Shown here in pieces: positions 1-64,000 of a stretch of 64,000 nt of DNA. The notes below the pieces were generated by a model. The model searched no databases and was not told the origin of the DNA. It worked only from the letters and a program-made list of their open reading frames with translations. The DNA is from Xanthobacteraceae bacterium (GTDB taxonomy: Bacteria; Pseudomonadota; Alphaproteobacteria; Rhizobiales; Xanthobacteraceae). Each line of letters opens with the position of its first letter. Within the stretch, counting starts at the first letter, position 1. The stretch is taken from the NCBI GenBank assembly GCA_022844485.1, contig JALHLQ010000003.1, positions 41,921-105,920 on the forward strand, in the 5' to 3' direction. Position numbers and translations under genes: made by a program.

Positions 1-131
1 CCGCGGCAAATGCGGCAATCGTGGGTCCGGTGCCCTTCGGCACGCCGTTCACGATCCTGTGCGCGTTGAGCTTGATGAGCCTTGTGGTCGGGCCGTTCGC
101 CGCCGCCGCGGCACTGCGGCACCTGGAATAG
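1..131 (+). CDS. ccmB: Heme exporter permease CcmB, C-terminal fragment (5' end outside window)
   Basis: Frame 3 reads AANAAIVGPVPFGTPFTILCALSLMSLVVGPFAAAAALRHLE, then TAG at 129-131. The tail is a hydrophobic helix. The position directly upstream of ccmC fits CcmB. Confidence 0.55.
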   Translation, partial: AANAAIVGPVPFGTPFTILCALSLMSLVVGPFAAAAALRHLE

Positions 132-179
132 GCATCGCACCGCATTGCGTCGCGGCGGCGGCGCGGCTAGGACGAACCC

Positions 180-968
180 ATGCCGATCATGGACTATGCC
201 AATCCCACGCGCTTCTTGGCTTTCGTCGAGCGCATCCTGCCCTGGCTCGCGGCAGCGACGGCGATTCTCCTCGCCGTCGGAATGTACAAAGCGTTTTTCG
301 TCGCGCCCGACGATTACCAGCAGGGTGCGACGGTGAAGATCATGTTCATCCACGTGCCGTCGGCGTGGCTTGGGATGTTCGCCTGGGGGCTGATGAGCGC
401 TTCCGCGCTTGGCACGTTGGTGTGGCGCCATCCGCTTGCCGACGTGTCGGCCAAGGCTGCCGCCCCGATCGGCGCGGCCTTCACCTTCATCTGCCTGGTC
501 ACCGGCGCTCTGTGGGGAAGGCCGATGTGGGGAGCCTATTGGGTGTGGGACGCGCGGCTCACCTCGGTGCTGCTGCTGTTCCTGATGTATCTCGGAGTGA
601 TGACGCTGTGGCGCACGGTCGAGGATCCGTCGCGTGCCGGACGCGCGGCGGCAATTCTGACGCTGGTCGGCGCCGTCAATCTCCCGATCATCAAGTTTTC
701 GGTCGATTGGTGGAATACCTTGCATCAGCCGGCGTCGGTCGTGCGCGTCGGCGGCCCCGCCATCCATCCCTCGATTCTCGTGCCGCTCTTGGTCATGGCG
801 GCGGCCTTCACGCTGCTGTTCATCACGCTGCATCTCGCCGCAATGAGAAACGAGATCTTGCGCCGGCGCATCCGCACCATGTTGATGCTGAGGGCCGACG
901 CCGCGCAGTCCTCGACGGCCCGTGCCCCGGAGAGCGGGTTGCGTTCGGTCAGCGGAGCGGCGACGTGA
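180..968 (+). CDS. ccmC: Heme exporter protein C (cytochrome c maturation)
   Basis: ATG at 180. Multi-pass membrane profile with the Trp-rich heme-handling motif WGRPMWGAYWVWDARL. Followed by ccmD and ccmG. Confidence 0.9.
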   Translation: MPIMDYANPTRFLAFVERILPWLAAATAILLAVGMYKAFFVAPDDYQQGATVKIMFIHVPSAWLGMFAWGLMSASALGTLVWRHPLADVSAKAAAPIGAAFTFICLVTGALWGRPMWGAYWVWDARLTSVLLLFLMYLGVMTLWRTVEDPSRAGRAAAILTLVGAVNLPIIKFSVDWWNTLHQPASVVRVGGPAIHPSILVPLLVMAAAFTLLFITLHLAAMRNEILRRRIRTMLMLRADAAQSSTARAPESGLRSVSGAAT

Positions 969-1141
969 ATCTCGGACCGCACGCATTCTTCATCGTGGCG
1001 GCCTATGTCATGGCCGGCCTCGTCATCGCATCGATGATTGCCTGGATCCTAGCGGACCATCGGCGCCAGCGGCAGACCTTGCGCGAACTCGAGACGCGCG
1101 GTCTTACGCGGCGTTCCAATCGCCGAACGGAGATGTCATGA
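965..1141 (+). CDS. ccmD: Heme exporter protein D
   Basis: GTG at 965 overlaps the ccmC stop (GTGA). The 58-aa product VNLGPHAFFIVAAYVMAGLVIASMIAWILADHRRQ... has one TM helix and a basic tail. This is the only credible part of the 59-1141 ORF. Confidence 0.7.
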   Translation: MNLGPHAFFIVAAYVMAGLVIASMIAWILADHRRQRQTLRELETRGLTRRSNRRTEMS

Positions 1142-1740
1142 GCACCCTTTCCCGCGACGAGCGTGTGACCAGCGGATCGCGCCAGCGGCGCATCATTGTG
1201 CTTCTGCCGCTGATCGGCTTCTTGGCGCTGGCGGCGCTTTTCTCTTTCCGGCTCGGCTCCGGCGACCCGTCGAAAATTCCCTCCGCGCTGATCGGCAAGC
1301 CCGTCCCGGAGACCGTGCTTCCACCCATCGCCGGGCTCGAGCGCGACGGCAAGCCGCTGCCGGGAATTGGGCCGAACGATTTCAAGGGCCATGTATCGAT
1401 TGTGAACGTGTGGGCGTCGTGGTGCATTCCCTGCCACGACGAGATGCCGTTCCTGCACCGCCTCGCCGAGGATCGCCGCATCCGCGTCCTTGGCATCAAT
1501 TACAAGGATCAGGCCGACAACGCGCGGCGCTTCATCGATCGCCACGGCAATCCCTTCGTGGCCTCGGGCGCCGATCTGAGCGGACGCGCGTCGATCGACT
1601 GGGGCGTTTACGGCGTTCCGGAGACGTTTGTTGTCGGGCGCGACGGACGTATCGTCCACAAGCTGGTCGGCCCGATCACCGCGGATAACATCGATGCCGT
1701 GGTGCGGGCCGCGATCGAAAAAGCCTTGGCGGGCTCGTAG
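1138..1740 (+). CDS. ccmG: Thiol:disulfide interchange protein CcmG/DsbE
   Basis: ATG at 1138 overlaps the ccmD stop (ATGA). N-terminal membrane anchor, thioredoxin active site WCIPC, and GVYGVPETF motif. Confidence 0.9.
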   Translation: MSTLSRDERVTSGSRQRRIIVLLPLIGFLALAALFSFRLGSGDPSKIPSALIGKPVPETVLPPIAGLERDGKPLPGIGPNDFKGHVSIVNVWASWCIPCHDEMPFLHRLAEDRRIRVLGINYKDQADNARRFIDRHGNPFVASGADLSGRASIDWGVYGVPETFVVGRDGRIVHKLVGPITADNIDAVVRAAIEKALAGS

Positions 1741-1742
1741 CG

Positions 1743-1787
1743 TGTGATCCCGAAAAGTGGGACGCGGTTTCCGGAACAAGGATCACG
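1743..1787. repeat. REP-like nested palindrome, single degenerate copy
   Basis: gtgatcc-cgaaaagtgggacgcggtttccgg-aacaa-ggatcac. Same core as the arrays at 37420-37522 and 50048-50208. Lies between convergent ccmG and the Bug-family gene. Confidence 0.7.
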
Positions 1788-1844
1788 GGCGAGACAAGCG
1801 TGAAAGGGGCGACGTGTTCGATCAAGAGAACCCCTCCCGAAGCA

Positions 1845-2804
1845 TCAGCCCTCCGCCTTGATGTTGTTGGCCACGACAACCTCGTGCCACTTCGTGGCTT
1901 CAGCGGCCACGAATTCAGCAAAATCCTCCAGGTTCATCGTCGCGATCTCAAAGCCCAGCTCTCTGAAGCGGACCTGCACACGCTCGGACATCAGCACCTT
2001 GTTGATCTCGGCGTTGAGGCGCACTTGCACGGATCTCGGTACGGCCGCCGGGCCGAAGAAGCCGAACCATGTGTAATCGTCGAACTGCGGGTAGCCGAGT
2101 TCGGCGAGCGTCGGCACCTCGGGCAAGGCGGCCGAGCGCTGCTTGCTGGTCACGGCGATCGCGCGCAGCTTGCCGTCCCTCACAAGCGGCACCGCGACCG
2201 GCATCGAGGTGCTGCCGATCGGCACGTGCCCCGCGACCACGTCGGTGACCGCACGCGCGGGCGTATAGGCGATATGAGTGAGATCGAAACCGGCTGCACG
2301 CTTGAGCCGTTCCATCGAAAGATGCGTCGTCGTGCCGGTCCCCGACGAGGCGTAATTGCCCGGGGTCGACTTCGCATGGGCGATCAATTCGGCGACGGTT
2401 CTCACCGGCATGCTTGGGTTCACGGTAATGATGTTCGGCGTGCGCGGTCCGAGCGCGATGGAGCAGAGATCGGCCACCACATCGTATCCCGCATTGTTGT
2501 AGAGGGACGGGTTGACGCTGATCGACACGCTGTTGGCGAGGAGCGTGTGCCCGTCGGGTGCCGCGTTTTTCACCTGTACGGTGGCGATATTGCCGCCTGC
2601 TCCCGGCTTCGGCTCGACGATGACGGATTGCCCGAGCGCCGGCTGAAGCCCCTCGCTCACCAGGCGCGAGACGACGTCCGTCGAACTGCCGGCGCCGTGT
2701 GCGACAAGGATCGTGATCGATCTGGTTGGCCAGCTTTGCGCGAAGGCAAATCGGGGCAGCACGGTTGCGGCGGCGGATGCGGCCAGAAAGCTACGGCGAT
2801 CCAT
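1845..2804 (-). CDS. Tripartite tricarboxylate transporter substrate-binding protein (Bug/TctC family)
   Basis: ATG at 2804 with GAGGAAA 5 nt upstream. Signal peptide MDRRSFLAASAAATVLPRFAFAQ, then SWPTRSITILVAHGAGSSTDVV, typical of the Bug family. The upstream part of the 1845-3326 ORF is Arg/Ser-rich junk. Confidence 0.85.
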   Translation of the reverse strand: MDRRSFLAASAAATVLPRFAFAQSWPTRSITILVAHGAGSSTDVVSRLVSEGLQPALGQSVIVEPKPGAGGNIATVQVKNAAPDGHTLLANSVSISVNPSLYNNAGYDVVADLCSIALGPRTPNIITVNPSMPVRTVAELIAHAKSTPGNYASSGTGTTTHLSMERLKRAAGFDLTHIAYTPARAVTDVVAGHVPIGSTSMPVAVPLVRDGKLRAIAVTSKQRSAALPEVPTLAELGYPQFDDYTWFGFFGPAAVPRSVQVRLNAEINKVLMSERVQVRFRELGFEIATMNLEDFAEFVAAEATKWHEVVVANNIKAEG

Positions 2805-2931
2805 GGGGGTTTCCTCTCGGCGGCCACGGATTGATTCCGCATGCCGGACGCGTCTCGTTTTGGCCGAGACCGTCCGGCGATTATGCACGGCGGCGAGGCT
2901 TGTACCAGCAGCCCGCGCCATCTCGCATCCG

Positions 2932-4005
2932 TCAACTGTCTCGCCGTGATGCGTCCTGGCCCTCTTTGATGACCTCGCGGGCCTCCTGCAGATCGGAGGC
3001 GTCTGCGCGTGGTTTCGGCTGGATCTCGCGCAGTTCCGACCGGTGACACAACTCGATATAGAGCGGAAAATGGTCGGAGCCGATGCTCGGCAAAACCGAA
3101 AGGCGGCGCAGCCCGAAGGCGTGGTCGAAGAAAACGTGATCGAGCGGCCATCTCGCGAGGCGGTAATCGGCATGGAAGGTTTGATAGAAACCGCGGCCGA
3201 TGCGCGGGTCGAGCAAGCCGCTGATCTTCTGGAAGAGACGCGTGGTCCGTGACCAGGCCACGTCGTTGAGATCGCCGGCGACGATGGCTTGCTGCCCTTG
3301 TTCCCGGATCTCTTTCGCGATGACAATCAGCTCGGCGTCGCGTTTGGCTGTATCGGAATGGGGCGGCGGCTGCGGGTGCAATCCATAAAAGGTTATGCGT
3401 CGGCCCGAGGGCAGGTTGACCCCGGTCTTGATCGACGGAGTGGCGTTGCTGATGAGATAGCGGACTTCGGGGGCGACCAGTTCCAGCTGCGACAGGAGGA
3501 CCATGCCATAGCTGTTCTCCTTCGGGTGGCGCACGGTGAACGCATAGTGCTGGTAGAGCGGGGCGAGTGCCCGGTCCCACCAGGCATCCGTCTCGACCAG
3601 CAACGCGATGTCGGGTTGCAGCCGCCGAAAGGCGTCGAAAAGACGCTCGGTCTCGCGGTTCTGCATGAGGACGTTTGAAACGAGGAGGCGGATTCGCTGA
3701 TCCGGCGCGCAATCTGCGTCCTCCACTTCGCGCGCGTGAAGGCGGGTGTAAGGCCACATGCGCACGACCTGCCAGAGGAGGCAAGCCGTGACGCCCGCCA
3801 GGAGAACGATCGTGGTCTGCGCTTCGAGCGGCAGCACGAACGCCGTCGCAACCAGGGCAATGACCAGGAGAACGGCGATCTGAAGACGGGGAAAATCCCA
3901 AATCCGGACCCACTTCTCCGTTGTGGGAACCAGAGGCAAAACGGTGAGTCCGATCAGGATGAGGTCCAGTCCCCAGATCGCGACGGTCAGCACCCGATCG
4001 AACAT
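2932..4005 (-). CDS. Membrane-anchored endonuclease/exonuclease/phosphatase (EEP) family protein
   Basis: ATG at 4005. Three N-terminal TM helices, then EEP-like motifs (LLVSNVLMQN, GDLNDVAWS, PSIGSDHFPLY). Confidence 0.75.
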   Translation of the reverse strand: MFDRVLTVAIWGLDLILIGLTVLPLVPTTEKWVRIWDFPRLQIAVLLVIALVATAFVLPLEAQTTIVLLAGVTACLLWQVVRMWPYTRLHAREVEDADCAPDQRIRLLVSNVLMQNRETERLFDAFRRLQPDIALLVETDAWWDRALAPLYQHYAFTVRHPKENSYGMVLLSQLELVAPEVRYLISNATPSIKTGVNLPSGRRITFYGLHPQPPPHSDTAKRDAELIVIAKEIREQGQQAIVAGDLNDVAWSRTTRLFQKISGLLDPRIGRGFYQTFHADYRLARWPLDHVFFDHAFGLRRLSVLPSIGSDHFPLYIELCHRSELREIQPKPRADASDLQEAREVIKEGQDASRRDS

Positions 4006-4126
4006 CCGCGTTCCGCCTTTCGTTCTACAACGCCCGGCGCCGGGCGGCGTTCTGTCCGAGCAAGCAAGGTCGGGGCCTGGTCACGGTTCTGCCGTCCCCA
4101 TCGGCATTGTTCTCGCTTTGCGTAGA

Positions 4127-5584
4127 TCAGTATGCGTCGTCGAGAATGCGGATCTGCTTGATGACGGTCTTCACCAGGATCCGGACGTCGAGCCAAAGGG
4201 ACCAGGAGGAAATGTACCAGAGATCATGCTCGACGCGGCGTTCCATGTCCTCGACCCGCGGTGTCTCGCCCCGGCAGCCATTCACCTGCGCCCAGCCCGT
4301 GATGCCGGGTTTCATGTGATGGCGTTTCGCATAATTGGCGATGAGGGCGTCGTACTCGGTCTCGTGCGCGAGCGCATGCGGTCGGGGACCGACCAGGGAC
4401 ATGTCGCCTTTGAGCACATTGAGCAATTGCGGCAGCTCGTCGATGCTCGTTCGCCGCAATAGCCGGCCGACTGCCGTGACCCTGGCGTCGTCGCGCCTGG
4501 CCTGCGTCACGACGGCTCCGTCTTCGAGCGTGGTCATTGTGCGGAACTTGTAGATGATGAAGGGGCGTCCGCTGAATCCGGCGCGCTTTTGCCGGAAGAG
4601 CGCGGGCCCCGGGCTGTCCAATCGGATCACGAGGGCAACGATCAGCAGGAGCGGCGAGAGGATGATCACGCCAAGACCTGCGACACTGAAGTCGAGCAGC
4701 GACTTCGAGAACCGCTCGAGGCCCGTCAGCGGCGGGCGCTGCATCTCGACTGCCAGCGTTGCCCCGACTTCGCAGACCGGGCGCTGCAGAAGTTCCCGCG
4801 TGTTGTGGTCGGGCAGCAGCTTCACCGCAAGCGGCAGAAGCGACAGACGGGCGGAGAGATCCTCAACCGGTTTCAGGTGGGACCAGTCCGCCGCGAGGAT
4901 GATCTCTTCCACCGGATGGTGGCGGGCAAATGCGACAACGTCGTTCACCGCCTCATCCACGGCGACCCCGCCCTCGGCGTCCCCGTTCAGCGCAACCGCG
5001 ACGACCTGGTCGACAATGTATCCGTCGCGCTGAAGCGATCCGATGACGTCCTGGCGGCTAAGCTGGAGGGGCTCTCCGACGACGATGACCCGCTTTCCCC
5101 GCAGTACGCCGGCGGAGACCGCCTTCGCCACGAAACGCGAAAAGCCGACGCGCACCGCCGTGACGGCGAACAGCCCGGTCACGAAAAACAGGAGCACGGT
5201 TCCCCGCGACAGGACGTCGCCGATCTTCAAGGCAAACGCGATCGCTGTCAGGAGAAGGAAGACGAACCCCCAGATCACCGCCACCTCGCGCAACTGGCGG
5301 CCCAATTGGAGGAGCATCGACATCCGATAGAGGCGCCGCGCATGGAGGGAGGTCACGAACAGCGCGGCCACGGCCAAGCCGGCGCCGAGATAGTTGCCCA
5401 GATCGCCGATATCCCCGAACTCGAACTGGTGATAGGCGACGCCCGCGCCGATGCTGGTCGCGAGGACCAGCACGATATCCAAGGCCGCAGCGACGCCCCC
5501 AACCGAGGAGTAGTCCACCGGCAGCCGCGCGCGGCGAACCACGGGCACAGTTTCACCGAAACGCAACTCGCGGGCGGACCCCAT
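4127..5584 (-). CDS. Undecaprenyl-phosphate hexose-1-phosphate transferase (WbaP/ExoY-type initiating sugar transferase)
   Basis: ATG at 5584. N-terminal TM block and a central nucleotide-binding-like domain. C-terminal bacterial sugar transferase motifs: DELPQLLNVLKGDMSLVGPRP and KPGITGWAQVNG. Confidence 0.9.
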   Translation of the reverse strand: MGSARELRFGETVPVVRRARLPVDYSSVGGVAAALDIVLVLATSIGAGVAYHQFEFGDIGDLGNYLGAGLAVAALFVTSLHARRLYRMSMLLQLGRQLREVAVIWGFVFLLLTAIAFALKIGDVLSRGTVLLFFVTGLFAVTAVRVGFSRFVAKAVSAGVLRGKRVIVVGEPLQLSRQDVIGSLQRDGYIVDQVVAVALNGDAEGGVAVDEAVNDVVAFARHHPVEEIILAADWSHLKPVEDLSARLSLLPLAVKLLPDHNTRELLQRPVCEVGATLAVEMQRPPLTGLERFSKSLLDFSVAGLGVIILSPLLLIVALVIRLDSPGPALFRQKRAGFSGRPFIIYKFRTMTTLEDGAVVTQARRDDARVTAVGRLLRRTSIDELPQLLNVLKGDMSLVGPRPHALAHETEYDALIANYAKRHHMKPGITGWAQVNGCRGETPRVEDMERRVEHDLWYISSWSLWLDVRILVKTVIKQIRILDDAY

Positions 5585-5800
5585 CGCACCAGCTTTTCTA
5601 TTGACTCAACTCTGTGAGCTTAAGCGACCCACGAGACAAACAACCTTCTTGGGGGTTCGTTCCGCATCGCGGGAAAATTGTATGTTGCTGAGTTGATCGG
5701 ATTGCCGCGCGACGGCGTTGCATGGTGAGCGGACCGGAACGCGCTTCATCACCAAGGCCGCGGCGGTTCATCTCCTCTCCACCCATTCTGGTTCACATCC

Positions 5801-7378
5801 ATGAGTGCAAACCGAGCAGGCGACCTCTCCCCCCGCGCGAACACGGCATCGACGCAAGCGCGGTTTGCCGAGACAGGATTTTGGAACCCAGCCGTCGGCG
5901 TTCTCCTCTGCGCCTTGCTGCTGAGTTCCTTTGCAGCCCTCAATCGTCAGCCCTTTTTTTACGAGGACACGACCACGTACATCCGGGGCGCCAACGAGAT
6001 TGTGCGCCGCCTGATCGGCGAGACCCATGGCCGGGATTGGGCGCGAACGGAACCGGCGGCGCAGGCTCCCGGTTCGGCTCCCTCGAACCCGAGCCTGACG
6101 TCGCTCGAGAGCAGGATCGTCCTCTCCGGACGGTCGGTCTATTATGGTGGGTTGCTCCTGCTCTCCTATGTCTCGACGAATTTTTGGCTTGCGGTCCTCT
6201 TTCAGGCCCTTTGCGTGGCCTTCACGCTGCGATTGCTGCTCGTCGGTTGCCTGGGGCTGAACCCATCGCTGTCGTATGCGGCGGCGTTGGGGCTGGCAGC
6301 GCTGACACCTCTCGGCTACTTCACCGGTCTGCTCATGCCGGACATTTTTGCCGGCCTGAGTATTCTGATCATGGCCATGCTGTTCGTGTTCTGGGAACAG
6401 ATCGGAACGGCAGCGAAGTTCGCTTTGGCTGCCATCCTGACCTTCGGCCTTGTCAGCCACACGAGCCATATCGCCCTGGCCGCGGTGTTCGTCCCGATCG
6501 CGGCCACGATCATCCTCGTGCGTTCCGGGCGGAAGCACCTTCGCAAAAGTCCATTCGCGCTGGTCACGGTTTGCATTGCGGTCGCCATCCTGTGCGAGGC
6601 TGCGTTTGCGGTCGCGGTGTCGCGCGTGCTCGGACAGCCGCCGGTACGGCTTCCGTTTTTCACCGCTCACCTGATCGAGCTCGGGCCGGGGCTGGACTAT
6701 CTGCAGAAAAATTGCGCGACGGTGCAGTTCGCCGTTTGCGCGTTCCTGGAGCGATTGCCGGTCACCTGGATCGAGTTCCTGTTCAGTACGGACCCCAATC
6801 GCGGAGTGTTCGCCATCGCCGACCCGCAGATGAAGCGGGCTTTGTCCGAGGAGCAAGTCCGCTTCTTTTTGCATGTGGTCCGCGCGGCCCCCCTCGAGGT
6901 GATCATCGGCTTGGCCAAGGACGTGCTCGCGCAGATCGTCAGGTTCGGCATGATGGACGTCGCCTATGGGCCCGATCGATGGAACTACTTCGAGACGCGG
7001 CTGCCGCCGGGGACCTGGGCTTCGATGCAACGATCGCTGGCCTTCAACAACGAGCCGATTGAACTCGTGCTGACCGCGAGCGCTTACGGATCGACGATTG
7101 TTGGCGCGGCCGTGACTGCGGCCTATGCCCTTCTCAATTCTCACGAGCGCTGGTCGGGGTCGTCGGAAGGAGTCGCAGGAACCATTCCGACCTTCCTGGG
7201 GTTGGTGGCGGCAGGGATTCTCGTCAACGCTGTAGTTTGCGCGGCGCTTGCCTCGCCTTTGGACAGGTTTCAGGCTCGTGTCATTTGGCTTGTTCCATTG
7301 CTGGGCCTTATCGCGGCGGCGCTCTGGTATCGCGCGCACGCGCGGTCCTTGGAATCAAGGAACTCCATGGCCGCGTGA
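5801..7378 (+). CDS. Polytopic membrane protein of unknown function (GT-C-like layout)
   Basis: ATG at 5801. At least 10 hydrophobic helices, an acidic motif FFYEDTTTY after the first helix, and a large soluble segment (residues ~300-420). I cannot name a family. Coding is supported by length and a clean hydrophobic periodicity. Confidence 0.5.
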   Translation: MSANRAGDLSPRANTASTQARFAETGFWNPAVGVLLCALLLSSFAALNRQPFFYEDTTTYIRGANEIVRRLIGETHGRDWARTEPAAQAPGSAPSNPSLTSLESRIVLSGRSVYYGGLLLLSYVSTNFWLAVLFQALCVAFTLRLLLVGCLGLNPSLSYAAALGLAALTPLGYFTGLLMPDIFAGLSILIMAMLFVFWEQIGTAAKFALAAILTFGLVSHTSHIALAAVFVPIAATIILVRSGRKHLRKSPFALVTVCIAVAILCEAAFAVAVSRVLGQPPVRLPFFTAHLIELGPGLDYLQKNCATVQFAVCAFLERLPVTWIEFLFSTDPNRGVFAIADPQMKRALSEEQVRFFLHVVRAAPLEVIIGLAKDVLAQIVRFGMMDVAYGPDRWNYFETRLPPGTWASMQRSLAFNNEPIELVLTASAYGSTIVGAAVTAAYALLNSHERWSGSSEGVAGTIPTFLGLVAAGILVNAVVCAALASPLDRFQARVIWLVPLLGLIAAALWYRAHARSLESRNSMAA

Positions 7379-7504
7379 ACGGCCCCGACCTGTTCCCTCA
7401 CCCTTTTGCACCGCTGCCTCGCATCAAGGCCCTGTCCGCTGCCGCCTCGGATGCGGGGCGTGACCGGCTCTGCAATCTAGAACACGCGCAAGGAGACCGC
7501 TGAA

Positions 7505-8497
7505 ATGACCGAGATCGTAACCGGCGCCCGTGCTGCTCCCCGGCGGAGTGCGAGGCTTGCGGATTATCTCGCCATCGCGCGCTTCGACCACGCGACCAAG
7601 CACATCTTTATTCTCCCGGGAATCATTCTGGCCTACGCACTGCGCGATCCGAGCCTGGAGAACGCGGGTTTCTCGATCGTCGTCGGCCTCCTCAGCGCGG
7701 TGCTGATTGCATCCGCCAACTATGTGATCAACGAATGGCTCGACCGGGAATTCGATGCGTTCCATCCGTCAAAATCGAATCGGACCGCCGTCAACGCATC
7801 GCTCTCGCCGCCGCTCGTCTATCTGCAGTATTTTGTCTTGGCGGCTGCCGGAATTACGCTTGCAAGCGCGGTTGGAAGCTTGTTCCTCCTGGTTTCGATT
7901 TTCTTCCTGCTTTCCGGGATCGTCTATAACGTCCGTCCCATCCGGTCGAAAGACAAGGCCTATGTGGATGTCTTGACCGAAAGCCTCAACAATCCGATCC
8001 GCCTGATGCTCGGCTGGACGATGCTCGACCACGAGACGCTGCCTCCATCGAGTCTTCTGCTCGCCTATTGGATGGGCGGCGCCTTCCTGATGGGGGCGAA
8101 GCGTCTCTCCGAATACCGCGAAATCGCCGCAGGCCCGGGTCTGCCGCTGCTGCACCGATATCGACGCTCGTTCCAATACTACACGGAAACGAGCCTGACG
8201 GTGTCCTGCTTTCTCTACAGCATGCTGTCGGCCTTCTTCATCGCCGTCTTCCTGGTGAAGTACCGCATCGAATATGTCTTGGCGCTGCCGGCTTTCGCGA
8301 CGCTCTTTGCGCTTTACTTCGCGATATCGCTGGAGCGGGAATCGGTCGCGCAGAAGCCGGAGCATCTGTTCAGAGAGTGGCGTTTGATCGCCGTGTCCGG
8401 TGCGACCGCGGCCTTGCTGCTTGTGTTGACTTTCGTCGACATTCCGGCTCTCACGCATCTGTCGACGCCGCATTACATCGGCTTGTCAATGAAGTGA
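7505..8497 (+). CDS. UbiA-superfamily transferase, decaprenyl-phosphate phosphoribosyltransferase-like
   Basis: ATG at 7505. Eight to nine TM helices. The first Asp-rich motif NYVINEWLDREFDAFHPSKSNR resembles the NDxxDxxxDxxHPxKxxRP signature of polyprenyl-P phosphoribosyltransferases. Confidence 0.75.
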   Translation: MTEIVTGARAAPRRSARLADYLAIARFDHATKHIFILPGIILAYALRDPSLENAGFSIVVGLLSAVLIASANYVINEWLDREFDAFHPSKSNRTAVNASLSPPLVYLQYFVLAAAGITLASAVGSLFLLVSIFFLLSGIVYNVRPIRSKDKAYVDVLTESLNNPIRLMLGWTMLDHETLPPSSLLLAYWMGGAFLMGAKRLSEYREIAAGPGLPLLHRYRRSFQYYTETSLTVSCFLYSMLSAFFIAVFLVKYRIEYVLALPAFATLFALYFAISLERESVAQKPEHLFREWRLIAVSGATAALLLVLTFVDIPALTHLSTPHYIGLSMK

Positions 8498-8503
8498 TGG
8501 CTC

Positions 8504-9250
8504 ATGCCGCTTGTGAACGGGCCGCTGGAATGGCGCGCACTGCGCCTCGTCGTCTTCGATCTGGACGGAACTCTCTACGATCAGCGCCGCTTGCGCCTGC
8601 ACATGATGGGCGGGCTGGTCGGCGCATGGCTGCGCACGGGTGATCTCACCCCGTTGCGGGCGTTACGAGAGTTCCGCAAGGGCCGGGAAGAGCTGGGCGA
8701 TGCCGGCGCCGATGATTTCCTATCGCAGCAATACAGCCTCGCGGCCGAGCGCTGCGGCCTTGAGGCTGCGGAGGTGGAGCGACTCGTGAATGATTGGATC
8801 GAGCGGCGGCCCCTGCCCTATCTGCGGCGATGCCGGTGGCCCGGCGTCGACCTGATCTTTGCCGGATTGCGCCGGGCGAGAATAACGACTGCGGTCTTCT
8901 CCGACTATCCCGCGCGCGACAAGCTCGACGCGCTCGGGCTTGAAGCCGATTTGATCGTCTCAGCTTGCGATCCGGACGTCCTGCGTCTCAAGCCGCACCC
9001 GCGCGGATTGGAGAAGCTCTTGGAGCAAACTGGTATCCGGGCGGACCAGTGTCTGATGATCGGCGACCGCATCGATCGCGACGCTTTAGCGGCTAGCCGG
9101 CTCGGCATCCGGGCGCTCATCAAGTCGAGGCGGCCGCATCCGACTGTCGATACATTTCGGACCTATACGGACGGACCGTTCCGCCCGCTCCTTGCCCCGC
9201 ACGAAGGCTCATTGTCGGTTCGCGGCGCCCTCCGTCAAAACGTCTCCTGA
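8504..9250 (+). CDS. HAD-superfamily phosphatase
   Basis: ATG at 8504, 6 nt after the UbiA stop. HAD motif I VVFDLDGTLYD and motif IV MIGDRIDRD. Confidence 0.8.
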   Translation: MPLVNGPLEWRALRLVVFDLDGTLYDQRRLRLHMMGGLVGAWLRTGDLTPLRALREFRKGREELGDAGADDFLSQQYSLAAERCGLEAAEVERLVNDWIERRPLPYLRRCRWPGVDLIFAGLRRARITTAVFSDYPARDKLDALGLEADLIVSACDPDVLRLKPHPRGLEKLLEQTGIRADQCLMIGDRIDRDALAASRLGIRALIKSRRPHPTVDTFRTYTDGPFRPLLAPHEGSLSVRGALRQNVS

Positions 9251-10472
9251 CCTGAGCGGTGGCACCGGCCGACATGACCAAGAAGGCAAACGCGTGAATG
9301 TGTCCGGAGTGGAAGAAGAAACCTCCCGGCAGCAGCATTGCCAGCACGCAAATCACGACCGTCCGGTCGACCAGACTTTTCGTCTTCACGAATTCGCCGA
9401 CAAACAGCCGGATGTAGATGATCATGAATACGAGCAACATGAACCCGATTCTGAAGAATTCCCCCAACAACCCGACGTCGTTGATCCAAAAGTAAGGACC
9501 GTAGAGGCGCTTGAATCCGCCATCGAACATGACCGACAGAGCACCGAGACCGAAATAATAGTTTTCGGCCAGGAGGCGAAGGGCGATTTGGGCGGTTTGA
9601 GCCCTGATATTGTCGTCCAAACTGACGCTGTCGCCGCCTCGCAGCACGTAGTCAAAGACAGATCCGATCGGGTCTTTATCGAATCCCACCATCAATAAAC
9701 CCACCGCCACAGCGCCCGCTGCAGCGGCCCGGACGGTCACAGCCGGACGAAGTACGAGCACCGCAAGACCTGCAACGAGCAATGCGAGAAGCGTCAGACT
9801 GCGCGTTTGCGCGATGAGCAGCAGCCCTGTCAACCCGATGAGCATCGGGACAGCATGCGCAATGGACCTCTTGCACGCCAGGCTCACCGTCCCGTAGAGG
9901 AAAGCGATTGCAAAGCAATCCCCGGGCGACGTAATCCGCAGCTTGCGCGGGTCTAAATCGGGAATGTTCGGACGCGTGAGCAGGCGATCGCTCGCAACGG
10001 CTTGAATGAGAAGGCTGAGTACCAGGTAAATCGCAGCGCACCAGAGCAACGCGCGGAAGACGTCGTCGGCGTCGAGCTCGTATCGACGCCGGATTCCATC
10101 GAACACGAACCAGAACAGAAACGAGAGTGCCTTACGATTCTCCGCCAATCCGTAGATGATCGGCTGCTTGTAGTTGATCCAGGCGAAGAACGTGCTCAGA
10201 AAAACGAGAGCGAGCGGGGTTGTAAAGAAGAAGAGGTCCAAAGCCGTAAGGCTCCGCTGCCGCATCCGAGCGAGCACGACAACGGTGGAATAGAGTAACA
10301 GCAGGCCATACGTGCTCTCCAGGAAGTAACGGAAGGCGAGGGGATGGTTGTCGAAAGAGAAGTTGGTGGCAAAGAAGAATTGAAACGCGAGGCCGAATGC
10401 CAATGTGAGAGCAACCGTGCCGCGGACTTGCCGGGCCGATGTTCGAAGGGCTGGCGATTTCGCACGCGGCAT
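9120..10472 (-). CDS. O-antigen ligase/polymerase (Wzy)-like multi-pass membrane protein
   Basis: About 10-12 TM helices with one large loop, located in an EPS locus that has Wzx, PCP and OPX genes. The start is uncertain (ATG 10472 or GTG 10514). The 3' end overlaps the HAD gene by 131 bp. Confidence 0.55.
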   Translation of the reverse strand: MPRAKSPALRTSARQVRGTVALTLAFGLAFQFFFATNFSFDNHPLAFRYFLESTYGLLLLYSTVVVLARMRQRSLTALDLFFFTTPLALVFLSTFFAWINYKQPIIYGLAENRKALSFLFWFVFDGIRRRYELDADDVFRALLWCAAIYLVLSLLIQAVASDRLLTRPNIPDLDPRKLRITSPGDCFAIAFLYGTVSLACKRSIAHAVPMLIGLTGLLLIAQTRSLTLLALLVAGLAVLVLRPAVTVRAAAAGAVAVGLLMVGFDKDPIGSVFDYVLRGGDSVSLDDNIRAQTAQIALRLLAENYYFGLGALSVMFDGGFKRLYGPYFWINDVGLLGEFFRIGFMLLVFMIIYIRLFVGEFVKTKSLVDRTVVICVLAMLLPGGFFFHSGHIHAFAFLVMSAGATAQVRRRFDGGRREPTMSLRAGQGAGGTVRPYRSEMYRQSDAAAST

Positions 10473-10561
10473 CGAATGGATGTTCGATCCGCGATGGCCT
10501 GCCTCCAATTGCACGCTACTCGGTCTCGAAGATGAACGGACTCATCGAGGACTCCTGCGAC

Positions 10562-11701
10562 CTATCGTGTGCGTTGTTGCCGGTTGCGCTCAAAATACGG
10601 GAGTAGAACCTCCATTTGCGGACGGTCCTGACCGTTTACGGGCTGTAGCGAATAGTAGTAATCGCCCCACCAAGGCCCGGCGGCCCACCAGGTCCAACCG
10701 AGCCAGACGTCACTGTTGTTTTCGATGAATTCCAACATCGTCTTCCCCTCGGTCATGTCGTGCGGCGTTCCCAGAAACGCGAACTCGCCGAGGAAGAGCT
10801 TGAATCCTTTGGAGCGTGCCCAGCGCGTGACTTGCGAGAGCACCGTCGCGCCTGATCCGGGAACTGCAGGCCCGCCGAAGCTCGTCGGCGGCGCATCGAG
10901 ATACTGATGCACTTCGAAGGCAAAGTTATTTCCGGGATCGTGAAAGCCCGCCATAACGGCCGCGTTGTCGGTGCTTACGAAATCCTTGGCGCCGCCCCAG
11001 TGGTTTCCCATGACGAGGATCTTGTTGGTCGCGCCGGTATCGCGGATCGCCTTTGCCGCGACATTGGCGCTGCGCAGCCATTGCCGCGTCGGCATTTCGT
11101 GCGGTTCGTTCATCAGGCCGAACCAGACCAGCGGATTGCCCTTGAATTCATTGGCGAGACGCCGCCACACGTCGGCAAAGGCATCATCCGGGAGCGACGG
11201 AGTACCAAGAAGGTCGACGACGACCTTGTCTTTGGTCACTGTCTTGCGACGTGCATAATTGTGAAGGTCGAGGATGGCCACAAGGCCGCGGCCCGTGATC
11301 TCATCGACCAAACCGCGAATGTCTCCGAGATACTCCGCGTCAAGCGGTCCGCGCAACGCGTGCTGCAGCCGCTCCCACCGGAAATCGAGCCGGATGACCG
11401 TCGCCCCCTTATCTGCGAAGTAGGCCACGTCTTCGGCGCTGGGCACCACGTAATTGACAAACCGCTTGCCGGGAAAGGCATTGTCGCCGAAGCCGAGGCC
11501 TGCAAGGTTGACTCCGTAAAGTTGCGTCGGTCGGCCCGGCGCAGAACCAGGTACCGGCCCGACACGCGCTGCCTTCGAAGGTCCGTCAGCCGAATCCAGG
11601 CGTTCGTGTTGAGGCGCACCCCCCGAGGAGGCAGAAGCGGCCATCCCCGGGACCGTCTGCAAGACCATCGTAAAGGCAACGAGCCCGATCAGCGCTTTCA
11701 T
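10562..11701 (-). CDS. Secreted glycoside hydrolase family 5 (endoglucanase-like EPS glycanase)
   Basis: ATG at 11701. Sec signal peptide MKALIGLVAFTMVLQTVPGMAASA. GH5 catalytic motifs FGLMNEPH (acid/base) and FLGEFA (nucleophile). Confidence 0.85.
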   Translation of the reverse strand: MKALIGLVAFTMVLQTVPGMAASASSGGAPQHERLDSADGPSKAARVGPVPGSAPGRPTQLYGVNLAGLGFGDNAFPGKRFVNYVVPSAEDVAYFADKGATVIRLDFRWERLQHALRGPLDAEYLGDIRGLVDEITGRGLVAILDLHNYARRKTVTKDKVVVDLLGTPSLPDDAFADVWRRLANEFKGNPLVWFGLMNEPHEMPTRQWLRSANVAAKAIRDTGATNKILVMGNHWGGAKDFVSTDNAAVMAGFHDPGNNFAFEVHQYLDAPPTSFGGPAVPGSGATVLSQVTRWARSKGFKLFLGEFAFLGTPHDMTEGKTMLEFIENNSDVWLGWTWWAAGPWWGDYYYSLQPVNGQDRPQMEVLLPYFERNRQQRTR

Positions 11702-11831
11702 AACCACGCTCAGGTTGGGTACTTGGCCAGCCCGCCCACACCGTTGCTATAAGAACGTCTAAGGGCTGATTGTTCCTGCCGGGGCCGGCTGCCGGACCAC
11801 GCCTTCGCCCGCGGAACCGGACGGAGAGAAA

Positions 11832-11860
11832 GGGGGCCGCCGTGCGGCAGCCCCCCTTTT
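11832..11860 (-). terminator. GC-rich hairpin flanked by A and T runs downstream of the RTX-GH5 gene
   Basis: aaa-gggggccgcc-gtgc-ggcagccccc-ctttt, a 10-bp stem with one mismatch, about 30 nt after the stop at 11887. On the minus strand it is followed by UUUCUCUC. Confidence 0.4.
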
Positions 11861-11886
11861 GACAGCGACGTTGTGAGGACGAGGCT

Positions 11887-14037
11887 TCAGAGCGAGAACG
11901 CGTTGTGCTCGCCGAAGAGCCCGTTCACTTCGAGGCGGAAGTCGGCCGCGGTATCCTGGTCGACATTGGCCTCGATGATCGTCTGGTTGTGGGCCGCGTC
12001 TTGAATGACGCGCAACTGACCCGCGGCGGTGAAAACCGCCGCTCCGGTCAGGACGAAGGCCTGATCTCCGGCCACAGCCGTATCGGCGTCCATCTGACTG
12101 AGATCGATGATGTCGCCCGTCTGAAAATCGCGAATGAGATCGGGTGCCGCAACTTTCGAGTCGGTGAAGGCGGTGAAGACAAACCGGTCGTCGCCAGCCC
12201 CGCCCCACAGGAGGTCTCGACCTGCTCCGCCGAGGATAAGGTCCGCCCCGTCGTCGCCAAAAATCTCGTCGCTGCCGTCTCCTCCGATGAGTTGGTCACT
12301 GCCGTGTCCGCCATGGAGTCTGTCATCGCCAGCAGCACCATCGAGCCGATCATGTCCCCGACCGCCCTGCAGAATGTCAGAACCAGCGCCTCCGGCCAGA
12401 ACCACATCACTGCCTGCCGCGTCCACCGAGGGTACACTCGCTGGAGGCGGCGGATTGGACGGGGCCTCGTTGCCGGGAGCGGTTGGCGGCGACCCGGTCG
12501 TTGGCCCGGGCGGCAGAGCGGAGGGCGGCTCGCTGACGGGGGGTGTGGGAGCCGCCGGCGGCAAGTTGGCAGCGACATCCGTCACCCAATTCGATACGAC
12601 GTGAGAATCGACTTTCAGCCCGCCGGTCGCATTGCTGACGAAAATGTCGGTCTGCTCTTGTTTGCCCTCCCACCAGGGGCCCTGATCAGTTGCCTCTGCG
12701 GAGCCGTCGAGCGCAACGTCGCGTTTGATGGTGAACGAATAGGTCCCTTCCGCAAGGGTGACGGTGACCTTGCGCGGGTCGACGCTTTGAAACGACACGC
12801 CATCCGGCAGGTCCGCGGCGGCAAGGTCGGAAGCCATGCTGTGCGCGAAGTCGGCGGCGTCCAGCGAATTGGCGTGCCAGAGGTCGAAGGTCTGCCCCTG
12901 GACGGCATTCTTGACCTCGATCGTCACTCCCATCGTCTCGCCTTCTTTCAGGACCTCGCCGGTGCCGGAGGCGCGCGAGATGGAGACGGAGGACGCGTCG
13001 GCGGCCGGCGGCGTTGCGGGTCCCAGCCCGGGGTTCGGCGTCGAGCCGGGAGGGCTCGTCGGTGGCGGATTCGGATTGGGCGTGAATTGGCCCGGAACCG
13101 GTGTCGATGGATCGAGATCGTAACGTTCGAGAACGTCCATCTGCGGCTTGTCGACCGGCGCGTTCAGATCGTCCGGCTCGACCGAGTAGATGTAGTCGCC
13201 GAGCCACGGCCCGCCGGCCCAGTAGGTCGCCCCGTGCCAGACGTCCGCATTTTGCTCCATGTACATGAGCATGTTGTCGAGCGCTTCCAGGCTGGCGCTG
13301 TCTTCCGCGACGCCGAACTCGCCCAGGAAAAGCTTGTGACCTTTGTCGCGCGCCCACTCCGTCGCTTCGGTCAGCCGCTCGACGCCGATCATCGGATGCG
13401 CGATGTGGTCTGTCGTGCCGTCGATCTGATCGAGATACTGATGCACCTCGAAGGAGTAATTGTTGAGCGGGTCGACCACCCCTTCCCCGATCACCGTGTC
13501 GTTGTCCGAGGAGACCCACGACCAAGCACCGTCCCAGTAGGTCCCCGGCACCAGGATATGCTGCGGGGCGCCTGTCTCCCGGATGGCCGCAACCGCGGCG
13601 TTCACCGAGCTGATCCATTGCTGCGCCGTTTGATCGTGGGGCTCATTCATCAATCCAAAAACGACATTGGAGTCGTTCTTGAAATGGTCCGCGATCTTCC
13701 CCCAGAAGTCCGCAAAGGCAGAATCCGGCAACTCTGGGCTACCAACCATCTTTTCATAGGAATAGCCGAAATTGTGCGGATCAAGAATCACCTTCATACC
13801 TTTGGTCGCCGCGTAATCGACGACCTGATCGATGAGGGCAATCTCGGCGGAGTCGAGTGACCCGTACGCCTCCCGTTGCGCGCGCTCCCATTTGAATGGA
13901 AGCCGGATGCTGTCCATTCCCTTCGACGCGTAGTAGTCGATCATATCCGTGGACGGAAACTGGTAGTTCGTCCCGTGCACGCCCGAACCGTTTTCGCCAA
14001 ATCCACTGGCCGCGAGATTGATCCCCATCCCAATCAT
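11887..14037 (-). CDS. GH5 glycanase fused to a Calx-beta-like domain and C-terminal RTX Ca2+-binding repeats (type I secretion substrate)
   Basis: ATG at 14037, with GGAG 9 nt upstream. No signal peptide. GH5 motifs FGLMNEPH and FLGEFG, with Pro-rich linkers. The middle domain ends IFVSNATGGLKVD. Eight GGxGxD nonapeptides (GGAGSDILQGGRGHDRLDGAAGDDRLHGGHGSD...) are encoded at about 12175-12399. Confidence 0.85.
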   Translation of the reverse strand: MIGMGINLAASGFGENGSGVHGTNYQFPSTDMIDYYASKGMDSIRLPFKWERAQREAYGSLDSAEIALIDQVVDYAATKGMKVILDPHNFGYSYEKMVGSPELPDSAFADFWGKIADHFKNDSNVVFGLMNEPHDQTAQQWISSVNAAVAAIRETGAPQHILVPGTYWDGAWSWVSSDNDTVIGEGVVDPLNNYSFEVHQYLDQIDGTTDHIAHPMIGVERLTEATEWARDKGHKLFLGEFGVAEDSASLEALDNMLMYMEQNADVWHGATYWAGGPWLGDYIYSVEPDDLNAPVDKPQMDVLERYDLDPSTPVPGQFTPNPNPPPTSPPGSTPNPGLGPATPPAADASSVSISRASGTGEVLKEGETMGVTIEVKNAVQGQTFDLWHANSLDAADFAHSMASDLAAADLPDGVSFQSVDPRKVTVTLAEGTYSFTIKRDVALDGSAEATDQGPWWEGKQEQTDIFVSNATGGLKVDSHVVSNWVTDVAANLPPAAPTPPVSEPPSALPPGPTTGSPPTAPGNEAPSNPPPPASVPSVDAAGSDVVLAGGAGSDILQGGRGHDRLDGAAGDDRLHGGHGSDQLIGGDGSDEIFGDDGADLILGGAGRDLLWGGAGDDRFVFTAFTDSKVAAPDLIRDFQTGDIIDLSQMDADTAVAGDQAFVLTGAAVFTAAGQLRVIQDAAHNQTIIEANVDQDTAADFRLEVNGLFGEHNAFSL

Positions 14038-14504
14038 GATGTCTTGCTCCACTCTTTACGCTGAACACAACACGAGAATGCAATCTGCCGAAAGCGACTG
14101 ATTGCAGAACTGCGGGTGCGTGTGCCACCCCAAAACAGCGGAAAGATGCAGGGCCTGGGGCGAGATTGAGGCGGAGAGGCTGTCCAAGTTCGAATTCCGG
14201 GATGAGCCGCAGTGCAGGCCACAATACGATCCGACAAGTATTCGTGACCCGGCTAACGAGCAGGAGCGCATGGCACAGCAAGGTCGCCCGCGACTCCTCG
14301 GAATAGGCAGTCCTCGGCACAAGTTGGCACAGAGGCCCCCCTGGAACTCAACTCAATGCACTCGCGGCCTGAACTGCGGGGGCCATGCAACAATGCAGCG
14401 GCGGCCGCGTTATTCGAGCAGGTTGGGGCTGTTTTCCTCGTGCGGGGAGATGGAGTTCCATGCCGAAGACACCGCAGCCGCTTCAGTGAGAGACGAATTG
14501 GGGC

Positions 14505-16079
14505 GTGCTCGGCTCGCGAAACCCCGCTAATGTATTTGCGATCATCGTGCCGCGCACCGTTCTCAACACAATCGCAAACGGACTTGGCCTTGGCGCCAAC
14601 GCGACCTTTGGCGTCCTCTTTACAGCGATTTACTTTCGTCTGCTGGGAGGCGAACATTACGGCCTGGTCGGCTTCTGCCTCACGCTCCTTCTCGCGAGCG
14701 ACTTCTTCGCCGCCATGGGCCTCGGCCGCGCTACCGTGCGCGAGCTGGCTCGGCGGGAGCACTCTGCATCGCTCGCGCAAGAGATGCGCGACGCCCTTCT
14801 CACCTTGCAACTCATCCATGTCGGGCTTGCGCTCGTCTGCGGTCTCGTTCTCATCATCGCTTCGGGCTGGATTGCCGAGCATTGGTTAAGACGGGACGAG
14901 GTTTCTCTTGAGCAGGCGCGGACCAGCATCCTCCTGCTCGGAGTGCTTGTGGCTTGTCAGCTGCCGCGCGAGATCTGCCGGGCCGCGCTGACCGGGCTAC
15001 AGCGCCAGGTCTTGGTGAATATGCTCGGCGCAAGCTTCGTCTTGGTGCGCGGGATCTTTACAATCGTAGCGCTTACGACGTTCGGGCGGGATGCGATTGT
15101 CTTTTTGAGCGCGCAAATCTTCGTCTCGATCGTCGAGACATTGTGGTTCGTCGTCGCCGCGTGGCGGCGAATGCCGCCGGGATCCCGTCAGCCGCGCTTC
15201 GACCCGAAGATAGTGAAGGAGACCTGGGCCTTCGCGACGACCGACGGATTAGTGATGATGGCGAGCGCCGCCATGATGCTGGGCGATCAGCTGATACTAA
15301 GCACGATTCTGCCGCTTGATCTCTACGGCGGCTATGTTCTGGTGATCCGGATTACCGACGTTATCGCACGCGGGGCTCTGCCGTTTACCTACGCGTTTTT
15401 TCCCCACCTCACCGATCTGGTTGCGCGAGGCCGGCATGAAGAGCTCGCTCACGATTACCACCGCGTCAGTCAGGTGGCGTCCTCGATTCTCATTCCGTTT
15501 GCGTTCCTCGTTGGGCTGTTTCCGGCTGAAATCCTTCGGCTGATCTCCGGCGACGCCTCCATCACTGCAGCCTTGGCAAGTGTGCTCGTCTTGCGAACGT
15601 TTGGAAACCTGTTCGCCAGCCTGCAATATCTGCCCCAAGTGCTGCAGCTCTCGATGGGCGCGACGCTGCCGGTACTGATAATTACATTAATCGTGGCGCC
15701 GATTTATCTCATCGGCACGATGATGCTGACGCCGATCTACGGCGTGATCGTACCCGCTGCGCTATGGTGTGGGCTGCACGCGGCGACGATCTTTCCGATG
15801 CTGATCATCACGCATCGCATGATCCTGCATGGTCAAGCTTGGGTCTGGACAAAAAAGGCCCTCATCGCCCCCACGCTTATCAGCGTGTGTGTTGTCACGC
15901 TTGGTCGGCTTACTTCTCCAGCGACGATCTCCTGGACGTCAACGACGCTTTGGCTCGCGGCGACAGGACTGTTGACGACGCTGGCGATCCTCTGGGCATC
16001 GCCAGATCTTCGTGCTCTGGCCGGCGCCGGGATTCGCAAGCTGACCCTACGCCGGCAAGTCCGCCGTCGGGCCGATTGA
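14505..16079 (+). CDS. Polysaccharide flippase (Wzx/MOP superfamily), copy 1
   Basis: GTG at 14505, start uncertain. About 12-14 TM helices with the typical N-terminus ...NTIANGLGLGANATFGVLFTAIYFRLLGGEHYGLVG. Confidence 0.8.
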   Translation: MLGSRNPANVFAIIVPRTVLNTIANGLGLGANATFGVLFTAIYFRLLGGEHYGLVGFCLTLLLASDFFAAMGLGRATVRELARREHSASLAQEMRDALLTLQLIHVGLALVCGLVLIIASGWIAEHWLRRDEVSLEQARTSILLLGVLVACQLPREICRAALTGLQRQVLVNMLGASFVLVRGIFTIVALTTFGRDAIVFLSAQIFVSIVETLWFVVAAWRRMPPGSRQPRFDPKIVKETWAFATTDGLVMMASAAMMLGDQLILSTILPLDLYGGYVLVIRITDVIARGALPFTYAFFPHLTDLVARGRHEELAHDYHRVSQVASSILIPFAFLVGLFPAEILRLISGDASITAALASVLVLRTFGNLFASLQYLPQVLQLSMGATLPVLIITLIVAPIYLIGTMMLTPIYGVIVPAALWCGLHAATIFPMLIITHRMILHGQAWVWTKKALIAPTLISVCVVTLGRLTSPATISWTSTTLWLAATGLLTTLAILWASPDLRALAGAGIRKLTLRRQVRRRAD

Positions 16080-16117
16080 TGTTAGCTTGAGCTTTGACGG
16101 CGTCACCGCGACGCCGC

Positions 16118-17116
16118 TCAACCCAAGTTGCTCGCCCCTCGCTCAGCCAAGGAGGTTTTGTTGCCGGCAGACACATCAACACCATCAAAGGAGAAGGAAT
16201 TGAGTTCCGATTTGCGGCTGCTCACGCCCGCCGGGGCACGCGGTTGAGTCGTCGCGCGCAGCGCCATGAGATCGGGATAGCGAAGATGTGTAACGAGCGT
16301 TCCCCCGCCCATGACCGGAATATGGTGGTTCTTCGCTTTCGGTCCCTCCCCGGCCAGATGAACAATCGCCAGTTCGCGGGTGGCATCCGCGGTCAAGAAG
16401 CACTGCCGTTCTGGATCCCATACAGGCGAAGCCATTCCGACAATGTAGTTGAATTCAGATGGCAGGATCTCGACTGGCAAGATGTCCTGATAGACGGCCT
16501 GATTGAAGGCGAACTGGTCGTGGGGGTAGGTTGTCCGGGTTCGCCTTATCGCGGCGAGAGCCCGGTTCTGCCATGCTGACCAGTGGGGGGCGTCAACATG
16601 AATTGCGAACACTCCGACATTGAAATGCGGCTTCCGGTAGAGCCAAAGACCGCGCCCCCAGCCGTAACCCCTGACGAAGGTCTTGAGGACTCGGAAAGCG
16701 TGCCGCCGCCCAATGCGATAATCCGGGTCGATCTCGGCGACCACGGCCGCCGAGTTGTTGACCGCGCCGCTGACGAACTTGTCCAAGGCATCGCCGCGCT
16801 GCAGCCATGCGTCGCAATCCATCCAAACATACACGTCGTATCCCGGGAAGTACTCCGGCATGAAAAGCCGGCTTTCATACGCTTGATTTCCCCACCCCTC
16901 ACGGCAGTGGATGCCGAATTTCGACGTGGGCTGCACGATGAACTCGGCGCGGTCGCGCAAGATCGTCCGCTCGGTCTCGGATAGACCGAAGTCGAAAATC
17001 CCGAGCGGAATGCCTCGCGCGGTGCGATGTTCGCGCAACGAGTCGGTCATCTCCAGTAGAAGCTGAAAATAATCGGAATTGGCCCCCGTCACGATGATGC
17101 TTCGCGGCTGTTTCAT
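16118..17116 (-). CDS. Putative GT-A fold glycosyltransferase (GT8-like, DxD)
   Basis: ATG at 17116 preceded by GAGGAAAC. SIIVTGANSDYFQLLL... and YVWMDCDAW (DxD) resemble nucleotide-diphospho-sugar transferases. Confidence 0.55.
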   Translation of the reverse strand: MKQPRSIIVTGANSDYFQLLLEMTDSLREHRTARGIPLGIFDFGLSETERTILRDRAEFIVQPTSKFGIHCREGWGNQAYESRLFMPEYFPGYDVYVWMDCDAWLQRGDALDKFVSGAVNNSAAVVAEIDPDYRIGRRHAFRVLKTFVRGYGWGRGLWLYRKPHFNVGVFAIHVDAPHWSAWQNRALAAIRRTRTTYPHDQFAFNQAVYQDILPVEILPSEFNYIVGMASPVWDPERQCFLTADATRELAIVHLAGEGPKAKNHHIPVMGGGTLVTHLRYPDLMALRATTQPRAPAGVSSRKSELNSFSFDGVDVSAGNKTSLAERGASNLG

Positions 17117-17132
17117 GTTTCCTCGACGAAGT

Positions 17133-17174
17133 TCCACGATCCTGACACCTCGATCCACGATCCTGACACCTCGA
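17133..17174. repeat. Perfect 2 x 21-bp tandem direct repeat upstream of the GT8-like gene
   Basis: tccacgatcctgacacctcga occurs at 17133-17153 and again at 17154-17174, 17-58 bp upstream of the ATG at 17116. Confidence 0.95.
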
Positions 17175-17585
17175 ATGGATTAAGCCCAGCCAGAGCGAAA
17201 GGCACACGAGCAGCGTTGTGGATTCCACAGACAGGCGTCCCCCCGACTGCACCCTCTCATGCTGTAACCCTGCCCCAACTCAACGTCACAGCACGAAGCA
17301 CCGTTCCAGGTCCGAGGCACGCGTAACCGGATGGGAGGCAAGGGCTGCGACATTGCAACCAAACAGGCCGTCTGGGAGTTTCCGAATGCTGGAATCACTC
17401 TCGTCATGGAAGCTTGTGAAAGCCGCAAGCGTGACTGTTCTTCCGTTGAGCAAAACCTGCTTTTCTGAGTTGCATGCTGGTGAGGGCGAGTACTCGCGCC
17501 AGCCGGCCCGCCAGAGCGATCTGCCTCCAGGCGTGCGGCAGCCCGCCAGTTCCAGCGTTCGGCAGCGGGACGGCGGCAGTGTTTC

Positions 17586-19337
17586 ATGGAATTTTGCGAG
17601 TCGTTCCTCAAGAGGCGAACAGGCCCGATGCTAGAGGCGAGAAACAGCGACTTCGCTCGGCATGCGTCGTCTACTCCGGCGGATTCGGGGCTTTCTGGCG
17701 ATCCCTCGGCGGTTCCGCTGCAGCTTTCGAGCCTATGGCGACATAAGGGAACAATCGGTTTGATTGTCCTCGCCTCGGTCATTCTGGGGTTTCTGATCTC
17801 GTCCGTACGGCCGGCGAACTACACGGCCGTTGCTCGCCTGCTGATCGACAACCGCCAACTCCAGCTGTCGCAAAAGGACGTCGTCTATGCCCAGTCGGCG
17901 GTCGACCTCCCGTTTGTTCAGAACCAGCTTGAGCTCCTCAGGTCGGAAAAAGTGGCTCTGAAGGTGATCGACGATCTCAAACTGGCGGCCGATGAGGAGT
18001 TTGCGGGCGCGCGCGGCCTGCTTGGTTTCGGACCTGTCGGCGTTGGCGAGCGTGGTGTGGAAGCGGACAGTTCCGAATCGGCGCGCGAGGCGGAAGTGCT
18101 GAAGCGCCGCCTTGCGCTACAGCACCTGCAACAGAACGTGTCGATCGGACGCGTGGGAGAGAGCTACACGCTCGAGGTGCGCTTCACGGCGCGCACCCCC
18201 AAGAAGGCCGCCGCTGTCGCCAACGGGATCGTGAACTCCTACATGCAGGATCTCATTGCCGCCAACAATGAGAAAGCCCAGAGCGCGACGGCCTGGCTGC
18301 GCGACCGGCTGCGGGAACTCGGACCCAATGCGCGGGTGATCACCGAAGCGGCGCCGCCGGTGCGCCCCGATGGACCGGGAACGACGAGCATTCTCGCCGC
18401 ATCCGCCATTCTTGGAATGATGTTAGGAGCGGCATGGGCCTTTGCCCGGGATCTGCTGGACCGGAGCATACGGACGCCGGGCGCTGCGGCCGCGCTGATC
18501 GGTGCGGAATGTTTCGGCCTGTTGCCGAAGGTCTCGCGGCAGGGCAAGTGGGCAGGCTTCGCCAAGCGCCATTCGGCAAATCGTCCGGCACGGACCTTCC
18601 ATCTCCTCGAAGCGCCATTGGCCATCGGCGTTTCACAGCCGCTTTCCCTGTTTTCGCAAACCATGACGCGGCTGCGGACGTCGCTGGTGCGGGAACAAGG
18701 CGGCCTGGTTAGGGCGATAGGGGTCACATCGGCTCTTCCCGGCGAAGGCAAAACCACATTGGCCGTCAACCTGGCTCTCTCGCTGGTTCACGCAGGCAAG
18801 CGCGTCCTGCTCGTGGATTCCGCGAGCTATGAACCCGACCTGTCACGCATCTTCGCCCGTGAGGCGAAAGCCGGGCTGTTAGACATCTTGCAGGGTTCCG
18901 TCGACATGAGCGAAGCCGTGTGGCGCGACCTCGACACCTCTCTGCACTTTCTCCCGCTCGGGCGGCAACCGCGCCCGGGACACGAAATTTGGTCGGAGCG
19001 CTTCGAGACCTTCCTGGAACAGGCCTTTGCAAGCTACGATTTCCTCGTCTTTGACCTTCCCCCGCTCGCGCCGGTATCGGACGTCCGCGCAGCCGCGCAC
19101 AGCCTGGATGCGCTGCTGCTCGTCATCGAGTGGGGCCACACGCCGGCGCCCACCATCGATGCCGGCCTTGCCATGTCCGGTCCCGCTAAGTCGAAGCTCG
19201 CGGGATCGGTCTTGAACAAAGCCGCTGTCAAGCTGCTGGTCCAAGACGCAGTTCGGCACGGATGGTTTGGCCGGAAGCGACGATATTCGGATCATGCCGG
19301 TGTCGCTGCAAGCGACCGGAAAGGCGCCGGAGAGTGA
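17586..19337 (+). CDS. Polysaccharide co-polymerase with C-terminal P-loop (ExoP/Wzc/GumC-type chain-length determinant and BY-kinase-like domain)
   Basis: Wzz-type N-terminal TM helix, a coiled-coil periplasmic region and a second TM helix. Walker A SALPGEGKTTLAVNLA, A' VLLVDSA and B YDFLVFDLPP. Start is ATG 17586 or ATG 17628. Confidence 0.85.
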   Translation: MEFCESFLKRRTGPMLEARNSDFARHASSTPADSGLSGDPSAVPLQLSSLWRHKGTIGLIVLASVILGFLISSVRPANYTAVARLLIDNRQLQLSQKDVVYAQSAVDLPFVQNQLELLRSEKVALKVIDDLKLAADEEFAGARGLLGFGPVGVGERGVEADSSESAREAEVLKRRLALQHLQQNVSIGRVGESYTLEVRFTARTPKKAAAVANGIVNSYMQDLIAANNEKAQSATAWLRDRLRELGPNARVITEAAPPVRPDGPGTTSILAASAILGMMLGAAWAFARDLLDRSIRTPGAAAALIGAECFGLLPKVSRQGKWAGFAKRHSANRPARTFHLLEAPLAIGVSQPLSLFSQTMTRLRTSLVREQGGLVRAIGVTSALPGEGKTTLAVNLALSLVHAGKRVLLVDSASYEPDLSRIFAREAKAGLLDILQGSVDMSEAVWRDLDTSLHFLPLGRQPRPGHEIWSERFETFLEQAFASYDFLVFDLPPLAPVSDVRAAAHSLDALLLVIEWGHTPAPTIDAGLAMSGPAKSKLAGSVLNKAAVKLLVQDAVRHGWFGRKRRYSDHAGVAASDRKGAGE

Positions 19338-19338
19338 C

Positions 19339-19593
19339 ATGCGCAGACTTTCTCTGCTGTCCTGCTGGGTCCTGTGTGTTTTCATTGCAGCGCTGATGCC
19401 GACCGGCGGCTGATCGCCGAGATCGAGGATCGCGCAAGCATCGCCTTTCCGCCCGAACTCAGGGCGCGGCAATCTGAGACCGCGGTGGCTGAGCTTTTCC
19501 GAGAGCAGAATCTTTTGTTGGAAACAAACCGAAACGCGATCGCCGCCAGCAAGAGCTCGCGATCGCCGCCAGCAAGAGCTTTCGTGAGCAGAT
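19339..19593 (+). pseudogene. Remnant of the exoF/wza-like export gene (5' 70 nt fused to an internal segment)
   Basis: 19339-19408 matches 21166-21235 and encodes MRRLSLLSCWVLCVFIAALMPTG. It then jumps to the sequence homologous to 21687-21851, with a TGA at 19411. It also contains a roughly 23-nt internal tandem duplication (gcgatcgccgccagcaagagct twice). Confidence 0.75.
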
Positions 19594-19740
19594 GATGCAT
19601 TGTGGTGCGACCATCGAACTGCCCCATCGGCTCCCGTCGTCGACGGCAGTGGAGTAACGGGATGAGCCTTCACGCGCCGGACTCCGGCTTGCGACGCACG
19701 CTTTATCTTATTCGGCGGGGATCAACGGACGGACCAACGC

Positions 19741-20640
19741 CTATTCAACAGGGAGGCGCGGGCGTCGGACCGGATCGGCGGGTGCGACGCTTTCGCCTGC
19801 AGCGCCGACAACCTTCTGCAGCCAAGGAAACCTGAACAGCGCATGCTGCACCGCGTGCCGCAGTTCCATCCGAAGGAGGGCGCGACGAAAACCGGCGCCT
19901 GGAGGAACGAAGATGCGCTTGCGGATCTGCGCGACGTAGGGGTGGGCTGCGAACCAGCGGCCCAGGAAGCTCGGCTGCCGGGCCGAAAAATTGCGGTGGT
20001 AGTACAGGTAGTCGTGGTCTTCCCGCTCCATCAGGAACTCCGGAACTTGAAGGATGTCCCCCCGGGTCAGAATCAGCGCCAAGACGACATAATCGAAGCC
20101 GTAGACATCGATGTCGTCGGGAAAGCTCTGTCTGAGAGGCTCGGTTCGAAACACCGAGTAGAGCCACGAGGCTTCCGACGGCCTTTCCAGGAACGAAACC
20201 AGCCGGTGGGGCATTGTACCTTTGAGGGGCGAAGTTCCGCGGGCCGACCGTCGTCGCCCCTCTGGCGAAATCATGACCACACCGGAAATGCTGCCGACCG
20301 CGTTAGGATTTCCGGCAAGCGAAGCGAGGTTCCGTTCGACGAATGTCGGGGACCACTGATCGTCATGGCAAGCCCACATGAAGAAAGGCGTAACGGCCTC
20401 ATTGAGGACGAAACGAAAGTTCCCGCAGATGCCGAGATTCTGCCGTTGCCTGAATACGGTGATCCGACTGTCTTGGGCCGCGAATTCCTGGCAAGCGTCG
20501 ACGGTGCGGTCGGTCGAGCAATTGTCAGATATGAGGATTCGGATGTCGCGATGAGTTTGCGCAATGAGCGAGGAAAGCGCAACGTGGATCTGCTTGGCGC
20601 CGTTCCGGACGGGCATGCCGATCGTGACTGCTTGACTCAT
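19741..20640 (-). CDS. Glycosyltransferase family 2
   Basis: ATG at 20640. N-terminal GT-A motifs VTIGMPVRNGAKQIHVALSSLIAQTHRDIRILISDNCSTDRT and CHDDQW (DxD-like). Confidence 0.85.
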   Translation of the reverse strand: MSQAVTIGMPVRNGAKQIHVALSSLIAQTHRDIRILISDNCSTDRTVDACQEFAAQDSRITVFRQRQNLGICGNFRFVLNEAVTPFFMWACHDDQWSPTFVERNLASLAGNPNAVGSISGVVMISPEGRRRSARGTSPLKGTMPHRLVSFLERPSEASWLYSVFRTEPLRQSFPDDIDVYGFDYVVLALILTRGDILQVPEFLMEREDHDYLYYHRNFSARQPSFLGRWFAAHPYVAQIRKRIFVPPGAGFRRALLRMELRHAVQHALFRFPWLQKVVGAAGESVAPADPVRRPRLPVE

Positions 20641-20901
20641 GCACCGGTCTCATCCCGGAAGAACATCATCCGGGCTCTGCGCAACCGACGGAGCTCCTCC
20701 GATCTCAGGCTAACAGAAGGACAAGAATCGTGCAAAGCGCTCGCGCCCGGTTCCTCTCCTTCCGCCCTGCTGACGAGTAGTGCGCAAGCGACTGATTGTC
20801 GGTCACGCTCGAGCTTCCGGCCTTCCATGGTCGGAAGACGGTTGCTGAAGCCGTTCGAACGGAGACGTCGGGCGCCATGCTAGAGTCACAGAAGCATGCG
20901 T

Positions 20902-21164
20902 TATCCGACGTCCGCGCGGCCGCGCACAGCCTGAATGCGCTGCTGCTCGTCATCGGGTGGGGCCACACACCGGCGCCCACCATCGATGCCGGCCTTGCCA
21001 TGTCCGGTCCCGCTAAGTCGAAGCTCGCGGGATCGGTCTTGAACAAAGCCGCTGTCCAACTGCTGGATCGGGACGCAGCTCGGCGCGGATGGTTTGGCCG
21101 GAAGCGACGATATTCGGATCATGCCGGTGTCGCTGCAAGCGACCGGAAAGACGCCGGAGAGTGA
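20902..21164 (+). pseudogene. Orphan 3' fragment of the exoP-like gene
   Basis: 20902-21164 is about 95% identical to 19075-19337 and encodes ...LSDVRAAAHSLNALLLVIGWGHTPAP...SDRKDAGE*. It lacks the 5' 1.5 kb of the gene. Confidence 0.75.
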
Positions 21165-21165
21165 C

Positions 21166-22455
21166 ATGCGCAGACTTTCCCTGCTGTCCTGCTGGGTCCT
21201 GTGTGTTTTCATTGCAGCGCTGATGCCGACCGGCGCCGTGGCAAACTACAAGCTCGGTCCCGATGACCGGCTGATGGTGCGCGTTTCGGAATGGCCGGAT
21301 CTGACCGGCGAATTTTCCATCGGCGCCGATGGAAGAATTTCCCTCCCAATTGTCGGCGATGTCCCCGCATCGGGCCTGCAGCTCGGTGAACTTTCAAGCG
21401 CCATCGCCGAGGCGTTGCAGCAGCGGGCGAATTTGCGGACGTTGCCGAGCGTGATCTTAGAAATGAGACAATACCGGCCCTTCTACATCTTGGGCGACGT
21501 GCAGCGGCCGGGAGAATACCCGTTCCGACCAGGACTCACGGCGCTGCAGGCCGTGAGCATTGCGGGCGGCTATTTCCGATTCAGCGATCCCGGCCTGCTT
21601 CGGCTCGAACGCGACGTCTTGGCGGGTCGCGGTCAGCTTCGCGCGCTGGCGCTCAAGGCGGACCAGCTTGCGGCTCGTCGAGCGCGGCTGATCGCCGAGA
21701 TCGAGGATCGCGCAAGCATCGCCTTTCCGCCCGAACTCAGCGCGCGGCAATCCGAGACCGCGGTGGCTGAGCTTTTCCGAGAGCAGAATCTTTTGTTGGA
21801 AACCCACCGAAACGCGATCGCCGCCGCCAGCAAGAGCTTTCGTGAGCAGATCAAGCTTTTCGAAGACGAGATTGCCTCATTGAGGCTGCAGATCGAGACG
21901 GAGAAGCGTCAGCTGCGAGCCGTCCAGAAGGAAACGGACGATATGCAATCCCTTGCTTCGCGCGGGCTCGCGCAAACGTCCCGCCTGGTGCTGCTCGAGC
22001 GAACGGTGGCACAGATCATCGGGCAACAGCAGGCGCTGGAGACGACGATCGTGCGGGCGCGCCAGAACATCAGCCAGACGGAGCAGAAGATCAACGATTT
22101 GCGCAGCACGCGTCGCCAGGCGGCCACCGCGGAGTTGGAAAAGACCAATGCTGAATTGAATGACACGCATCAGCAGATTGCCACGGCGGAACAGTTGCTC
22201 GTCGAAGCCGAAGTGACGGCTCCGACCGCCATCGCCGAGCGCTTGCGGAACACGCAGCGGGAGGCAAAAATCTTCGTCACACGAAAGGCGGGAGTCGCAT
22301 CGCAAAGCATCGAAGTGGACGGCTCGGCGTTGGTTGAGCCAGGCGACGTCGTTCGTGTCGACCTTCAGCCCTTGCCGCAGCGGCCGGCCGTACAGAGCTC
22401 GAACGCGCGCCCGTTGTCGGTCACCTCGACGACCGACAGACCCTCGCTGCAATGA
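21166..22455 (+). CDS. Outer-membrane polysaccharide export protein (ExoF/Wza/GumB family) with a long coiled-coil C-terminus
   Basis: ATG at 21166 overlaps the fragment stop (TGACATG). Signal peptide MRRLSLLSCWVLCVFIAALMPTGAVA. Poly_export-type motif YKLGPDDRLMVRV and SLBB-like FYILGDVQRPGEYPF. Confidence 0.85.
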   Translation: MRRLSLLSCWVLCVFIAALMPTGAVANYKLGPDDRLMVRVSEWPDLTGEFSIGADGRISLPIVGDVPASGLQLGELSSAIAEALQQRANLRTLPSVILEMRQYRPFYILGDVQRPGEYPFRPGLTALQAVSIAGGYFRFSDPGLLRLERDVLAGRGQLRALALKADQLAARRARLIAEIEDRASIAFPPELSARQSETAVAELFREQNLLLETHRNAIAAASKSFREQIKLFEDEIASLRLQIETEKRQLRAVQKETDDMQSLASRGLAQTSRLVLLERTVAQIIGQQQALETTIVRARQNISQTEQKINDLRSTRRQAATAELEKTNAELNDTHQQIATAEQLLVEAEVTAPTAIAERLRNTQREAKIFVTRKAGVASQSIEVDGSALVEPGDVVRVDLQPLPQRPAVQSSNARPLSVTSTTDRPSLQ

Positions 22456-22466
22456 CGGCGTCGAAA

Positions 22467-23231
22467 TCAGGATGAAGGACCCTTCCGGCTGACGCGTTCT
22501 TTCATCAAGGCGAGCGCTACCATCAGCGCGTCGATGGTATAACGGCGCCACAAACGCGAAGGCTCGTTGCCCAGGCGGTAGAGCCACTCGAGCCTCGTTT
22601 TGCGAACCCACGCCGGAGCACGCGGGACGGCGCCGGCGACGAAATCGAAAAGCGCGCCGACGCCGATCAGCAGCGGGGCCTGCAGGCGCGCGGCGTGCCG
22701 CAGGATCCAAAGCTCCTGCTTCGGATTGCCAAGCGCGACGAGAACAATGTCCGCGCCGGATTCGTTGATGCGGTCCACTAACTCGGTGGCGAGCGTATCG
22801 GCGATGTAGCCGTGACTGGTCCCGGCTATTCGGACCCGATATTGTGCCGCGAAGGTCGAAGCCGCTTTGGTGACGACCTCGGGCTTTGCTCCGAACAGAA
22901 ACACTTTTGTATGCGGCGGAACGGCGGCGAGGAGCGCGGCCGTGAAGTCGGTTCCGTTGAGATTTTCCGGAAAACGGGCGCCGTGGATCGCCTTTGATAC
23001 GAGATCCAGTCCGACCCCGTCGTTGAAGATGACGAAGTGACGCGAGAGTTCGGCGGCCAAGCCGAGCCGATGGGCCACGCTCAACAGGTTCAGATTGGCG
23101 AAAGCCACGGCGGTCTTCTCCCGCTTCGCCAAGCGTGTCAACAAATATGCCAGCGCGTCCGCGCGCGAGGCTGATGCGACTGCGACGCCGAGAAATTGCC
23201 GCACCGGAAAGCGGGGGTCAGGGGAGAGCAC
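22467..23231 (-). CDS. WecB/TagA/CpsF-family glycosyltransferase (GT26)
   Basis: GTG at 23231 overlaps the upstream GT4 stop by 14 nt. Motifs DGVGLDLVSK, LGNPKQELW and LEWLYRLGNEPSRLWRRY. Confidence 0.85.
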   Translation of the reverse strand: MLSPDPRFPVRQFLGVAVASASRADALAYLLTRLAKREKTAVAFANLNLLSVAHRLGLAAELSRHFVIFNDGVGLDLVSKAIHGARFPENLNGTDFTAALLAAVPPHTKVFLFGAKPEVVTKAASTFAAQYRVRIAGTSHGYIADTLATELVDRINESGADIVLVALGNPKQELWILRHAARLQAPLLIGVGALFDFVAGAVPRAPAWVRKTRLEWLYRLGNEPSRLWRRYTIDALMVALALMKERVSRKGPSS

Positions 23232-24387
23232 GAATCGTTTTCTCGTAACATGCCTCGATCAGCGCTTCGCCGCTGGCCCAGCTCTGGGCATGGGCATAGC
23301 GCGCGGCCGTTTCGCGATCTTGGCTTGTGATCGACTCTCGCCACTCCAGAAACTGCCGGGCTGCGTGTTCCGGCTTGCGGAAATCGACGAGCAGACCGCT
23401 GCGGGAAAGCGTGACCGTTTCGCGGAACGCGGCGTTGTCGTGCACCACCGGCAGCAAGCCGACCGACATGCCTTCCACAATCGACAATCCGTACCCCTCG
23501 TATTCGGAGGCAGATACGATAAAGCCGCTGTCGCGCAGGATGGGCTCGAGTTCTTCACGGGAGAGATAGCCGTGAAAGCGGACGATGCTCAGCACCGTGC
23601 CTTCGAGCGAACGGCTCAAGCCGGGCCAGCGACCATCGGGATCGCTGCCCACGATATGTAATCGGCAGCGCGGATCGCGCGCGGCTACCGTGGCGGCAAA
23701 CTGCAGTAAATCCTCCAGCCGCTTGTTCTCGGCGATCCGTCCGATATAGAGCAGATTCCGGCCCTCGGAGATGAAAGTCCCGAGCGGAACGATGGGGTTT
23801 CGGAGAAGAACAGGTTCCAGCCCGATGCTCCGCACGATCCGCCGGTCGTTCTCGCTGACGGCAAAGATCGCCGCGCTTTGACCGAGGCTGCGGCGTGTGA
23901 GGGCCCGCAGGTAAATGCGTTTGACCGTTCGGAATCGGCTGGTGTGGAAAAAAAGGCCATGCGTCGTCACCACGAAGGCAAACCCGAACAGGCGCCTGAA
24001 CACCGCGATCAAGTCGAGAAGCTGATCGGTTCCATGCACGTGCAGGATGGCGAAGCGCCGCAGAAGGCGCGGCGAAAGGAAGGGAATAAAGAAGCGCCGG
24101 GAACCTACAAAGCCGATTCGGATTATTAGTACTCTGCCTTGCCGTTCGAGTGCGGGAAGTCGCCTGCGTGAGCCGAAAACCCGGTTGAGCGTTAAAATGT
24201 ACACGCGGTCTCGTCGGGTTTGCCGTGTCGCGAGCTCATGCACATAGGCTTCCAGCCCTCCGATGGACGGAAAGTACTGCCTGACGACATGCGCGACTTT
24301 GCGCCGAAACCTCGCTGCGTCGGACCCCGCTTCGTCTGCCTGAGGACCGCCTGCCGCGGTTTCAGAAAGCGATGACAGAGACTGCAC
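23218..24387 (-). CDS. Glycosyltransferase family 4 (GT-B)
   Basis: VAHVVRQYFPSIGGLEAYVHEL at the N-terminus and EGYGLSIVEGMSVGLLPV (EX7E) near the C-terminus. The start is uncertain (GTG 24387). Confidence 0.8.
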   Translation of the reverse strand: MQSLSSLSETAAGGPQADEAGSDAARFRRKVAHVVRQYFPSIGGLEAYVHELATRQTRRDRVYILTLNRVFGSRRRLPALERQGRVLIIRIGFVGSRRFFIPFLSPRLLRRFAILHVHGTDQLLDLIAVFRRLFGFAFVVTTHGLFFHTSRFRTVKRIYLRALTRRSLGQSAAIFAVSENDRRIVRSIGLEPVLLRNPIVPLGTFISEGRNLLYIGRIAENKRLEDLLQFAATVAARDPRCRLHIVGSDPDGRWPGLSRSLEGTVLSIVRFHGYLSREELEPILRDSGFIVSASEYEGYGLSIVEGMSVGLLPVVHDNAAFRETVTLSRSGLLVDFRKPEHAARQFLEWRESITSQDRETAARYAHAQSWASGEALIEACYEKTIRALP

Positions 24388-24492
24388 GAGAGCGCCCTTG
24401 CAAATTCCAGCCCCGGTTGATCGACAGAGACAAAACTAGAGGACGCTGCCGGTTCCCACAACAGTGCGCCGCGTCGCACGGAAGCGCTTCAC

Positions 24493-26064
24493 TTGCAAAA
24501 TACCGCACAACCTGTCTTTCAAGACGGCGCGGAGGCTCAGTCGTTGACTGAACCTGAAAATCGGCCCGTAGACAGTCTACGCTCTCGCGCAATCAGCGGC
24601 GCCATCTATATGAGCTTGGGACAGTTGTCTAAAGCTGTCCTGCACTTTGCGTCGATTGTTATTTTGGCGCGACTGTTGACACCGGCGGACTTCGGCGTCT
24701 TCGCGATGGCCGCGCCGGTTCTCGTCCTTGCCACCTTCCTCGGCGAAGCCGGGCTGGGGGCGGCCGTCATTCAGCGGAGTTCGCTCAACACCGCGGAACT
24801 CAACACGATCTTCTGGGTCAACGCTGGCTTGGGCATACTGGCCGCTCTCATCCTTGTCGCTGTCGCGCCGAGCATCGCGTCGTTTTACCGGGAAGAGCGG
24901 GTGGAAGCCATGATCGCGGCCAGCGGCGTCATTGTGATGCTCGTCGCCCTCTCTGCTTCGCATTTGGCGCTCCTGAACCGCAAGATGCATTACCGGAGCA
25001 TCGCGCTGATCGACGCGCTCTCTCTGTTGGTCGGGACGGCGCTCGCGGTCGGCGTCGCAATCGTCTGGCGCACCTACTGGGCGCTTTGGCTGCTGCCCTT
25101 TGGGACGCATCTGTCTACCCTGGCGCTCGGCTATTGGCACTCGCAGTGGCGCCCAGGGCGATGGGCCACCCTGTTGGAGGTTCGCGATATGCTGCATTTC
25201 GGAAAGAACGTTTTGGCAGCGCGCCTGGCGGATTATCTCTGCCGGAACGTGGACAAGGTTCTGATCGGCCGAGGCTGGGGAACCGTTGAGCTCGGCCTCT
25301 ATGATCGCGCCTACAAGATCGTTCTTCTCCCGCTTCTTTTCGTCAATGTCCCGCTCGAGCGGCTGACCTTGCCCATGTTGTCTGGGACGCGCGACGATCC
25401 TGACAAGTATCGGCGAATCTATTCGACGGGGCTGCAGTTCGCGCTGCTTGTGACGATGCCGCTGATCATGGTCGTCATCGTCGCGCCCGAGCCTGTGGTG
25501 GCTGTCATCCTCGGCCGCGATTGGCTCGCGAGCTCTCCCATGTTCCGGTGGCTCGCGGTTGCATGCTTGTTGCAGCTCGCAGGTCATACGTTGAGCCAGC
25601 TCCTCATAAGCCAGGCGCGAACGCGGGAAATGGCGTTTGCGACCGTGGTCAGCAGTCTCTACACGTCGCTTGCATTCCTTGCCGGCCTGCCTTGGGGTGC
25701 CACCGGAGTAGCCGCCGCATACGCGTTGAGCGAGATTCTGCGGACCCCCGTGCTGTTTTGGTGGGTAAGCCGAAGAGGACCGGTCCGGATTTCCGATCAG
25801 GTCCGCTCGGTGTTGCCCTTTTTGATCAGCGCGGCGCTCTGCGTGCCCGTTATTATGGCGCTTCAGTCACCGCTCGGCTTTTCACCTTTGTTGTTCACCG
25901 GCGCTGCGTCTTTGGCTGCTTTCATCACGACTTTTTTTGGACTGGTGCTCACGCCGTCCGGGCGCAACTGTCTGCGTGAAGGCTACCAGATGGCCCGCTC
26001 CGCACTCTCGTCGACGAATCCGGCCGCTGGCGGGGATGTGAGCCCGCTCGCCACCCTCGAGTAA
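24493..26064 (+). CDS. Polysaccharide flippase (Wzx/MOP superfamily), copy 2
   Basis: TTG at 24493. ISGAIYMSLGQLSKAVLHFASIVILARLLTPADFGVFAMA is the classic Wzx/PssL-type N-terminus. About 12-14 TM helices. Confidence 0.8.
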   Translation: MQNTAQPVFQDGAEAQSLTEPENRPVDSLRSRAISGAIYMSLGQLSKAVLHFASIVILARLLTPADFGVFAMAAPVLVLATFLGEAGLGAAVIQRSSLNTAELNTIFWVNAGLGILAALILVAVAPSIASFYREERVEAMIAASGVIVMLVALSASHLALLNRKMHYRSIALIDALSLLVGTALAVGVAIVWRTYWALWLLPFGTHLSTLALGYWHSQWRPGRWATLLEVRDMLHFGKNVLAARLADYLCRNVDKVLIGRGWGTVELGLYDRAYKIVLLPLLFVNVPLERLTLPMLSGTRDDPDKYRRIYSTGLQFALLVTMPLIMVVIVAPEPVVAVILGRDWLASSPMFRWLAVACLLQLAGHTLSQLLISQARTREMAFATVVSSLYTSLAFLAGLPWGATGVAAAYALSEILRTPVLFWWVSRRGPVRISDQVRSVLPFLISAALCVPVIMALQSPLGFSPLLFTGAASLAAFITTFFGLVLTPSGRNCLREGYQMARSALSSTNPAAGGDVSPLATLE

Positions 26065-26233
26065 GTTGCATGCACAGCAAAGGCCCTCGGCATCGAGCCC
26101 AAACCCGATGCTGGCGCTTGCCGCAGTTTGGAGATTTCGCGCGTTCGTTCGGCGTTTGTTGTTGCACAATGCCGGTGGAGCGCTACCCTTTGGCGATAGC
26201 CCAGTTTCCCCGATTTCCTGCCTAGAGCCTCAC

Positions 26234-27751
26234 ATGCGGCTCACCCAGTGCGACCACATCGTGGTTCTGGTTCCCCCTGATCGGGTTCGAAAATGGGCGC
26301 TGACCCTTGCCGAGATTTTGCGCTCGAAGGTGCGTCTGCCCGTAACCTTGTTGCGGCAGACCGGAATGGCAGATCCCAAGCCCCTGCCATGCGAAGCGCT
26401 TGAACGCCGCTTGTTTCCGCTCCCCCGCCCCGATCATACCGTCTGGATGTCCACGAGGGGCCTTGCGGAAGCCGACGACAGATCGCTGCAGCAAACCCTC
26501 GTCGTCAACCTGACCGAGCTTGCCCCAAGCGACATATTGCCCCGCGGCCCGGCTGTCGTAGTGACGCCGGCGTTCAACGGAAAGTACTCTGCGGACGCGT
26601 TGATCGGCTCCCTTCACAATCATGAAATGCCCCACCTCAGCCTTTCCGCAGTGACAACCGACACCACCCAGCTGCTGCACGGCGCCAACCTCACCATGCA
26701 CGACCGGAACCTGATCCTTCCTGTGCTGAACGCCGTTCTTGCTCGCGCGATCACAGTCATAACGCAGGCGGTGGGCCATCTCACAAAAGGCACGCCGCTG
26801 CCGGAACCGAGCTGCGCGACCTTGGACGCGGGCCGTCCCGCGAACCTGCACTTCTGGTTTCGCCGTGCCTCCAGAATCTATCCCCGCATGGCCCTGCATC
26901 GCTTGGTCCGGCACGTCCTGCATACCGGCGACTGGTGCATCGCCTACCGGCGGGCTGACCGCGCCGAGCCTCCGGATCTCGACCTGACGCCGCGGACATT
27001 TTCAGTGATCCCATCCGCCTATGATCGGTTCTATGCCGACCCCATGTTGTTCCACCACGACGGAGAAACGACGCTGTTCTTCGAGGATTACGACTACGGC
27101 ACAGGCCGCGGACGGATTTCTTGTGCCGCCGTGTCAGAGGGCGGGAGGGTCGGCGAGCCGCGCGAAGCACTCTCGCGTCCCTATCATCTGTCCTATCCCT
27201 TTGTGTTCTCGCACGGCGGTGCGATCTTCATGGTCCCGGAGACAAGCGCGAACCGCACGGTGGAACTCTATCAGGCCGAAGCTTTTCCCGACCGCTGGAC
27301 GCTGCGCGCCATTCTGATGGACGAGATCGAAGTTGCGGACGCCACGCCCTTCTTTGACGAGAACACCGGTTTGTGGTGGCTGTTCGGCACGGTCACCGAG
27401 TTTGGAAGCTCCTCCTACGACAGCCTGTCGATATTCTTCAGCGAGAATCTCGAAGGACCTTGGCGTCCGCATGTGATGAATCCCGTCAAGTTCGATCCCT
27501 TCTCGTCGCGGCCGGCAGGACCCCTCATCAGACAGGACGGGCGTTTGCTTCGGCCCGCCCAGGATTCCTCGCGCGGCTATGGCAGTGGACTGGCGTGGTG
27601 CGAGATCAGGGAACTGACTCCGACCTCGTTTCGCGAAGAGGTGGTTGCGCGTCATATCCCAAGCTCCGGATATCGAGGCCTTCACACCTATACGCGCGGG
27701 GGCGGGTTTGAGGCGGTCGACTTCCAGCGGCGTCGCTGGCGCCATATATGA
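26234..27751 (+). CDS. Two-domain protein of unknown function (degenerate formyltransferase-like N-domain plus beta-propeller-like C-domain)
   Basis: ATG at 26234. The C-terminal half (DWCIAYRR...FYADPMLFHHDGETTLFFEDYDY...YHLSYPFVFSHGGAIFMVPETS...WWLFGTV...) looks like a GH43/GH32-type propeller. I recall similar proteins annotated as formyl transferase or GINT1-N-like. Coding is supported by length and composition. Confidence 0.45.
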   Translation: MRLTQCDHIVVLVPPDRVRKWALTLAEILRSKVRLPVTLLRQTGMADPKPLPCEALERRLFPLPRPDHTVWMSTRGLAEADDRSLQQTLVVNLTELAPSDILPRGPAVVVTPAFNGKYSADALIGSLHNHEMPHLSLSAVTTDTTQLLHGANLTMHDRNLILPVLNAVLARAITVITQAVGHLTKGTPLPEPSCATLDAGRPANLHFWFRRASRIYPRMALHRLVRHVLHTGDWCIAYRRADRAEPPDLDLTPRTFSVIPSAYDRFYADPMLFHHDGETTLFFEDYDYGTGRGRISCAAVSEGGRVGEPREALSRPYHLSYPFVFSHGGAIFMVPETSANRTVELYQAEAFPDRWTLRAILMDEIEVADATPFFDENTGLWWLFGTVTEFGSSSYDSLSIFFSENLEGPWRPHVMNPVKFDPFSSRPAGPLIRQDGRLLRPAQDSSRGYGSGLAWCEIRELTPTSFREEVVARHIPSSGYRGLHTYTRGGGFEAVDFQRRRWRHI

Positions 27752-27781
27752 CGGCAGAGATCTCCCAGGGAGCAGCGCAGC

Positions 27782-28978
27782 GTGCCTTTCGAAAAGCCCC
27801 TCGGCGTCGCTCACGTTCACACCGTTGTGGCTGGTACAGGCGGCGATCGGGTCAGTGAACTCGAAGCACGTTACCTCGCCAAGAATGGGCACAGGGTTAC
27901 GGTTGTGAGCCCGGTCGCTCCCGAAATCGCCGCGAGGATGCGCGCTGGCGGAATCGCGATCTACGACAAGGCTCCCGCCCAACGCTCGGCGGGGGAAACG
28001 ATCCGCGCCTTGGGCGAACTCGATGTTGTTCACTGTCACTGCATGGTGAGCGCGCCGTTCGCGGCCGAGCTGGCCCGCTCGTCCGGTGCGGCGCTTGTCC
28101 TGCACAATCACAGCATGGGCGAGGAATGGTGGGAGTGCGCAAGCTGGCGATCGTGGCTTCGGCCGGCGCGGCGAGAGCGGCGCAAGCAAATCGATGCCGC
28201 CGTGCAGCAGGCTCACCGCATTCTCTGCGTCAGCGAACCCGTCGTTGCACACATGCGAGACCTCGGGTTGCGGACCGACCAAACCTTGATCGTTCCCAAC
28301 CCGATACCTGATGAATATTTTGGCGGCACGAGTGAAGGAAGTGAACGCTACGACGTCTGCGTCATCGCCCGTGCAAGCCGCCCGAAGCGACCGTTCACGA
28401 CATTGCGCATTTTGGCGCAAGCGAAAAGGATCAGCCCCGGACTTCGCGTCGTTTGGGTCGGCAAGCTCGGCCACTGGAGCGTGCCGGTCAAGACGACAGC
28501 CGCGCTCTTTGGCTTGCGCAGCATCGATTTCCGCGGCGTCGAACCCCCTGCTGCCGTGCGTTCGATCCTCGACTCCTCGCGCGTGCTCTTGACCGCCAGC
28601 CAGCGCGAAGGTCAGCCTCTCGCCGTGCTTGAGGCTCTGGCGCGAGGTTGCGACGTCATCTTGTCGGACATTCTTGCGCATCGCGCGTCCTTCTCCGCGA
28701 TCGAGGGCGCATCGTTTTTTTCAGATGACGACATCGAAGCGGCCAGCCGCTTGCTCGTCACGGCCGTGAAGAGCCACGCCCGCAATCCGCGGCCATGGCT
28801 TGCGGCCAAGCACGGTCTGCATGTCCACGGCAGGCAGATCGAACAAGCCTATGGCGAGGCGCTCTCGGTGCGGGATGGATCGGCTATTTCAAGGATCATG
28901 CGCCCGCCCATGGCCGGCGGCGCCAGCGGCGGTTCGGCGGCGCAAGATGAAGCCTGCGCAGCTGGCGCCTCTCGATGA
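27782..28978 (+). CDS. Glycosyltransferase family 4 (GT-B)
   Basis: GTG at 27782. VAHVHTVVAGTGGDRVSELEARYLAKNGHRVTVV and REGQPLAVLEALARGCDVILSD (EX7E). Confidence 0.8.
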   Translation: MPFEKPLGVAHVHTVVAGTGGDRVSELEARYLAKNGHRVTVVSPVAPEIAARMRAGGIAIYDKAPAQRSAGETIRALGELDVVHCHCMVSAPFAAELARSSGAALVLHNHSMGEEWWECASWRSWLRPARRERRKQIDAAVQQAHRILCVSEPVVAHMRDLGLRTDQTLIVPNPIPDEYFGGTSEGSERYDVCVIARASRPKRPFTTLRILAQAKRISPGLRVVWVGKLGHWSVPVKTTAALFGLRSIDFRGVEPPAAVRSILDSSRVLLTASQREGQPLAVLEALARGCDVILSDILAHRASFSAIEGASFFSDDDIEAASRLLVTAVKSHARNPRPWLAAKHGLHVHGRQIEQAYGEALSVRDGSAISRIMRPPMAGGASGGSAAQDEACAAGASR

Positions 28979-28983
28979 GTCGA

Positions 28984-29259
28984 TCAGCGGGGCGCTGGCC
29001 GCGCCGACTTCGAAGGATGCCGCGCTCGCGACGCCAAGAGCGCGCTGGAGAACATGCCAGCGAGATAGCCCAGCTGAACGGCGAGGATCGCCCCGCCCCC
29101 CACCCACGCCGCCGTTGCCAAGTCGCCGAGGAGAAAGGCCACCCCCGCTTCGACACCCACGAGAGCAAAGACGGGGACAAGAATATGAACCCGAAATCTC
29201 AACCCGAGCAGGGTGCCGAGCACGAAGTGAACAATGGAGTTTGCCGCCACGATTTCCAT
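28984..29259 (-). CDS. Small hydrophobic protein (3 predicted TM helices), hypothetical
   Basis: 91-aa ORF MEIVAANSIVHFVLGTLLGL...VPVFALVGVEAGVAFLLG...GGGAILAVQLGYLAGMF. Supported only by its TM-like composition. Confidence 0.3.
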   Translation of the reverse strand: MEIVAANSIVHFVLGTLLGLRFRVHILVPVFALVGVEAGVAFLLGDLATAAWVGGGAILAVQLGYLAGMFSSALLASRARHPSKSARPAPR

Positions 29260-29592
29260 ATCGGCCCCGGAGTGCGCGTCGCGACTCCAACCTCAATCCC
29301 GCCGGAATTAAGACCCGGCCGAATCTTCGATCGGACTGTCCCGGTCAAACTGACACAATCGCACCGGCCTGTCAGGTCGTGCAAATTGCCGAGTCGGGTT
29401 TGTACGCTGGAAATTGCCACGGCCATGGCTCGGCGCGCCGTGACTGCAGCGCAGCCGGCATAGCTTTGCTTGCGGCGAGGTGTTCAGGGCTGACGATGCT
29501 GACGCGCCGCAAGGTCGAGGTGCGGTTGACACCCGCTATCACGAGTGGACCGGTGGCAACGCCGATTGTCCGGGCACGGCAACATGCGGCGC

Positions 29593-30915
29593 TCACCGCT
29601 GAGCTTTCGCCGCCGCGGGCGCGGGCCTCCAAATGCTTGCCTGCTCAAGGCGCAGCCGGTCGCAAAGGCGATCCTTCGGCAACTCGACGTCTGCGTAGGT
29701 CAGCACCGTATCGCGCTTGATATTGCGGATCACGCGGCAGCCAACGGCGATGCCGATCGGCAAGAGATCCTGGGCGGCGGCGACATCGGCGTTTTCCGCC
29801 AAGCCATAAGCCGTGTAGCCACCAAGCTGATCGATGACCTCGCCGGCCTCGAGGTCGCGTTTGGCGGCGGCCACGACGTCCACCTGGGGCGCGCCGCACG
29901 GGGCGATGGTTGCGTCATGGAATAATGCAGCCCGCGCGATCGTCGTCGGGACCTCAAAATGGCAGAGATGATAGGGCGTATAGAAGCAATAGAGGGGACC
30001 GGAGCCAAGCTTATAGAGATTGAGATAATGCCTTTGGGTCTGGTTCTCGATCGTCCCGAGCACGAACACGCCTGGTGACGGAGCGGCACCGACCACGTAG
30101 TCCACAACACCCGGCCCTGCCAGCAACTCGTCAGCCGAAAACAACCGGGCTGCCTCTTCGATCGGCGTGCCCGCCGGAACCGTAAAGCCGTGCATACCGC
30201 GCCTGGCGACACGCATTCCGGTCGCGTTCGCAACAATCGCCTGCTCGAAGGAAATCTTCGTTCCATCGGCGAAGGATGTGACCATGCCGGGATTCTGGCC
30301 CCATCGTTGCGCGAAGTCACGCTGTGTGGTTGGCGTGCGGTAGGGATCATGCAGTCCCTTGATGTTGCCGCAGAGAACGGGACGGACGCCGATCCCTTTC
30401 ACGAACCGATACAGATTCATGATCACTCCCGGCTGATCGCCATCGGTGTTCGTGAAGATGACCCCGGCGGCATCGGCTTTCATCTTCAGGATCGGCCCGA
30501 GCGTCCCGTCGAGCTCCGCATTCATGAGCACGACGTGCTTGCGGCTCTCGATCGCCGCCAGCAAGGCCGGGAGAACCGGTTCGATGGCGCCGGTGACGTC
30601 GAGGAGCACGTCGATGGCATCGGCCTCCGCCAGCAGTCGCGGCTCGCTCGTCACCACCCCCCGCCCGGCCCGAAGGGCGGAGCGGACGGCGCTGGCGGTC
30701 GAGCATTCGACCACATTGGTTTCGCCCGCGTCGCGGAATGCCCGGCCGGCATTCTCGACCGTTCTATTGGCGATGCCGACGACGCGGATGCCCGGAGAAG
30801 CCGTTGCGACCTGCAGCGCGATCCCGCGCGCCATGAAACCCGCGCCGATCATGCCGACTCGGATCGGCGAATTCTTGCTCGCTTGCCGTGCCAGAGCCGT
30901 ATCGACGATGATCAT
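29593..30915 (-). CDS. NAD(P)-dependent oxidoreductase, homoserine-dehydrogenase-like with C-terminal SAF domain (COG4091 type)
   Basis: ATG at 30915. Rossmann motif VGMIGAGFMARG. Long C-terminal region ending ...EAGEVIDQLGGYTAYGLAENADVAAAQDLLPIGIAVGCRVIRNIKRDTVLTYADV, which is SAF-like. Confidence 0.7.
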   Translation of the reverse strand: MIIVDTALARQASKNSPIRVGMIGAGFMARGIALQVATASPGIRVVGIANRTVENAGRAFRDAGETNVVECSTASAVRSALRAGRGVVTSEPRLLAEADAIDVLLDVTGAIEPVLPALLAAIESRKHVVLMNAELDGTLGPILKMKADAAGVIFTNTDGDQPGVIMNLYRFVKGIGVRPVLCGNIKGLHDPYRTPTTQRDFAQRWGQNPGMVTSFADGTKISFEQAIVANATGMRVARRGMHGFTVPAGTPIEEAARLFSADELLAGPGVVDYVVGAAPSPGVFVLGTIENQTQRHYLNLYKLGSGPLYCFYTPYHLCHFEVPTTIARAALFHDATIAPCGAPQVDVVAAAKRDLEAGEVIDQLGGYTAYGLAENADVAAAQDLLPIGIAVGCRVIRNIKRDTVLTYADVELPKDRLCDRLRLEQASIWRPAPAAAKAQR

Positions 30916-30990
30916 CTCGCGCGTCCTTGTGGATGTCGGGGACGGCTTGCGCTACAAAGCAATGGGGGAGAATGGAGGTCGGATCGGATC

Positions 30991-31539
30991 ATGATTTTCA
31001 CTCCTGCCACTCTCCCCGGCGCTGTCCTGATCGACATCCAAAGAAAGCACGACGAGCGGGGCTACTTTGCGCGCACGATGTGCCGCGATGAATTTGCCAG
31101 CCGCGAACTGGCCGCCGATTTCGTCCAGTCCAATCACTCCTTCAACCGGCGCGAAGGGACTTTGCGGGGCTTGCACATGCAGGCGAGCCCGCACGCCGAG
31201 GTGAAGCTCGTTCGTTGCGTCCGCGGAGCGATCTATGACGTGATCGTCGATCTGCGGCCCTCGTCGCCGGCCTATTTGCGCTGGGAGGGTTTTGAACTCT
31301 CCGCCGACAATGGTCGAATGCTTTATGTCCCGGAAGGCTTCGCCCACGGCTTCCAGACGCTGTGCGACGACACCGACGTCACCTACCAAGTCTCGCACCC
31401 TTATGTCCCCGGCGCGGAGATCGGTGTCCGCTACAACGATCCGACCTTCAACATTGCCTGGCCGCTGCCGGTCGCCGTCATTTCGCCGAAGGACGCGTCC
31501 TGGCCGGACTTCAGGCAGATCGAAGCGATGTCGGCGTGA
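30991..31539 (+). CDS. NDP-4-keto-6-deoxyhexose 3,5-epimerase (RfbC/RmlC cupin family)
   Basis: ATG at 30991, with GGAGG 12 nt upstream. DERGYFART..., GTLRGLHMQ, KLVRCVRGAIYDVIVDLR and YVPEGFAHGFQTL are RmlC-family motifs. Confidence 0.85.
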   Translation: MIFTPATLPGAVLIDIQRKHDERGYFARTMCRDEFASRELAADFVQSNHSFNRREGTLRGLHMQASPHAEVKLVRCVRGAIYDVIVDLRPSSPAYLRWEGFELSADNGRMLYVPEGFAHGFQTLCDDTDVTYQVSHPYVPGAEIGVRYNDPTFNIAWPLPVAVISPKDASWPDFRQIEAMSA

Positions 31540-32585
31540 TCGGGCAAGTCGACCCAGCGCAAGTCTTGGCCGAGCTGGCGGCTGTCCTTGAGATACCGAA
31601 GCTCGGCGAGCCGCGTGAAAGGCGGCGCTTTGAACACCTCCTCCGTCAGTCCGACTCGCTCGAAGATCAGGCGAAGCTGCGCCGCGCCGTGCTCGAGCGA
31701 CCAGCGGCACTTGAACTCAGGCATATGCGCGCGGATCTTTTCGAAAGAGACCCGGTAGCTTCGTGAGTCGCCATCCGAATTTCCCAAGCTGAGGCGGCAA
31801 TCCGGAAAAGTCTCGTTCACGACTTCGGCAATTTCGCGGATGCGATAGTTCTGCTCGTCGGCGCCGACATTGAATGCCTCGCCCGCGACCGCCTCGTGCG
31901 GCGCCTTGAGGGCGCAGAGAATGGCCTGGCAGAGATCGTCGACATGCACGAGCGGCCGCCAGGGCGAGCCGTCGCTGGTCATGCGGATTTGTTTCGTCGT
32001 CCAGGCCCAGCCGGCGAGATTGTTCAGCACAAGATCGAACCGCTGACGCGGACTGGCGCCGAAGGCCGTCGCGTTGCGCAGGAAGACGGGAGCGAAGGTT
32101 GGAGTGGCCAGGGTCTTCACGTCCCGTTCGACAAGAACCTTGCAGCGGGCATACGCGGTTTGCGGATTGACGGAGGATTCTTCAGTCCGCGCATCGCTCC
32201 CGCCCGCACCGTAGATGCTGCAGGAGGAGGCATAGACAAATCGGCGCACGCCCGCTTCACGGCACAGCCGTGCCAGCCTGACCGAAGTGTGATGGTTGAT
32301 CTCGAAGGTCAGGCCTTGATCCTGCTCGCCGAGCGGATCGTTGGAGAGTTCCGCGAGGTGAATGACGGCATAGGCACCGTCGAGGTCCTCGCGCGCGATT
32401 TCGCGCGTATCCTTGGTCAGCACCATCGGACGCGTTCGCCGATCGTCGAACAGCCACCCTCGACGGTAGAACCCGGTATCGATGCCCACGGCGGCATATC
32501 CGGCATCGAGAAGCTTGGGCCCGAGCACGGCGCCGATATAGCCGTCCGCCCCGGTAAAGATGACTTTCAAGGGACGGGGCGTCAT
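31431..32585 (-). CDS. Extended SDR, NAD-dependent sugar epimerase/dehydratase
   Basis: ATG at 32585 overlaps the rfbF stop (ATGA). Motifs GADGYIGAVLGPKL, SSCSIYG and YARCK (YxxxK). The C-terminal roughly 40 aa overlap the rfbC-like gene on the other strand. Confidence 0.8.
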   Translation of the reverse strand: MTPRPLKVIFTGADGYIGAVLGPKLLDAGYAAVGIDTGFYRRGWLFDDRRTRPMVLTKDTREIAREDLDGAYAVIHLAELSNDPLGEQDQGLTFEINHHTSVRLARLCREAGVRRFVYASSCSIYGAGGSDARTEESSVNPQTAYARCKVLVERDVKTLATPTFAPVFLRNATAFGASPRQRFDLVLNNLAGWAWTTKQIRMTSDGSPWRPLVHVDDLCQAILCALKAPHEAVAGEAFNVGADEQNYRIREIAEVVNETFPDCRLSLGNSDGDSRSYRVSFEKIRAHMPEFKCRWSLEHGAAQLRLIFERVGLTEEVFKAPPFTRLAELRYLKDSRQLGQDLRWVDLPDHADIASICLKSGQDASFGEMTATGSGQAMLKVGSL

Positions 32586-33424
32586 CAGTGCACCGGGTTC
32601 GGCACGGGAACGGCCGAGGGCGCAAGGGTGGGCATTTGGATATCATGCTGCGTATTCCAGACGCGCCACGGCGGGTCGCCGCTGTCCCAGAGATCCTGCA
32701 GCAGCGCCTTGTCGCGCAACGTATCCATGTTCTGCCAGAACCCGGCATGGCGAAAAACGGCCAATTGCCCGGCGGCGACGAGTTGCTGCATCGGCTCGTT
32801 TTCCCACACCGTATCGTCGCCGCTGACGAGATCAAGCGCGCAGGGTTCGAGAACGAAGAAACCACCATTGATCAGATGGCCGTCATCGGTGTGCTTTTCG
32901 CGGAAGCTTTCCGCGCGCGGCTGGTCCTTCGCGATGCCGAGAACCCCGTAGCGCCCGCGCTGCTGCACGGCGGTCACCGTGGCCATCGCTCCTTCTTTGC
33001 GGTGAAAAGCAACGAGCTTGCCGATGTCCAAGTCGGTGACCCCGTCTCCGTAGGTGAGGCAGAAAGTCCCGTCGAGGTAGTCTTTGACGCGCTTGATCCG
33101 CCCGCCGGTCATGGTCGAGATGCCGGTGTCCACCAGCGAGACGCGCCAAGGTTCGGTCCGTGACCGATTGAATTCGACCCGGTTGGTCTCCAGGTCGATC
33201 GTGACATCGGAGTTCCTTTGAAAGAACTCGAGAAAATACGACTTGATGAGATCGCCTTTATAGCCGCAGCAAATCACGAAGTCGTTGAAGCCGAAGCTCG
33301 AATAGATCTTCATGATATGCCAAATAATCGGGCGCCCTCCGATCTCTACGAGCGGCTTCGGGATGACGCGCGTCTCCTCGCTGAGCCGCGTGCCATAACC
33401 GCCAGCCAGAATGACAACTTTCAC
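32585..33424 (-). CDS. rfbF: Glucose-1-phosphate cytidylyltransferase
   Basis: GTG at 33424. VKVVILAGGYGTRLSEETRVIPKPLVEIGGRPIIWHIMKIYSSFGFNDFVICCGYKG is nearly canonical RfbF. Confidence 0.9.
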   Translation of the reverse strand: MKVVILAGGYGTRLSEETRVIPKPLVEIGGRPIIWHIMKIYSSFGFNDFVICCGYKGDLIKSYFLEFFQRNSDVTIDLETNRVEFNRSRTEPWRVSLVDTGISTMTGGRIKRVKDYLDGTFCLTYGDGVTDLDIGKLVAFHRKEGAMATVTAVQQRGRYGVLGIAKDQPRAESFREKHTDDGHLINGGFFVLEPCALDLVSGDDTVWENEPMQQLVAAGQLAVFRHAGFWQNMDTLRDKALLQDLWDSGDPPWRVWNTQHDIQMPTLAPSAVPVPNPVH

Positions 33425-33660
33425 GATGGAATGCCCCAGACCATGTTCATCAGGGCAACCGGGTCTCCCAGCGTTTGTTCCTGGTTCCGTCTTTTTTCTT
33501 GGGAATTCCATGCTGCCAGGCCCTCGCAGGTGCGGCCGGCGGCCAACCTGTGCTAACCCTAGGCGACAAAGAACGGGCCCCGCGTTGCTTTGCCGGAATT
33601 CGGAACTATATTGCAGCGCAACCGCGGGCGTTCTGGCCCGCGGTATGCATTTAGGCCGCC

Positions 33661-35493
33661 ATGCAGCTTCGTAATATCGCCATCATTGCCCATGTCGATC
33701 ACGGCAAGACCACGCTCGTCGATCGCCTGCTCCACCAATCGGGGGCCTTCCGCGAGAATCAGCGCGTGGCCGAACGCGCCATGGATTCCAACGACCTCGA
33801 GCGCGAGCGCGGGATCACGATCCTTGCTAAGGTGACGTCGATCGTCTGGAACGATGCGCGGATCAACATCGTCGACACGCCCGGCCACGCCGATTTCGGC
33901 GGGGAGGTCGAGCGCATCCTCAACATGGTCGACGGTGCGATCGTGCTGGTCGACGCCGCCGAAGGGCCGCTGCCGCAAACGAAATTCGTGGTCACCAAGG
34001 CGCTCAAGATGGGGCTCAAGCCGATCGTCGCCATCAACAAGGTCGATCGCTCCGACGCCCGGCCGACCGCCGTCGTCAATGAGGTGTTCGACCTTTTCGC
34101 AGCCCTCGATGCCACCGACGAGCAGCTTGATTTTCCCATCCTGTATGGCTCGGCCAAGGAGGGGTGGATGGCCGCGGGCCCCGAGGGGCCGAAGGAATCG
34201 ATGGCACCGCTGTTCGACCTCGTGCTGCGCCATGTGCCGGCTCCCGTGGTCGAGGAGGGCGCGTTCCGCATGCTCGGCACGATCCTCGAAGCCAATCCCT
34301 ATCTCGGACGAATCGTCACCGGCCGAATTACCTCAGGCAGCGTCAAGCCGAACCAGCAGGTGAAGGTCATCGATCGCGAGGGCGCGCTTGTTGAGCAGGG
34401 CCGGGTCACCAAGGTTCTCGCCTTTCGCGGGCTGGACCGAACCGGCATCGACGAGGCAATTGCGGGGGACATCGTCTCGCTCGCGGGGCTGCCGAACGCC
34501 ACCGTCGCGCACACGATCTGCTCGCCGGATGTCACGGTCCCGCTGCCGGCGCAGCCGATCGACCCGCCGACGCTGGCGATGACTTTTCGCGTGAATGATT
34601 CGCCGCTCGCCGGCACCGAAGGCACGAAGGTGACGAGCCGCATGATTCGCGACCGCCTTTTGCGCGAAGCGGAAGGCAATGTGGCACTGCGGGTCACCGA
34701 AGCCGCGGACAAAGACTCGATGGAGGTCGCAGGACGGGGCGAATTGCAGCTCGGCATCCTGATCGAGACGATGCGGCGCGAAGGCTTCGAACTCAGCGTC
34801 TCGCGCCCCAAGGTGCTGATGCAGCGCGACGCCGAAACAGGCGAACTGTTGGAGCCGATCGAGGAGGTGGTGATCGACCTCGACGAGGAGCACTCCGGCA
34901 TCGTCGTGCAAAAGATGGCGGAGCGCAAAGCCGAGATGATCGAGATGCGGCCGTCGGGCGGCGGCCGCCTGCGGCTCGTGTTCCATGCGCCGACGCGCGG
35001 ATTGATCGGCTATCAGGGCGAACTCCTCACCGACACGCGCGGCACGGCCATCATGAATCGCCTCTTTCATGGCTACGCCCCTCACAAGGGCGCGATTCAA
35101 GGCCGTCGCAACGGCGTGTTGATTTCCAACGACGCCGGCGAAGCCGTCGCTTACGCGCTGTGGAATCTCGAAGACCGCGGCCCGATGATGATCGAGCCCG
35201 GCTGGAAGGTCTATCGCGGCATGATCGTCGGCGAGCACACGCGCGACAATGATCTCGAAGTGAACGTGCTCAAGGGCAAGAAGCTCACCAACATCCGCAC
35301 GACCTCCAAGGACGAAGCCGTGCGGCTGACGCCGCCGATCCGCATGACGCTCGAGAAGGCGCTCGCCTATGTTCAAGACGACGAGCTGGTCGAGGTGACG
35401 CCGCGCTCGATCCGCTTGCGCAAGGCGACCCTCGATCCGAACGATCGCAAGCGCGAGGTGCGCCGGCGCGAGGCGGAGGCCGAGGCGGTATGA
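33661..35493 (+). CDS. typA: Translational GTPase TypA/BipA
   Basis: MQLRNIAIIAHVDHGKTTLVDRLL, DTPGHADFGGEV and NKVDR, over a full-length 610 aa. Confidence 0.95.
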   Translation: MQLRNIAIIAHVDHGKTTLVDRLLHQSGAFRENQRVAERAMDSNDLERERGITILAKVTSIVWNDARINIVDTPGHADFGGEVERILNMVDGAIVLVDAAEGPLPQTKFVVTKALKMGLKPIVAINKVDRSDARPTAVVNEVFDLFAALDATDEQLDFPILYGSAKEGWMAAGPEGPKESMAPLFDLVLRHVPAPVVEEGAFRMLGTILEANPYLGRIVTGRITSGSVKPNQQVKVIDREGALVEQGRVTKVLAFRGLDRTGIDEAIAGDIVSLAGLPNATVAHTICSPDVTVPLPAQPIDPPTLAMTFRVNDSPLAGTEGTKVTSRMIRDRLLREAEGNVALRVTEAADKDSMEVAGRGELQLGILIETMRREGFELSVSRPKVLMQRDAETGELLEPIEEVVIDLDEEHSGIVVQKMAERKAEMIEMRPSGGGRLRLVFHAPTRGLIGYQGELLTDTRGTAIMNRLFHGYAPHKGAIQGRRNGVLISNDAGEAVAYALWNLEDRGPMMIEPGWKVYRGMIVGEHTRDNDLEVNVLKGKKLTNIRTTSKDEAVRLTPPIRMTLEKALAYVQDDELVEVTPRSIRLRKATLDPNDRKREVRRREAEAEAV

Positions 35494-35506
35494 CTATGAC
35501 AACGTG

Positions 35507-35534
35507 CCGGGCGGGCAAATGGAAGCCTGCCCGA
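35507..35534. terminator. Hairpin between convergent typA and the TRAP binding-protein gene
   Basis: ccgggcgggc-aaatggaa-gcctgcccg, a 9-bp stem with one mismatch and no clear U-run. Confidence 0.3.
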
Positions 35535-35546
35535 CAGACCTGATCC

Positions 35547-36662
35547 TCACCCCAGAGCCATCGCGCGCGCCTGATGCTGCGCAAGGTCGGAAACCTGCGC
35601 GTAGCGCGCGGCGGCGCGACGGCAAGTCATGAAAGAATCATAGACCCTGCGATTGAATTCGCTCTGCTCGGCGATCTCTCGCAGCATCGCTTCCGAGGTG
35701 CGCGCCTTGGCCTGCACCACGTCGGCCGGGAACGTTCGTATCTGCACGCCCTCGAGCAGCAGTGTCTCGTAGTTCACCGCATTGTGGTAGGTGAAGTCGC
35801 AATAGGTTTCCCAGCATGAGGCAGCCGCCGCCCGCCGGATCACCTCCTGCAGATCCGGGCCGAGACTTGCGAGCGCCTCCTTGTTGATGCTCGCCTCCAG
35901 CATCGGGCCGATCTCGAGCACGCCGGGCATGTAGTAATAGGGCGCCATCTTGTGCAAGCCGGCCTCGCGATCGTTCCATGGCCCGTTCCATTCGACGGCG
36001 TCGAGCTTGCCGCTTGCCATCGCGGCGGCGATCTCGCCGGGCGGCGTGAGAACCGCATCGACGCCCATTCGCTTGAGCACTTCGCCGCCGAAGCCTCCGG
36101 CGCGCATCCTCAAACCCTTCAGATCTTCGACGCTCTTGATTTCCTTCTTGAACCATCCTCCGGCCTGCGGACCCGTCGTGCCGGCCAGCAAAGGTTGAAC
36201 GCCCGCTTTGGCGTAAGCTTCCTCCCAGAGCGCCTGACCGCCGCCGAAGCGCAGCCAGGCGGCGTGTTCGTGCGCCGTCAATCCGAACGGAACGTTGCCA
36301 AAGAAGCGGAACGACGGATTCTTGGCGGCATGGAAATGCGGCGTTGCGTGCAGCATGTCGGCGCGGCCATCGGATACCGCGTCGAACACGGCCAAGGGCG
36401 GCACCAGTTCGCCGGCGGCGAAGACGCGCACTTTCAATCGGCCGGCGGACATCAGGTCGATCATGTCGGCGAGGCGTTGCGCGTTGGCGCCGAGCCCCGC
36501 CGAGCCTTTCGGCCATGCGGTCACCATGCGCAATTCGCGCGGCGCGCCTTGGGCGCTCACGATCGCAGGCGCCGCCACGACGGCGCCGATGCCCCCTGCT
36601 ACCGTAATCACGTCGCGGCGAGTCATAGCGGGTCGTCCAGCCTCATCCGTACCAATGCTCAT
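35547..36662 (-). CDS. TRAP transporter substrate-binding protein (DctP-like, COG4663 type), orphan
   Basis: ATG at 36662 preceded by GGAGGA. Tat-like signal TRRDVITVAGGIGAVVAAPAIVSAQG. No dctQ or dctM gene is adjacent. Confidence 0.8.
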   Translation of the reverse strand: MSIGTDEAGRPAMTRRDVITVAGGIGAVVAAPAIVSAQGAPRELRMVTAWPKGSAGLGANAQRLADMIDLMSAGRLKVRVFAAGELVPPLAVFDAVSDGRADMLHATPHFHAAKNPSFRFFGNVPFGLTAHEHAAWLRFGGGQALWEEAYAKAGVQPLLAGTTGPQAGGWFKKEIKSVEDLKGLRMRAGGFGGEVLKRMGVDAVLTPPGEIAAAMASGKLDAVEWNGPWNDREAGLHKMAPYYYMPGVLEIGPMLEASINKEALASLGPDLQEVIRRAAAASCWETYCDFTYHNAVNYETLLLEGVQIRTFPADVVQAKARTSEAMLREIAEQSEFNRRVYDSFMTCRRAAARYAQVSDLAQHQARAMALG

Positions 36663-36909
36663 GGGGTCCTCCCTGCCCTCCGTCATTTCACGGAGCGGCG
36701 GGCGGATGTTCGCCGACTTTGCGGCGCTTGGAAAGCAAATCGCGGGCACTCTTTCGGGGAAGCGGACAAGCGTGGCGGAAATCCGCCGGTCCGCTCGAAG
36801 ACCAGCCTCCAGAACATGAGTGATGCAGCAAAGCAACGCTTGCAATCACTGTTAACTCTTCGTTAACAATAGACTTGATCGTCGAGGGGACGCGAGTTTC
36901 AATCCGACC

Positions 36910-37419
36910 ATGAGCACGGTTCTAATAGAGATTCGCCGGGCCAAACCGGCAGACGCGCAAGTCGTTGCGGAGACCCACGATGAGGCGTGGCGCTCTGCTT
37001 ACCAGGGGATCATTCCGGGGCCCGAACTTGAGAAGCTGATCAATCGGCGCGGTCCGGTGTGGTGGGAAAACGCCATTGCCAAGGGCAGCCGCGTCGCGAT
37101 GCTGGGCTTTGGGGACCGGGTGGCCGGATACGTCAACTACGGTCGCAATCGCGCGCGCAGCCTGTTCTATGACGGCGAGATCTACGAGCTCTATCTGCGT
37201 CCAGAATTCCAGGGACTGGGGTTTGGACGCCGTCTTTTCACCGCCGCGCGCCGCGATCTCGCGCAGAGCGGATTGAAGAGCCTCGTCGTCTGGGCGCTGA
37301 CCGACAACGATCCGGCGGTGAACTTCTATCGCGCGCTTGGCGGCCGAGCCGTGGCGCGCTCCTCCGAGCGGTTCGGCACCAAGGTCTTGGATAAGGTCGC
37401 CTACGCCTGGCAGCAGTAG
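36910..37419 (+). CDS. GNAT-family N-acetyltransferase
   Basis: ATG at 36910. Acetyl-CoA binding motif LYLRPEFQGLGFGRRLF. Confidence 0.8.
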   Translation: MSTVLIEIRRAKPADAQVVAETHDEAWRSAYQGIIPGPELEKLINRRGPVWWENAIAKGSRVAMLGFGDRVAGYVNYGRNRARSLFYDGEIYELYLRPEFQGLGFGRRLFTAARRDLAQSGLKSLVVWALTDNDPAVNFYRALGGRAVARSSERFGTKVLDKVAYAWQQ

Positions 37420-37522
37420 CGCGCGATCCCGAAAAGTGGATCCCGGTTTTCGGACAAGATCGCGCGAATCATAGCGCGCGATCCCGAAAAGTGGATCCCG
37501 GTTTTCGGACAGGATCGCGTGC
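37420..37522. repeat. REP-like nested palindrome, two tandem copies
   Basis: gcgcgatcccgaaaagtggatcccggttttcggacaagatcgcgc occurs twice (37420-37465 and 37474-37522), between the convergent GNAT gene and folD. Confidence 0.85.
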
Positions 37523-37551
37523 AACCGCAATCATAGCGCATGAGACGCCGA

Positions 37552-38433
37552 TCAGAGCGTTGTGCTGACGCCGATGATCGTGCAGGCCGCGCGAACGGTA
37601 TTTGCAAGCAGACACGCGATCGTCATCGGCCCGACGCCGCCGGGCACCGGCGTGATGGCCCCGGCGACCTCGCGCGCCTCGCTGTAAGCGACGTCGCCGG
37701 CCAGCCGCGGCTTGCCGCCGGCGCCGGGAACGCGGTTGATGCCCACATCGATCACCGTCGCGCCCGGCTTGATCCAGGCGCCGCGCACCATGTGCGCCTG
37801 GCCGACTGCTGCAAAGACGAGGTCGGCGCGGCGGGAGACAGCGGGCAGGTCCTTCGTTTTCGAGTGCGCAATCGTCACTGTTGCGTTCTCGCGCAGCAAG
37901 AGCTGGGCCAGCGGCTTGCCCACGATGTTCGAGCGGCCGATCACGAGCGCGTCGCGTCCCGCCAGCGAGGGATGAATCGTTTTCGCCAGCATAATGCAGC
38001 CGAGCGGCGTGCACGGCACGAGCCCGGGCAACCCGATCGCAAGCCGCCCGGCATTGAGGGGATGGAATCCGTCGACGTCCTTGGCCGGTTCGATGGCCTC
38101 GATCACCGCTTGCGCATCGATGTGCGGGGGCAGCGGTAGTTGCACCAGGATGCCGTGCACGGCCGCGTTCGAATTCAGATCCGAGATCAACGCCAGCAAA
38201 TCGCGCTGCGTTGTGGCCCCGGACAGCCGATGCACCGAGGATTGCATGCCGGCATCGCGCGTCGCCCGCGCCTTGTTCCGGACATAGATCTCGCTCGCCG
38301 GATTATCGCCGATGAGGATCACCGCAAGCCCCGGCACAAGCCGATGCTCGGCCGCCAGCCGGCGGACCTCCAGCGCAATCTTGATGCGCAATTCTGCGGC
38401 GATCGCCTTGCCGTCGATAATGCACGCGGTCAT
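37552..38433 (-). CDS. folD: Bifunctional methylenetetrahydrofolate dehydrogenase/methenyl-THF cyclohydrolase
   Basis: ATG at 38433. [12 protein letters not shown]..., [21 protein letters not shown] and GRSNIVGKP. Confidence 0.95.
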
Positions 38434-38449
38434 CGAGATCCCCGGGCTT

Positions 38450-38651
38450 TCACGCTATGGCGCTATCGATGGCGCGTGCGAGCGCAGCACCGTCGCCGAG
38501 GATCCTGAGCCGCTTCACCCGCGCGGTCGCGCCCGAGATGATTTCGATTCGTCGCGCGAGGACCCGCAGCGCTTGCGTCGCGCGCGGCTTTGGGGGCGAG
38601 GCGCACGGTTACGATCAAGCCGTCGCCGGCGGAGGTCCAGACCTTGCTCAA
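38450..38651 (-). pseudogene. Degraded DUF167 (YggU-family) gene with internal deletion and frameshift
   Basis: TTG at 38651 overlaps the yggT stop (TTGA). The product begins [24 protein letters not shown], which is DUF167-like. The family's C-terminus QALRVLARRIEIISGATARVKRLRILGDGAALA appears only in another frame. The middle of the family sequence is missing, and 202 nt is not a multiple of 3. Confidence 0.45.
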
Positions 38652-38938
38652 AAGACGTTCGGATAGATGTAGCGGGCGATGACGCTCTGCAGGAAGAAGA
38701 TGATCAGAATGACGATGATAGGAGAGATGTCGATGCCGCCGAGGTTCGGAAGCATCGAACGAATCGGGCGCAGGACTGGCTCGGTGAGCCGATAAAGGAA
38801 ATCGCCGACCGTCGCCACGAACTGATTGTGCGTGTTGACGACGTTGAAGGCCACGAGCCAGGATAGCACGGCCGAGGCGATCAGGAGCCAGACATAGATT
38901 TGCAGCACAAGAAGAATGACGTCGAGAAGCGCTTTCAT
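38648..38938 (-). CDS. yggT: YggT-family membrane protein
   Basis: ATG at 38938. [35 protein letters not shown]...[22 protein letters not shown] is typical YggT. Confidence 0.8.
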
Positions 38939-39117
38939 GTGGCTCAGGCCCCGCCGAAGAATCAGCGGCAGATGTAGCGGGAGCGTGGCCGGCAAACAAG
39001 CGCCGCGCCGAAAGCGGCCGATGTTCGGCTTCTTGACAGCGCGGAACCCCCCGCCCTAAATGCCCCGCATCTCGCCGGGTCGCGGATACTGGATCGCCGT
39101 GAACCAGACCCGCTTGC

Positions 39118-39193
39118 GGGGCCGTAGCTCAGCTGGGAGAGCGCCGCAATCGCACTGCGGAGGTCAGGGGTTCAAATCCCCTCGGCTCCACCA
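39118..39193 (+). tRNA. tRNA-Ala (anticodon CGC)
   Basis: A 76-nt cloverleaf folded by hand: acceptor GGGGCCG/CGGCTCC with the G3:U70 Ala identity pair, anticodon loop ATCGCAC, T-loop TTCAAAT, and an encoded CCA. Confidence 0.9.
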
Positions 39194-39285
39194 TTCCATC
39201 GACCGCCAGTTCGACGATCGCGGCCGGGGCTGGTCCCGGCTCGCGCTTTGTAATTTCCCGGCGTGACGTCGGACCTGACGAGGCC

Positions 39286-39672
39286 ATGAGCGACATCGAA
39301 TACCTCCGTTCCAACGCCGTGCTGCCGCCTGAGCTTCCATTTTCCGACGGCGTGCGCGTCGGCGATCTTATCATCCTTTCGGGGCAGGTCGGCATCCGGC
39401 CCGGGACGCTCGAACTGGTGGCGGGCGGGATCGAGCTTCAAACCCGGCAGACCTTTGAGAACTTGCGCCTGACCCTCGAGCGCCACGGCTTGAGTCTGCG
39501 CGACGTCGTGCGCGTGCAAGTCATGCTGGCCGACATGGCCGATTGGCCGAGCTTCAACGCAATCTATCGAGAGTTCTTTTCCGAGCCCTGGCCCGCGCGC
39601 AGCGCGTTTGGCGCGAACGGCCTTGCCCTTGGCGCGCGCGTTGAAGTCGAAGTGTTTGCCGCGAGACGCTGA
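39286..39672 (+). CDS. RidA/YjgF-family reactive intermediate deaminase
   Basis: 128 aa. Motifs GDLIILSGQVG, QTRQTFENL and ARSAFGANGLALGARVEVE. Confidence 0.85.
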   Translation: MSDIEYLRSNAVLPPELPFSDGVRVGDLIILSGQVGIRPGTLELVAGGIELQTRQTFENLRLTLERHGLSLRDVVRVQVMLADMADWPSFNAIYREFFSEPWPARSAFGANGLALGARVEVEVFAARR

Positions 39673-40386
39673 TTACTCTGCTGCCTGGAGCAGCGGGTCT
39701 TGGCGTCCGATCCAATGGTCGAGAAACGCCGCGAGCCAATTCCGATTGGCGTAATCGTAAGCGGCGCGATCCTGAAAATGCGTCGGCCTCGGCCTGGCGC
39801 CCGGCAGCGAGAGCCGCTCATGCCCGCGCGTGGTCCAGCGGCACATGATCGCGTGCGTCACCTCGGGATGGAACTGAAGCGCATAGGCACTGCCGAACCG
39901 AAAGGCCTGGACCGGGAACGTATCGCCCTCGGCGAGCACTTCTCCGCCGGCAGGCGGATCAAACCCTTCCCGATGCCACTGATAGACCTGCTCCGGCCAG
40001 GCGCAACAGACCTCGCGGCCAATCGGCGTCGGACGGATCGGGTAATAGCCGATCTCGGCCCGTCCCCCGGGATGCGGATAGACGCGGGCGCCCAAGTGTC
40101 GCGCCAACATCTGCGCACCGAGACAGACGCCGAGAAATGGTTTTTGCTCGGCGAGGGGAACCGCGAGCCATTCGATCTCCTGCCGAATGTATCCGTCTTC
40201 ATCATTGGCGCTCATCGGACCGCCGAAGATGACGACGCCGACATGCTCCTCAAGCGAGGGCGGCAGCGCGTCCCCGAAGCGGGGGCGGCGAACGTCGAGC
40301 GTGTATCCTCGCGATCTGAGCGCGTGCCCGATGCGACCGGCGGTCGAGTGCTCCTGGTGGAGAATGATGAGGATCGGATCGGACAT
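39673..40386 (-). CDS. Class I glutamine amidotransferase-like protein (GMP synthase GATase-domain type)
   Basis: ATG at 40386. Motifs GVCLGAQMLA (nucleophile elbow Cys) and LQFHPEV. Confidence 0.8.
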   Translation of the reverse strand: MSDPILIILHQEHSTAGRIGHALRSRGYTLDVRRPRFGDALPPSLEEHVGVVIFGGPMSANDEDGYIRQEIEWLAVPLAEQKPFLGVCLGAQMLARHLGARVYPHPGGRAEIGYYPIRPTPIGREVCCAWPEQVYQWHREGFDPPAGGEVLAEGDTFPVQAFRFGSAYALQFHPEVTHAIMCRWTTRGHERLSLPGARPRPTHFQDRAAYDYANRNWLAAFLDHWIGRQDPLLQAAE

Positions 40387-40463
40387 CGAATTGCTGGAGC
40401 TGTGCGAATGGCGCGAACGGATATAAGGATATAAGGAAACCACTAGCCGGTTAACGACGGATT

Positions 40464-41291
40464 TCAAGCCCGCGGGGATGGTTTACGTGGCCAAATGGAA
40501 TCCTTCGAATTGCGCCGACCCTGGGATTGCATGACCGCCCATCGTAGAATCCCCCGGGGGACAAAGCGCGGTACCCAGGAGACCAATTTTGTCCCGGTAC
40601 CGGGTACGATGAGCGCGCGCCCGGCCATCAGCCCTTGATAGGCTTCCGCGGCGACCCGCTCCGGCGCCACGTCCAGCATCCGCGGCAGTTCTCCCGGCCT
40701 GATGCCCGCGCGCGCCTGAAAACCGGTCGGGACCGGACCTGGGCAAAGCGCGGTGACGCGGACACCCTTGGCTTTCATCTCCTCGTGCAGCGCTTCGGTG
40801 AACGACAGCACATAAGCCTTGGTGGCGTAATAGACCGCCATGCCGGGCCCGGGCATAAACCCGGCCAACGAGGCGACGTTGAGGATTCCGCCCTGATGAC
40901 GGGCGATGCTATCGCTCCAGCGGAGCGACAAATCCGTGAGGGCCCGCACGTTGAGATCGATCATCGCGAGCTGTTCGCCGCGATCGAGCTCGGTCGCCTG
41001 CCCGATCAAGCCGAAGCCTGCATTGTTGACGACGAATTGCGGCTCGAGGCCTCGCCCCAGGAGTTCATGGGCGATGCGCGCGGGCGCATCGGCGCGCAAC
41101 AGGTCGACCAGGAGCACATGCGGGCGGACTTTCGTGCGCAGGGCCAGTTCGGACGCGAGCAGCGTCATCTCCTGCTCGCGCCGCGCGACCATCGCGACCT
41201 CGTGCCCATGCTCGGCAAAAACGCGCACGAGCGCGGAACCGATGCCGGAGGACGCGCCGGTGACGATCGTGACCGGCTTGAAGATGGACAT
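40464..41291 (-). CDS. Short-chain dehydrogenase/reductase
   Basis: ATG at 41291. Motifs TGASSGIGSAL, NNAG and YYATKAY (YxxxK). Confidence 0.85.
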   Translation of the reverse strand: MSIFKPVTIVTGASSGIGSALVRVFAEHGHEVAMVARREQEMTLLASELALRTKVRPHVLLVDLLRADAPARIAHELLGRGLEPQFVVNNAGFGLIGQATELDRGEQLAMIDLNVRALTDLSLRWSDSIARHQGGILNVASLAGFMPGPGMAVYYATKAYVLSFTEALHEEMKAKGVRVTALCPGPVPTGFQARAGIRPGELPRMLDVAPERVAAEAYQGLMAGRALIVPGTGTKLVSWVPRFVPRGILRWAVMQSQGRRNSKDSIWPRKPSPRA

Positions 41292-41317
41292 GGGCGCTCC
41301 CGATTGTGTGTCGCGAC

Positions 41318-41785
41318 CTATTCGCCGGCGTCGGCTTGCGCAGCCGCCACTTGCCGCCTGATCTCCACGCGATGGCGCGAAGGCACGTGCAGAAGATCGG
41401 CGACGCGCCAGACGAGATTGTCTTCGAATTCGTTGACGCGGCCGTCGACCAGCACGACCTGCCACAGCATCTCAACCATCCGGCGGCGGCCTGCGTCGTC
41501 CAGCACGCGATCGAGCAGACTCGTGAAGCGATGAAGGTCTACGGCTTCGCGCTCTGCGTCCATCGCCTCCGCGATCAGCTCACTGGCCGCTTCCTGGTCC
41601 AGCTTGAACCGATCCATCAACACTGCTTGCAGCTTCTCGCGTTCGGAATCCGCGACCGAGCCGTCGATCGTCGTGGCGTGCACCAAAAGCGCGGCCGAGG
41701 CCAGACGATAGTCATTGTCGTCGAAACGCTCGGCCTTGGAGCCGTCGGTGAGTTCGGCAAGGAGGGACTTCAGTGCCGCCAGCAT
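41318..41785 (-). CDS. TerB-family (tellurite-resistance-like) protein
   Basis: ATG at 41785. ASAALLVHATTIDGSVADSEREKL... and MLWQVVLVDGRVNEFEDNLVWRVADLL are TerB-like repeats. Confidence 0.7.
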   Translation of the reverse strand: MLAALKSLLAELTDGSKAERFDDNDYRLASAALLVHATTIDGSVADSEREKLQAVLMDRFKLDQEAASELIAEAMDAEREAVDLHRFTSLLDRVLDDAGRRRMVEMLWQVVLVDGRVNEFEDNLVWRVADLLHVPSRHRVEIRRQVAAAQADAGE

Positions 41786-41949
41786 CGGGATGTCCAGGCG
41801 TGAACGATCTTCCCGCTTCGCACGTCCGGCTGGGCGAGTAAAGCGCACCCGCCGCATGGGTGACCGGACATGGAGAGCGCGCGCGGCCTTGCCAGACCGG
41901 CCGGCGAAGTGAAACCCGGTTCGCCGCAAGAACCCAAACAAAACCCGCT

Positions 41950-42606
41950 CTAGGCGGAGCGCAGCGTCGGTCCAACGCGCAGATACGCCGAGTGTACGTG
42001 CTCATGCATCAGGGCGGCGGCGCTGTCGGCCTCGCCCTGTTCCATCGCGCTCAGAATCGCCGCGTGCTCCTGCCAGACCTTGCGCGACAGATCCGGATAG
42101 CGCAGCACCTCCCGCATGGTCCGCCGCAAGTGATGCCAGTTCAGCCGCATGGTCTCGGCGATCAGGAGATTTCCGGAAAGTTCGTAGACGAACGAGTGGA
42201 ACTCGATGTCGGCCTGCACGAGCGCCCGCCCGTCGCCGGTTTTCAGCACCTCGTTGCCGCGCGCGATCAGGGCGCGGCCTCGCGCCGCGGCCTCGGCCGT
42301 CATGCGCGCAACGGCAAGCCGTACCGCCAAGGGCTCGATCGCGGTGCGGAACTGGTAGATCGCCTCGAAGTGGTTTGGATCGAGCGGGGCGACGGCGACC
42401 CCGCGCCGTCCCACGTCGCGCACGAATCCCTGCGCTTTCAGGACCAGCAGCGCGTTATTGATCGGTTGGCGCGAGACATTCAGGCGCTCCGCGATGTCGG
42501 CCTGCGTCAGCCGCTCCCCGGGTTTCAGCGTGCCGTCGCCGATTGCGTCGAGAATGGTTTCGTAGGCCTGCTCGACCAGCGTTCTTGGATTGACGAGAGA
42601 TTCCAC
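41950..42606 (-). CDS. GntR-family transcriptional regulator (FadR/FCD subfamily)
   Basis: GTG at 42606. wHTH motif GTLKPGERLTQADIAERLNVSRQPINNALLVLKAQGFV followed by an all-helical FCD domain. Divergent from the mutase operon. Confidence 0.85.
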   Translation of the reverse strand: MESLVNPRTLVEQAYETILDAIGDGTLKPGERLTQADIAERLNVSRQPINNALLVLKAQGFVRDVGRRGVAVAPLDPNHFEAIYQFRTAIEPLAVRLAVARMTAEAAARGRALIARGNEVLKTGDGRALVQADIEFHSFVYELSGNLLIAETMRLNWHHLRRTMREVLRYPDLSRKVWQEHAAILSAMEQGEADSAAALMHEHVHSAYLRVGPTLRSA

Positions 42607-42696
42607 GAGTGCCCCTGGTTGCTGGGAAGCGCCCCTTGACCGGGATGCCCCTATAGAATACAGAATACCGTATGTCGAGAGAGAAGGAAAGCGCTA

Positions 42697-43104
42697 ATGG
42701 ATGCCCCAATTCGCGTTCTGCTCGCCAAGGTCGGTCTCGACGGCCATGACCGTGGCGTGAAGGTTGTCGCCCGCGCCCTGCGCGACGCGGGCATGGACGT
42801 GATCTACACGGGGCTCCACCGGACGCCCGACGAGGTCGTCACCGCCGCGATCCAGGAAGACGTCGACGTTCTTGGAATCAGTCTGCTTTCCGGCGTGCAG
42901 ATGACGGTGTTTCCGAAAATCTTCGACAAGCTGAAACGGGAGGGTGCAGACGACATGATCGTCGTCGCGGGCGGCGTCATGCCGGACGAGGACGTGGCCG
43001 CCCTCAAAAAACTCGGCGTCGCCGAAGTCATGCTGCAGGACACGCCGCCGCAGGCGATTGTCGATCGGCTGCGGCAACTCGTGAATGAACGCGGGGCGAG
43101 GTAG
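42697..43104 (+). CDS. hcmB: Acyl-CoA mutase small subunit, B12-binding domain (HcmB-like)
   Basis: ATG at 42697, with an upstream GAAGGAAA. 135 aa. Base-off/His-on motif DGHDRG, and GISLLSG. Confidence 0.8.
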   Translation: MDAPIRVLLAKVGLDGHDRGVKVVARALRDAGMDVIYTGLHRTPDEVVTAAIQEDVDVLGISLLSGVQMTVFPKIFDKLKREGADDMIVVAGGVMPDEDVAALKKLGVAEVMLQDTPPQAIVDRLRQLVNERGAR

Positions 43105-43107
43105 GGC

Positions 43108-44832
43108 GTGCCGCAACTGCCCGCCGACGACAGCGTTGCCGCGGCGATTGCCGGCCTTTTGCGCGCGCGCGGCGTCGAGCGGGTGTTCGCCTTGTGCGGC
43201 GGGCACATCATGCCGCTCTGGATGCACATCGACGCGGCAGGCATTCCGATCGTCGACGTGCGTGACGAGCGCGCGGCCGTGCATATGGCGCAAGCGCACG
43301 CCGACGTCACGGGGAGGCTGGGCGTCGCGCTTGTGACCGCCGGGCCCGGCGTCACCAACGCCATGACCGGCATTGCCAATGCGTTTGTGTCGCGCGCGCC
43401 GGTGCTGATCCTCTCGGGCGCCCCGCCGCGCGCGCAGATTGGCCGCGGTGCGCTGCAGGACCTTGATCATTCGCGACTCGTTGCGTCGATCACGCGCTAC
43501 GCTCGCACGATCGCCGAACCCTCGCTCGCGATTCGTGAGCTCGACGAGGCGATTGCCTGCGCCTTCGGCGACGGCGGCGAACCCGGACCGGTCTTTCTCG
43601 ATTTTCCTGTCGACGTCCTGCGGGCTCCCGCCACGCTTGCGAGCGAGGAGCATCGGCGCGCGAAACCGCGCCCTGCCCTTGCGCCGAGCGAGGCGGAGGT
43701 GGCGCGCGCCGTTGAATTGATCTGGTCGGCCAGGCGGCCTTTGGTGGTTTCCGGACGCGGCGCGCGCGGCGCCGGCCGTGAACTCGCGCAGTTCCTCGAT
43801 CGGACCGGCGCGCTCTACCTCGACACCGGAGAGAGCCGCGGGCTCATCGCCGACGATCACCCCTCCGTCGTCGCTTCGATGCGCGGCGCCGTGATGGGGG
43901 AGGCCGATCTCGTCGTCACCATTGGCCGGCGGCTCGATTTTCAGCTCGCCTACGGCTCGCCGGCCGTGTTCGGCGAGGCGAAATTCGTCCGCATCGCCGA
44001 TGCGCCCTCGGAGCTGCGCGACAACCGCCGCGGCGCGGCGGAAATCTTCGCCTCGCCGGCCCTCGCTCTCTCGGCCATGGTGGCGAACGCCGCGAACCGC
44101 TTGCCGGCGCTCGATCAGGCCTGGATCGACCGGATGCGGACGGGACACAGGGAGCGCGTCACGAAACTGCGGCAATCGATGGCGGCCGCGCCGGCGGACC
44201 GCGACGGGCGCATGCATCCGAACCGGCTGCTCGCCGCCATTCAGGACAAGCTCGGACCTGACGCGATCGTCGTCACCGACGGCGGCGATTTCCTGAGCTT
44301 TGCCCGCGTGGGTTTGTCGGCGCCGACCATGCTCGATCCCGGTCCCTTCGGCTGCATCGGCGTCGGCCTGCCCTATGGCATCGCCGCGAGCATGGCCTGC
44401 CCCGATCGTCCGGTCGTCGTGGCGACCGGGGACGGCGCCTTCGGCTTCAACGCCATCGAGCTGGATACCGCCGTCCGCCACCGCGCGCCGGTCGTCGTCG
44501 TGGTCGCCAACAATGGCGCCTGGCAGATCGAAGTGCACGATCAGACCGTCACCTATGGCAAGGTCGTCGGGACCAGGCTGCAGTTTGCCGATCACGCGGC
44601 CATGGCGCGCGCCTTCGGCATGTATGCGGAGCGAATCGAAAGCCCGGACGATCTGCCCGCCGCGCTCGACCGCGCCTTTGCCAATCGCCCCGCTTTGCTC
44701 GACGTGGTGGTGACGACCGACGCCGTGTCCTCCGACGCCAAGTCGGGCCTGGCCTGGGTTCCTGATTTGCAGCCGCTGGCCGCCTGGGACGAGGCCGAAC
44801 GGCGGTGGCGCGCGGCGGGTGCAAGACAATGA
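43108..44832 (+). CDS. Thiamine-diphosphate enzyme of the oxalyl-CoA decarboxylase/2-hydroxyacyl-CoA lyase type
   Basis: GTG at 43108, 4 nt after the hcmB stop. ThDP motif GDGAFGFNAIELDTAVRHRAPVVVVVANNGA. RGLIADDHPSV and IGRRLDFQLAYG resemble my memory of OXC (KGLLPDNHPQS, IGARLNWLMQHG) more than acetolactate synthase. Confidence 0.8.
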   Translation: MPQLPADDSVAAAIAGLLRARGVERVFALCGGHIMPLWMHIDAAGIPIVDVRDERAAVHMAQAHADVTGRLGVALVTAGPGVTNAMTGIANAFVSRAPVLILSGAPPRAQIGRGALQDLDHSRLVASITRYARTIAEPSLAIRELDEAIACAFGDGGEPGPVFLDFPVDVLRAPATLASEEHRRAKPRPALAPSEAEVARAVELIWSARRPLVVSGRGARGAGRELAQFLDRTGALYLDTGESRGLIADDHPSVVASMRGAVMGEADLVVTIGRRLDFQLAYGSPAVFGEAKFVRIADAPSELRDNRRGAAEIFASPALALSAMVANAANRLPALDQAWIDRMRTGHRERVTKLRQSMAAAPADRDGRMHPNRLLAAIQDKLGPDAIVVTDGGDFLSFARVGLSAPTMLDPGPFGCIGVGLPYGIAASMACPDRPVVVATGDGAFGFNAIELDTAVRHRAPVVVVVANNGAWQIEVHDQTVTYGKVVGTRLQFADHAAMARAFGMYAERIESPDDLPAALDRAFANRPALLDVVVTTDAVSSDAKSGLAWVPDLQPLAAWDEAERRWRAAGARQ

Positions 44833-44845
44833 CGCTCAGGAGAGC

Positions 44846-46279
44846 ATGATGGAATCGTGGTCTTTTCCCCCGGCCTATGATGACGGCTACATGCCTCCGC
44901 ACGACAGCCGCTATTGGTTTCCGGTGCGCGAAACCATGCCGGCCGCGGAGCGCGAACGCGCGATCCTCGAACGGCTCAAGCTCGTTTGCGATTACGCCTA
45001 CAAGCATGCGCCGTTCTACAAGAGAAAATGGGACGAGGCCGGGTTCCATCCGAGCCAACTCAAATCGCTGGAGGATTTCGAGAGCCGCGTGCCGGTGGTG
45101 ACGAAGAAGGACTTGCGGGAATCGCAAACGCGCAATCCGCCTTTCGGCGATTATCTGTGCGTCCCGGAGGCAGAGGTTTTTCACATCCACGGCACCAGCG
45201 GCACGACTGGTCGGCCGACCGCTTTCGCCATCGGCCGCAGTGACTGGAATGCGATCGCCAATGCGCATGCGCGCATCATGTGGGGCATGGGCATGCGCCC
45301 CGGCGACACGATCTGCATCGCCGCGATCTTTTCCCTCTACATGGGAAGCTGGGGCGCTCTCGCCGGCGCCGAGCGGCTGCGCGCAAAAGCCTTTCCCTTC
45401 GGCGCCGGCGCACCCGGCATGTCGGCGCGCTGCGCGCAATGGCTCGACCTGGTCAAGCCGAAGGGCTTTTATGGCACGCCGACCTACGCGCTGCACCTCG
45501 CGCAGGTCGCGCAGGACGAAGGACTCGACCCGCGCAATTTCGGCCTCCAATTCATGTTCTTTTCCGGCGAGCCGGGCGCGTCCATCCCCGCCGTGCGCGA
45601 CAAGATCGAGCATCTCTACGGCGCCAAGGTGTACGATTGCGGCTCGATGGCCGAGATGACCCCATTCATGAACGTCGCGGGGACGCGCGAGACCGACGGC
45701 ATGCTGTGCTGGCAGGACGTGATCTACACGGAAGTCTGTGATCCCAAGACCATGCATCGCGTCGCCTATGGCGAACGCGGGACGCCGGTCTACACTCACC
45801 TCGAGCGCACCTCGCAACCGATGATCCGGCTGCTTTCCGGCGACCTGTCGTTGTGGACCAATGAACCGAACCCTTGCGGGCGCACTTATCCGCGCCTCCC
45901 TCAGGGCATTTTCGGCCGCATCGACGACATGTTCACGATCCGGGGCGAGAACGTCTATCCAAGCGAAATCGACTCGGCGCTGAACGAGATCAAGAACTAC
46001 GGCGGCGAGCACCGCATCGTCATCAGCCGCGAGTCCAGCATGGACGAGCTGCTCTTGCGCGTGGAGGCAGATGCGGACACCTTTGGAAAAGGCGGCGAGG
46101 CAGTGAGCCGCTTCCGCGACGAGGTCGGACGCAAGGTGCAGAAGGTATTGGGCTTGCGGACGCTGGTTGAGGTGGTCGAGCCGAATTCGCTTCCGCGCAC
46201 GGATTTCAAGGCCCGCCGCGTGATCGACGACCGCGCCGTCTTCCGCGACATGCATCGACAGTTGGAGAGCGCGCGGTGA
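44846..46279 (+). CDS. PaaK/F390-synthetase-like acyl-CoA ligase (candidate 2-hydroxyisobutyrate-CoA ligase)
   Basis: ATG at 44846 after AGGAGAG. AMP-binding loop HGTSGTTGRPTAF, with YGTPTY and RIDDMFTIRGENVYPSEI typical of phenylacetate-CoA-ligase-like enzymes. Confidence 0.8.
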   Translation: MMESWSFPPAYDDGYMPPHDSRYWFPVRETMPAAERERAILERLKLVCDYAYKHAPFYKRKWDEAGFHPSQLKSLEDFESRVPVVTKKDLRESQTRNPPFGDYLCVPEAEVFHIHGTSGTTGRPTAFAIGRSDWNAIANAHARIMWGMGMRPGDTICIAAIFSLYMGSWGALAGAERLRAKAFPFGAGAPGMSARCAQWLDLVKPKGFYGTPTYALHLAQVAQDEGLDPRNFGLQFMFFSGEPGASIPAVRDKIEHLYGAKVYDCGSMAEMTPFMNVAGTRETDGMLCWQDVIYTEVCDPKTMHRVAYGERGTPVYTHLERTSQPMIRLLSGDLSLWTNEPNPCGRTYPRLPQGIFGRIDDMFTIRGENVYPSEIDSALNEIKNYGGEHRIVISRESSMDELLLRVEADADTFGKGGEAVSRFRDEVGRKVQKVLGLRTLVEVVEPNSLPRTDFKARRVIDDRAVFRDMHRQLESAR

Positions 46280-46295
46280 CCGAAGGCGCAGAACG

Positions 46296-47303
46296 ATGAA
46301 ACGCTTTGTTCCCTCGCTGGCGCTTGTCGAGCGCGTGCAGAATGGCGAGGCGGCCGCCGTGGCGCGGTTGATCTCGCGCGCGGAAACCGGAACCGACGAG
46401 GCGCGAACGGCCTTGGCGCGCATCTACAAGCTGGCCGGACGCGCGCATGTCATCGGCATCACCGGCGTGCCGGGCTCGGGCAAGTCGACGCTCGTCGGCA
46501 AGCTTGCGCAAAAGATGCGCGCCCGCGCCCACAAGATCGGCATCGTGGCGATCGATCCCTCGAGCCCCTATTCGGGCGGCGCGATTCTGGGCGACCGCAT
46601 CCGCATGACCGAGCTCGCCATGGATCCCGGCATCTATATCCGCTCGATGGCGACGCGCGGCGCGATCGGGGGCATGGCGCGCGCGGCGCTCGACGCCGTC
46701 GACATCCTCGACGTCGCGGGCTTCGACACGATCATTATCGAGACCGTCGGCGTCGGCCAGGACGAGGTCGAGATCGCGCGCGCCTCGCATACGACCGTCG
46801 TGGTGTCGGCGCCCGGCTTGGGCGACGAGATTCAGGCCATCAAGGCCGGCATTCTGGAGATTGCAGACGTTCACGTCGTCTCAAAATGCGACCGCAGCGA
46901 CGCCAACCGCACGCTCACCGATTTGAAGCAGATGCTGATGATCGGCATGATGAATGCGCCCAACCCGGACTGGACCGTGCCGGTGATCGGGACCAGCGCG
47001 GTCAATGACCAGGGGCTTGACGATTTGATTGAGGCGATCGCGAAGCACCGGCAGGTTGCGTTCGAGACCGAGACCGGCCGCGCACGCCGGCTCAGCGTCG
47101 CGCAGTTCCGGTTGCGCAAGACGGCCGAGAACCTGTTGCTGGAGCGCTTTGACCGCGCGGTGGCGAAACACGGGGCTCCGCTCGCAACCAAGCTCCAAAA
47201 CCGCGCCGCGGACCCCTATTCAGCCGCCGCCGAACTCCTCGAGGCCTCGTTTGAAACGGAAGACTGCCATGAACAAAATGCTCGATCCAAAATCGCTCGT
47301 TAG
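46296..47303 (+). CDS. meaB: MeaB/ArgK-family G-protein chaperone for B12 mutases (MeaH-like)
   Basis: ATG at 46296. P-loop GVPGSGKST, with ETVGVGQDE and SKCD. Confidence 0.9.
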   Translation: MKRFVPSLALVERVQNGEAAAVARLISRAETGTDEARTALARIYKLAGRAHVIGITGVPGSGKSTLVGKLAQKMRARAHKIGIVAIDPSSPYSGGAILGDRIRMTELAMDPGIYIRSMATRGAIGGMARAALDAVDILDVAGFDTIIIETVGVGQDEVEIARASHTTVVVSAPGLGDEIQAIKAGILEIADVHVVSKCDRSDANRTLTDLKQMLMIGMMNAPNPDWTVPVIGTSAVNDQGLDDLIEAIAKHRQVAFETETGRARRLSVAQFRLRKTAENLLLERFDRAVAKHGAPLATKLQNRAADPYSAAAELLEASFETEDCHEQNARSKIAR

Positions 47304-48960
47304 CCTGCGGGACGAGGTCGCGGCCTGGGAGGCGAACGAGGTCGCCGCTTTCCTGAAGAAACAGAAGGAGCGCCGCGAGCAATTCTTCACGACCGGCGAC
47401 ATTCCGGTAAAGCGCGTCTACACGGCGGCGGACATCGCCGACACGCCGATCGAGGACATCGGTCTCCCCGGCCGCTATCCCTTCACGCGCGGACCCTATC
47501 CGACGATGTATCGCAGCCGCGCCTGGACCATGCGCCAGATCGCGGGTTTCGGCACCGCCGAGGACACCAATCAGCGCTTCAAGTTTCTGATTGAGCAGGG
47601 TCAGACCGGGCTGTCGACCGACTTCGACATGCCGACGCTGATGGGCTACGATTCCGATCATCCGATGAGCGAGGGCGAGGTCGGGCGCGAGGGTGTCGCG
47701 ATCGACACGCTCGCCGACATGGAGCTTCTCTTCGAGGGCATCGATCTCGAGAGCATTTCCGTGTCGCTGACCATCAATCCGAGCGCCTGGATCCTGCTCG
47801 CGATGTATGTCGCGCTGGCCGAGAAGCGCGGACTCGACCTGAACAAGCTGTCGGGCACCATTCAAGCGGACATTCTCAAGGAATACATGGCGCAGAAGGA
47901 ATATTGTTTTCCGATCGCGCCCTCGGTCCGCATCGTGCGCGATTGCATCGTCTACTGCGCCAAGAACATGAAGCGCTACAACCCGATCAATTTATCGGGG
48001 TACCATATTTCGGAGGCGGGCTCCTCACCCGTTCAGGAAGTCGCGTTCACGCTGGCGAACCTCATCGTCTATGTGGAGGAGGTGACGAAGCTCGGCATCG
48101 ATGTCGACGAATTCGCGCCGCGTCTTGCCTTCTTTTTCGTGTCCCAGGGCGACTTTTTCGAAGAGATCGCGAAATTCCGCGCGGTGCGCCGCGCCTATGC
48201 CAAGATCATGAAGGAGCGTTTCGGCGCCAGGAACCCGGAATCGATGCGGCTGCGGTTCCACTGCCAGACCGCGGCGGCGACGCTGACCGCGCCGCAATAC
48301 CAGATCAACATCGTGCGCACCGCTCTGCAGGCGCTCTCCGCCGTGCTCGGCGGCTGCCAGTCGCTGCACACCAATGGCTACGACGAGGCCTTTGCCATCC
48401 CGACCGAGGACGCCATGCGGATGGCCTTGCGCACGCAGCAGATCATCGCGGATGAGACGAACGTCACGAACGTCGTCGATCCGCTTGGCGGTTCCTACTT
48501 CGTCGAGGCGCTGACGAACGAGTACGAGAAGCGGATATTCGAGATCCTCGACGAGGTGGACGCACGCGGCGGCACGATCAAGCTGATCCAGGAAGGCTGG
48601 TTCCAGAAACAGATCGCCGACTTCGCTTACGAAACGGCGCTGCGCAAGCAGTCGGGCGACAAGCCCGTGATCGGCGTCAACAAATACGTGATGGAGGAGG
48701 AGCATCACGACATCGAGGTGCATCCCTATGACCTGACCACGGCCGAGCGGCAGATCGCGCGCACCCGCCGCGTGCGCGCCGAGCGCAACGAGGCCAAAGT
48801 GCAGGCGCTGCTCGATAAACTCGTCGCCGTGGCGAGCGACGAGTCGCAGAACATCATGCCGGTGACCATCGAGCTGGTGCGCGAGGGCGCGACCATGGGC
48901 GATATCATCGAGAAGCTGAAGGGCCTGTGGGGAACGTACCGGGAGACCCCGGTATTCTGA
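47269..48960 (+). CDS. hcmA: Acyl-CoA mutase large (substrate-binding) subunit with the 2-hydroxyisobutyryl-CoA mutase signature
   Basis: ATG at 47269, overlapping meaB by 35 nt. 563 aa TIM-barrel mutase. The motif [38 protein letters not shown] has Ile where MCM has Tyr and ICM has Phe, and an Asp 27 residues later. Confidence 0.85.
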
Positions 48961-49020
48961 TTCGGCCGCACGGTCTTTGCAGCCGTTGAACGCCGCGCCA
49001 TTCTACGTCAAGAGTTGAGC

Positions 49021-50055
49021 ATGACGCGCCCCTTTCCCCTGATCCTCCCCTTTGGCGGCATGCATCCGAAACTGGCCGGCGCGATAGCGCATGCCGGCGA
49101 GGGCTCCGCCGTTCTCGGGCGGGCGACGCTCGGCTGGAATGCCTGGCTCGGACCGCTCGCGGTCATCCGGGCCGACGGTCACTATGTCGAAATCGGGGAC
49201 GATTTCCATCTTGGGCCGCGCTCGACGGTGCACATCGCCCACGACGTCTATCCGACCATCATAGGCGACCGCGTCAGCGTCGGCGTGAACGCCTGCGTGC
49301 ATGCCTGCACGGTGGGCAGCGATGTCGTCATCGAGGACGGCTCGGTGATCCTCGACGGTTCGATCGTCGAGGACGAGGTCGTGCTCGAGCCGGGAACCTT
49401 CGCCTTTCCGCGCGCCCGATTGCAGCGCGGGCATGTCTATGCCGGCGCGCCGGCCAAGCCGGTGCGCACCGTCGCGCCGGGCGAGATCGCCGAGCGGCGC
49501 GAGGCGATGCGCGAGCGGCACGCAAACAGCCTGCCCGAAATCCAGGCCCGGTCCTTCGGCCCGCGAACGCTCGACGCGACGAGCTTCATCGCCAGCACTG
49601 CGCGCGTGCGCGGGGCGCTCGTCATGGCGCCGATGTCGAGCATCTTCTTCAGCAATGATTTCGACGCCGGAGCAGGCACGATCACGCTGGGCGAGAACAC
49701 GAACGTGCAGGACAACACGATCATCCGCTGCACGGGGGCAGGCGTCACGATCGGGCGCGACACGACGGTCGGCCACAATGTCTTTCTCGAGGATTGCACG
49801 ATCGGCGAGGAATCGCTGATCGGGATCCGCAGCTTCGTCGCCAGAGGGACGGTGGTGGAGGACCATGTGCTGCTTGCAGCCGGCGCGCGAACCGAGCCCG
49901 GGCAGGTGCTCGAGAGCGGCTGGCTCTATGCGAGATCGCCAGCGCGAAAGCTGGCGCCGCTCGACGCCGGCAAGTGCGAGATGATCAAATTCATCATCTG
50001 GACCTATTGCCAATACAATCGCGACTTCAGCGCGGCCGAAAAAGTCAGAGCATGA
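49021..50055 (+). CDS. Tandem double left-handed beta-helix (gamma-carbonic-anhydrase/PaaY-like hexapeptide) protein
   Basis: ATG at 49021. Two gamma-CA-like halves (residues ~20-170 and ~185-330). The usual His metal ligands are degenerate in both halves (GVNACVHAC; QDNTIIRC, GHNVFLEDC). Confidence 0.7.
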   Translation: MTRPFPLILPFGGMHPKLAGAIAHAGEGSAVLGRATLGWNAWLGPLAVIRADGHYVEIGDDFHLGPRSTVHIAHDVYPTIIGDRVSVGVNACVHACTVGSDVVIEDGSVILDGSIVEDEVVLEPGTFAFPRARLQRGHVYAGAPAKPVRTVAPGEIAERREAMRERHANSLPEIQARSFGPRTLDATSFIASTARVRGALVMAPMSSIFFSNDFDAGAGTITLGENTNVQDNTIIRCTGAGVTIGRDTTVGHNVFLEDCTIGEESLIGIRSFVARGTVVEDHVLLAAGARTEPGQVLESGWLYARSPARKLAPLDAGKCEMIKFIIWTYCQYNRDFSAAEKVRA

Positions 50056-50208
50056 TCCCGAAAAGTGGGACCCGGTTTTCGGACAAGATCATGCTCGAAC
50101 AAAGAGCATGATCCCGAAAAGTGGGAGCCGGTTTTCGGACAAGATCATGCTCGAACAAAGAGCATGATCCCGAAAAGTGGGAGCCGGTTTTCGGACAGGA
50201 TCATGCTC
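50048..50208. repeat. REP-like nested palindrome, three tandem copies at 56-bp period
   Basis: gagcatgatcccgaaaagtggga(c/g)ccggttttcggaca(a/g)gatcatgctc at 50048-50096, 50104-50152 and 50160-50208. Lies between the convergent LbH gene and the dodecin gene. Confidence 0.9.
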
Positions 50209-50242
50209 AGACAGCAAGCTCGCGTGCGAACACGCGACAGGC

Positions 50243-50452
50243 TCAGTCCTCGTACTTGAAGGACACCTTCAGTTTGGTCCTGAAGGCCTCGACTTTGCCG
50301 CCATTGATGACGATGTCCTGGTCCACGACTTCCGCCACGCGCAGGTCTCGCAACGATTTCGAGGCTGTTTCGACGGCGATTTTCGCCGCCTTCTCCCACG
50401 ATTCAGAGCTCGTTCCCACGACTTCGACCACTTTGTAGACGCTCTCGGGCAT
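50243..50452 (-). CDS. Dodecin-family small flavin-binding protein
   Basis: ATG at 50452 preceded by GGAGGA. The 69-aa product MPESVYKVVEVVGTSSESWEKAAKIAVETASKSLRDLRVAEVV... is canonical dodecin. Confidence 0.75.
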   Translation of the reverse strand: MPESVYKVVEVVGTSSESWEKAAKIAVETASKSLRDLRVAEVVDQDIVINGGKVEAFRTKLKVSFKYED

Positions 50453-50542
50453 GGCTCGTTCCTCCATTGCTGCGGTCGCCTGGGCGGCGCCGAGCAAGGA
50501 GGCCAGTCTAGAACGCTCGCCCAAGGGCGGCAACGCGCGAAC

Positions 50543-51277
50543 TCAAGGCGCGCACTCAGGCGGCAACTCTCCACGCTTCTGCAAACGCGTCACCCAGTAT
50601 TCCCAGGCGCGCGGCAGCATTTTGGCGTGCGCGGCGGCCGCGCGCTCGATCTCGCCCGGGCTTAAGGGCGAGACGATCCCGTGCGCCTGGGCCTGCGTCT
50701 GGAACTCCGCGTTGCGCGCGGAATAGACCGATCGGAATACGAGTTCGGCGAGGCTTGTTCCGACGACGGTCGCCCCATGGCGCCGCATGAGGACGATCGC
50801 CTGTTGGCCGAGAGCGCGCGCGAGCGACAGGCCCTCTTCGGGCTTGGCGACCAGAAGGTTGGTGTCGCCGAAATCGTCGCGGCTGTCCCAGAACGGCGCC
50901 TCGCGCCCGATGGCGGCACCGAGAAGAAACACCGGCACGAGCGGCGTTCCGCTGATCGTGTACGGCATGATCGCCGGAGCGTGATGATGGCACACGGCCT
51001 GCACATCCGGCCGCAGCCGATAGATGCAGCCGTGGATCACCCGCTCGGCGTAAAGACGCGCATCCGTCGCCGCGACCGGCTCTGAATCGAGCGTGAATTC
51101 GATGACGTCGTCGGCTTCGACGAGTTCCGGCGCGCGCGAGCGGGAGAGGAGATACCGCGAGGCGTCATGGGGGTGGCGCGCGCTCACATGGCCGAACGTG
51201 TCGAGCAGTCCCTCTTGCGCCAGAATGCGGTTGGCGATGGCGATATCGCGGCGCAATGATCGAAGCGCGTCAGGCAC
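50543..51277 (-). CDS. Class II aldolase/adducin-family protein
   Basis: GTG at 51277 (alternative TTG 51283) after a GGGGGG stretch. Motifs FGHVSARHP and HHHAPAIMPY (metal His cluster). Confidence 0.75.
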   Translation of the reverse strand: MPDALRSLRRDIAIANRILAQEGLLDTFGHVSARHPHDASRYLLSRSRAPELVEADDVIEFTLDSEPVAATDARLYAERVIHGCIYRLRPDVQAVCHHHAPAIMPYTISGTPLVPVFLLGAAIGREAPFWDSRDDFGDTNLLVAKPEEGLSLARALGQQAIVLMRRHGATVVGTSLAELVFRSVYSARNAEFQTQAQAHGIVSPLSPGEIERAAAAHAKMLPRAWEYWVTRLQKRGELPPECAP

Positions 51278-51434
51278 GCTCAACCCCCCTTGCCTCAAGC
51301 CCGCATGCTGCTGGCGCGTGGCCGCTCTAGCCGCTTGAGGCGATGCGTACAATAGCGAAAGTGGCTGATCACGGGTCGTGAACCGTCCGGCCCTGCCCGC
51401 GTTGAGTATCGGATCAATTGCGCAGGAGCGTCCC

Positions 51435-51626
51435 ATGGCAAAGGCGACCTCGAAGAAACAACAGATGGCTGCGGGCGCGGCCTTGTCCGCCAAACGGGGC
51501 AAGCGGCCCAAATCGAGCCTCAAAGGCGCATCGCGTCAGATGGCCGACTCGATGAGCGAGAGCGAGCTCGAGAACATGGCGAGCGTCAAACGCAGGAAGC
51601 TGCCGGCGCGGCGGACTCGGAACTGA
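51435..51626 (+). CDS. DUF3008-family small basic protein
   Basis: ATG at 51435 after AGGAG. MAKATSKKQQMAAGAALSAKRGKR matches the conserved DUF3008 N-terminus as I recall it. Confidence 0.55.
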   Translation: MAKATSKKQQMAAGAALSAKRGKRPKSSLKGASRQMADSMSESELENMASVKRRKLPARRTRN

Positions 51627-51723
51627 CGTCGTCCTCGCTTCGAACCCAGGAACCTTCCCATCCGCCAGCGCGTTGCGACGGCGACGGACGAGAGGGCTCG
51701 TCCCATTCAATTGGAGATGTTCC

Positions 51724-52233
51724 ATGGCCAGTGCGGAAGAACGATTGATGGAGTGGCTGCGTGATGCGCATGCGGCTGAACAGCAGGCGGAAACCATGCT
51801 GAGCGGGACTGCGCAGCGGCTCGAGAACTATCCCGAGCTTCGCTCCCGGCTCGAGCAGCACATGCGAGAGACGCAGCGGCAAGCCGAACTCATCCGCGGC
51901 TGCATCGAGCGCCGCGGCGGCGGCACCTCCTTGATCAAAGACACCGGAGGCAAATTGATGGCCATGGGTCAGGCGATGAGCGGCTTGTTTGTCGGCGATG
52001 AAGTGATGAAGGCCTCCATCGCCAGCTACGCGTTCGAAGCGATGGAGATCGCCTCCTATCGCACCCTGATTGCGACGGCCGACATGGTCGGGGACCAAGA
52101 GACCAAGCGCGTGTGTGAGCAGATTCTGCACGAGGAAGAGGCGATGGCCGACTGGCTCGAGCAGAACTTGCCGACGCTGACCCAGAAATACCTTCGCCTT
52201 GAGGAGACCCCAGGCGCCACCGCCAAACATTGA
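51724..52233 (+). CDS. Ferritin-like DUF892 (YciE/YciF-family) stress protein
   Basis: ATG at 51724 after GGAGA. WLRDAHAAEQQAETML and YAFEAMEIASYRTLIATAD are four-helix-bundle YciE-like motifs. Confidence 0.7.
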   Translation: MASAEERLMEWLRDAHAAEQQAETMLSGTAQRLENYPELRSRLEQHMRETQRQAELIRGCIERRGGGTSLIKDTGGKLMAMGQAMSGLFVGDEVMKASIASYAFEAMEIASYRTLIATADMVGDQETKRVCEQILHEEEAMADWLEQNLPTLTQKYLRLEETPGATAKH

Positions 52234-52377
52234 GCGTCGAACGAGGGCAGGCGCGAGCCTTCCCTCTGCGCTCCAGCAGCTCGTCAAAGACGCAAAGCGA
52301 GAAGATGGGGCGCGGCGCGCCCGCGCGGCGGCGGGGCGGCTGAGGCAGTTCGCGTCTTCAGGCCGGACGCCTCAGGC

Positions 52378-53934
52378 CTACTGCGACTCTTGTTCTTTCT
52401 TCTCGGCGCGTTCCATCGACCACTTCACGCGCTGCGCGATGAATTCGGCGAAGGGACGAATGTCAGCTTTGGTGCTCGCACTCTCCAGCCCCTGCATGTA
52501 GCCGGTGCGGTCTTCAACGCGAATGACCGTCCAGGGATAGCCGCCTGAAGCCAGCATCGCATTCATCAAAAACCGCGCCATGCGACCATTCCCGTCTGGA
52601 TAAGGATGGACGTAGGCGAGTAGCCAATGGCCCAGCACGATGCGGACCGCAGGCTCCCTCTCGGCCTCTAGGAGATCAAAGAGCGTATTCATTGCGTCGG
52701 ACACGGTTTCCCAACGAGGCGGAACATGCCGGGAGCCTTGCAAATAGACAGGATGATTGCGGTAACCCGCGAGGGCCGTGGCCTTGATCAGACCCGCTGC
52801 GACACAAGGCTGAAATAGCTCGCGATACCAACCGCGATGGACTGTACGCACAAGCTTGGCCGCATCGGTCCCGGCGATGATTTTTTCGATGGCTATTCTT
52901 ACTTCTTGAAAGGCTTGCCAATATCCACGCGCGGCTAGCGCATCCCGACTCTGGCGATCAGCATCGTGCGTATCCGGGCTCCAGTCACCCGCGCGTACGC
53001 GCTCGATCAGTTCAGGCGCGACCCGATAGCCTTCAATCGAGAGCGAGTGATAGGCATCGTTCTGATAGATGTCGTCGACGAATTCCAGATAGGGCTTGGG
53101 GTTCGGCTTGCCGGGTGGTTTTGGGAAGACCTCCAGGATCGGTTCACGCATCGCGCTCCACAGCGCCCGAAGGCGGCCAACGATTGGCGCGACGCCGGTC
53201 TGAACCGAACCAAAGGTCTGCTCTTTGGCAAAAGGATCGGACTCGCGCACTTCATGTCCGGCCGCCTTCATGGACTTGAGGATTTCGTCGGCGATTTCAG
53301 GTCGTCCGACGCGGCGGAATGCGCCCGCCAGCCGTCCAGCAACGACGGTGTGGCCGCCTTCGAGCAAGGGCGCGAGAACCTCCGAGGCGTCACGAATACG
53401 AGCCAAAACGATTTGTGTCTCAAGCGGACGACGGATCAGAAAATCCTCGGGCACCTTCACGAGCGCCATCGCTGGCGTTAAGAGACGAAGATTGTCCTTC
53501 ACGACCAGATCAGATTCGCGCGGCATAGCCGGTTGTTTCAGGTCGTAGAGCGACGTGCCGAACAGAAGCTTGATGTTGTTGTTGGTGCCCTTAGGCGCGT
53601 AGATCACGACTTGGCTTGGGATGACTGTGCCTTCGGCGTGGAGAAGAAGCGATTGCTCGGGCGAGAGATGCCAGTCGCGACCGAAGCGATTTTCGCAATA
53701 GCGCGCGCAGAACTCCCAGAATGAGGCAGACCAAGGCGTGGTATCGCCCGAAGTGGAACGGGGGCTGGTCGAGATCAGCCAGCCTTTGATCACCTCGCGC
53801 AAGAAGCCTTGAGCGAGCAGCCTCTCACGATCAGTGCGGCTAAGTTCATCCGACTGAAGGACGCGACGTCCGTCCGCCTGCAATTGCTTGAGCTTGTCCA
53901 GCGAGGTCGCAAGCTTCTCATGGATGCTAGGCAA
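52378..53934 (-). CDS. Fic-family protein (class II, intramolecular inhibitory motif)
   Basis: Fic active site HPYPDGNGRMAR. An upstream SLSIEG matches the (S/T)xxxE(G/N) inhibitory helix. Proposed TTG start at 53934 with GGGAG 8 nt upstream. The annotated ORF extension to 54012 only translates AT-rich repeats. Confidence 0.8.
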   Translation of the reverse strand: MPSIHEKLATSLDKLKQLQADGRRVLQSDELSRTDRERLLAQGFLREVIKGWLISTSPRSTSGDTTPWSASFWEFCARYCENRFGRDWHLSPEQSLLLHAEGTVIPSQVVIYAPKGTNNNIKLLFGTSLYDLKQPAMPRESDLVVKDNLRLLTPAMALVKVPEDFLIRRPLETQIVLARIRDASEVLAPLLEGGHTVVAGRLAGAFRRVGRPEIADEILKSMKAAGHEVRESDPFAKEQTFGSVQTGVAPIVGRLRALWSAMREPILEVFPKPPGKPNPKPYLEFVDDIYQNDAYHSLSIEGYRVAPELIERVRAGDWSPDTHDADRQSRDALAARGYWQAFQEVRIAIEKIIAGTDAAKLVRTVHRGWYRELFQPCVAAGLIKATALAGYRNHPVYLQGSRHVPPRWETVSDAMNTLFDLLEAEREPAVRIVLGHWLLAYVHPYPDGNGRMARFLMNAMLASGGYPWTVIRVEDRTGYMQGLESASTKADIRPFAEFIAQRVKWSMERAEKKEQESQ

Positions 53935-53966
53935 CGGGTGGCTCCCTGTGCGAACACAAGTATATG

Positions 53967-54038
53967 ATGCTGTATTATTACAAGTAAATAATGCTGTATA
54001 ATTACAAGTCAATTATGTTGCATAATTACAAGTATTTG
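53967..54038. repeat. Three AT-rich 24-bp tandem direct repeats (iteron-like)
   Basis: atgctgtattattacaagtaaata / atgctgtataattacaagtcaatt / atgttgcataattacaagtatttg. R1 vs R2 is 21/24 and R2 vs R3 is 18/24. A partial fourth core, acacaagta, lies at about 53955. Confidence 0.9.
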
Positions 54039-54140
54039 ACGCGACATGCAACCGACCGAGATTCGATGCCTCGGCGCGAGTTCGATAGCGAACGCCGCGG
54101 CCGGCCGAGCTCTATCCGAGCTCTAATCCTGGCCTGCCCA

Positions 54141-54380
54141 AAATATCCCTTCCACGACCGCGATATCTTGGTCACCGCCTGCGGCCGCATCTGCATGCAC
54201 AAGAAGAAAATCAACATCTCGACCGTGCTCGCCGGCCAGAAGCTCGGCATCAAGGAAGTCGACGACGGCATTTGGCTCGTCAGCTTCATGCGCTACGATC
54301 TCGGCTACATCGATCTGGAGCAGAGAACCTTGCAGACCATCGACAATCCGTTCGGCACGAGATTGTCACCCATGTCTTAG
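54141..54380 (+). pseudogene. 3' remnant of an IS481-like/rve-integrase transposase gene
   Basis: KYPFHDRDILVTACGRICMHKKKINISTVLAGQKLGIKEVDDGIWLVSFMRYDLGYIDLEQRTLQTIDNPFGTRLSPMS is the conserved C-terminal tail of a transposase family common in Rhizobiales. No DDE core, start codon or inverted repeats are present. The left boundary is approximate. Confidence 0.6.
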
Positions 54381-54426
54381 GTACAATCTGTCACCCATGT
54401 CTCCGGGTCGGACACACGAGCCGCCT

Positions 54427-54502
54427 GGTGCCGCAAGAGGGATTCGAACCCCCGACCCCATCATTACGAATGATGTGCTCTACCAGCTGAGCTATTGCGG
54501 CT
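54427..54502 (-). tRNA. tRNA-Thr (anticodon CGT)
   Basis: The reverse complement folds by hand into a 76-nt cloverleaf: acceptor GCCGCAA/TTGCGGC, anticodon loop TTCGTAA, T-loop TTCGAAT, and an encoded CCA. Confidence 0.9.
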
Positions 54503-54698
54503 TGCCCTTCCTGTAATGGGCAGGGCTCGGTTCCGCAAGGTGGCGCAAGCGGATTGCGAAACCGTTACAGCGATCGATCCCGAACGTGCAGGGCGCCGTC
54601 GGAGTGGATTTGATATTCGCGACGTCAACGGGCGGCAAACTCACAAAGCGAATGGTGGAGTCGGGATCCAACCGGTATCCGCTTGGCCGGACAATGCT

Positions 54699-56327
54699 CT
54701 AGCGAAACACCGAGCGCAGTCGCCGCCAGCCGGCTCGATGCGGAGGCGGCGGATCGAACACAAAATCTACTTCATCATCCGGCCCGGGGTCGTCGGGAGC
54801 ATGAACGAGCGGGATCACCGGCTCCGCGACGGGCTTGAGCGAGGGCGGCCGCGACGGCGCGGCTTCGCTGCTTGGCAGGTTGACCAGGGCGGAGGCCGGC
54901 TCTGGGCCTCGCGCGGCCAAAGGCCCGCTATCGTTGACCGCAGCCTTTGATTCGATCCCGGGCGTTCCGGCTTCAGGCCCCAGCGGCGCGCTGTGCGTGA
55001 GTTCCGCAAGCGGCGTCTTCCACTCGAAGGCATCGAGCCGACCGGTGACCGGCGATGCCGGCATCCAGCGATCGGAGACGTAGCCGTCGGCGGTCCAGGC
55101 TGGATCGCGCGGTGCGCGCAGCGCGCGCGTCATCCATTCCCGCGCGCGCCCCTCGTCGCCATGCTCGCGCTCCTCGAGCTCGGCCATGAGCATGAGCACG
55201 CGCTGGGTCGGTCCGGAGCCGGCCGCCCCTTCGCCGTCCGCCGCCGCGAACGATTTGGGAGCGTAGAGCAGGGTCTCGAGCGTCCGTCGCGCGAGCGCGA
55301 ATTCGCCGGCGTCGATCGCCGCGCGCGAAAGCGCAATCTGGCCTTCGATGTGCCCCGGCCGGAGCGCGGCGAGCTTCTGCATGCGCTGCAGCCGGTCACG
55401 CGCGCTGTCGCCAAACCGGAGATAGGCGTAGGCGTCGGCCAGTTCGGGATGAGGACCGGCCTTCCACGCTTTTTCGATGATCCGGGCCGCGCGGCGTGTT
55501 TCGCCGGCGTCCGACACAAACCGCGACGCAAGGACCGCTGCCGGAACAAGTTCGGGCGCGAGCGTCACCGCTTCAAGCACGAGCGCCTTTGCCGTCTCGC
55601 GATCATGCTCCTCGGCCGCCAGCGCCTGGGCCGTGAGCAGAACCGCGCGCTGGCGGCGGTAGGCTTTCTTGTCGATCAGGCGGTTGGAAAGGTTGGCTTC
55701 GATCACGCGCAGCGCGCCGTCGAAGTCACCGGCCGCGCAGCGATACTCGAGCGTCGCTTTGGCCGCCCAGGACAAAGTTGGCGCGGTCTTGGCGGCTTCC
55801 TCGGCAAACAGGCGCGCGGCTTTGGCGTCGTCATGACGTTGCGCCTCGATGTAGAGGCCGCGCAGCCCCAGGAGTTTTGTGTCGCTGCGCTCGGCCATGG
55901 CGCGGAAAGCCGCTTCCGCGCTGGCGCGATCGCCCGAGAGCTGCGCCGTTTGCGCGCGCAGCAGCAGCGTCAGCGGTTCGGACGATGCGTAGCGCTCGGC
56001 TTCGGCCCGATGCCGCTGGGCCGTTCGCGCATCGCCGGCGCCGATCGCGATGAGCCCGTGCGAAATGGCGCGCAGCCCTTTCTCGCGCCTTCGACGGCGC
56101 GTTGCGTCGGCCACGATCTTGGGCGAGCGCCAAAGCGTCCGGATCAACGCCCAGAACAGCATGGCGAAGGCAAGAAGCGCGGCCATGGCGGCGATGGCCA
56201 CCGCGACCGACGTTTCGATCTGATAACCGAGCCAGGTGACCGACACTTCGCCGGGACGGTCGGCGAGCCAGGCGACCCCCAGCGCGAGGAGTCCGACAAA
56301 CGCAATGAAGAGGACGACGCGGATCAT
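54699..56327 (-). CDS. hemY: HemY-like TPR membrane protein (heme biosynthesis-associated)
   Basis: ATG at 56327. Two N-terminal TM helices (MIRVVLFIAFVGLLALGVAWLADRPGEVSVTWLGYQIETSVAVAI...), then TPR-like helical repeats. Lies downstream of hemC and hemD. Confidence 0.8.
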   Translation of the reverse strand: MIRVVLFIAFVGLLALGVAWLADRPGEVSVTWLGYQIETSVAVAIAAMAALLAFAMLFWALIRTLWRSPKIVADATRRRRREKGLRAISHGLIAIGAGDARTAQRHRAEAERYASSEPLTLLLRAQTAQLSGDRASAEAAFRAMAERSDTKLLGLRGLYIEAQRHDDAKAARLFAEEAAKTAPTLSWAAKATLEYRCAAGDFDGALRVIEANLSNRLIDKKAYRRQRAVLLTAQALAAEEHDRETAKALVLEAVTLAPELVPAAVLASRFVSDAGETRRAARIIEKAWKAGPHPELADAYAYLRFGDSARDRLQRMQKLAALRPGHIEGQIALSRAAIDAGEFALARRTLETLLYAPKSFAAADGEGAAGSGPTQRVLMLMAELEEREHGDEGRAREWMTRALRAPRDPAWTADGYVSDRWMPASPVTGRLDAFEWKTPLAELTHSAPLGPEAGTPGIESKAAVNDSGPLAARGPEPASALVNLPSSEAAPSRPPSLKPVAEPVIPLVHAPDDPGPDDEVDFVFDPPPPHRAGWRRLRSVFR

Positions 56328-56333
56328 GCTGCC

Positions 56334-57782
56334 TTAAGGCCTTTGTCCGAGCACCCTAGCCGCGTCCCCGGACAGCCTTCGCGCATTCGCCAGCGCATCA
56401 ATACGCGCCTGCGCTTCTGTCATCCAAGGCCCGGCCAGGGCCTTCAGATCCGGGGGCAGCTTGGCGAGTTCAGCGAGGGCGCCGGCGAGATCGTCGCGGC
56501 CGGCAAGGTTTTGCGCGCGCATCACGATGCCCGAATCCTCGACAGGACCGGCTTCCCCGGCCGGCCGGATGCGGACGAGACGCTCAGCCCCGATCTGCAA
56601 TCGATCGATAAGCCCGCCCTCTTGCGTTACGGCTTGGCGGCGGGACTCCGCCATGCGTGCAGCGACATCGCGCAAGCTTTGGCGCAGCATGCTGAGACTT
56701 GGAACGCCCTTCTCCGCATAGCCAGCCAGCGGCGCCAGGATGCTCGGATCGGACACAAAGGGCCGTACGGCGGCAAGCTCTGCCGAGAAGAGCTCGCCGC
56801 TCTCGACCGCAGAGCGCAGCATCGCGGCCGCGAGTGCGAAGCGTGCCGCCGGATCTTGAGAGGAACGCTCGGCCTTGGTCGCAATGCGCTGCAATTCGTT
56901 CGCACGCTCCTCCAGCGCGGAAAGGCGATTGGTGACGGCCGTGAGGTCGCTTGACGCTTCGGCGCTGACCGATTCCGCAAGTCTTTGCGTCTCGCGCGCG
57001 CTCGATGCGGTCTGCTCCGTCCGCATGCGCGCGTCGCGCGCCAGCGCTTCGGCTTCGCTCAGACGCCGGTTCACCTCGGCGTAGCGGTCGGTCGCGGCCC
57101 GAGCGGACGCTTCCGCCACCGCGAGGCGTTCGATGAGCGCCGCGTCGGCGGGGCGCGTCGTCGCCAGGGTCTTCTCGGCTTGCGCCAGCGCCTGCTCCGC
57201 GCGGGCGAGCCGGGATTCGATCGCTGCCATTCCGCGCGACGCCTGTTCCGCGGTCTCGAGGCGGCGGAGTGTGTCGGGCGGCAACGAAGCGGCCAACCCG
57301 GACGCCGGCGGCTGCGCGAGTTCGCGCACACGCGCTTCCATCGCTCCGATCCGATCGGCCAAAGCGGCCGTGCTGGCCGGGGGAGCGTGCAACGCTCCCG
57401 ACAGCCACAATCCGCCAATCAGCAGCGAACACAGGACAGCGCCGCCGGCTGCACCCGCCGCGATCGGCCAGGCAACGGAGTCGGGGCTTGGCCAGGCCAG
57501 ATAGCCCACGGCCTCTGCGGCCGGCCGCGTTCCGGACCGATCGTCCCGCGGACCCTCAGGGGGCACACGCGATCCGTGCGGTTCGGATGCTTGAGAAGGC
57601 GAAAGCGGAGGGTCCGGCTGTTCTCCGTATGCCTCCTCCCGAGCCTCCGCGGCGCCCTCGGGTGCCGCGGGAGACGCAGCCGGGATTTCTGTCGCCTGCA
57701 AATCGATGGTCGGCGGCGGCCGCTTGGGGCGTCCCCCTAGCCGCTGACCCGGTTCGCCCGGCTCGCCTTTCCCCGTGGTCAT
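56334..57782 (-). CDS. Mitofilin/Mic60-like coiled-coil membrane protein (COG4223)
   Basis: ATG at 57782 after GGGAGAGG. Pro-rich N-terminus, one TM helix (WPIAAGAAGGAVLCSLLIGGLWL), a long Ala/Arg/Glu coiled coil, and a conserved C-terminal domain. Position between hemD and hemY. Confidence 0.65.
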   Translation of the reverse strand: MTTGKGEPGEPGQRLGGRPKRPPPTIDLQATEIPAASPAAPEGAAEAREEAYGEQPDPPLSPSQASEPHGSRVPPEGPRDDRSGTRPAAEAVGYLAWPSPDSVAWPIAAGAAGGAVLCSLLIGGLWLSGALHAPPASTAALADRIGAMEARVRELAQPPASGLAASLPPDTLRRLETAEQASRGMAAIESRLARAEQALAQAEKTLATTRPADAALIERLAVAEASARAATDRYAEVNRRLSEAEALARDARMRTEQTASSARETQRLAESVSAEASSDLTAVTNRLSALEERANELQRIATKAERSSQDPAARFALAAAMLRSAVESGELFSAELAAVRPFVSDPSILAPLAGYAEKGVPSLSMLRQSLRDVAARMAESRRQAVTQEGGLIDRLQIGAERLVRIRPAGEAGPVEDSGIVMRAQNLAGRDDLAGALAELAKLPPDLKALAGPWMTEAQARIDALANARRLSGDAARVLGQRP

Positions 57783-57928
57783 CTGCCTCTCCCGCCGGAA
57801 CGGACCGGCATGGCTCGTGATCCTTATGCTCCTGCCATTCGCAGAATCGCCTGCCGAAACGGGATGCGAATGCTGGAATCGGACCGCTAGGGCATACTGC
57901 GCGGCCAGCCCTCCGGCAATGTGAGACA

Positions 57929-58645
57929 TCATGCTTTGGGAAGGAGTTCCAACAGGGAGTCTTCCGTCGGCCGGCTTGCAACCTCGATCTTGAGGAAGCC
58001 GGCCGCGCGCAAGGGCGCTGCGACCTGCTCCGACAGGCAGAAATGGGCAGCATGCGCGGCGTTTGTCACGGGTCCCTCCGCATCCAGCATTCTGACGAAC
58101 AAATCGGCGCTGCGCGGCGAGTAATGCAAGACCGCGTCGATCGTCCCCACCGAAAGCGCCTTGAGCGCCTCTCGCGGCAGGGCTTCTGCCGCAGTGGCGC
58201 GATAAACGACGGCCGTCTCGACCGGAAATCCGCGAGCCGTGAGCGCTCCGCCGAGGTCGCCCGTGCGATCCTCACCCGCGAGATAGAGCAGATGGACGAC
58301 GCGGCCGCGGAACATGTCGGCGACCTGCGCGACCAGATCCGCTTGATCGCCCTCTGCCGAGACGACGTTGAGAAACCCCGTCTCCCTTGCTGCGGCGGCG
58401 GTTCGCGCGCCCACTGCGATGAGCGGAATGGACAAGAGATCGCGAAAGCGCGGATGCGCTTCGATGACCCGCGCTGCGTTCGCGCTCGTAAGCAGCACTC
58501 CGTCCCAGGGACCCGGCCCGATGGCTGCATCGGACCTCGCGTCGATGCGAAGAAGCGGCGCGTGCAAAACCTCATGCCCGCGTTCACGCAACGCGGCGAT
58601 GGTGCGCTCGGCATCCGGCAGGGGGCGCGTCAGGAGGATGCGCAT
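57929..58645 (-). CDS. hemD: Uroporphyrinogen-III synthase
   Basis: ATG at 58645. MRILLTRPLPDAERTIAALRERGHEVLHAPLL..., and position immediately downstream of hemC. Confidence 0.8.
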   Translation of the reverse strand: MRILLTRPLPDAERTIAALRERGHEVLHAPLLRIDARSDAAIGPGPWDGVLLTSANAARVIEAHPRFRDLLSIPLIAVGARTAAAARETGFLNVVSAEGDQADLVAQVADMFRGRVVHLLYLAGEDRTGDLGGALTARGFPVETAVVYRATAAEALPREALKALSVGTIDAVLHYSPRSADLFVRMLDAEGPVTNAAHAAHFCLSEQVAAPLRAAGFLKIEVASRPTEDSLLELLPKA

Positions 58646-58648
58646 GGC

Positions 58649-59578
58649 TCAAGCGTGCGAAAAGAAGTCAGGAGCCGCGCGCCGCTTCAACTCGGCGCCG
58701 GCATCCGCTCCGAGCACCGCGGCCTCGGCCAGCGAGCCGACGCGCTCGGTCTCGTGTGCCTCGCTGCCGTCGGGCCGCAGGATGAGACCGCGGAAACGCA
58801 CTTGCCCGTCTGCAACGCGCGCGTGACCGGCAATTGGCGTCCGGCAGGAGCCGTCGAGCACGGCAAGAAAGGCGCGCTCCGCCGCGAGCGCAATGGCCGT
58901 ATCGGGGTCGTTGATCGCGGCCACGCTGCGCAGCATGCGCGCGTCGTCGGCACGGGTCTCGATGCAGATTGCGCCTTGCCCGACGGCGGGAAGGAATTCG
59001 TCGATGTCGAGGAGCGAGGTTGCATGCTTGTCGAGCCCGAGGCGCTTCAACCCGGCCAGCGCCAGCAGCGTCGCGTCGACGGCGCCCTCCTCGAGCTTCT
59101 TCAGACGCGTTTCCACATTGCCGCGAAAATTGATGACCTTCAGGTCAGGCCGCAGCCGCTTGATGATCGCCTGTCGCCGCAGCGACGACGAGCCGACGAT
59201 CGCGGCTTGCGGAAGCTCGCGGATGGTCCTTGCCTTAAGGCTGACGAACGCATCGCGCACGTCCTCGCGGGGCAGGAACGCGGCGAGCGTGAGACCCTCG
59301 GGGAGGATCGTGGGCATGTCCTTCGACGAATGCACGGCGAGATCGATCTCGCAGTCGAGCAAGGCCTGCTCGATTTCTTTCGTGAACAGCCCCTTGCCGC
59401 CCGCTTCAGACAGCGGACGGTCCTGGATCATGTCGCCCGTCGTGCGGATCGTGCGGATGTCGATGGCCGCTTCGTCGAGTTTGTGGGCGGCCGCAAGGCG
59501 CCGCCTCACCTCGTGCGACTGCGCGAGCGCCAGCGGGCTCCCGCGCGAGCCGATCCTCAACACCGCCGATTGCGCCAT
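58649..59578 (-). CDS. hemC: Hydroxymethylbilane synthase (porphobilinogen deaminase)
   Basis: ATG at 59578. [29 protein letters not shown] and the dipyrromethane Cys region [11 protein letters not shown]. Confidence 0.9.
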
Positions 59579-59739
59579 CCGACCCTGCAATGCTACGCCG
59601 GGCCAAAGGTTGGCGCGGCGGGCGCGACTATAGGGCTCATGCGCCGCGGGTAAAGCTGTTCATCGCTTTCCCGGCGCGCCGTCATTTTCATGCTGCGGCC
59701 GCCGCCGATCCAACGATGGCGCACAGGCCAGGACAAGGA

Positions 59740-60783
59740 ATGCTCGTTCTCGGCATTGAAACCACCTGCGATGAAACCGCCGCCTCGGTGGTGCGCCGCT
59801 ATGGGGACGGCCGTGGAGAAATCCTCTCCGACATCGTTCGCTCGCAGATCGATGAGCACAAGGATTATGGCGGCGTCGTGCCGGAGATTGCCGCGCGTGC
59901 CCATGTCGAAGTCCTGGACCACGTGATTGCGCGCGCCATGCGGGAGGCGGAAGTGGGTTTTGATCGGCTCGACGGGGTCGCGGCCGCGGCAGGGCCGGGC
60001 CTGATCGGCGGGGTCATTGTCGGATTGACCACCGCCAAGGCGATCGCGCTCGTGATCGAGCGCCCTTTGATCGCTGTGAACCACCTGGAAGCGCATGCGC
60101 TCACGCCCCGCCTCACCGACGGCACCGCATTTCCCTACTGTCTTTTCCTGGCATCCGGCGGGCACACGCAGATCGTCGCCGTGCTCGACGTAGGCAATTA
60201 CGTGCGGCTGGGCACCACCATGGACGACGCCATCGGCGAGGCCTTTGACAAGACGGCGAAGCTCCTGGGCCTGCCCTATCCTGGCGGGCCCGAGGTCGAG
60301 CGGGAGGCCGAGCGCGGCGACTCCGAGCGGTTCATCTTGCCGCGCCCGATGATGGGCCGCGCCGAACCCGATTTCTCGCTCTCGGGATTGAAGACGGCGG
60401 TGCGGATCGAGGCCGAGCGGGCGGCTCCGCTCTCGCAGCAGGATATCGCGGATCTTTGCGCCTCGTTTCAGCAGGCGGTCGTCGAGGTGGTTGCAGACCG
60501 GCTTCGTGCCGGGTTGCGGCTTTTTCGCCAGCGGTTCGGCGGACCGGTCGCGCTGGTCGCGGCCGGGGGCGTGGCCGCCAACCGCTCCATTGGCCGCGCC
60601 TTGCAGCGGGTTGCGAGCGAGTCGGGGACCGCGCTCGTGATTCCGCCTCCGCGTCTTTGCACCGACAACGGCGCGATGATTGCCTGGGCGGGTGCCGAGC
60701 GGCTTGCGCGCGGCATGACCGACATGCTCGACGTCAGTCCGCGCGCGCGCTGGCCCCTGGCAGGCAAAGGAGCGGCGGCGTGA
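59740..60783 (+). CDS. tsaD: tRNA N6-adenosine threonylcarbamoyltransferase
   Basis: [18 protein letters not shown], with AVNHLEAH (metal His pair). Start is ATG 59740 or ATG 59716. Confidence 0.9.
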
Positions 60784-61766
60784 CGCTCGACCACATCGGC
60801 GTGCTCGGCGCCGGAGCATGGGGCACGGCGCTGGCCAATGCGGCGGCCCGCGCCGGCCGGCGCGTGACGCTCTGGGCGCGCGACGCCTCCGCGGTCGAGC
60901 GCATCAACACGGCGCGAGAGAGTCCGCGGCTTCGCGGCGCTGCGATCGAGGCCGGTATTTCGGCGACTGCGGATTTGGCAGAGGCGGCGCACGCCGACGT
61001 CATCCTCTTGGTCGTTCCGGCCCAGGCGTTGCGTTCCGTCGCCGGCACGATCAAGCCGATGCTCGCGCGGGGGACGCCGGTCGTCGCCTGCGCCAAGGGG
61101 ATCGAGCGGACAACCAAGAAATTCATGACCGAAGTCATCGCTGAATGCCTGCCGGACGCCGTAGCTGCGATCCTTTCCGGACCGAGCTTTGCCGACGATG
61201 TCGTGCGCGGCTTGCCGACGGCCGTGACGCTTGCCGCCCATGACGAGACGATGGCTTCAGCGCTCGCGCGCACGCTCGGCTCCACCACGTTCCGACCTTA
61301 TCATTCGACCGACGTGCGCGGCGTGGAAATTGGCGGCGCGGCAAAGAACGTCATCGCGATTGCCGTGGGCATCGCGATGGGGCGAAAGCTTGGCGCGAGC
61401 GCCGGCGCCGCCCTCACCACGCGTGGATTCGCCGAGCTGTCGCGCTTCGGGCGGGGGCTCGGCGCCCGCGTCGAGACGCTCACGGGGCTCTCCGGCCTCG
61501 GCGACCTCGTCCTTACCTGCTCGAGCCTGCAGTCGCGCAACTTCTCGCTCGGCGTCGCGTTGGGCCAAGGCCGCACGCTGTCGGAGGCGCATGCCGGCGG
61601 CAGACTGGCGGAAGGCGCGTTCACCGCGGAGGCTCTGGTCAAGATCGCCATGGCGCACAAGGTGGATATGCCGATCGCGCGCGCAGTCTCCGCCGTGCTC
61701 GAAGGCTCGATCCGCATCGATGACGCCATCGAGTCGCTCCTCATGCGCCCGTTCAAGGCGGAATGA
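60780..61766 (+). CDS. gpsA: NAD(P)H-dependent glycerol-3-phosphate dehydrogenase
   Basis: GTG at 60780 overlaps the tsaD stop (GTGA). [18 protein letters not shown] and [13 protein letters not shown]. Confidence 0.9.
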
Positions 61767-62200
61767 CAATGGCGCAGTGGCTGCTCAAGACCGAACCCGA
61801 TACCTTCTCCTGGGACGATCAGGTCGCGCGCGGCGGACGGGGCGAGCCATGGACCGGCGTTCGCAACCACGCCGCCAAGCGCAATCTGCAATCGATGAAG
61901 ATCGGCGAGCGCGCCTTCTTCTATCATTCGGTGCACGGCAAGGAGATCGTCGGCGTGGTCGAGGTGATCCGTGAAGCCTATCCCGATCCAACCGACCCGA
62001 GCGGCAAGTTCGTCTGCCTGGACGTCAAGGCGGTCATGCCCTTCCCCGAGCCCGTCACGCTCGTGGAGATCAAGGCCGAGCCGCGCCTTGCCGACATGGC
62101 ACTTGTCAAATACGCGCGCCTGTCGGTGCAGCCGGTGACGGACGAGGAATGGCGGATCGTGTGCGGGATGGGTGGCGTGGATGCTGCGTCCACGCGATGA
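61763..62200 (+). CDS. EVE (PUA-like, DUF55) domain protein
   Basis: ATG at 61763 overlaps the gpsA stop (ATGA). [14 protein letters not shown] and AFFYHS are EVE-family motifs. Confidence 0.8.
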
Positions 62201-62209
62201 GCCAGGCCG

Positions 62210-62896
62210 GTGATCCATGACCCGCGCGCCTTCGTCCTCGAGAACACGCGCCTGCGGCCGGTTCCGCTCGTGCCGGAGATCAAGCTCCGGGTCGCCGACG
62301 AGGCTCTGCCCCTCTGGACCAAGACGGAAGAGCAGCTCGAAGCGATCGGTCTGCCGCCGCCCTACTGGGCCTTTGCCTGGGCCGGCGGACAGGCGCTTGC
62401 GCGCTACGTGCTCGATCGCCCCGAACTGGTTGCGAACCGCCGGGTGCTGGACCTTGCATCGGGTTCCGGTCTCGTCGGCATTGCCGCGGCCAAAGCGGCT
62501 GCGGTGCCGGTCGTCGCGTCCGACATCGACGCCTTTGCCGAGGCGGCCATTGCGCTCAATGGCGAAGCCAATGATGTGTATCTCGAGACGCTCCTGCTTG
62601 ATCTGCTCGAGGTACCGTCGCCCCGGGAGACCCGTTACGACGTCATCCTTGTCGGCGATCTTTTCTACGAGCAGGACACGGCAGTGCGCGCCCTCGCCTT
62701 CCTCGACCGCCATGCGGCGCTTGGCAGCCACGTGCTGATCGGCGATCCGGGCCGAACCTATCTGCCTCGCGCGCGGCTCGCCGCCGCTTGCGAATACGAA
62801 GTCCCGGTCAGCCGCGACCTCGAGGACCGGGAAATCAAGCATACGAGCGTCTGGTCGCTGGTGCCCGGGCCCTCGGAGGCCGTGTCGGCGGTTTGA
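62210..62896 (+). CDS. Class I SAM-dependent methyltransferase (Methyltransf_16/PrmA-like)
   Basis: GTG at 62210. SAM motif I VLDLASGSGLVGIAAA, followed by an acidic DID. Confidence 0.7.
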   Translation: MIHDPRAFVLENTRLRPVPLVPEIKLRVADEALPLWTKTEEQLEAIGLPPPYWAFAWAGGQALARYVLDRPELVANRRVLDLASGSGLVGIAAAKAAAVPVVASDIDAFAEAAIALNGEANDVYLETLLLDLLEVPSPRETRYDVILVGDLFYEQDTAVRALAFLDRHAALGSHVLIGDPGRTYLPRARLAAACEYEVPVSRDLEDREIKHTSVWSLVPGPSEAVSAV

Positions 62897-62938
62897 TGTC
62901 AATGCAGCAGTTCTGATTTGCGCAACATGGGAGGGGCT

Positions 62939-63364
62939 ATGTCTTTTGCAGGGATCGACTACTGGTCCGTTTTCATTGCCGCCGTGCTCGGCAATGTCGC
63001 CGGCGCCATCTGGTATTGGGCATTCGCCAAGCCATGGATGGCCGCCAATGGCCTCACGCCTGAGATGATCAAGCGTGCCGGCAACGCCGGCTCGCTCGCG
63101 CGCTATGTCCTCGCCCTCCTCGCTCAACTGATCATGGCGGGCACCTTGGCGGGGGTCATCGGCCATCTCGGGCAGGACCAGGTCACGCTGCGAAACGGCA
63201 TCATCTCCGGAGCCATGATCTGGGCCGGCTTTGTCGCGACGACGATGCTGATCAATCACGCCTTCTCGATGCGCAGACCCCAGTCTTTGCTGATCGACGG
63301 CGGATACTGGCTCGTCGTGCTCGTCCTGATGGGCGGTGTCATCGGCGGGTTGGGCGTCAAATAG
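62939..63364 (+). CDS. DUF1761-family membrane protein
   Basis: ATG at 62939 after GGGAGGGG. Four TM helices, with IDYWSVFIAAVLGNVAGAIWYWAFAKPW typical of DUF1761. Confidence 0.6.
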   Translation: MSFAGIDYWSVFIAAVLGNVAGAIWYWAFAKPWMAANGLTPEMIKRAGNAGSLARYVLALLAQLIMAGTLAGVIGHLGQDQVTLRNGIISGAMIWAGFVATTMLINHAFSMRRPQSLLIDGGYWLVVLVLMGGVIGGLGVK

Positions 63365-63508
63365 ACCGTCTCCGGAGAACACCCTACCAACCAAAGTGTG
63401 ACGGCGGGCCGCTTGTTCGCCCTGCGCGGCAGAGCGCATAATGGGCGCCATGATCGGTCGGATGGCGCGGGCATCTCCACGCGCGCCAGGCGTCAAAGGG
63501 AGCGAAGC

Positions 63509-64000
63509 ATGTCGGACAAGGCCTACGAAGTTCCGGCGGAATGGAGCAAACGCGCTTTCATCGATGATGCGAAATACCGCGCGATGTATGAGCGCTCGAT
63601 CAAGGACCCGACCGGGTTCTGGGCCGAACAGGCGCGGCGGCTTGATTGGTTCAAAGCCCCGACCAAGATCAAGAACACGTCCTACGATCCGCACAACGTC
63701 TCGATCAAATGGTACGAGGACGGAACGCTGAACGTCGCCTACAACTGCGTCGACCGGCATCTCGCGAAACGCGGGGATCAAGTCGCGATCATTTGGGAAG
63801 GCGACGATCCGAAGGACGACAAGAAGATCACCTATCGGCAGCTCCATGCCGAGGTGTGCCGTTTCGCGAATGTCCTGAAGGCGCGCGGCGTCAAGAAGGG
63901 CGACCGCGTCACGATCTATCTGCCGATGATCCCCGAGGCGGCTTATGCGATGCTGGCCTGCGCGCGCATCGGCGCGATCCATTCCGTGGTATTCGGCGGG
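63509..64000 (+). CDS. acs: Acetyl-CoA synthetase, N-terminal part (runs off window end)
   Basis: ATG at 63509 after [56 protein letters not shown]...[12 protein letters not shown]...HSVVFGG is canonical Acs. The frame is open to position 64000, and it is absent from the ORF track because it has no stop. Confidence 0.9.

What the first reader, a model, noticed from the sequence alone, without database searches (positions are those of the whole stretch)
5801..9250. GT-C-like membrane protein, DPPR-synthase-like UbiA enzyme and HAD phosphatase: a possible lipid-linked pentofuranose donor module inside an EPS locus
Three co-directional, tightly spaced genes sit between the initiating sugar transferase and the Wzy-like gene.
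- The 525-aa polytopic protein has an acidic FFYEDTTTY motif after helix 1 and a big soluble loop, which is a GT-C-like layout. I cannot place it in a family.
- The UbiA-superfamily protein has the first Asp-rich motif NYVINEWLDREFDAFHPSKSNR. This resembles the NDxxDxxxDxxHPxKxxRP signature of decaprenyl-phosphate phosphoribosyltransferase (mycobacterial Rv3806c type) more than quinone or heme prenyltransferases.
- The third gene is a HAD phosphatase (DLDGT).

In the established mycobacterial route, PRPP plus polyprenyl-P gives polyprenyl-P-ribose-5-P. This is dephosphorylated to a lipid-linked donor that is used outside the cytoplasm by GT-C enzymes.

I found no DprE1/DprE2-like FAD and SDR epimerase pair next to these genes. 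The predicted donor would therefore be polyprenyl-P-ribofuranose rather than arabinofuranose. Periplasmic ribofuranosyl decoration of an alphaproteobacterial EPS would be unusual.
Basis: partly seen in the sequence, partly recalled or inferred. Interest (0 to 1): 0.6.

Follow-up and report, generated by a model that had tools for sequence, protein, structure and literature searches.

The report
Lipid-linked ribose glycosylation genes in EPS locus
Three adjacent genes in an exopolysaccharide locus most likely load ribose from PRPP onto a membrane lipid carrier and attach it to the polysaccharide outside the cytoplasm; this pathway type was described in 2024, and here it uses uncharacterised protein families and has no dedicated flippase gene.

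Summary
The three co-directional ORFs and all quoted motifs are present, and each ORF has strongly conserved homologues.

Kelly et al. 2024 (PNAS, PMC11127046) described "three-component" systems that add pentofuranoses outside the cytoplasm. These consist of a UbiA-type polyprenyl-phosphoribose synthase, a HAD phosphatase, a flippase and a GT-C transferase.

- **UbiA protein:** It is closest to the mycobacterial enzyme Rv3806c by profile score, sequence and fold. It keeps 9 of the 11 PRPP and Mg-binding residues of Rv3806c. It scores far below the curated cut-off for that family.
- **525-aa protein:** It models confidently and resembles only GT-C enzymes (PglB, STT3, ArnT), though modestly. 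It shows no detectable sequence similarity to a GT136-type transferase.
- **HAD protein:** It shares only the HAD superfamily with the published phosphatase domain.
- **Synteny:** In many Proteobacteria the same proteins form a GT-C/UbiA/HAD/GtrA operon.
- **This genome:** It has no GtrA gene and no DprE1-type domain. The module was not found in 40 relatives.

Verdict: a re-wired variant of a known system. The donor is probably polyprenyl-P-ribofuranose and the target is probably the EPS. This scan has already reported similar cassettes on other DNA.

The parts
5801..7378 (+). 525-aa polytopic membrane protein (P0001). It is a GT-C-like glycosyltransferase candidate from an unclassified family. 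The predicted catalytic Asp56 lies in the PFFYEDTTTY motif just after TM1. A helical periplasmic domain spans about residues 278-417 and carries invariant Cys305 and Cys313.
   Evidence: - The AF2 model has pLDDT 90.6 and pTM 0.92.
- The only high-probability Foldseek PDB hits are GT-C enzymes: PglB 6gxc (prob 1.0, TMq 0.37), STT3A 8b6l (0.99, 0.40), ArnT 5f15 (0.90, 0.31) and AftA 8if8. All have E >= 0.01.
- Invariant residues in 45 homologues are D56, Y60, R111, D181, H220, C305, C313, P364, N476, R489 and R493.
- None of the 45 members has a Pfam family.
- hhalign against the GT136-type GT-C of Rhizobium sp. CCGE531 gives probability 0.2.
7505..8497 (+). 330-aa UbiA-superfamily protein (P0002). 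It is a candidate polyprenyl-phosphate 5-phosphoribosyltransferase (PPPRS) from a divergent clade of the DPPR-synthase branch.
   Evidence: - Pfam UbiA matches at E 1e-21.
- The best NCBIfam model is DPPR synthase NF008977 (66.6 bits, cut-off 234). The second is the HAD-UbiA fusion NF006088 (54.3 bits). All prenyltransferase models score 36 bits or less.
- The only PDB sequence hit is Rv3806c, 8j8j.
- The AF2 model (pLDDT 87.5) best matches 8j8j_A at TM 0.75/0.84 and rmsd 2.9 A. The next hit, AfUbiA, gives 0.63/0.72 and 6.1 A.
- Equivalents of Rv3806c R22, K28, Y70, N73, D77, K87, R90, Y138 and K143 are invariant. Q135 is replaced by G and Y157 by N (residue roles from PMC10994848).
8504..9250 (+). 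248-aa soluble HAD-IA phosphatase (P0003). It is the candidate polyprenyl-P-ribose-5-phosphate 5'-phosphatase. Its motifs are DLDGT (19-23), VFSDY (131-135), LKPHP (162-166) and GDRIDRD (187-193).
   Evidence: - Pfam Hydrolase matches at E 7e-17. The best NCBIfam model is the TIGR02253 HAD subfamily.
- A homologue lies next to the UbiA gene in 29 of the 31 related loci that carry the UbiA gene.
- It shows no significant similarity to the PRP domain of the CCGE531 PPPRS-PRP fusion beyond the DxDGT motif.
4127..5584 (-). Context: the initiating polyprenyl-phosphate sugar-phosphate transferase of the EPS locus. It is divergently transcribed from the module.
   Evidence: Pfam Bac_transf matches at E 9e-68, together with CoA_binding_3. 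The same arrangement occurs in the closest related contig, L118.
9120..10514 (-). Context: a 464-aa polytopic Wzy-like protein. It is convergent with the HAD gene and overlaps its non-conserved 3' tail by 131 bp.
   Evidence: The only family match is a sub-threshold Wzy_C hit (E 0.005).
14505..16079 (+). Context: first of two Wzx/MOP-type flippases in the locus. The second lies at 24493-26064(+). Either could substitute for the missing GtrA, but this is speculation.
   Evidence: Pfam Polysacc_synt matches at E 4e-15. The second Wzx matches Polysacc_synt_3 at E 4e-74. The genome has no GtrA. Its only SMR gene lies on another contig.

Best explanation
The three genes are a variant of the extracytoplasmic pentofuranose glycosylation pathway.

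1. **Donor synthesis (inferred from sequence and fold).** On the cytoplasmic face, the UbiA-type enzyme P0002 transfers ribose-5-phosphate from PRPP to a polyprenyl phosphate, presumably undecaprenyl-P.
2. **Dephosphorylation (inferred from synteny).** The soluble HAD phosphatase P0003 removes the 5'-phosphate. The product is polyprenyl-P-ribofuranose.
3. **Flipping (unknown protein).** The lipid-linked sugar is moved to the periplasmic face. Relatives use a GtrA protein, but this genome has none.
4. **Transfer (inferred from fold, topology and synteny).** The GT-C-like protein P0001 uses Asp56 in its first periplasmic loop to transfer the pentofuranose.
5. **Acceptor (inferred from location).** The acceptor is most likely the Wzx/Wzy-dependent exopolysaccharide whose locus encloses the genes.

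No step has been shown biochemically for these proteins.
For: **UbiA protein (P0002).**
- Among 17 UbiA-superfamily NCBIfam models, the DPPR-synthase and HAD-UbiA (PPPRS-PRP) models win by about 20-30 bits.
- Rv3806c is the only PDB sequence hit and the best structural match, at TM 0.75/0.84 and rmsd 2.9 A.
- Equivalents of the Rv3806c 5'-phosphate binders K28 and Y70 and the pyrophosphate binder K87 are invariant in this family. So is the equivalent of H84 in the HPxK motif, which has no assigned binding role. All four are absent from the genome's own CtaB, UbiA and a third paralogue (residue roles from PMC10994848).
- The genome has separate heme-O-synthase and UbiA genes.

**GT-C-like protein (P0001).** The model is confident, and only GT-C enzymes appear among the high-probability structural hits. 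The invariant Asp, Arg and His residues all fall on the predicted periplasmic side.

**Synteny.**
- 80 related loci were retrieved through P0001. Of these, 31 carry the UbiA gene next to it, 29 the HAD gene and 24 a GtrA gene, mostly as a co-directional operon.
- Examples are Ramlibacter tataouinensis, Novosphingobium and Acetobacter.
- Two P0001 homologues are fused to a GtrA domain.
- No epimerase gene is conserved with the module. The genome has no DprE1 domain.

**Conservation in place.** The closest relative contig keeps the same arrangement of initiating transferase, GT-C, UbiA and HAD in the same EPS context. Identities are 87%, 70% and 74% for UbiA, GT-C and HAD.

**Experimental precedent.** The pathway type was demonstrated in Citrobacter youngae (PMC11127046).
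Against: - P0002 scores 66.6 bits against a cut-off of 234 for DPPR synthase. It is only about 26% identical to a PPPRS-PRP fusion over 164 residues.
- Three active-site region positions differ invariantly from Rv3806c: D74 is E, Q135 is G and Y157 is N.
- The HAD protein shows no detectable similarity to the characterised PRP domain type beyond the DxDGT motif.
- P0001 has no Pfam family and no sequence similarity to a GT136-type GT-C. Its fold matches are modest, with TM 0.3-0.4 and E >= 0.01.
- No GtrA gene exists anywhere in the genome and no SMR gene lies in the window. One required step therefore has no candidate gene.
- In other lineages the module sits next to LPS genes, namely lptC/kdsD and lpxB. 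The acceptor may therefore not be an EPS in general.
Confidence: 0.62

Rival explanations
1. The pathway is the same, but the lipid-linked ribose is epimerised or otherwise remodelled before transfer, for example to xylofuranose. The enzyme would be encoded elsewhere in the locus or genome, so the sugar added is not ribofuranose.
For: - In C. youngae O2 a single GalE-like SDR converts the donor to the Xylf form, and the GT-C accepts both sugars (PMC11127046).
- The EPS locus contains an extended SDR (31431-32585) and a DRL/SAF oxidoreductase (29593-30915).
- The SDR shows weak similarity to the epimerase of the CCGE531 locus (26% identity, E 7e-10).
Against: - The SDR overlaps by one base the 3' end of an adjacent same-strand nucleotidyltransferase gene. 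It looks like part of a nucleotide-sugar pathway.
- It lies 22 kb from the module.
- No epimerase is conserved next to the module in 31 related loci.
- No DprE1 domain occurs in the genome.
- The window has no GMC oxidoreductase or NAD(P)-dependent oxidoreductase like those of the CCGE531 locus.
Confidence: 0.15
2. The module is active, but its acceptor is not the locus-encoded EPS. The target could be LPS core or lipid A, another glycan, or a protein. In that case the position inside the EPS locus is an accident of insertion.
For: - In Comamonadaceae the four-gene operon lies beside lptC and kdsD.
- In Acetobacter it lies beside lpxB.
- In R. johnstonii pRL10 the UbiA-HAD-GtrA genes stand alone.
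- The module is sporadic. It was not found in 40 relatives.
Against: - Here it is wedged between the initiating transferase and the Wzy-like gene, and it shares a divergent promoter region with the transferase.
- The same position is kept in the nearest relative's EPS locus despite 13-30% protein divergence.
Confidence: 0.13
3. The genes are not a glycosylation module. P0002 would be a conventional prenyltransferase making an unknown lipid. P0001 would be a transporter, polymerase or ligase. The HAD protein would be unrelated.
For: - P0002 is far below every curated family cut-off.
- Many databases label its homologues as 4-hydroxybenzoate polyprenyltransferase.
- P0001 has no family assignment. 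One homologue has a faint Wzy_C match (E 0.014).
Against: - P0002 has no BLAST similarity to the genome's own UbiA or CtaB.
- It keeps the phosphoribose-specific and pyrophosphate-binding residues that prenyltransferases lack.
- Rv3806c is its best structural match.
- It is linked to GtrA-family genes, and some P0001 homologues are fused to GtrA domains. GtrA proteins are associated with the flipping of polyprenyl-P-sugars.
- Non-GT-C hits for P0001 have Foldseek probability of 0.23 or less and TM of about 0.1.
Confidence: 0.06
4. The module is a decaying or incomplete remnant. Without a flippase, the donor never reaches the periplasm.
For: The genome has no GtrA gene. Its only SMR gene lies on another contig. 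Most relatives carry GtrA.
Against: - All three ORFs are intact.
- The same GtrA-less trio is kept in a diverged relative, with 87% UbiA identity.
- It is also kept in Acetobacter (2 loci) and in a Sphingomonadaceae MAG. Long-term retention therefore looks likely.
- Two MOP-type flippases are present in the locus.
Confidence: 0.04

Closest known systems
Three-component extracytoplasmic pentofuranose side-chain system of Citrobacter youngae O1/O2 (ORF15 PPPRS-PRP, ORF14 flippase, ORF12 GT-C, founding family GT136; Kelly et al. 2024, PMC11127046)
   Same: - The logic matches: a UbiA-type phosphoribosyltransferase, a HAD-superfamily phosphatase and a polytopic GT-C-type transferase with an Asp just after TM1.
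- The genes sit inside a polysaccharide locus.
- No DprE1/E2 is present, so ribofuranose is the default sugar.
   Different: - The synthase and phosphatase are separate genes. In ORF15 they are fused.
- The HAD protein shows no detectable similarity to a PRP-type domain beyond the DxDGT motif.
- The UbiA protein is only about 26% identical to a PPPRS-PRP fusion.
- The transferase has no detectable sequence similarity to a GT136-type enzyme. It has no C-terminal CBM, and its soluble domain is inserted between TM7 and TM8.
- No flippase gene is present.
- The host pathway is Wzx/Wzy EPS synthesis, whereas the Citrobacter O-antigen is made by an ABC-transporter pathway.
Mycobacterial decaprenyl-phosphoarabinose pathway (Rv3806c DPPR synthase, Rv3807c phosphatase, DprE1/DprE2, Rv3789, Emb/Aft GT-C enzymes)
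   Same: - The first step chemistry is predicted to be the same.
- Rv3806c is the closest solved structure.
- 9 of its 11 PRPP and Mg-contact residues are conserved.
- A GtrA-family partner is present in relatives.
- The final transferase has a GT-C fold.
   Different: - No DprE1 domain occurs in the genome.
- The phosphatase is a HAD enzyme, whereas Rv3807c belongs to an unrelated phosphatase family.
- The P0002 score is far below the DPPR-synthase cut-off.
- Three active-site region positions differ: D74 is E, Q135 is G and Y157 is N.
Uncharacterised GT-C/UbiA/HAD/GtrA operon found across Pseudomonadota (for example Ramlibacter tataouinensis, Polaromonas, Novosphingobium aquimarinum and Paracoccus), with P0001 relatives also in Acidobacteriota
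   Same: The proteins are orthologous. P0001 is 30-45% identical, UbiA 50-66% and HAD 42-57%. The gene order is the same.
   Different: - This genome and its nearest relative lack the GtrA gene, as do two Acetobacter loci and one Sphingomonadaceae MAG.
- Here the module is embedded in an EPS locus, whereas elsewhere it is a stand-alone operon or lies next to LPS genes.
Gtr-type O-antigen glucosylation (GtrA, GtrB, GtrC) and ArnT-type lipid A modification
   Same: The general scheme is shared: a polyprenyl-monophosphate sugar is made in the cytoplasm, flipped, and used by a polytopic periplasmic transferase.
   Different: In those systems the donor synthase is a GT2 enzyme that uses a UDP-sugar. 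Here it is a UbiA-type enzyme predicted to use PRPP. P0001 matches no GtrC or ArnT sequence family.

Membership tests
Three-component pentofuranose glycosylation system (Kelly et al. 2024) | A UbiA-superfamily polyprenyl-phosphate phosphoribosyltransferase related to DPPR synthase | tested here: met
   - The best NCBIfam models are DPPR synthase and the HAD-UbiA fusion.
- The only PDB sequence hit, and the best fold match, is Rv3806c.
- The phosphoribose and pyrophosphate-binding residues are conserved.
- Activity itself was not tested.
Three-component pentofuranose glycosylation system (Kelly et al. 2024) | A HAD-family phosphoribose phosphatase (PRP), fused to or next to the synthase | tested here: inconclusive
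   - A HAD gene starts 6 bp downstream of the UbiA gene.
- It is syntenic in 29 of 31 loci.
- It shows no significant similarity to the PRP domain of a PPPRS-PRP fusion.
Three-component pentofuranose glycosylation system (Kelly et al. 2024) | A dedicated small flippase (EmrE/ArnE-like, SMR or GtrA type) encoded in the locus | tested here: not met
   - The genome has no PF04138 match.
- Its single PF00893 gene lies on contig C11, outside the window.
- GtrA is present in 24 related loci.
Three-component pentofuranose glycosylation system (Kelly et al. 2024) | A GT-C-fold transferase encoded with the synthase | tested here: met
   - The model is confident.
- The only high-probability structural neighbours are PglB, STT3, ArnT and AftA. 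The similarity is modest, with TM 0.3-0.4.
- An invariant Asp follows TM1.
CAZy GT136 | Sequence similarity to C. youngae ORF12-type proteins, which carry a C-terminal CBM | tested here: not met
   - hhalign of the 45-member family profile against the GT-C of the Rhizobium sp. CCGE531 candidate locus gives probability 0.2.
- The model shows no beta-rich C-terminal domain.
- C. youngae ORF12 itself was not available for comparison.
Decaprenyl-phosphate phosphoribosyltransferase equivalog (NCBIfam NF008977, Rv3806c type) | A score above the curated cut-off of 234 bits | tested here: not met
   The score is 66.6 bits. In a survey of 201 genomes of the same class, true equivalogs score 234-301 bits, whereas this clade scores 63-72 bits.
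Decaprenyl-phosphate phosphoribosyltransferase equivalog (NCBIfam NF008977, Rv3806c type) | The PRPP and Mg2+-binding residues R22, K28, Y70, N73, D77, K87, R90, Q135, Y138, K143 and Y157 | tested here: inconclusive
   Nine of the 11 are invariant in the family. Q135 is replaced by G and Y157 by N. The Q135 position also varies among other PPPRS-like proteins.
Mycobacterial or rhizobial arabinofuranose donor pathway | A DprE1 oxidase (FAD_binding_4 plus ALO domain) and a DprE2 reductase | tested here: not met
   - No PF04030 match occurs in the 98.5%-complete genome, although the Corynebacterium control rings.
- No conserved epimerase accompanies the module elsewhere.
- DprE2 was not searched separately.
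Quinone or heme prenyltransferases (UbiA, MenA, CyoE/CtaB) | Best match to those family models, and a role that the genome would otherwise lack | tested here: not met
   - Those models score 29 bits or less.
- The genome has separate CtaB and UbiA genes.
- P0002 has no BLAST similarity to them (E > 2).
GT-C superfamily | A polytopic membrane protein with a catalytic acidic residue in the first extracytoplasmic loop and a lipid-phosphate binding site on the outer face | tested here: met
   - About 10 TM helices are predicted, with a positive N-terminus inside.
- Invariant D56 and Y60 lie just after TM1. Invariant R111, D181, H220, R489 and R493 lie on predicted periplasmic loops or helix ends.
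- This is topology inferred from a model. It has not been determined experimentally.

The most novel reading that the evidence does not exclude
The P0001 family would be a new, widespread GT-C glycosyltransferase family, large enough to found a CAZy family. The P0002 clade has invariant changes at two Rv3806c phosphoribose-contact positions (Q135 to G and Y157 to N) and at motif residue D74 (to E). It may therefore make a lipid-linked sugar phosphate that differs from the canonical polyprenyl-P-ribose. The GtrA-less three-gene form seen here would work without a dedicated flippase. Flipping might then fall to a Wzx-type protein of the EPS locus or to the GT-C itself.
Probability: 0.12. Interest if true: 0.6.

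Novelty: new variant of a known kind. Interest (0 to 1): 0.35.

Why it matters
If the prediction holds, this bacterium decorates a Wzx/Wzy exopolysaccharide with a ribofuranose (or related pentofuranose) side chain added in the periplasm.

This would extend the pathway described in 2024 from ABC-transporter O-antigens to EPS. It would also show the pathway can be built from non-orthologous parts: a separate HAD phosphatase and a GT-C family with no CAZy or Pfam assignment.

The same uncharacterised protein families are widespread in Proteobacteria, and P0001 relatives also occur in Acidobacteriota and on rhizobial plasmids. One biochemical characterisation would therefore annotate thousands of genes now labelled "4-hydroxybenzoate polyprenyltransferase" or "hypothetical protein".

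The missing flippase is a small open question. Otherwise the finding is a well-supported annotation and not a new mechanism.

Tried and rejected
- **Family search for P0001:** Pfam and NCBIfam searches of P0001 and 44 homologues gave no family.
- **PDB sequence search for P0001:** No hit.
- **Profile comparisons:** The P0001 family was compared by hhalign with the GT136-type GT-C of Rhizobium sp. CCGE531 and with the extra 599-aa membrane protein of Polaromonas loci. Neither showed similarity.
- **HAD versus PRP domain:** BLAST of the HAD protein against the PRP domain of a PPPRS-PRP fusion found nothing beyond DxDGT.
- **Phage homologues of P0002:** None.
- **Reference records:** CP099034 (E. 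coli RHB45-C06) and BK026208 (a phage with a separate PRP gene), both cited by Kelly et al., are not in the held collections. C. youngae ORF12 and ORF15 could not be compared directly.
- **Flippase search:** No GtrA gene occurs in the genome, and no SMR gene lies in the window.
- **Epimerase and oxidoreductase search:** Relatives of the CCGE531 locus enzymes were sought in the window. Only a generic SDR match appeared.
- **Promoter and terminator scan:** Nothing informative.
- **Neighbour clustering:** Spurious antisense ORFs in these GC-rich genomes made the result noisy. Beyond the four core genes it gave only lineage-specific synteny.
- **UbiA-superfamily tree:** Not built, because no actinobacterial, MenA or chlorophyll-synthase reference sequences could be fetched. 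Profile scores, key-residue columns and fold ranking were used in its place.

Full report
**What is there**

The window carries three co-directional ORFs exactly as described:
- P0001: 5801-7378, 525 aa.
- P0002: 7505-8497, 330 aa.
- P0003: 8504-9250, 248 aa.

The quoted motifs are all present. FFYEDTTTY lies at residues 52-60 of P0001. NYVINEWLDREFDAFHPSKSNR lies at residues 72-93 of P0002. DLDGT lies at residues 19-23 of P0003.

Pfam calls P0002 a UbiA-family protein (E 1e-21) and P0003 a HAD hydrolase (E 7e-17). P0001 matches no Pfam or NCBIfam family.

The genes lie inside a Wzx/Wzy-type polysaccharide locus that spans roughly 4.1-33.5 kb. That locus contains:
- a divergent Bac_transf initiating transferase (4127-5584, minus strand);
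- a convergent Wzy-like gene (9120-10514, minus strand; Wzy_C only at E 0.005);
- two GH5 glycanases;
- two Wzx flippases;
- a Wzz/P-loop co-polymerase and a Poly_export protein;
- GT8, GT2, GT26 and GT4 transferases;
- a nucleotide-sugar block.

**The UbiA protein**

Among 17 UbiA-superfamily NCBIfam models, the two best are decaprenyl-phosphate phosphoribosyltransferase NF008977 (66.6 bits, E 2e-18) and the HAD-UbiA fusion NF006088 (54.3 bits). Chlorophyll synthase, heme O synthase, MqnP, MenA and UbiA models all score 36 bits or less. The score is far below the curated cut-off of 234 bits, so P0002 is not an equivalog.

The only PDB sequence hit is Rv3806c, entry 8j8j. An AlphaFold model built on 28 homologues has pLDDT 87.5. 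It matches 8j8j_A best, at E 9e-8, TM 0.75/0.84 and rmsd 2.9 A. The next hit, AfUbiA, gives TM 0.63/0.72 and rmsd 6.1 A.

The Rv3806c structure paper (PMC10994848) names these contacts:
- Mg2+: N73 and D77.
- Ribose: N73 and Q135.
- 5'-phosphate: K28, Y70 and Y157.
- Pyrophosphate: R22, K87, R90, K143 and Y138.

I aligned the P0002 family with 24 alphaproteobacterial DPPRS-like proteins and a PPPRS-PRP fusion. The equivalents R26, K32, Y73, N76, D80, K90, R93, Y141 and K149 are invariant in the P0002 family. The genome's own CtaB, UbiA and a third paralogue lack the K28, Y70, H84 and K87 equivalents.

Three positions differ invariantly from Rv3806c: D74 is E, Q135 is G and Y157 is N. The Q135 position also varies (N, T, S) among other PPPRS-like proteins.

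P0002 has no BLAST similarity to the genome's own heme O synthase or UbiA (E > 2). It aligns with the PPPRS domain of the Rhizobium sp. CCGE531 fusion at E 1e-9, with 26% identity over 164 residues.

I conclude that P0002 belongs to the phosphoribosyltransferase branch of the superfamily, as a separate and divergent clade. In a survey of 201 genomes of the same class, this clade scores 63-72 bits against NF008977. True equivalogs score 234-301 bits, and fusion-length proteins score about 130-160 bits.

**The 525-aa protein**

An alignment of 45 homologues shows these invariant residues: D56, Y60, R111, D181, H220, C305, C313, P364, N476, R489 and R493. The AlphaFold model is confident, with pLDDT 90.6 and pTM 0.92.

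The model shows about ten TM helices. The N-terminus is positively charged. D56 lies immediately after TM1. A helical soluble domain (about residues 278-417) sits between TM7 and TM8 and carries the two invariant cysteines. With the N-terminus inside, all invariant charged residues fall on the periplasmic side.

In the Foldseek search of the PDB, the only hits with high probability are GT-C enzymes:
- PglB 6gxc: prob 1.00, TMq 0.37.
- STT3A 8b6l: prob 0.99, TMq 0.40.
- ArnT 5f15: prob 0.90, TMq 0.31.
- OST-B and AftA also appear.

Transporters and other membrane proteins have probability 0.23 or less and TM about 0.1. All E-values are 0.01 or worse, so the fold assignment is supported but not strong.

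The family is not GT136 by sequence. hhalign against the 658-aa GT-C of the CCGE531 candidate locus gives probability 0.2. None of the 45 members has a Pfam family.

**Synteny**

I retrieved 80 GTDB loci that encode P0001 relatives. The P0002-type UbiA gene is adjacent in 31, the HAD gene in 29 and a GtrA gene in 24. Nearly every locus whose P0001 relative is 38% identical or more has the co-directional order GT-C, UbiA, HAD, GtrA.

Examples:
- Ramlibacter tataouinensis, where the operon lies beside an SDR gene, lptC and kdsD.
- Novosphingobium aquimarinum.
- Acetobacter oeni, which has no GtrA and where the module lies beside lpxB.
- R. johnstonii 3841 plasmid pRL10, which has UbiA-HAD-GtrA only.

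Two P0001 homologues are fused to a GtrA domain. No epimerase is conserved with the module.

The nearest relative is a metagenome contig. It keeps the same order of ccm genes, initiating transferase, GT-C, UbiA and HAD, also without GtrA. Identities are 70%, 87% and 74% for GT-C, UbiA and HAD. The module was not found in 40 relatives, 24 from the same family and 16 from the same order. It is therefore sporadic and probably acquired horizontally.

**Comparison with what is known**

Kelly, Duong, Nothof, Lowary and Whitfield (PNAS 2024, PMC11127046) showed the following in Citrobacter youngae O1/O2:
- ORF15, a HAD "PRP" domain fused to a UbiA-type PPPRS, makes polyprenyl-P-Ribf from PRPP.
- ORF14 is the presumed flippase.
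- ORF12, a GT-C enzyme that founded family GT136, adds alpha-Ribf to the O-antigen in the periplasm.
- An optional SDR epimerase gives Xylf, and DprE1/E2 homologues give Araf.

They listed candidate loci in Stenotrophomonas, Rathayibacter, Burkholderia, Rhizobium, Xanthomonas, Bacillus and a phage. They noted both SMR/GtrA-type and EmrE-like flippases, and one case with a separate PRP gene.

The present module follows the same logic. It differs in every part:
- The HAD gene is separate, and its product shows no detectable similarity to a PRP-type domain beyond the DxDGT motif.
- The UbiA protein belongs to a divergent clade.
- The GT-C belongs to an unclassified family.
- No flippase is encoded.
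- The setting is a Wzx/Wzy EPS locus.

No DprE1-type domain occurs in the 98.5%-complete genome. Ribofuranose is therefore the default prediction. An unlinked or locus-encoded SDR acting as an epimerase cannot be excluded.

**Earlier notes of this scan**

After I had reached this reading, the scan's index showed that similar UbiA-HAD-GtrA/GT-C cassettes had been reported on other DNA. Those reports named the same closest known system. The index also held notes on this window's two Wzx genes and on the 131-bp overlap between the HAD and Wzy-like genes. I confirmed both of these from coordinates and Pfam.

**Verdict**

The mechanistic reading is well supported by sequence, fold and synteny, but no step has been tested biochemically. 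The system is a re-wired variant of a pathway type described in 2024.

Open points are the identity of the flippase, the exact pentose and the acceptor.

Noticed in passing
own genome contig C14:47952-51614 (locus L004, ORF 1426-3648, minus strand): A 740-aa polytopic protein whose C-terminal part is a fourth UbiA-family domain (NDIYDLEKD motif, PF01040 75 bits). It lies next to a possible DNA-methyltransferase-like ORF. Its function is unknown, and it lacks the DPPRS-specific residues.
   Followed up: partly
L012:10620-12419 (also L017, L018, L023 and L024; seven loci in all): In Polaromonas-type loci an extra 599-aa polytopic membrane protein is inserted between the UbiA and HAD genes. It has no Pfam family and no profile similarity to the P0001 family. 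It may be a second transferase that uses the same donor.
   Followed up: partly
L025 and L028 (Ramlibacter rhizophilus and Ramlibacter sp. AN1015): These genomes carry a second P0001 paralogue away from the UbiA-HAD-GtrA operon. Several transferases may therefore share one lipid-linked donor.
   Followed up: no
L007 (R. johnstonii 3841 plasmid pRL10, record 325107-327156): A UbiA-HAD-GtrA trio sits on the plasmid of a well-studied model rhizobium. No P0001-type gene lies within 10 kb. This strain would be a tractable system for testing the donor-synthesis genes.
   Followed up: partly
window 9120-9250: The HAD gene and the convergent Wzy-like gene overlap by 131 bp at their 3' ends. In the HAD protein the overlap covers a tail that is not conserved in homologues. 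The nearest relative shows a similar 90-bp overlap with a GT4 gene (L118).
   Followed up: partly
window 26066-27751: A 561-aa ORF in the EPS locus matches the N-terminal domain of eukaryotic glucosamine inositolphosphorylceramide transferase 1 (GINT1_N, E 3e-36). This is an unusual domain for a bacterial EPS locus.
   Followed up: no
window 1845-4005 compared with L118: The TctC-family receptor and Exo_endo_phos genes lie between the ccm genes and the initiating transferase here. They are absent from the nearest relative's contig, where ccmG directly abuts the transferase. This looks like a local insertion or deletion.
   Followed up: no

What the first reader, a model, noticed from the sequence alone, without database searches (positions are those of the whole stretch)
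19075..21851. Segmental duplication of the exoP-exoF junction (about 95% identical) brackets a GT2 gene and leaves two pseudogene stubs
Copy A spans 19075-19408 and copy B spans 20902-21235. Each is 334 nt and I counted about 15 mismatches by hand. Each covers the last roughly 260 nt of the exoP-like gene, the TGACATG junction and the first 70 nt of the exoF-like gene.

Copy A is attached to the intact exoP-like gene. It continues into a dead exoF stub that reaches a TGA after 24 codons. That stub then jumps, across a gcg(g) microhomology, to sequence matching 21687-21851 of the intact gene, an internal deletion of about 450 nt. The stub also carries a roughly 23-nt internal tandem duplication.

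Copy B is an orphan exoP 3' stub attached to the intact exoF-like gene. The unique 1.3 kb between the copies (19594-20901) carries a minus-strand GT2 gene with visibly lower G+C.

This looks like acquisition of a GT2 cassette by recombination with a diverged allele of the same locus. The direct repeats are long enough for RecA-mediated excision. That would delete the GT2 gene precisely and regenerate a clean exoP-exoF junction, giving a potential on/off switch for one sugar addition in the EPS.
Basis: seen in the sequence. Interest (0 to 1): 0.65.

Follow-up and report, generated by a model that had tools for sequence, protein, structure and literature searches.

The report
Duplicated gene junction flanking inserted glycosyltransferase
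A sugar-adding enzyme gene sits between two tightly linked polysaccharide-export genes, and a copy of their junction on each side keeps both genes whole; this is a tidy but ordinary gene-cluster rearrangement, with no sign of a genetic switch.

Summary
Window 19072-19408 and 20899-21235 are direct repeats: 337 nt, 16 mismatches, no gaps. Copy A ends the intact exoP-like gene and runs into a dead exoF stub. The stub has 24 codons, a 448-nt deletion, a 23-nt tandem duplication and a 3-nt loss. Copy B is an exoP 3' stub fused to the intact exoF-like gene. Between them lie 1305 unique nt carrying an intact GT2 gene on the minus strand.

Comparative data are new. The closest relatives, and 33 of 84 ExoF-relative loci in all, have exoP directly followed by exoF with nothing between. 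The GT2 segment is therefore an insertion into an ancestrally clean junction. In five of five independent lineages with enough flanking sequence, GT2 homologues sit next to a CDP-sugar operon. In this window that operon lies 12 kb away, so the GT2 gene is displaced from its usual place.

Best reading: a fixed duplicative insertion whose junction duplication preserved both export genes, with the redundant stubs now decaying. The "foreign allele" origin is unresolved. The "lower G+C" claim is not supported. The "on/off switch" has no support: only a one-way deletion is possible, and no population data exist.

The parts
17586..19337 (+). Intact exoP-like gene (polysaccharide co-polymerase with a P-loop ATPase domain, 583 aa).
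   Evidence: Pfam Wzz 34.8 bits and AAA_31 34.6 bits. It is 70.5% identical over the full length to the L001 orthologue. PGEGKT Walker A motif is present.
19072..19408 (+). Repeat copy A: the last 266 nt of exoP, the TGAcATG junction and the first 70 nt of exoF.
   Evidence: Self-BLASTN: 337 nt, 16 mismatches, 0 gaps against copy B.
19339..19413 (+). Dead exoF 5' stub ORF (24 codons plus TGA).
   Evidence: Translation.
19406..19593 (+). Internal exoF fragment of the stub. It matches 21684-21851 of the intact gene, carries a 23-nt tandem duplication (19535-19580) and lacks one GCC.
19594..20898 (.). Unique inserted segment (1305 nt): 147 nt downstream flank, the GT2 gene, and 258 nt upstream flank.
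   Evidence: No other copy in the window, and no match for the flanks anywhere searched. Absent from the L001-L004 orthologous loci.
19741..20640 (-). Intact family-2 glycosyltransferase gene (299 aa).
   Evidence: PF00535 at 83.2 bits. Full length against 15 homologues and keeps all 59 invariant residues. Homologues are linked to a CDP-sugar operon in 5 of 5 lineages.
20899..21235 (+). Repeat copy B: an orphan exoP 3' stub (20899-21164) plus the junction and first 70 nt of the intact exoF.
   Evidence: The stub lies in a 95-aa ORF (20877-21164) that gene callers report as P0241.
21166..22455 (+). Intact exoF-like outer-membrane polysaccharide export gene (429 aa). Its Shine-Dalgarno sequence GGAGAG lies inside the duplicated exoP 3' end.
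   Evidence: Poly_export at 63 bits. It is 79% identical over the full length to P0002/L001. Shine-Dalgarno sequence seen.
21236..21683 (+). Segment of the intact exoF that is deleted from the stub (448 nt).
29593..33511 (-). CDP-sugar operon (DRL_cat oxidoreductase, inverted RmlC-like isomerase, dehydratase/epimerase, glucose-1-phosphate cytidylyltransferase). It is the likely source of the sugar donor for the GT2 enzyme.
   Evidence: (TIGR02623 at 396 bits against a cut-off of 300).

Best explanation
This is a fixed duplicative insertion in a polysaccharide gene cluster.

**What happened**
- The ancestral locus had exoP immediately followed by exoF. The stop and start are 1 nt apart, and exoF's ribosome-binding site lies inside the exoP coding sequence.
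- A 1.3-kb segment carrying a GT2 gene and its upstream region was placed between them by illegitimate recombination.
- In other lineages this GT2 gene sits beside the CDP-sugar operon.
- The event came with a duplication of about 952 nt of the junction: the last 266 nt of exoP plus the first 686 nt of exoF.

**Why the duplication matters (inference)**
- It is what made the insertion tolerable. The left copy completes exoP. The right copy gives exoF its native translation start and upstream context.

**What followed**
- The two redundant pieces became pseudogene stubs and have decayed. The exoF stub lost 448 nt and 3 nt and gained a 23-nt duplication. The exoP stub collected replacements at conserved residues.
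- The GT2 gene has stayed intact and probably adds a CDP-activated deoxy-sugar to the polysaccharide repeat unit.

**Excision**
- Homologous recombination between the 337-nt repeats could delete the GT2 gene. That would be a rare, one-way loss, not a switch.

**Shown versus inferred**
- Shown: the architecture, the ancestral clean junction, the integrity of GT2, its displacement from its usual neighbourhood, and the stub lesions.
- Inferred: the order of events, the selective reason for the duplication, the sugar donor, and the stability.
For: - **Architecture:**
- **Clean junction in relatives:** L001-L003 and L004, colinear downstream through WecG, GT4, the flippase gene and the GINT1_N-like gene. 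Thirty-three of 84 ExoF-relative loci have exoP directly upstream on the same strand. The gap from the end of the alignment is at most 306 nt, and none has an intervening gene.
- **GT2 is functional:** it keeps all 59 family-invariant residues at full length, while the stubs nearby carry 3 indels.
- **Link to the CDP-sugar operon:** GT2 homologues lie 180-360 nt divergently from the cytidylyltransferase/dehydratase/isomerase/DRL_cat operon in 5 of 5 independent lineages. The window has that operon at 29.6-33.5 kb, abutting typA.
- **Decay in place:** outside 19230-19258, all polarisable exoP differences are derived in the stub. They include D>N, E>G and G>D at residues that match L001 in the functional copy.
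- **Ribosome-binding site:** the exoF Shine-Dalgarno sequence lies inside the exoP 3' end in both copies.
- **Composition:** the insert matches the rest of the cluster.
- **No mobile-element features:** none found in the unique segment.
Against: - No close relative (ExoF above 79% aa identity) exists in any collection, so the age and history of the insertion cannot be traced.
- Taken over all sites, derived changes are split 8 (stub) to 6 (functional copy). Four or five of the latter fall in a 13-nt patch of the functional exoP. Simple decay does not predict this, whereas patchy heteroduplex repair with a diverged allele would.
- Four of the 5 exoF-part substitutions are at third codon positions. 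That looks more like divergence between two functional alleles than neutral decay (P about 0.045, small sample).
- The source of the 1305-nt segment and its flanks is unknown.
- No remnant of GT2 is seen next to the CDP-sugar operon.
- The promoter serving exoF after the insertion is not identified.
Confidence: 0.55

Rival explanations
1. First reader's model. The GT2 segment entered by homologous recombination with DNA from a roughly 5% diverged strain. The mechanism would be an 'ends-in' linear fragment, or a circular (Campbell-type) intermediate carrying the exoP-3'/exoF-5' junction. The stubs are then the donor's alleles, and the 5% divergence predates the insertion.
For: - The repeats differ by 4.7% with no indels.
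- Overall polarisation is near even, 8 to 6.
- Eight of the 16 mismatches cluster in 29 nt (P = 0.0006). In that patch the functional copy is the derived one, as patchy mismatch repair of a heteroduplex could produce.
- Four of the 5 exoF-part differences are at third codon positions.
- An insert flanked by direct repeats of a contiguous target is exactly the product of single-crossover or ends-in integration (established genetics).
Against: - It only moves the origin of the two illegitimate junctions into an unseen donor.
- Outside the patch, the stub carries all 6-7 polarisable exoP changes. Three are replacements at residues shared by the functional copy and L001 (D also conserved in L004), which is unexpected for a donor allele that was still functional.
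- Composition does not mark the insert as foreign.
- No second allele of this species is present in any database searched.
Confidence: 0.3
2. Assembly artefact. The contig joins two co-existing strains, or mis-resolves a repeat, so the tandem arrangement does not exist on one molecule.
For: - The source is a single 216,770-bp contig seen once, possibly from a metagenome.
- The copies share identical runs of up to 87 nt, which could confuse a de Bruijn graph.
- No read data are available to me.
Against: - Three novel junctions, a 448-nt deletion joint and a perfect 23-nt tandem duplication must all exist in real reads.
- The two copies differ at 16 positions, so they are not a collapsed or overlapped repeat.
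- Both flanking genes are complete, in frame and colinear with L001 on either side.
- A chimera would have to switch strains exactly so as to keep both genes intact.
Confidence: 0.07
3. A recombinational phase-variation device. The repeats are maintained to allow frequent RecA-mediated excision of the GT2 gene, giving sub-populations with and without one sugar in the polysaccharide.
For: - Direct repeats of 337 nt include perfect runs of 87, 65 and 55 nt. These exceed the minimal length for RecA recombination (general knowledge).
- There is a precedent in Haemophilus influenzae type b. Recombination between duplicated cap-locus copies, one with a truncated bexA, causes capsule loss at 0.1-0.3% (summarised in PMC6535587).
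Against: - Excision destroys the only GT2 copy (no paralogue), so it cannot be reversed without re-acquisition.
- The repeats have diverged and the stubs decayed without homogenisation or loss, implying rare recombination or selection against it.
- No recombinase gene or inverted repeats are present.
- No variant lacking the 1827 nt was found.
Confidence: 0.05

Closest known systems
Insertion-duplication (Campbell-type single-crossover, or 'ends-in') integration products
   Same: The insert is flanked by direct repeats of one contiguous stretch of the target. Because the duplicated stretch spans the end of one gene and the start of the next, both genes stay intact. The product can revert by homologous recombination between the repeats.
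   Different: There is no vector, plasmid or phage backbone, and no att site or integrase. The cargo is a single chromosomal-type glycosyltransferase gene. The repeats are 5% diverged and one is heavily eroded, so this is an old natural event rather than a recent integration.
Haemophilus influenzae type b cap locus duplication with truncated bexA (Kroll, Hopkins and Moxon 1988, as cited and summarised in PMC6535587)
   Same: There are direct repeats inside a polysaccharide locus. One copy of an export-related gene is truncated. Recombination between the repeats changes the polysaccharide phenotype in one direction.
   Different: There the repeats are whole locus copies bounded by IS1016, and recombination abolishes export, causing capsule loss at 0.1-0.3%. 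Here the repeats are 337 nt, no IS is present, the export genes would survive, and only one transferase would be lost. No frequency is known.
Mosaic O-antigen, capsule and exopolysaccharide gene clusters with gene remnants (general knowledge of Salmonella/E. coli rfb, Klebsiella K loci and pneumococcal cps loci)
   Same: Accessory glycosyltransferase and flippase genes are gained or lost between conserved export and assembly genes, leaving pseudogene remnants. The cluster has lower G+C than the rest of the genome. The window also carries a second extra segment of about 3.0 kb (wzx-like plus GT8) relative to L001.
   Different: Remnants in those loci usually come from replaced genes or IS activity. 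Here the remnants are duplicates of the still-intact neighbouring genes, and they bracket the insert as direct repeats.
Transformation-triggered or spontaneous tandem duplications (merodiploids; Johnston et al. 2013, PMC3784515)
   Same: A partial duplication leaves one intact and one redundant copy of each gene, and the redundant DNA is free to change. A duplication of the junction followed by insertion into the redundant part would give this structure.
   Different: Those duplications span 100-900 kb between IS-derived repeats and are unstable. This one is under 1 kb, carries foreign cargo at the join, and appears fixed.

Membership tests
Glycosyltransferase family 2 (PF00535) | Match to the family profile above the curated cut-off. 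| tested here: met
   83.2 bits against a cut-off of 23.3, residues 6-134.
Glycosyltransferase family 2 (PF00535) | Acidic catalytic motifs (D-x-D type) conserved. | tested here: met
   S38-D39-N40...T43-D44 and H92-D93-D94 are invariant or nearly invariant across 16 homologues, including the window protein.
PCP-2a / ExoP-type co-polymerase with tyrosine autokinase | N-terminal Wzz domain plus a C-terminal P-loop ATPase with Walker A. | tested here: met
   Wzz 34.8 bits (cut-off 25.5) and AAA_31 34.6 bits (cut-off 27). PGEGKT motif.
PCP-2a / ExoP-type co-polymerase with tyrosine autokinase | Score above the curated cut-off of the exopolysaccharide transport family model, and a C-terminal tyrosine cluster. 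| tested here: not met
   TIGR01005 scores 194 bits against a cut-off of 411.7, and TIGR01007 scores 87 against 108. Only one Tyr occurs in the last 40 residues. 'exoP-like' is therefore a description, not a membership claim.
OPX / ExoF-Wza type polysaccharide export protein | Poly_export domain followed by an SLBB domain. | tested here: met
   Poly_export 63.1 bits (cut-off 28). SLBB 26.7 bits (cut-off 27, borderline). Homologues are named ExoF by JGI.
Duplicative (Campbell-type) insertion | The insert is bracketed by direct repeats that together reconstitute one contiguous target sequence, and the target is uninterrupted in relatives. | tested here: met
   Clean junction in L001-L004 and 29 other loci.
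Duplicative (Campbell-type) insertion | An identifiable circular or vector-like donor, or a site-specific recombination system. | tested here: not met
   The unique segment encodes only the GT2 enzyme. It has no integrase or transposase, no terminal inverted repeats, and no match to plasmids.
Mobile element or gene cassette (IS, transposon, integron cassette) | Transposase or integrase gene, terminal inverted repeats, a short target-site duplication, or attC. | tested here: not met
   None found in 19594-20898. The 'target duplication' is about 952 nt, far too long for transposition.
Phase-variation switch (reversible on/off) | Reversibility of the DNA change. | tested here: not met
   Excision would remove the only GT2 copy in the window. 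This is inferred from the structure, not measured.
Phase-variation switch (reversible on/off) | Both states present within populations at high frequency. | not testable with these tools
   No reads are available, and no second instance of this organism exists in the protein, genome or metagenome collections.

The most novel reading that the evidence does not exclude
The junction duplication may be functional design rather than a scar. Duplicating the boundary of two translationally coupled export genes would create a neutral 'landing pad' that lets an accessory transferase, with its own divergent promoter, be wedged between them. The retained 337-nt repeats would then give the population a standing, RecA-dependent route to shed that one sugar modification, for example under phage or host pressure. 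This would be a one-way polysaccharide-variation cassette, analogous to Haemophilus capsule loss but sparing export.
Probability: 0.1. Interest if true: 0.5.

Novelty: new member of a known kind. Interest (0 to 1): 0.25.

Why it matters
If correct, this is a clear natural example of how a gene can be inserted between two genes that leave no room for it. Their stop and start are 1 nt apart, and the downstream ribosome-binding site lies inside the upstream gene. Duplicating the junction solves the problem.

It also shows a glycosyltransferase moved away from the sugar-nucleotide operon it is otherwise always next to.

For annotation, it matters in two ways. The 24-codon and 95-codon ORFs are relics, not genes. 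The repeat is also a place where assemblies and strain comparisons can go wrong.

It does not open a new question, and it does not reveal a new kind of system.

Tried and rejected
- **Plasmid collection.** A near search of 17000-23000 found nothing. A distant search gave only 100-240-nt hits at 67-77% in rhizobial WecG/exoF genes. This is not a known plasmid locus.
- **Exact-sequence look-ups.** The window's ExoF and GT2 proteins are not on record.
- **First genome-contig scan.** The single ExoF protein found no relative. The alignment-based rescan found 80 loci, all at 47% identity or less. No close species is present in GTDB representatives.
- **Search for a second allele or strain.** A search with the last 130 aa of ExoP found only the window's own stub ORF, P0241. 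A 26-mer from the 87-nt identical block has no match in JGI metagenome contigs.
- **Origin of the unique flanks (19594-19740, 20641-20898).** tblastx and blastn against the window and all fetched loci gave nothing above chance. Alignment of the GT2 upstream region with the GT2/cytidylyltransferase intergenic regions of five homologous loci showed no shared motif.
- **Promoter and terminator scan of 17000-22600.** No sigma-70-like site was found, and terminator-like sites were below expectation. How exoF is transcribed remains open.
- **Rfam.** Only two tRNAs in the whole window, and nothing in the region.
- **Lower G+C as a mark of foreign origin.** Rejected.
- **GT2 paralogue or remnant elsewhere in the window.** None found, including next to the cytidylyltransferase gene.
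- **Simple tandem duplication of a larger unit that already contained GT2.** Considered and rejected as needing several extra deletions and a lost second GT2 copy.

Full report
**1. The observation**

Self-comparison of the window confirms the repeat. 19072-19408 and 20899-21235 align over 337 nt with 16 mismatches and no gaps (95.25%, E = 4e-152).

Fifteen mismatches lie in the last 266 nt of the exoP-like gene and one lies in the first 70 nt of the exoF-like gene. The longest perfectly identical runs are 87, 65, 55 and 28 nt.

- **Copy A** ends the intact 583-aa exoP-like gene (17586-19337). It continues through TGAcATG into a 24-codon ORF that stops at 19411-19413.
- **The stub then jumps** across a 3-nt GCG microhomology to sequence matching 21684-21851 of the intact gene. 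The 448 nt at 21236-21683 are missing, which is not a multiple of three.
- **The stub also holds** a perfect 23-nt tandem duplication (19535-19580) and lacks one GCC triplet.
- **Copy B** is an orphan exoP 3' stub (20899-21164) joined to the intact 429-aa exoF-like gene (21166-22455).
- **The 1305 nt between** (19594-20898) are unique in the window. They carry an intact 299-aa family-2 glycosyltransferase gene on the minus strand (19741-20640; PF00535, 83 bits).

The one descriptive claim that fails is "visibly lower G+C". The unique segment is 60.7% G+C, the 31st percentile of equal-sized windows in the polysaccharide cluster. Its GC3 (0.71) is typical of the cluster's range of 0.69-0.76.

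**2. The surroundings**

The region is part of a polysaccharide cluster of about 30 kb. It contains:

- a priming sugar transferase;
- two GH5 glycanases, one with RTX repeats;
- two Wzx-like flippase genes;
- GT8, GT4 and WecG-type transferases;
- a GINT1_N-like protein;
- a CDP-sugar operon at 29.6-33.5 kb.

The cluster ends at typA. The window comes from a single 216,770-bp contig. It matches no plasmid. The best GTDB relatives of its ExoF protein are Hyphomicrobiales at 47% identity or less.

**3. Relatives show a clean junction**

The closest ExoF relative is P0002 (79% aa). It lies on three Logan contigs (L001-L003). There the exoP-like gene (574 aa) is followed 1 nt later by the exoF-like gene, and then by WecG, GT4, the flippase gene and the GINT1_N-like gene, in the same order as in the window.

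DNA colinearity places L001 1820-3484 on window 17691-19349 and L001 3215-4682 on 20907-22374. The window therefore has 1827 extra nt at exactly this point. L004 (54% aa) also has the two genes abutting.

Among 84 loci encoding ExoF relatives, 33 have the exoP homologue directly upstream on the same strand. The gap is at most 306 nt from the end of the alignment. None has a gene between them, and none has a close GT2 homologue nearby. The GT2 segment is therefore an insertion into an ancestrally uninterrupted junction.

Relative to L001, the window also carries a second extra segment of about 3.0 kb (wzx-like gene 14505-16079 and GT8 gene 16118-17158) on the other side of exoP.

**4. What the GT2 gene is**

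It is full length and keeps all 59 residues that are invariant across 16 family members, including the acidic motifs. Its nearest homologues are only 59% identical.

I found five independent homologue lineages with enough flanking sequence: L005; L006-L008; L090; L091/L092; and L093/L094 from a Roseomonas genome. In all five, the gene lies 180-360 nt divergently from a four-gene operon. That operon encodes a nucleotidyltransferase, a 4,6-dehydratase-type epimerase, an RmlC-like isomerase and a DRL_cat oxidoreductase.

The window has this operon at 29593-33511. Its nucleotidyltransferase scores as glucose-1-phosphate cytidylyltransferase (TIGR02623, 396 bits against a cut-off of 300). However, the operon abuts typA, and the GT2 gene is 12 kb away.

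By inference from this conserved linkage, the GT2 enzyme transfers the CDP-activated deoxy-sugar made by the operon. It has been displaced from its usual position. No GT2 remnant is left beside the operon.

**5. Why a duplication**

The exoP stop and the exoF start are separated by one base. The exoF Shine-Dalgarno sequence (GGAGAG, 4 nt before the ATG) lies inside the exoP coding sequence. A plain insertion at this boundary would damage one gene or the other.

In the structure seen here, the left copy completes exoP. The right copy supplies exoF with its native initiation region and 266 nt of upstream context. The original duplicated target would have been about 952 nt: 266 nt of exoP plus 686 nt of exoF. 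Part of the exoF portion has since been deleted.

The reasoning that the duplication is what made the insertion viable is inference. The 258 nt upstream of GT2 is about the size of the divergent promoter region seen in homologous loci. It now faces exoF, but no promoter could be identified.

**6. Foreign allele or decay in place?**

Both copies are far closer to each other than to any orthologue: 95% against about 72-75% nt.

I polarised the 16 differences with L001, using L004 as a second outgroup.

- **Overall split.** Eight are derived in the stub copy B, six are derived in copy A, and two are ambiguous.
- **Clustering.** Eight of the 16 differences fall in 29 nt at 19230-19258 (P = 0.0006).
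- **Outside that patch.** Every polarisable exoP difference is derived in the stub. These include D>N, E>G and G>D where the functional copy matches L001 (and L004 for the first). This is what relaxed selection on a relic predicts.
- **Inside the patch.** The functional copy is the derived one (D>V, R>Q, A>V), while the stub keeps the L001-like residues. Simple decay does not explain this.
- **exoF part.** Four of five substitutions are at third codon positions.

The three indels in the exoF stub are unambiguous decay. I conclude that much of the divergence arose after the insertion. A contribution from a diverged donor allele, or from a conversion patch, cannot be excluded. No conspecific sequence exists in the collections to settle it.

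**7. The switch idea**

Recombination between the repeats is physically plausible, because the perfect runs exceed the minimal length needed by RecA (general knowledge). It would leave one hybrid junction with exoF intact.

Depending on the crossover point, exoP would inherit some stub substitutions. The event would remove the only GT2 copy, so it is a loss and not a switch.

The repeats have neither been homogenised nor recombined away while the stubs accumulated lesions. GT2 has remained intact meanwhile, which points to stability under selection.

The nearest precedent is capsule loss in Haemophilus influenzae type b. There, recombination occurs between duplicated cap copies, one with a truncated bexA (PMC6535587). 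That case involves whole-locus repeats, IS1016 and a measured 0.1-0.3% frequency. None of these applies here.

**8. Artefact?**

I cannot examine reads. Against an artefact:

- three novel joints, a deletion joint and a perfect small duplication must all exist in real DNA;
- the copies differ at 16 sites;
- both flanks are colinear with L001 and leave both genes intact.

I give this rival about 7%.

**9. Verdict**

The feature is real and neatly organised. It belongs to a known kind: rearrangement of a mosaic polysaccharide cluster, with the topology of an insertion-duplication.

The new information here is:

- the demonstration of the ancestral clean junction;
- the displacement of the GT2 gene from its conserved partner operon;
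- the mixed signal on the origin of the repeat divergence.

Interest is modest.

Noticed in passing
window 30936-31573: The RmlC-like sugar isomerase gene (about 30991-31539) is on the plus strand, inside an otherwise minus-strand CDP-sugar operon. In L005, L006, L090, L091 and L093 all four genes are co-oriented, so this is a gene-sized inversion. It is flanked by an imperfect 18-nt inverted repeat (30936-30953 and 31556-31573, 78%). The neighbouring dehydratase ORF runs about 41 codons past its homology into the inverted segment.
   Followed up: partly
window 14171-17691: Relative to the closest relative L001, the window has about 3.0 kb extra between the GH5-RTX glycanase gene and exoP. The segment carries a Wzx-like gene (14505-16079) and a GT8 gene (16118-17158). 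L005 has a homologue of this Wzx-like gene directly after its GT2 gene.
   Followed up: partly
window 17133-17174: A perfect 21-nt tandem duplication (2.0 copies) spans the predicted start of the GT8 gene.
   Followed up: no
window 19230-19258: Eight of the 16 repeat mismatches cluster in 29 nt (P = 0.0006). In this patch the intact exoP carries the derived residues (D>V, R>Q, A>V) while the stub keeps the ancestral-like ones. This could be a conversion patch or a multi-nucleotide event, and remains unexplained.
   Followed up: partly
window 50047-50208; also 37417-37519 and 1745-1785: A 56-nt unit is repeated 2.9 times at 98% identity. Related copies (85-98%) occur at two other intergenic sites. 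It looks like a dispersed REP-like intergenic repeat family.
   Followed up: no
window 53956-54034 and 54426-54501: An AT-rich 24-nt repeat (3.3 copies) lies next to tRNA-Thr(CGT), with several small unassigned ORFs at 51.6-54.4 kb. This may be the remnant of an integrated element.
   Followed up: no
window 20877-21164: The exoP stub sits in an open 95-codon ORF that starts at an ATG in the unique segment and ends at the native TGAcATG before exoF. Gene callers report it as a protein (P0241). Whether its translation helps exoF initiation is unknown.
   Followed up: partly
window 10562-14052: Two GH5 'cellulase' genes sit in the polysaccharide cluster. One is fused to RTX calcium-binding repeats and a serralysin-type C-terminal domain, which suggests a type I-secreted polysaccharide glycanase. 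GH5 genes also accompany the GT2/CDP-sugar module in L005.
   Followed up: no

Follow-up and report, generated by a model that had tools for sequence, protein, structure and literature searches.

A probable GntR-controlled operon of a Xanthobacteraceae bacterium that combines a 2-hydroxyisobutyryl-CoA mutase, its CoA ligase and a predicted 2-hydroxyacyl-CoA lyase

Two routes lead away from 2-hydroxyisobutyryl-CoA (2-HIB-CoA), isomerisation by a B12-dependent mutase and cleavage by a ThDP-dependent lyase, and the literature presents them as alternatives (PMC7176365), as the preliminary description of this DNA had stated. The region 41950-50055 of the 64,000-nucleotide stretch analysed here (the window), which derives from an uncultured Xanthobacteraceae soil bacterium, carries genes for both. 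What do two such enzymes do side by side, and in which direction does the lyase operate?

The layout described earlier, a divergent regulator followed by a packed plus-strand operon, was recovered with all seven genes in place. A GntR/FCD-family transcriptional regulator on the minus strand (41950..42606; Pfam GntR 49 bits and FCD 103 bits) diverges from six plus-strand genes, hcmB, the ThDP enzyme gene, hcl, meaH, hcmA and a gene for a double left-handed beta-helix (LbH) protein, which are spaced by gaps of 3-60 nt and a single 35-nt overlap. The lyase gene starts with GTG, preceded by GAGG, 3 nt after hcmB; hcl follows after 13 nt with AGGAGA 5' of its start, meaH after a further 16 nt, meaH overlaps hcmA by the 35 nt, and 60 nt separate hcmA from the LbH gene (54 nt if the latter starts at TTG). 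Ribosome-binding sites are found at every junction with tight spacing, GC3 is uniform over the six genes (0.80-0.84), and a scan for plus-strand terminator-like sites within the operon found none; the six genes are probably co-transcribed. At the 3' end lies a hairpin-forming 56-bp tandem repeat (50047..50208, plus strand, 2.9 copies; TRF period 56, 98% matches) with an RNA fold of -97.5 kcal/mol (z = -12.7) and more copies at 1746, 37425 and 37480 of the window, which might serve as a terminator or mRNA stabiliser.

The 90-nt gap between gntR and hcmB harbours a candidate operator, GAATACAGAATACCGTATGTC (42656..42676), with the palindromic core ATACCGTAT. Of 77 loci, 22 carry the core ATAC[CGT]GTAT no more than 150 nt before hcmB (9/26 with a lyase gene and 13/51 without), while we estimate the chance expectation to be ≈0.002 per locus. 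A homologue of the regulator is divergent and upstream of hcmB in most of 80 surveyed hcm loci and also in Methylibium petroleiphilum PM1, and this is the usual arrangement for hcl clusters (PMC7176365). The regulator presumably binds the candidate operator.

Sequence comparison identifies the mutase, the ligase and the chaperone as close orthologues of Aquincola HcmAB and HCL, which have been crystallised. The small subunit gene hcmB (42697..43104, plus strand) encodes a Pfam B12-binding domain (TIGR00640 150 bits, cut-off 57) with the DGHDRG motif at residues 15-20, and its top PDB match is the HcmB small subunit 4r3u_C (223 bits). The substrate-binding large subunit, encoded by hcmA (47269..48960, plus strand), matches 4r3u_A with 1062 bits over residues 5-563 and methylmalonyl-CoA mutase with just 455 bits. 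Its Ile91 (in RQIAGF) and Asp118 (in STDFDM) align with Ile90/Asp117 of Aquincola tertiaricarbonis HcmA (4r3u), and the earlier assignment to the HcmAB type by an Ile/Asp pair stands. The hcl product (44846..46279, plus strand; PaaK fold) aligns end to end with the Aquincola 2-hydroxyisobutyryl-CoA synthetase 6hdw (879 bits, vs 222 bits for PaaK), and the ATG at 44846 agrees with the HCL N-terminus, in line with the proposed dedicated ligase for 2-hydroxyisobutyrate. Identification as PaaK itself was rejected, since the PaaK equivalog, for which the cut-off is 646 bits, gave a score of 258. The meaH gene (46296..47303, plus strand) encodes a MeaB-family G-protein chaperone of the mutase (Pfam MeaB 295 bits; TIGR00750 311 bits, cut-off 241), and its overlap with the hcmA start recurs in other loci, e.g. 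≈30 nt by tblastn coordinates in L004 and L005.

The ThDP enzyme (43108..44832, plus strand) is predicted to be a three-domain short-chain 2-hydroxyacyl-CoA lyase of the type of AcHACL from Actinomycetospora chiangmaiensis. It scores 803 bits with the NCBIfam equivalog NF058623 (cut-off 600) and falls under the respective cut-offs of the ALS, OXC and Xsc models, which agrees with its earlier placement on the HACL/OXC side and not among acetolactate synthases. Its structure matches are AcHACL (7pt1) with 582 bits, the next HACL/OXC with 218 and ALS with ≈155. Over 572 positions it is 51% identical to AcHACL, and E54, L116, Q117, I474 and E475 correspond to E65, L127, Q128, I492 and E493, the active-site residues with roles taken from PMC8760513; the C-terminal lid and all size-limiting residues are conserved as well. 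On these sequence features it qualifies as a full member of the Actinomycetospora-type family. AcHACL cleaves 2-HIB-CoA with a Km of 120 μM and a kcat of 1.3 per s, and its rates with the C5 homologue are comparable. In both organisms HCL adjoins the lyase; Actinomycetospora lacks a 2-HIB-CoA mutase and pairs its lyase with the diol-oxidising mpdB/mpdC, whereas the window lyase is part of the operon that encodes HcmAB and MeaH, and no mpd genes lie in its vicinity.

Such a pairing had been thought unusual. Among the 80 closest hcmA loci, 27 have an AcHACL-type lyase gene within 10 kb of hcmA, including that of PM1, the model MTBE degrader, and both routes are also present and co-induced in Mycolicibacterium sp. 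ELW1; co-occurrence as such is therefore not exceptional. What is rare is the exact order with the lyase gene between hcmB and hcl (four instances found). Elsewhere the lyase gene may lie inside, downstream of or divergently upstream of the hcm genes, depending on the lineage, and the association, with three or more arrangements in all, recurs in Alpha-, Beta- and Gammaproteobacteria, Myxococcota and Eremiobacterota. All 27 lyase-bearing loci have hcl, which in the window sits between the genes for the two exits; acid activation thus belongs to the pathway.

PM1 (plasmid RPME01) and A. tertiaricarbonis L108 have the same regulator and the same genes in the same core order as the window (gntR / hcmB-hcl-meaH-hcmA), and the identities to PM1 are 82% for HcmA, 81% for HcmB, 75% for HCL and 70% for MeaH. 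Further along the same gene string PM1, too, encodes a lyase of the AcHACL type (63% identical) and a double-LbH protein, but there the lyase gene is 3' of hcmA, beyond a hypothetical gene and an adenosyltransferase gene, and overlaps the LbH gene. The window operon has neither an adenosyltransferase nor a 3-hydroxybutyryl-CoA dehydrogenase gene. In the searchable literature we found no mention of the PM1 lyase. The actinobacterium ELW1 encodes HcmB, HCL, MeaB, HcmA and a TPP lyase in a single inducible cluster (ibc cluster 2, plasmid pELW1-1); the gene for this lyase (48% identical to the window enzyme) sits at the cluster edge, ≈4.5 kb downstream of hcmA and after ilvC and a dehydrogenase gene; the cluster has no LbH gene. 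On isobutylene the lyase is induced together with the mutase (log2FC 5.3 for RNA and 5.0 for protein), and a 2026 paper describes it as a possible minor route.

The double-LbH protein (49021..50055, plus strand, or from TTG at 49015; the NCBI call is the ATG at 49021, 344 aa) consists of two gamma-CA/YrdA/PaaY-like domains in tandem, both halves matching gamma-CA-like structures. It is below the cut-offs of the gamma-CA, PaaY and CaiE equivalogs. In 45 homologues H73 and H96 of the N half and H254 of the C half are invariant and the remaining three canonical ligand positions are variable, which makes the protein a conserved accessory with one predicted composite metal site; a function as PaaY-like hydrolase is no more than a conjecture. 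The gene is present both in hcm operons that have a lyase gene and in those that lack one, and also outside hcm operons, so a formyl-CoA-specific rescue role is unsupported, and the earlier suggestion of a CoA-rescuing PaaY-like thioesterase finds no support.

Outside hcm loci the lyase clade of the window enzyme usually belongs to a module for uptake, ligation and cleavage (GntR / TRAP transporter - ACS-type ligase - AEC - lyase), seen in at least 53 of 80 metagenome loci and in Bradyrhizobium, Azoarcus and Cupriavidus. The module lyases of Bradyrhizobium and soil metagenomes are the closest relatives outside the small window clade (69-76% identity, same active-site residues). Their ligase is from another family (≈520 aa, AMP-binding and AMP-binding_C), they have their own transporter and no mutase, and none of 80 sampled loci has hcm genes beside the lyase. 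This context shows a catabolic logic; we found no characterisation of the proteobacterial module in the literature.

Taken together, we consider it probable, with some reservation, that the window encodes a GntR-controlled catabolic operon in which one ligase serves two catabolic exits, the carbon-conserving mutase and a B12-independent lyase side route; the comparisons above show the gene identities, the conserved active site, the operon layout and the recurrence of the pairing, and we infer from them which substrates are used, which way the lyase runs and how the two exits share the work. HCL would convert 2-hydroxyisobutyrate, and C5 tertiary 2-hydroxy acids close to it, to CoA thioesters. 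HcmAB, loaded and protected by MeaH, would isomerise 2-HIB-CoA to (S)-3-hydroxybutyryl-CoA as the main route, and the lyase would yield acetone plus formyl-CoA from 2-HIB-CoA and butanone plus formyl-CoA from the C5 homologue. Against this reading, the lyase gene is absent from two thirds of the related hcm operons, and no acetone- or formate-utilising gene was found linked in the window. Moreover, ELW1 depends on cobalt on isobutylene and all intermediates upstream of 3-hydroxybutyrate although its lyase is induced, so ELW1 does not grow by the lyase route alone and the contribution of the lyase may be small.

A strict split of substrates is unlikely, although it is the best of the alternatives: the mutase would act on 2-HIB-CoA only and the lyase on another HCL-made thioester, e.g. 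2-hydroxy-2-methylbutyryl-CoA or an analogous unsaturated C5 thioester that originates from tert-amyl or isoprenoid compounds, without competition in vivo. In its favour, AcHACL cleaves the C5 homologue about as fast as the C4 thioester but does not cleave C6, the residues and lid that impose this size limit are retained here, and C5 acids derived from isoprene or isoamylene have been suggested to be what the lyase acts on in nature; however, nothing in the sequence distinguishes a C4 from a C5 preference, and Actinomycetospora degrades 2-hydroxyisobutyrate mainly through this enzyme family.

Formyl-CoA carboligation with ketones is poor both thermodynamically and kinetically, which counts against a condensing role, in which formyl-CoA and acetone would give 2-HIB-CoA and, by HcmAB, 3-hydroxybutyryl-CoA. 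The lyase reaction is described as reversible, so direction cannot be read from sequence, and acetone is called the native substrate of AcHACL in the synthase direction (PMC8760513); in addition, both the window and PM1 keep lyase and mutase in one same-strand gene string. Nor is the idea new, since a ThDP enzyme acting on 2-HIB-CoA together with a B12-dependent mutase has been proposed, in the condensing direction, for acetone activation in the anaerobic sulfate reducers Desulfococcus biacutus and Desulfosarcina cetonica. Their ThDP enzyme is, however, unrelated (685 aa, 22% identical to AcHACL), their mutase is RcmAB-like, and they have no HCL, because acid activation is not part of that pathway (PMC7176365). 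Neither the window flanks nor the gene clusters tied to the lyase contained a gene for formyl-CoA transferase, acylating formaldehyde dehydrogenase, formate dehydrogenase or acetone carboxylase. The constancy of hcl and the lack of a linked formyl-CoA-forming gene favour cleavage, as does the dominant import-ligase-lyase context of the clade, and for a related HACL the Km of acetone exceeds 1 M (PMC7176365). We therefore regard a C1+C3 assimilation role as unsupported and very improbable; if true, it would be an ATP-free assimilation in an aerobe, analogous to the sulfate-reducer proposal.

Least probable is that the lyase gene is a passenger captured by rearrangement from a neighbouring TRAP/ACS-ligase module and adds nothing important, since, in spite of its grouping beside the Bradyrhizobium/Roseicella clade of that module and its variable position, the association recurs across the lineages above, the gene is intact with complete catalytic residues, closely fitted gaps and its own ribosome-binding site, and its ELW1 counterpart is co-induced.

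We thus prefer the reading with one ligase and two exits, in which the lyase would be a side route for when the mutase cannot accept, or keep pace with, its substrate. Only the gene order is rare; the pairing itself, common as it is in related genomes, is almost never discussed.

We report that positions 41950-50055 of the window hold a regulator gene, gntR (minus strand), and a plus-strand operon in the order hcmB, lyase gene, hcl, meaH, hcmA and a double-LbH gene, which are exactly the genes listed in the preliminary description. In the Pfam/NCBIfam searches the regulator has GntR and FCD domains, the hcmB product has a B12-binding domain (TIGR00640, 150 bits), the ThDP enzyme (the lyase; 43108-44832, plus strand) has three domains, the hcl product is an adenylating ligase with the PaaK fold, the meaH product is a MeaB-family GTPase (TIGR00750, 311 bits vs. 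a cut-off of 241), hcmA encodes a large subunit of the methylmalonyl-CoA-mutase family (687 bits), and the last gene encodes a protein with two hexapeptide-repeat (LbH) domains. As read from the sequence, the junctions measure 3, 13, 16 and 60 nt while meaH and hcmA overlap by 35 nt; every start has a purine-rich ribosome-binding site upstream, GC3 is even over the genes (0.80-0.84), and a scan for plus-strand terminator-like sites inside the block gave none.

The large subunit HcmA matched that of the Aquincola 2-hydroxyisobutyryl-CoA (2-HIB-CoA) mutase (4r3u_A) with 1062 bits vs. 455 for methylmalonyl-CoA mutase, and HcmB matched the small subunit (4r3u_C) with 223 bits; for both subunits the 4r3u matches lie far above those to methylmalonyl-CoA and isobutyryl-CoA mutases, and on these matches the mutase genes had been named correctly. 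HcmA has Ile91 in RQIAGF and Asp118 in STDFDM, corresponding to Aquincola Ile90 and Asp117, while the aligned motifs in human MCM are RQYAGF and SVAFDL, i.e. with Tyr and Ala in place of Ile and Asp. The Ile90/Asp117 pair in the HcmA substrate pocket is what we take to be the mark of a 2-HIB-CoA mutase, and its weight is said to go back to Yaneva 2012 and Kurteva-Yaneva 2015. HcmB carries the B12-binding DxHxxG motif as DGHDRG, and the MeaB-type chaperone is encoded in the same operon. The ligase matched Aquincola HCL (6hdw), the 2-HIBA-CoA ligase, end to end (residues 2-476) with 879 bits vs. 222 for PaaK; it shares the fold of PaaK phenylacetate-CoA ligase and falls outside that family, scoring 258 bits against the equivalog model with a cut-off of 646.

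For the ThDP enzyme, the equivalog model for the type of 2-hydroxyacyl-CoA lyase represented by AcHACL from Actinomycetospora chiangmaiensis (NF058623) gave 803 bits with a cut-off of 600, and the next-best NCBIfam model reached 377 bits, under its own cut-off of 587. The models for acetolactate synthase, oxalyl-CoA decarboxylase (OXC) and sulfoacetaldehyde acetyltransferase (Xsc) all stayed far under their cut-offs, and the earlier reading of a HACL-type enzyme rather than an acetolactate synthase thus stands. Among solved structures AcHACL (7pt1) scored 582 bits, other HACL/OXC enzymes at most 218 and acetolactate synthases approximately 155, with 51% identity to AcHACL over 572 positions. 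Residues E54, Q117, E475, L116 and I474 align with AcHACL Glu65, Gln128, Glu493, Leu127 and Ile492, of which Glu65 activates the cofactor, Glu493 is catalytic and located on a short helix, Leu127 and Ile492 limit substrate size, and Gln128 is also defining (Zahn et al., PMC8760513). AcHACL is further distinguished by a C-terminal lid (residues 556-590) that OXC and other HACLs do not have (PMC8760513); the window lyase (574 residues) keeps it, the alignment extending to residue 571 and including a conserved segment, ...GLAWVPDLQPLAAWDEAERRWR.... On these sequence features the enzyme is AcHACL-type and is predicted to split 2-HIB-CoA into acetone plus formyl-CoA.

To place this gene combination, we took the 80 loci whose HcmA is most similar to that of the window (79-87% identity; a single genome for each GTDB species), together with 10 kb of sequence to either side, and mapped the seven window proteins onto them. 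What these loci conserve is gntR (minus strand) followed by hcmB-hcl-meaH-hcmA, and about half of the 80 have the double-LbH gene next. None of 17 proteins encoded in the window flanks has a syntenic match near any of these loci (L004-L083), which argues that the chromosomal surroundings of the hcm block change from lineage to lineage and that it behaves as a movable cassette would; in the window the flanks are of a housekeeping nature, with TerB, SDR, GATase, RidA, YggT and FolD upstream and dodecin, class II aldolase, DUF892, HemY, HemD, HemC and TsaD downstream. TypA shares no more than 90% identity with proteins of Xanthobacteraceae metagenome-assembled genomes, which makes the source an uncultured member of this family. 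An AcHACL-type lyase, 56-73% identical to that of the window, is encoded within the fetched flanks in 27/80. In many Burkholderiales (Methylibium, Piscinibacter, Rubrivivax, Ottowia) its gene is downstream of hcmA and immediately precedes the LbH gene; in Methylobacterium it is divergent and upstream of the hcm genes; and Beijerinckiaceae, Rhodopseudomonas, Panacagrimonas, one genome of Myxococcales and one of Eremiobacterota have it at other nearby positions. The order of the window, in which the lyase gene separates hcmB from hcl, was otherwise seen only in one surveyed locus (L006) and on two short metagenome contigs, and these contigs carry the closest relatives of the window lyase (88% and 78% identity). 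The preliminary description had presented the combination as unusual; this applies to the gene order alone, and not to the pairing as such.

A search for genes associated with the lyase covered 1179 ORFs from the 80 loci, obtained with a crude GC3-filter ORF caller that missed genes (20 of the 27 lyases were recovered), and tied just two genes to the lyase, one for an MFS transporter (8 loci) and one, in 5 loci that all resemble that of Methylibium petroleiphilum PM1, for a 3-hydroxybutyryl-CoA dehydrogenase. The MFS transporter (approximately 435 aa) is encoded in 8/27 lyase-bearing vs. 0/53 lyase-free hcm loci (Fisher p = 8e-5), namely L047, L055, L068, L072, L073, L074, L075 and L078; MFS transporter genes adjoin the lyase gene also in Mycolicibacterium sp. 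ELW1, Cupriavidus and Bradyrhizobium.

Outside hcm operons the lyase has another setting. Of the 80 lyases from JGI metagenomes that are most closely related to it (69-76% identity), none is encoded beside hcm genes, and at least 53 of their loci have a module in which a minus-strand gntR is followed by DctP-DctQM (a TRAP transporter), an ACS-type ligase of approximately 520 aa, an AEC transporter and the lyase, with neither mutase nor HCL. The same module is present in Bradyrhizobium (L001-L003), with variants on plasmids of Azoarcus KH32C (L085) and Cupriavidus basilensis (L090); in that of Azoarcus, genes for PQQ dehydrogenase and aldehyde dehydrogenase are added. This module, widespread in soil Proteobacteria, has the look of an undescribed pathway in which a 2-hydroxy acid would be imported and passed to the lyase. 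A neighbour-joining tree gives a Bradyrhizobium/Roseicella group as the sister of the window clade and splits the lyases associated with hcm genes over more than one clade, so the lyase has entered hcm operons more than once.

With respect to published systems, lyase-HCL and mutase-HCL clusters have been presented as alternatives, with Actinomycetospora lacking the mutase and no lyase mentioned in proteobacterial hcm clusters (Rohwerder et al. 2020, PMC7176365). A ThDP enzyme and a 2-HIB-CoA mutase do occur together in acetone degradation by Desulfococcus biacutus (PMC7176365; also PMC7888143), whose ThDP enzyme is unrelated (22% identity) and which has no HCL because its pathway starts from acetone (PMC7176365). 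The window operon, with its HCL, AcHACL-type lyase and HcmAB-type mutase, is therefore not of this type, which combines a 685-aa ThDP enzyme unrelated to AcHACL with an RcmAB-like mutase, without HCL (PMC7176365). A parallel in a well-known strain is on plasmid RPME01 of the MTBE degrader PM1 (L084, 487205-497737), where gntR is followed by hcmB, hcl, meaB, hcmA, a hypothetical gene, an adenosyltransferase gene, and genes for a TPP-binding protein, a gamma-CA-family protein, a second adenosyltransferase and 3-hydroxybutyryl-CoA dehydrogenase; the TPP-binding protein is an AcHACL-type lyase, 63% identical to that of the window. Both adenosyltransferases are PduO-type, and the lyase and double-LbH genes share 4 nt at the lyase stop. 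For ELW1, a 2026 paper reports that the mutase cluster has a TPP lyase at its edge and lists it as a possible minor route. Its supplementary table gives log2FC values on isobutylene of 5.26 (RNA) and 5.04 (protein) for the lyase; the genes of mutase, ligase and MeaB have values of 6.4-8.9 (RNA) and 5.5-6.4 (protein). ELW1 depends on cobalt for growth on all intermediates upstream of 3-hydroxybutyrate, which indicates that the lyase alone does not substitute for the mutase in this strain. Apart from the ELW1 remark, the searched literature contained no comment on the PM1 lyase, on lyase-mutase co-occurrence or on its frequency.

Each half of the LbH protein (49021-50055) resembles gamma-carbonic-anhydrase/YrdA-type proteins, and it belongs to an uncharacterised family of tandem LbH proteins of approximately 345 aa. 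Assignment as gamma-CA, PaaY or CaiE failed (124 vs. a cut-off of 250, 85 vs. 320 and 70 vs. 305, respectively). In 45 homologues, i.e. the window protein and 44 from L004-L084 (40-83% identical), the N half keeps canonical His ligands 1 and 3 without exception (H73, H96), and the C half does so only for His ligand 2 (H254); the other three canonical ligand positions vary freely, and neither domain retains three His. In gamma-CA trimers the metal is held by two His of one subunit and one of its neighbour. Given this geometry, the complementary retention of H73/H96 and H254 fits one composite metal site at the interface of the N and C domains, and this conservation pattern suggests a real metalloenzyme and not a decayed duplicate. 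The LbH gene follows hcmA in 26/53 lyase-free and 17/27 lyase-bearing hcm loci, and homologues with 57-59% identity are found also in unrelated contexts outside hcm, so that a lyase-specific role in hydrolysing formyl-CoA, as a formyl-CoA thioesterase, is unsupported. As a guess, the protein might be a general PaaY-like thioesterase.

Positions 42656-42676, in the 90-nt gap between gntR and hcmB, read GAATACAGAATACCGTATGTC. The palindrome at its core, ATAC[CGT]GTAT, is present upstream of hcmB in 22/77 loci, lyase-bearing and lyase-free alike, and GAATACAGAATACCGTATGTC is a plausible candidate operator. The scan gave no sigma-70-like promoter in this gap, TTGACC...TAGAAT being present with a spacer of 12 nt, and near the operon neither a B12 riboswitch nor any further Rfam family was predicted. 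At the other end, 2.9 tandem copies of a 56-bp hairpin repeat, AGAGCATGATCCCGAAAAGTGGGAGCCGGTTTTCGGACAAGATCATGCTCGAACAA, span 50047-50208, where they take in the LbH stop codon (50055) and extend downstream of it; the region has a predicted fold of -97.5 kcal/mol (z = -12.7) in which each unit forms a long hairpin. The repeat recurs at two other intergenic sites in the window, with copies at 1746-1775, 37425-37454 and 37480-37509, and all copies are on the plus strand. We regard it as a probable REP-like element whose copies here may terminate the operon transcript or make it more stable. Further downstream, a long Fic-domain ORF (52378-54012, minus strand) with atypical codon-position GC lies within the lowest-GC part of the window (0.593 at 52-54 kb) and adjoins a tRNA gene (54429-54501, minus strand); this region (52378-54501) may be a small acquired islet.

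Taken as a whole, the operon is best explained as catabolic, with one activation step and two exits: HCL would activate the acid once, and mutase and lyase would be alternative exits for the thioester. The cleavage direction is favoured because hcl is present in 27/27 lyase-bearing hcm loci and lies inside the window operon, because no formyl-CoA-forming or acetone-handling gene was found by Pfam scans in 20 flanking ORFs or was tied to the lyase (1179 ORFs, 80 loci), because the usual context of the lyase clade is transporter, ligase and lyase, and because the characterised family member, AcHACL, is degradative, with a Km of 120 uM for 2-HIB-CoA. The lyase might instead condense formyl-CoA with acetone (or butanone) in vivo in aerobic Proteobacteria, giving 2-HIB-CoA and, through HcmAB, 3-hydroxybutyryl-CoA, since its reaction is described as reversible (PMC8760513); we consider this very improbable, as nothing in the present data favours it. 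The C1+C3 assimilation role raised in the preliminary description is thus left without support, given the presence of hcl in every lyase-bearing hcm locus and the absence of a linked formyl-CoA source. If true, about one third of hcm operons would encode a natural ATP-free route by which C1+C3 units are assimilated into PHB and central metabolism. For the catabolic operon, both exits may possibly be kept to give an overflow or a bypass whenever the B12 enzyme runs short of cofactor or is inactivated, or for a wider substrate range; AcHACL takes the C5 homologue just as well as it takes 2-HIB-CoA. Another possible reason is protection against CoA trapping when the fragile radical enzyme stalls.

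The advance is incremental, since all parts belong to known families and the co-occurrence has been noted in one 2026 paper. In the published picture the two bacterial fates of 2-HIB-CoA are alternatives of different organisms, yet roughly one in three of the closest HcmA-type operons has the lyase as well. The survey also reveals many proteobacterial homologues of an enzyme sought for converting C1 compounds by way of formyl-CoA and for making methacrylate precursors. Finally, the pairing is widespread and almost undiscussed, and with the lyase encoded in the long-studied PM1 and in several culturable strains, its purpose is directly testable.
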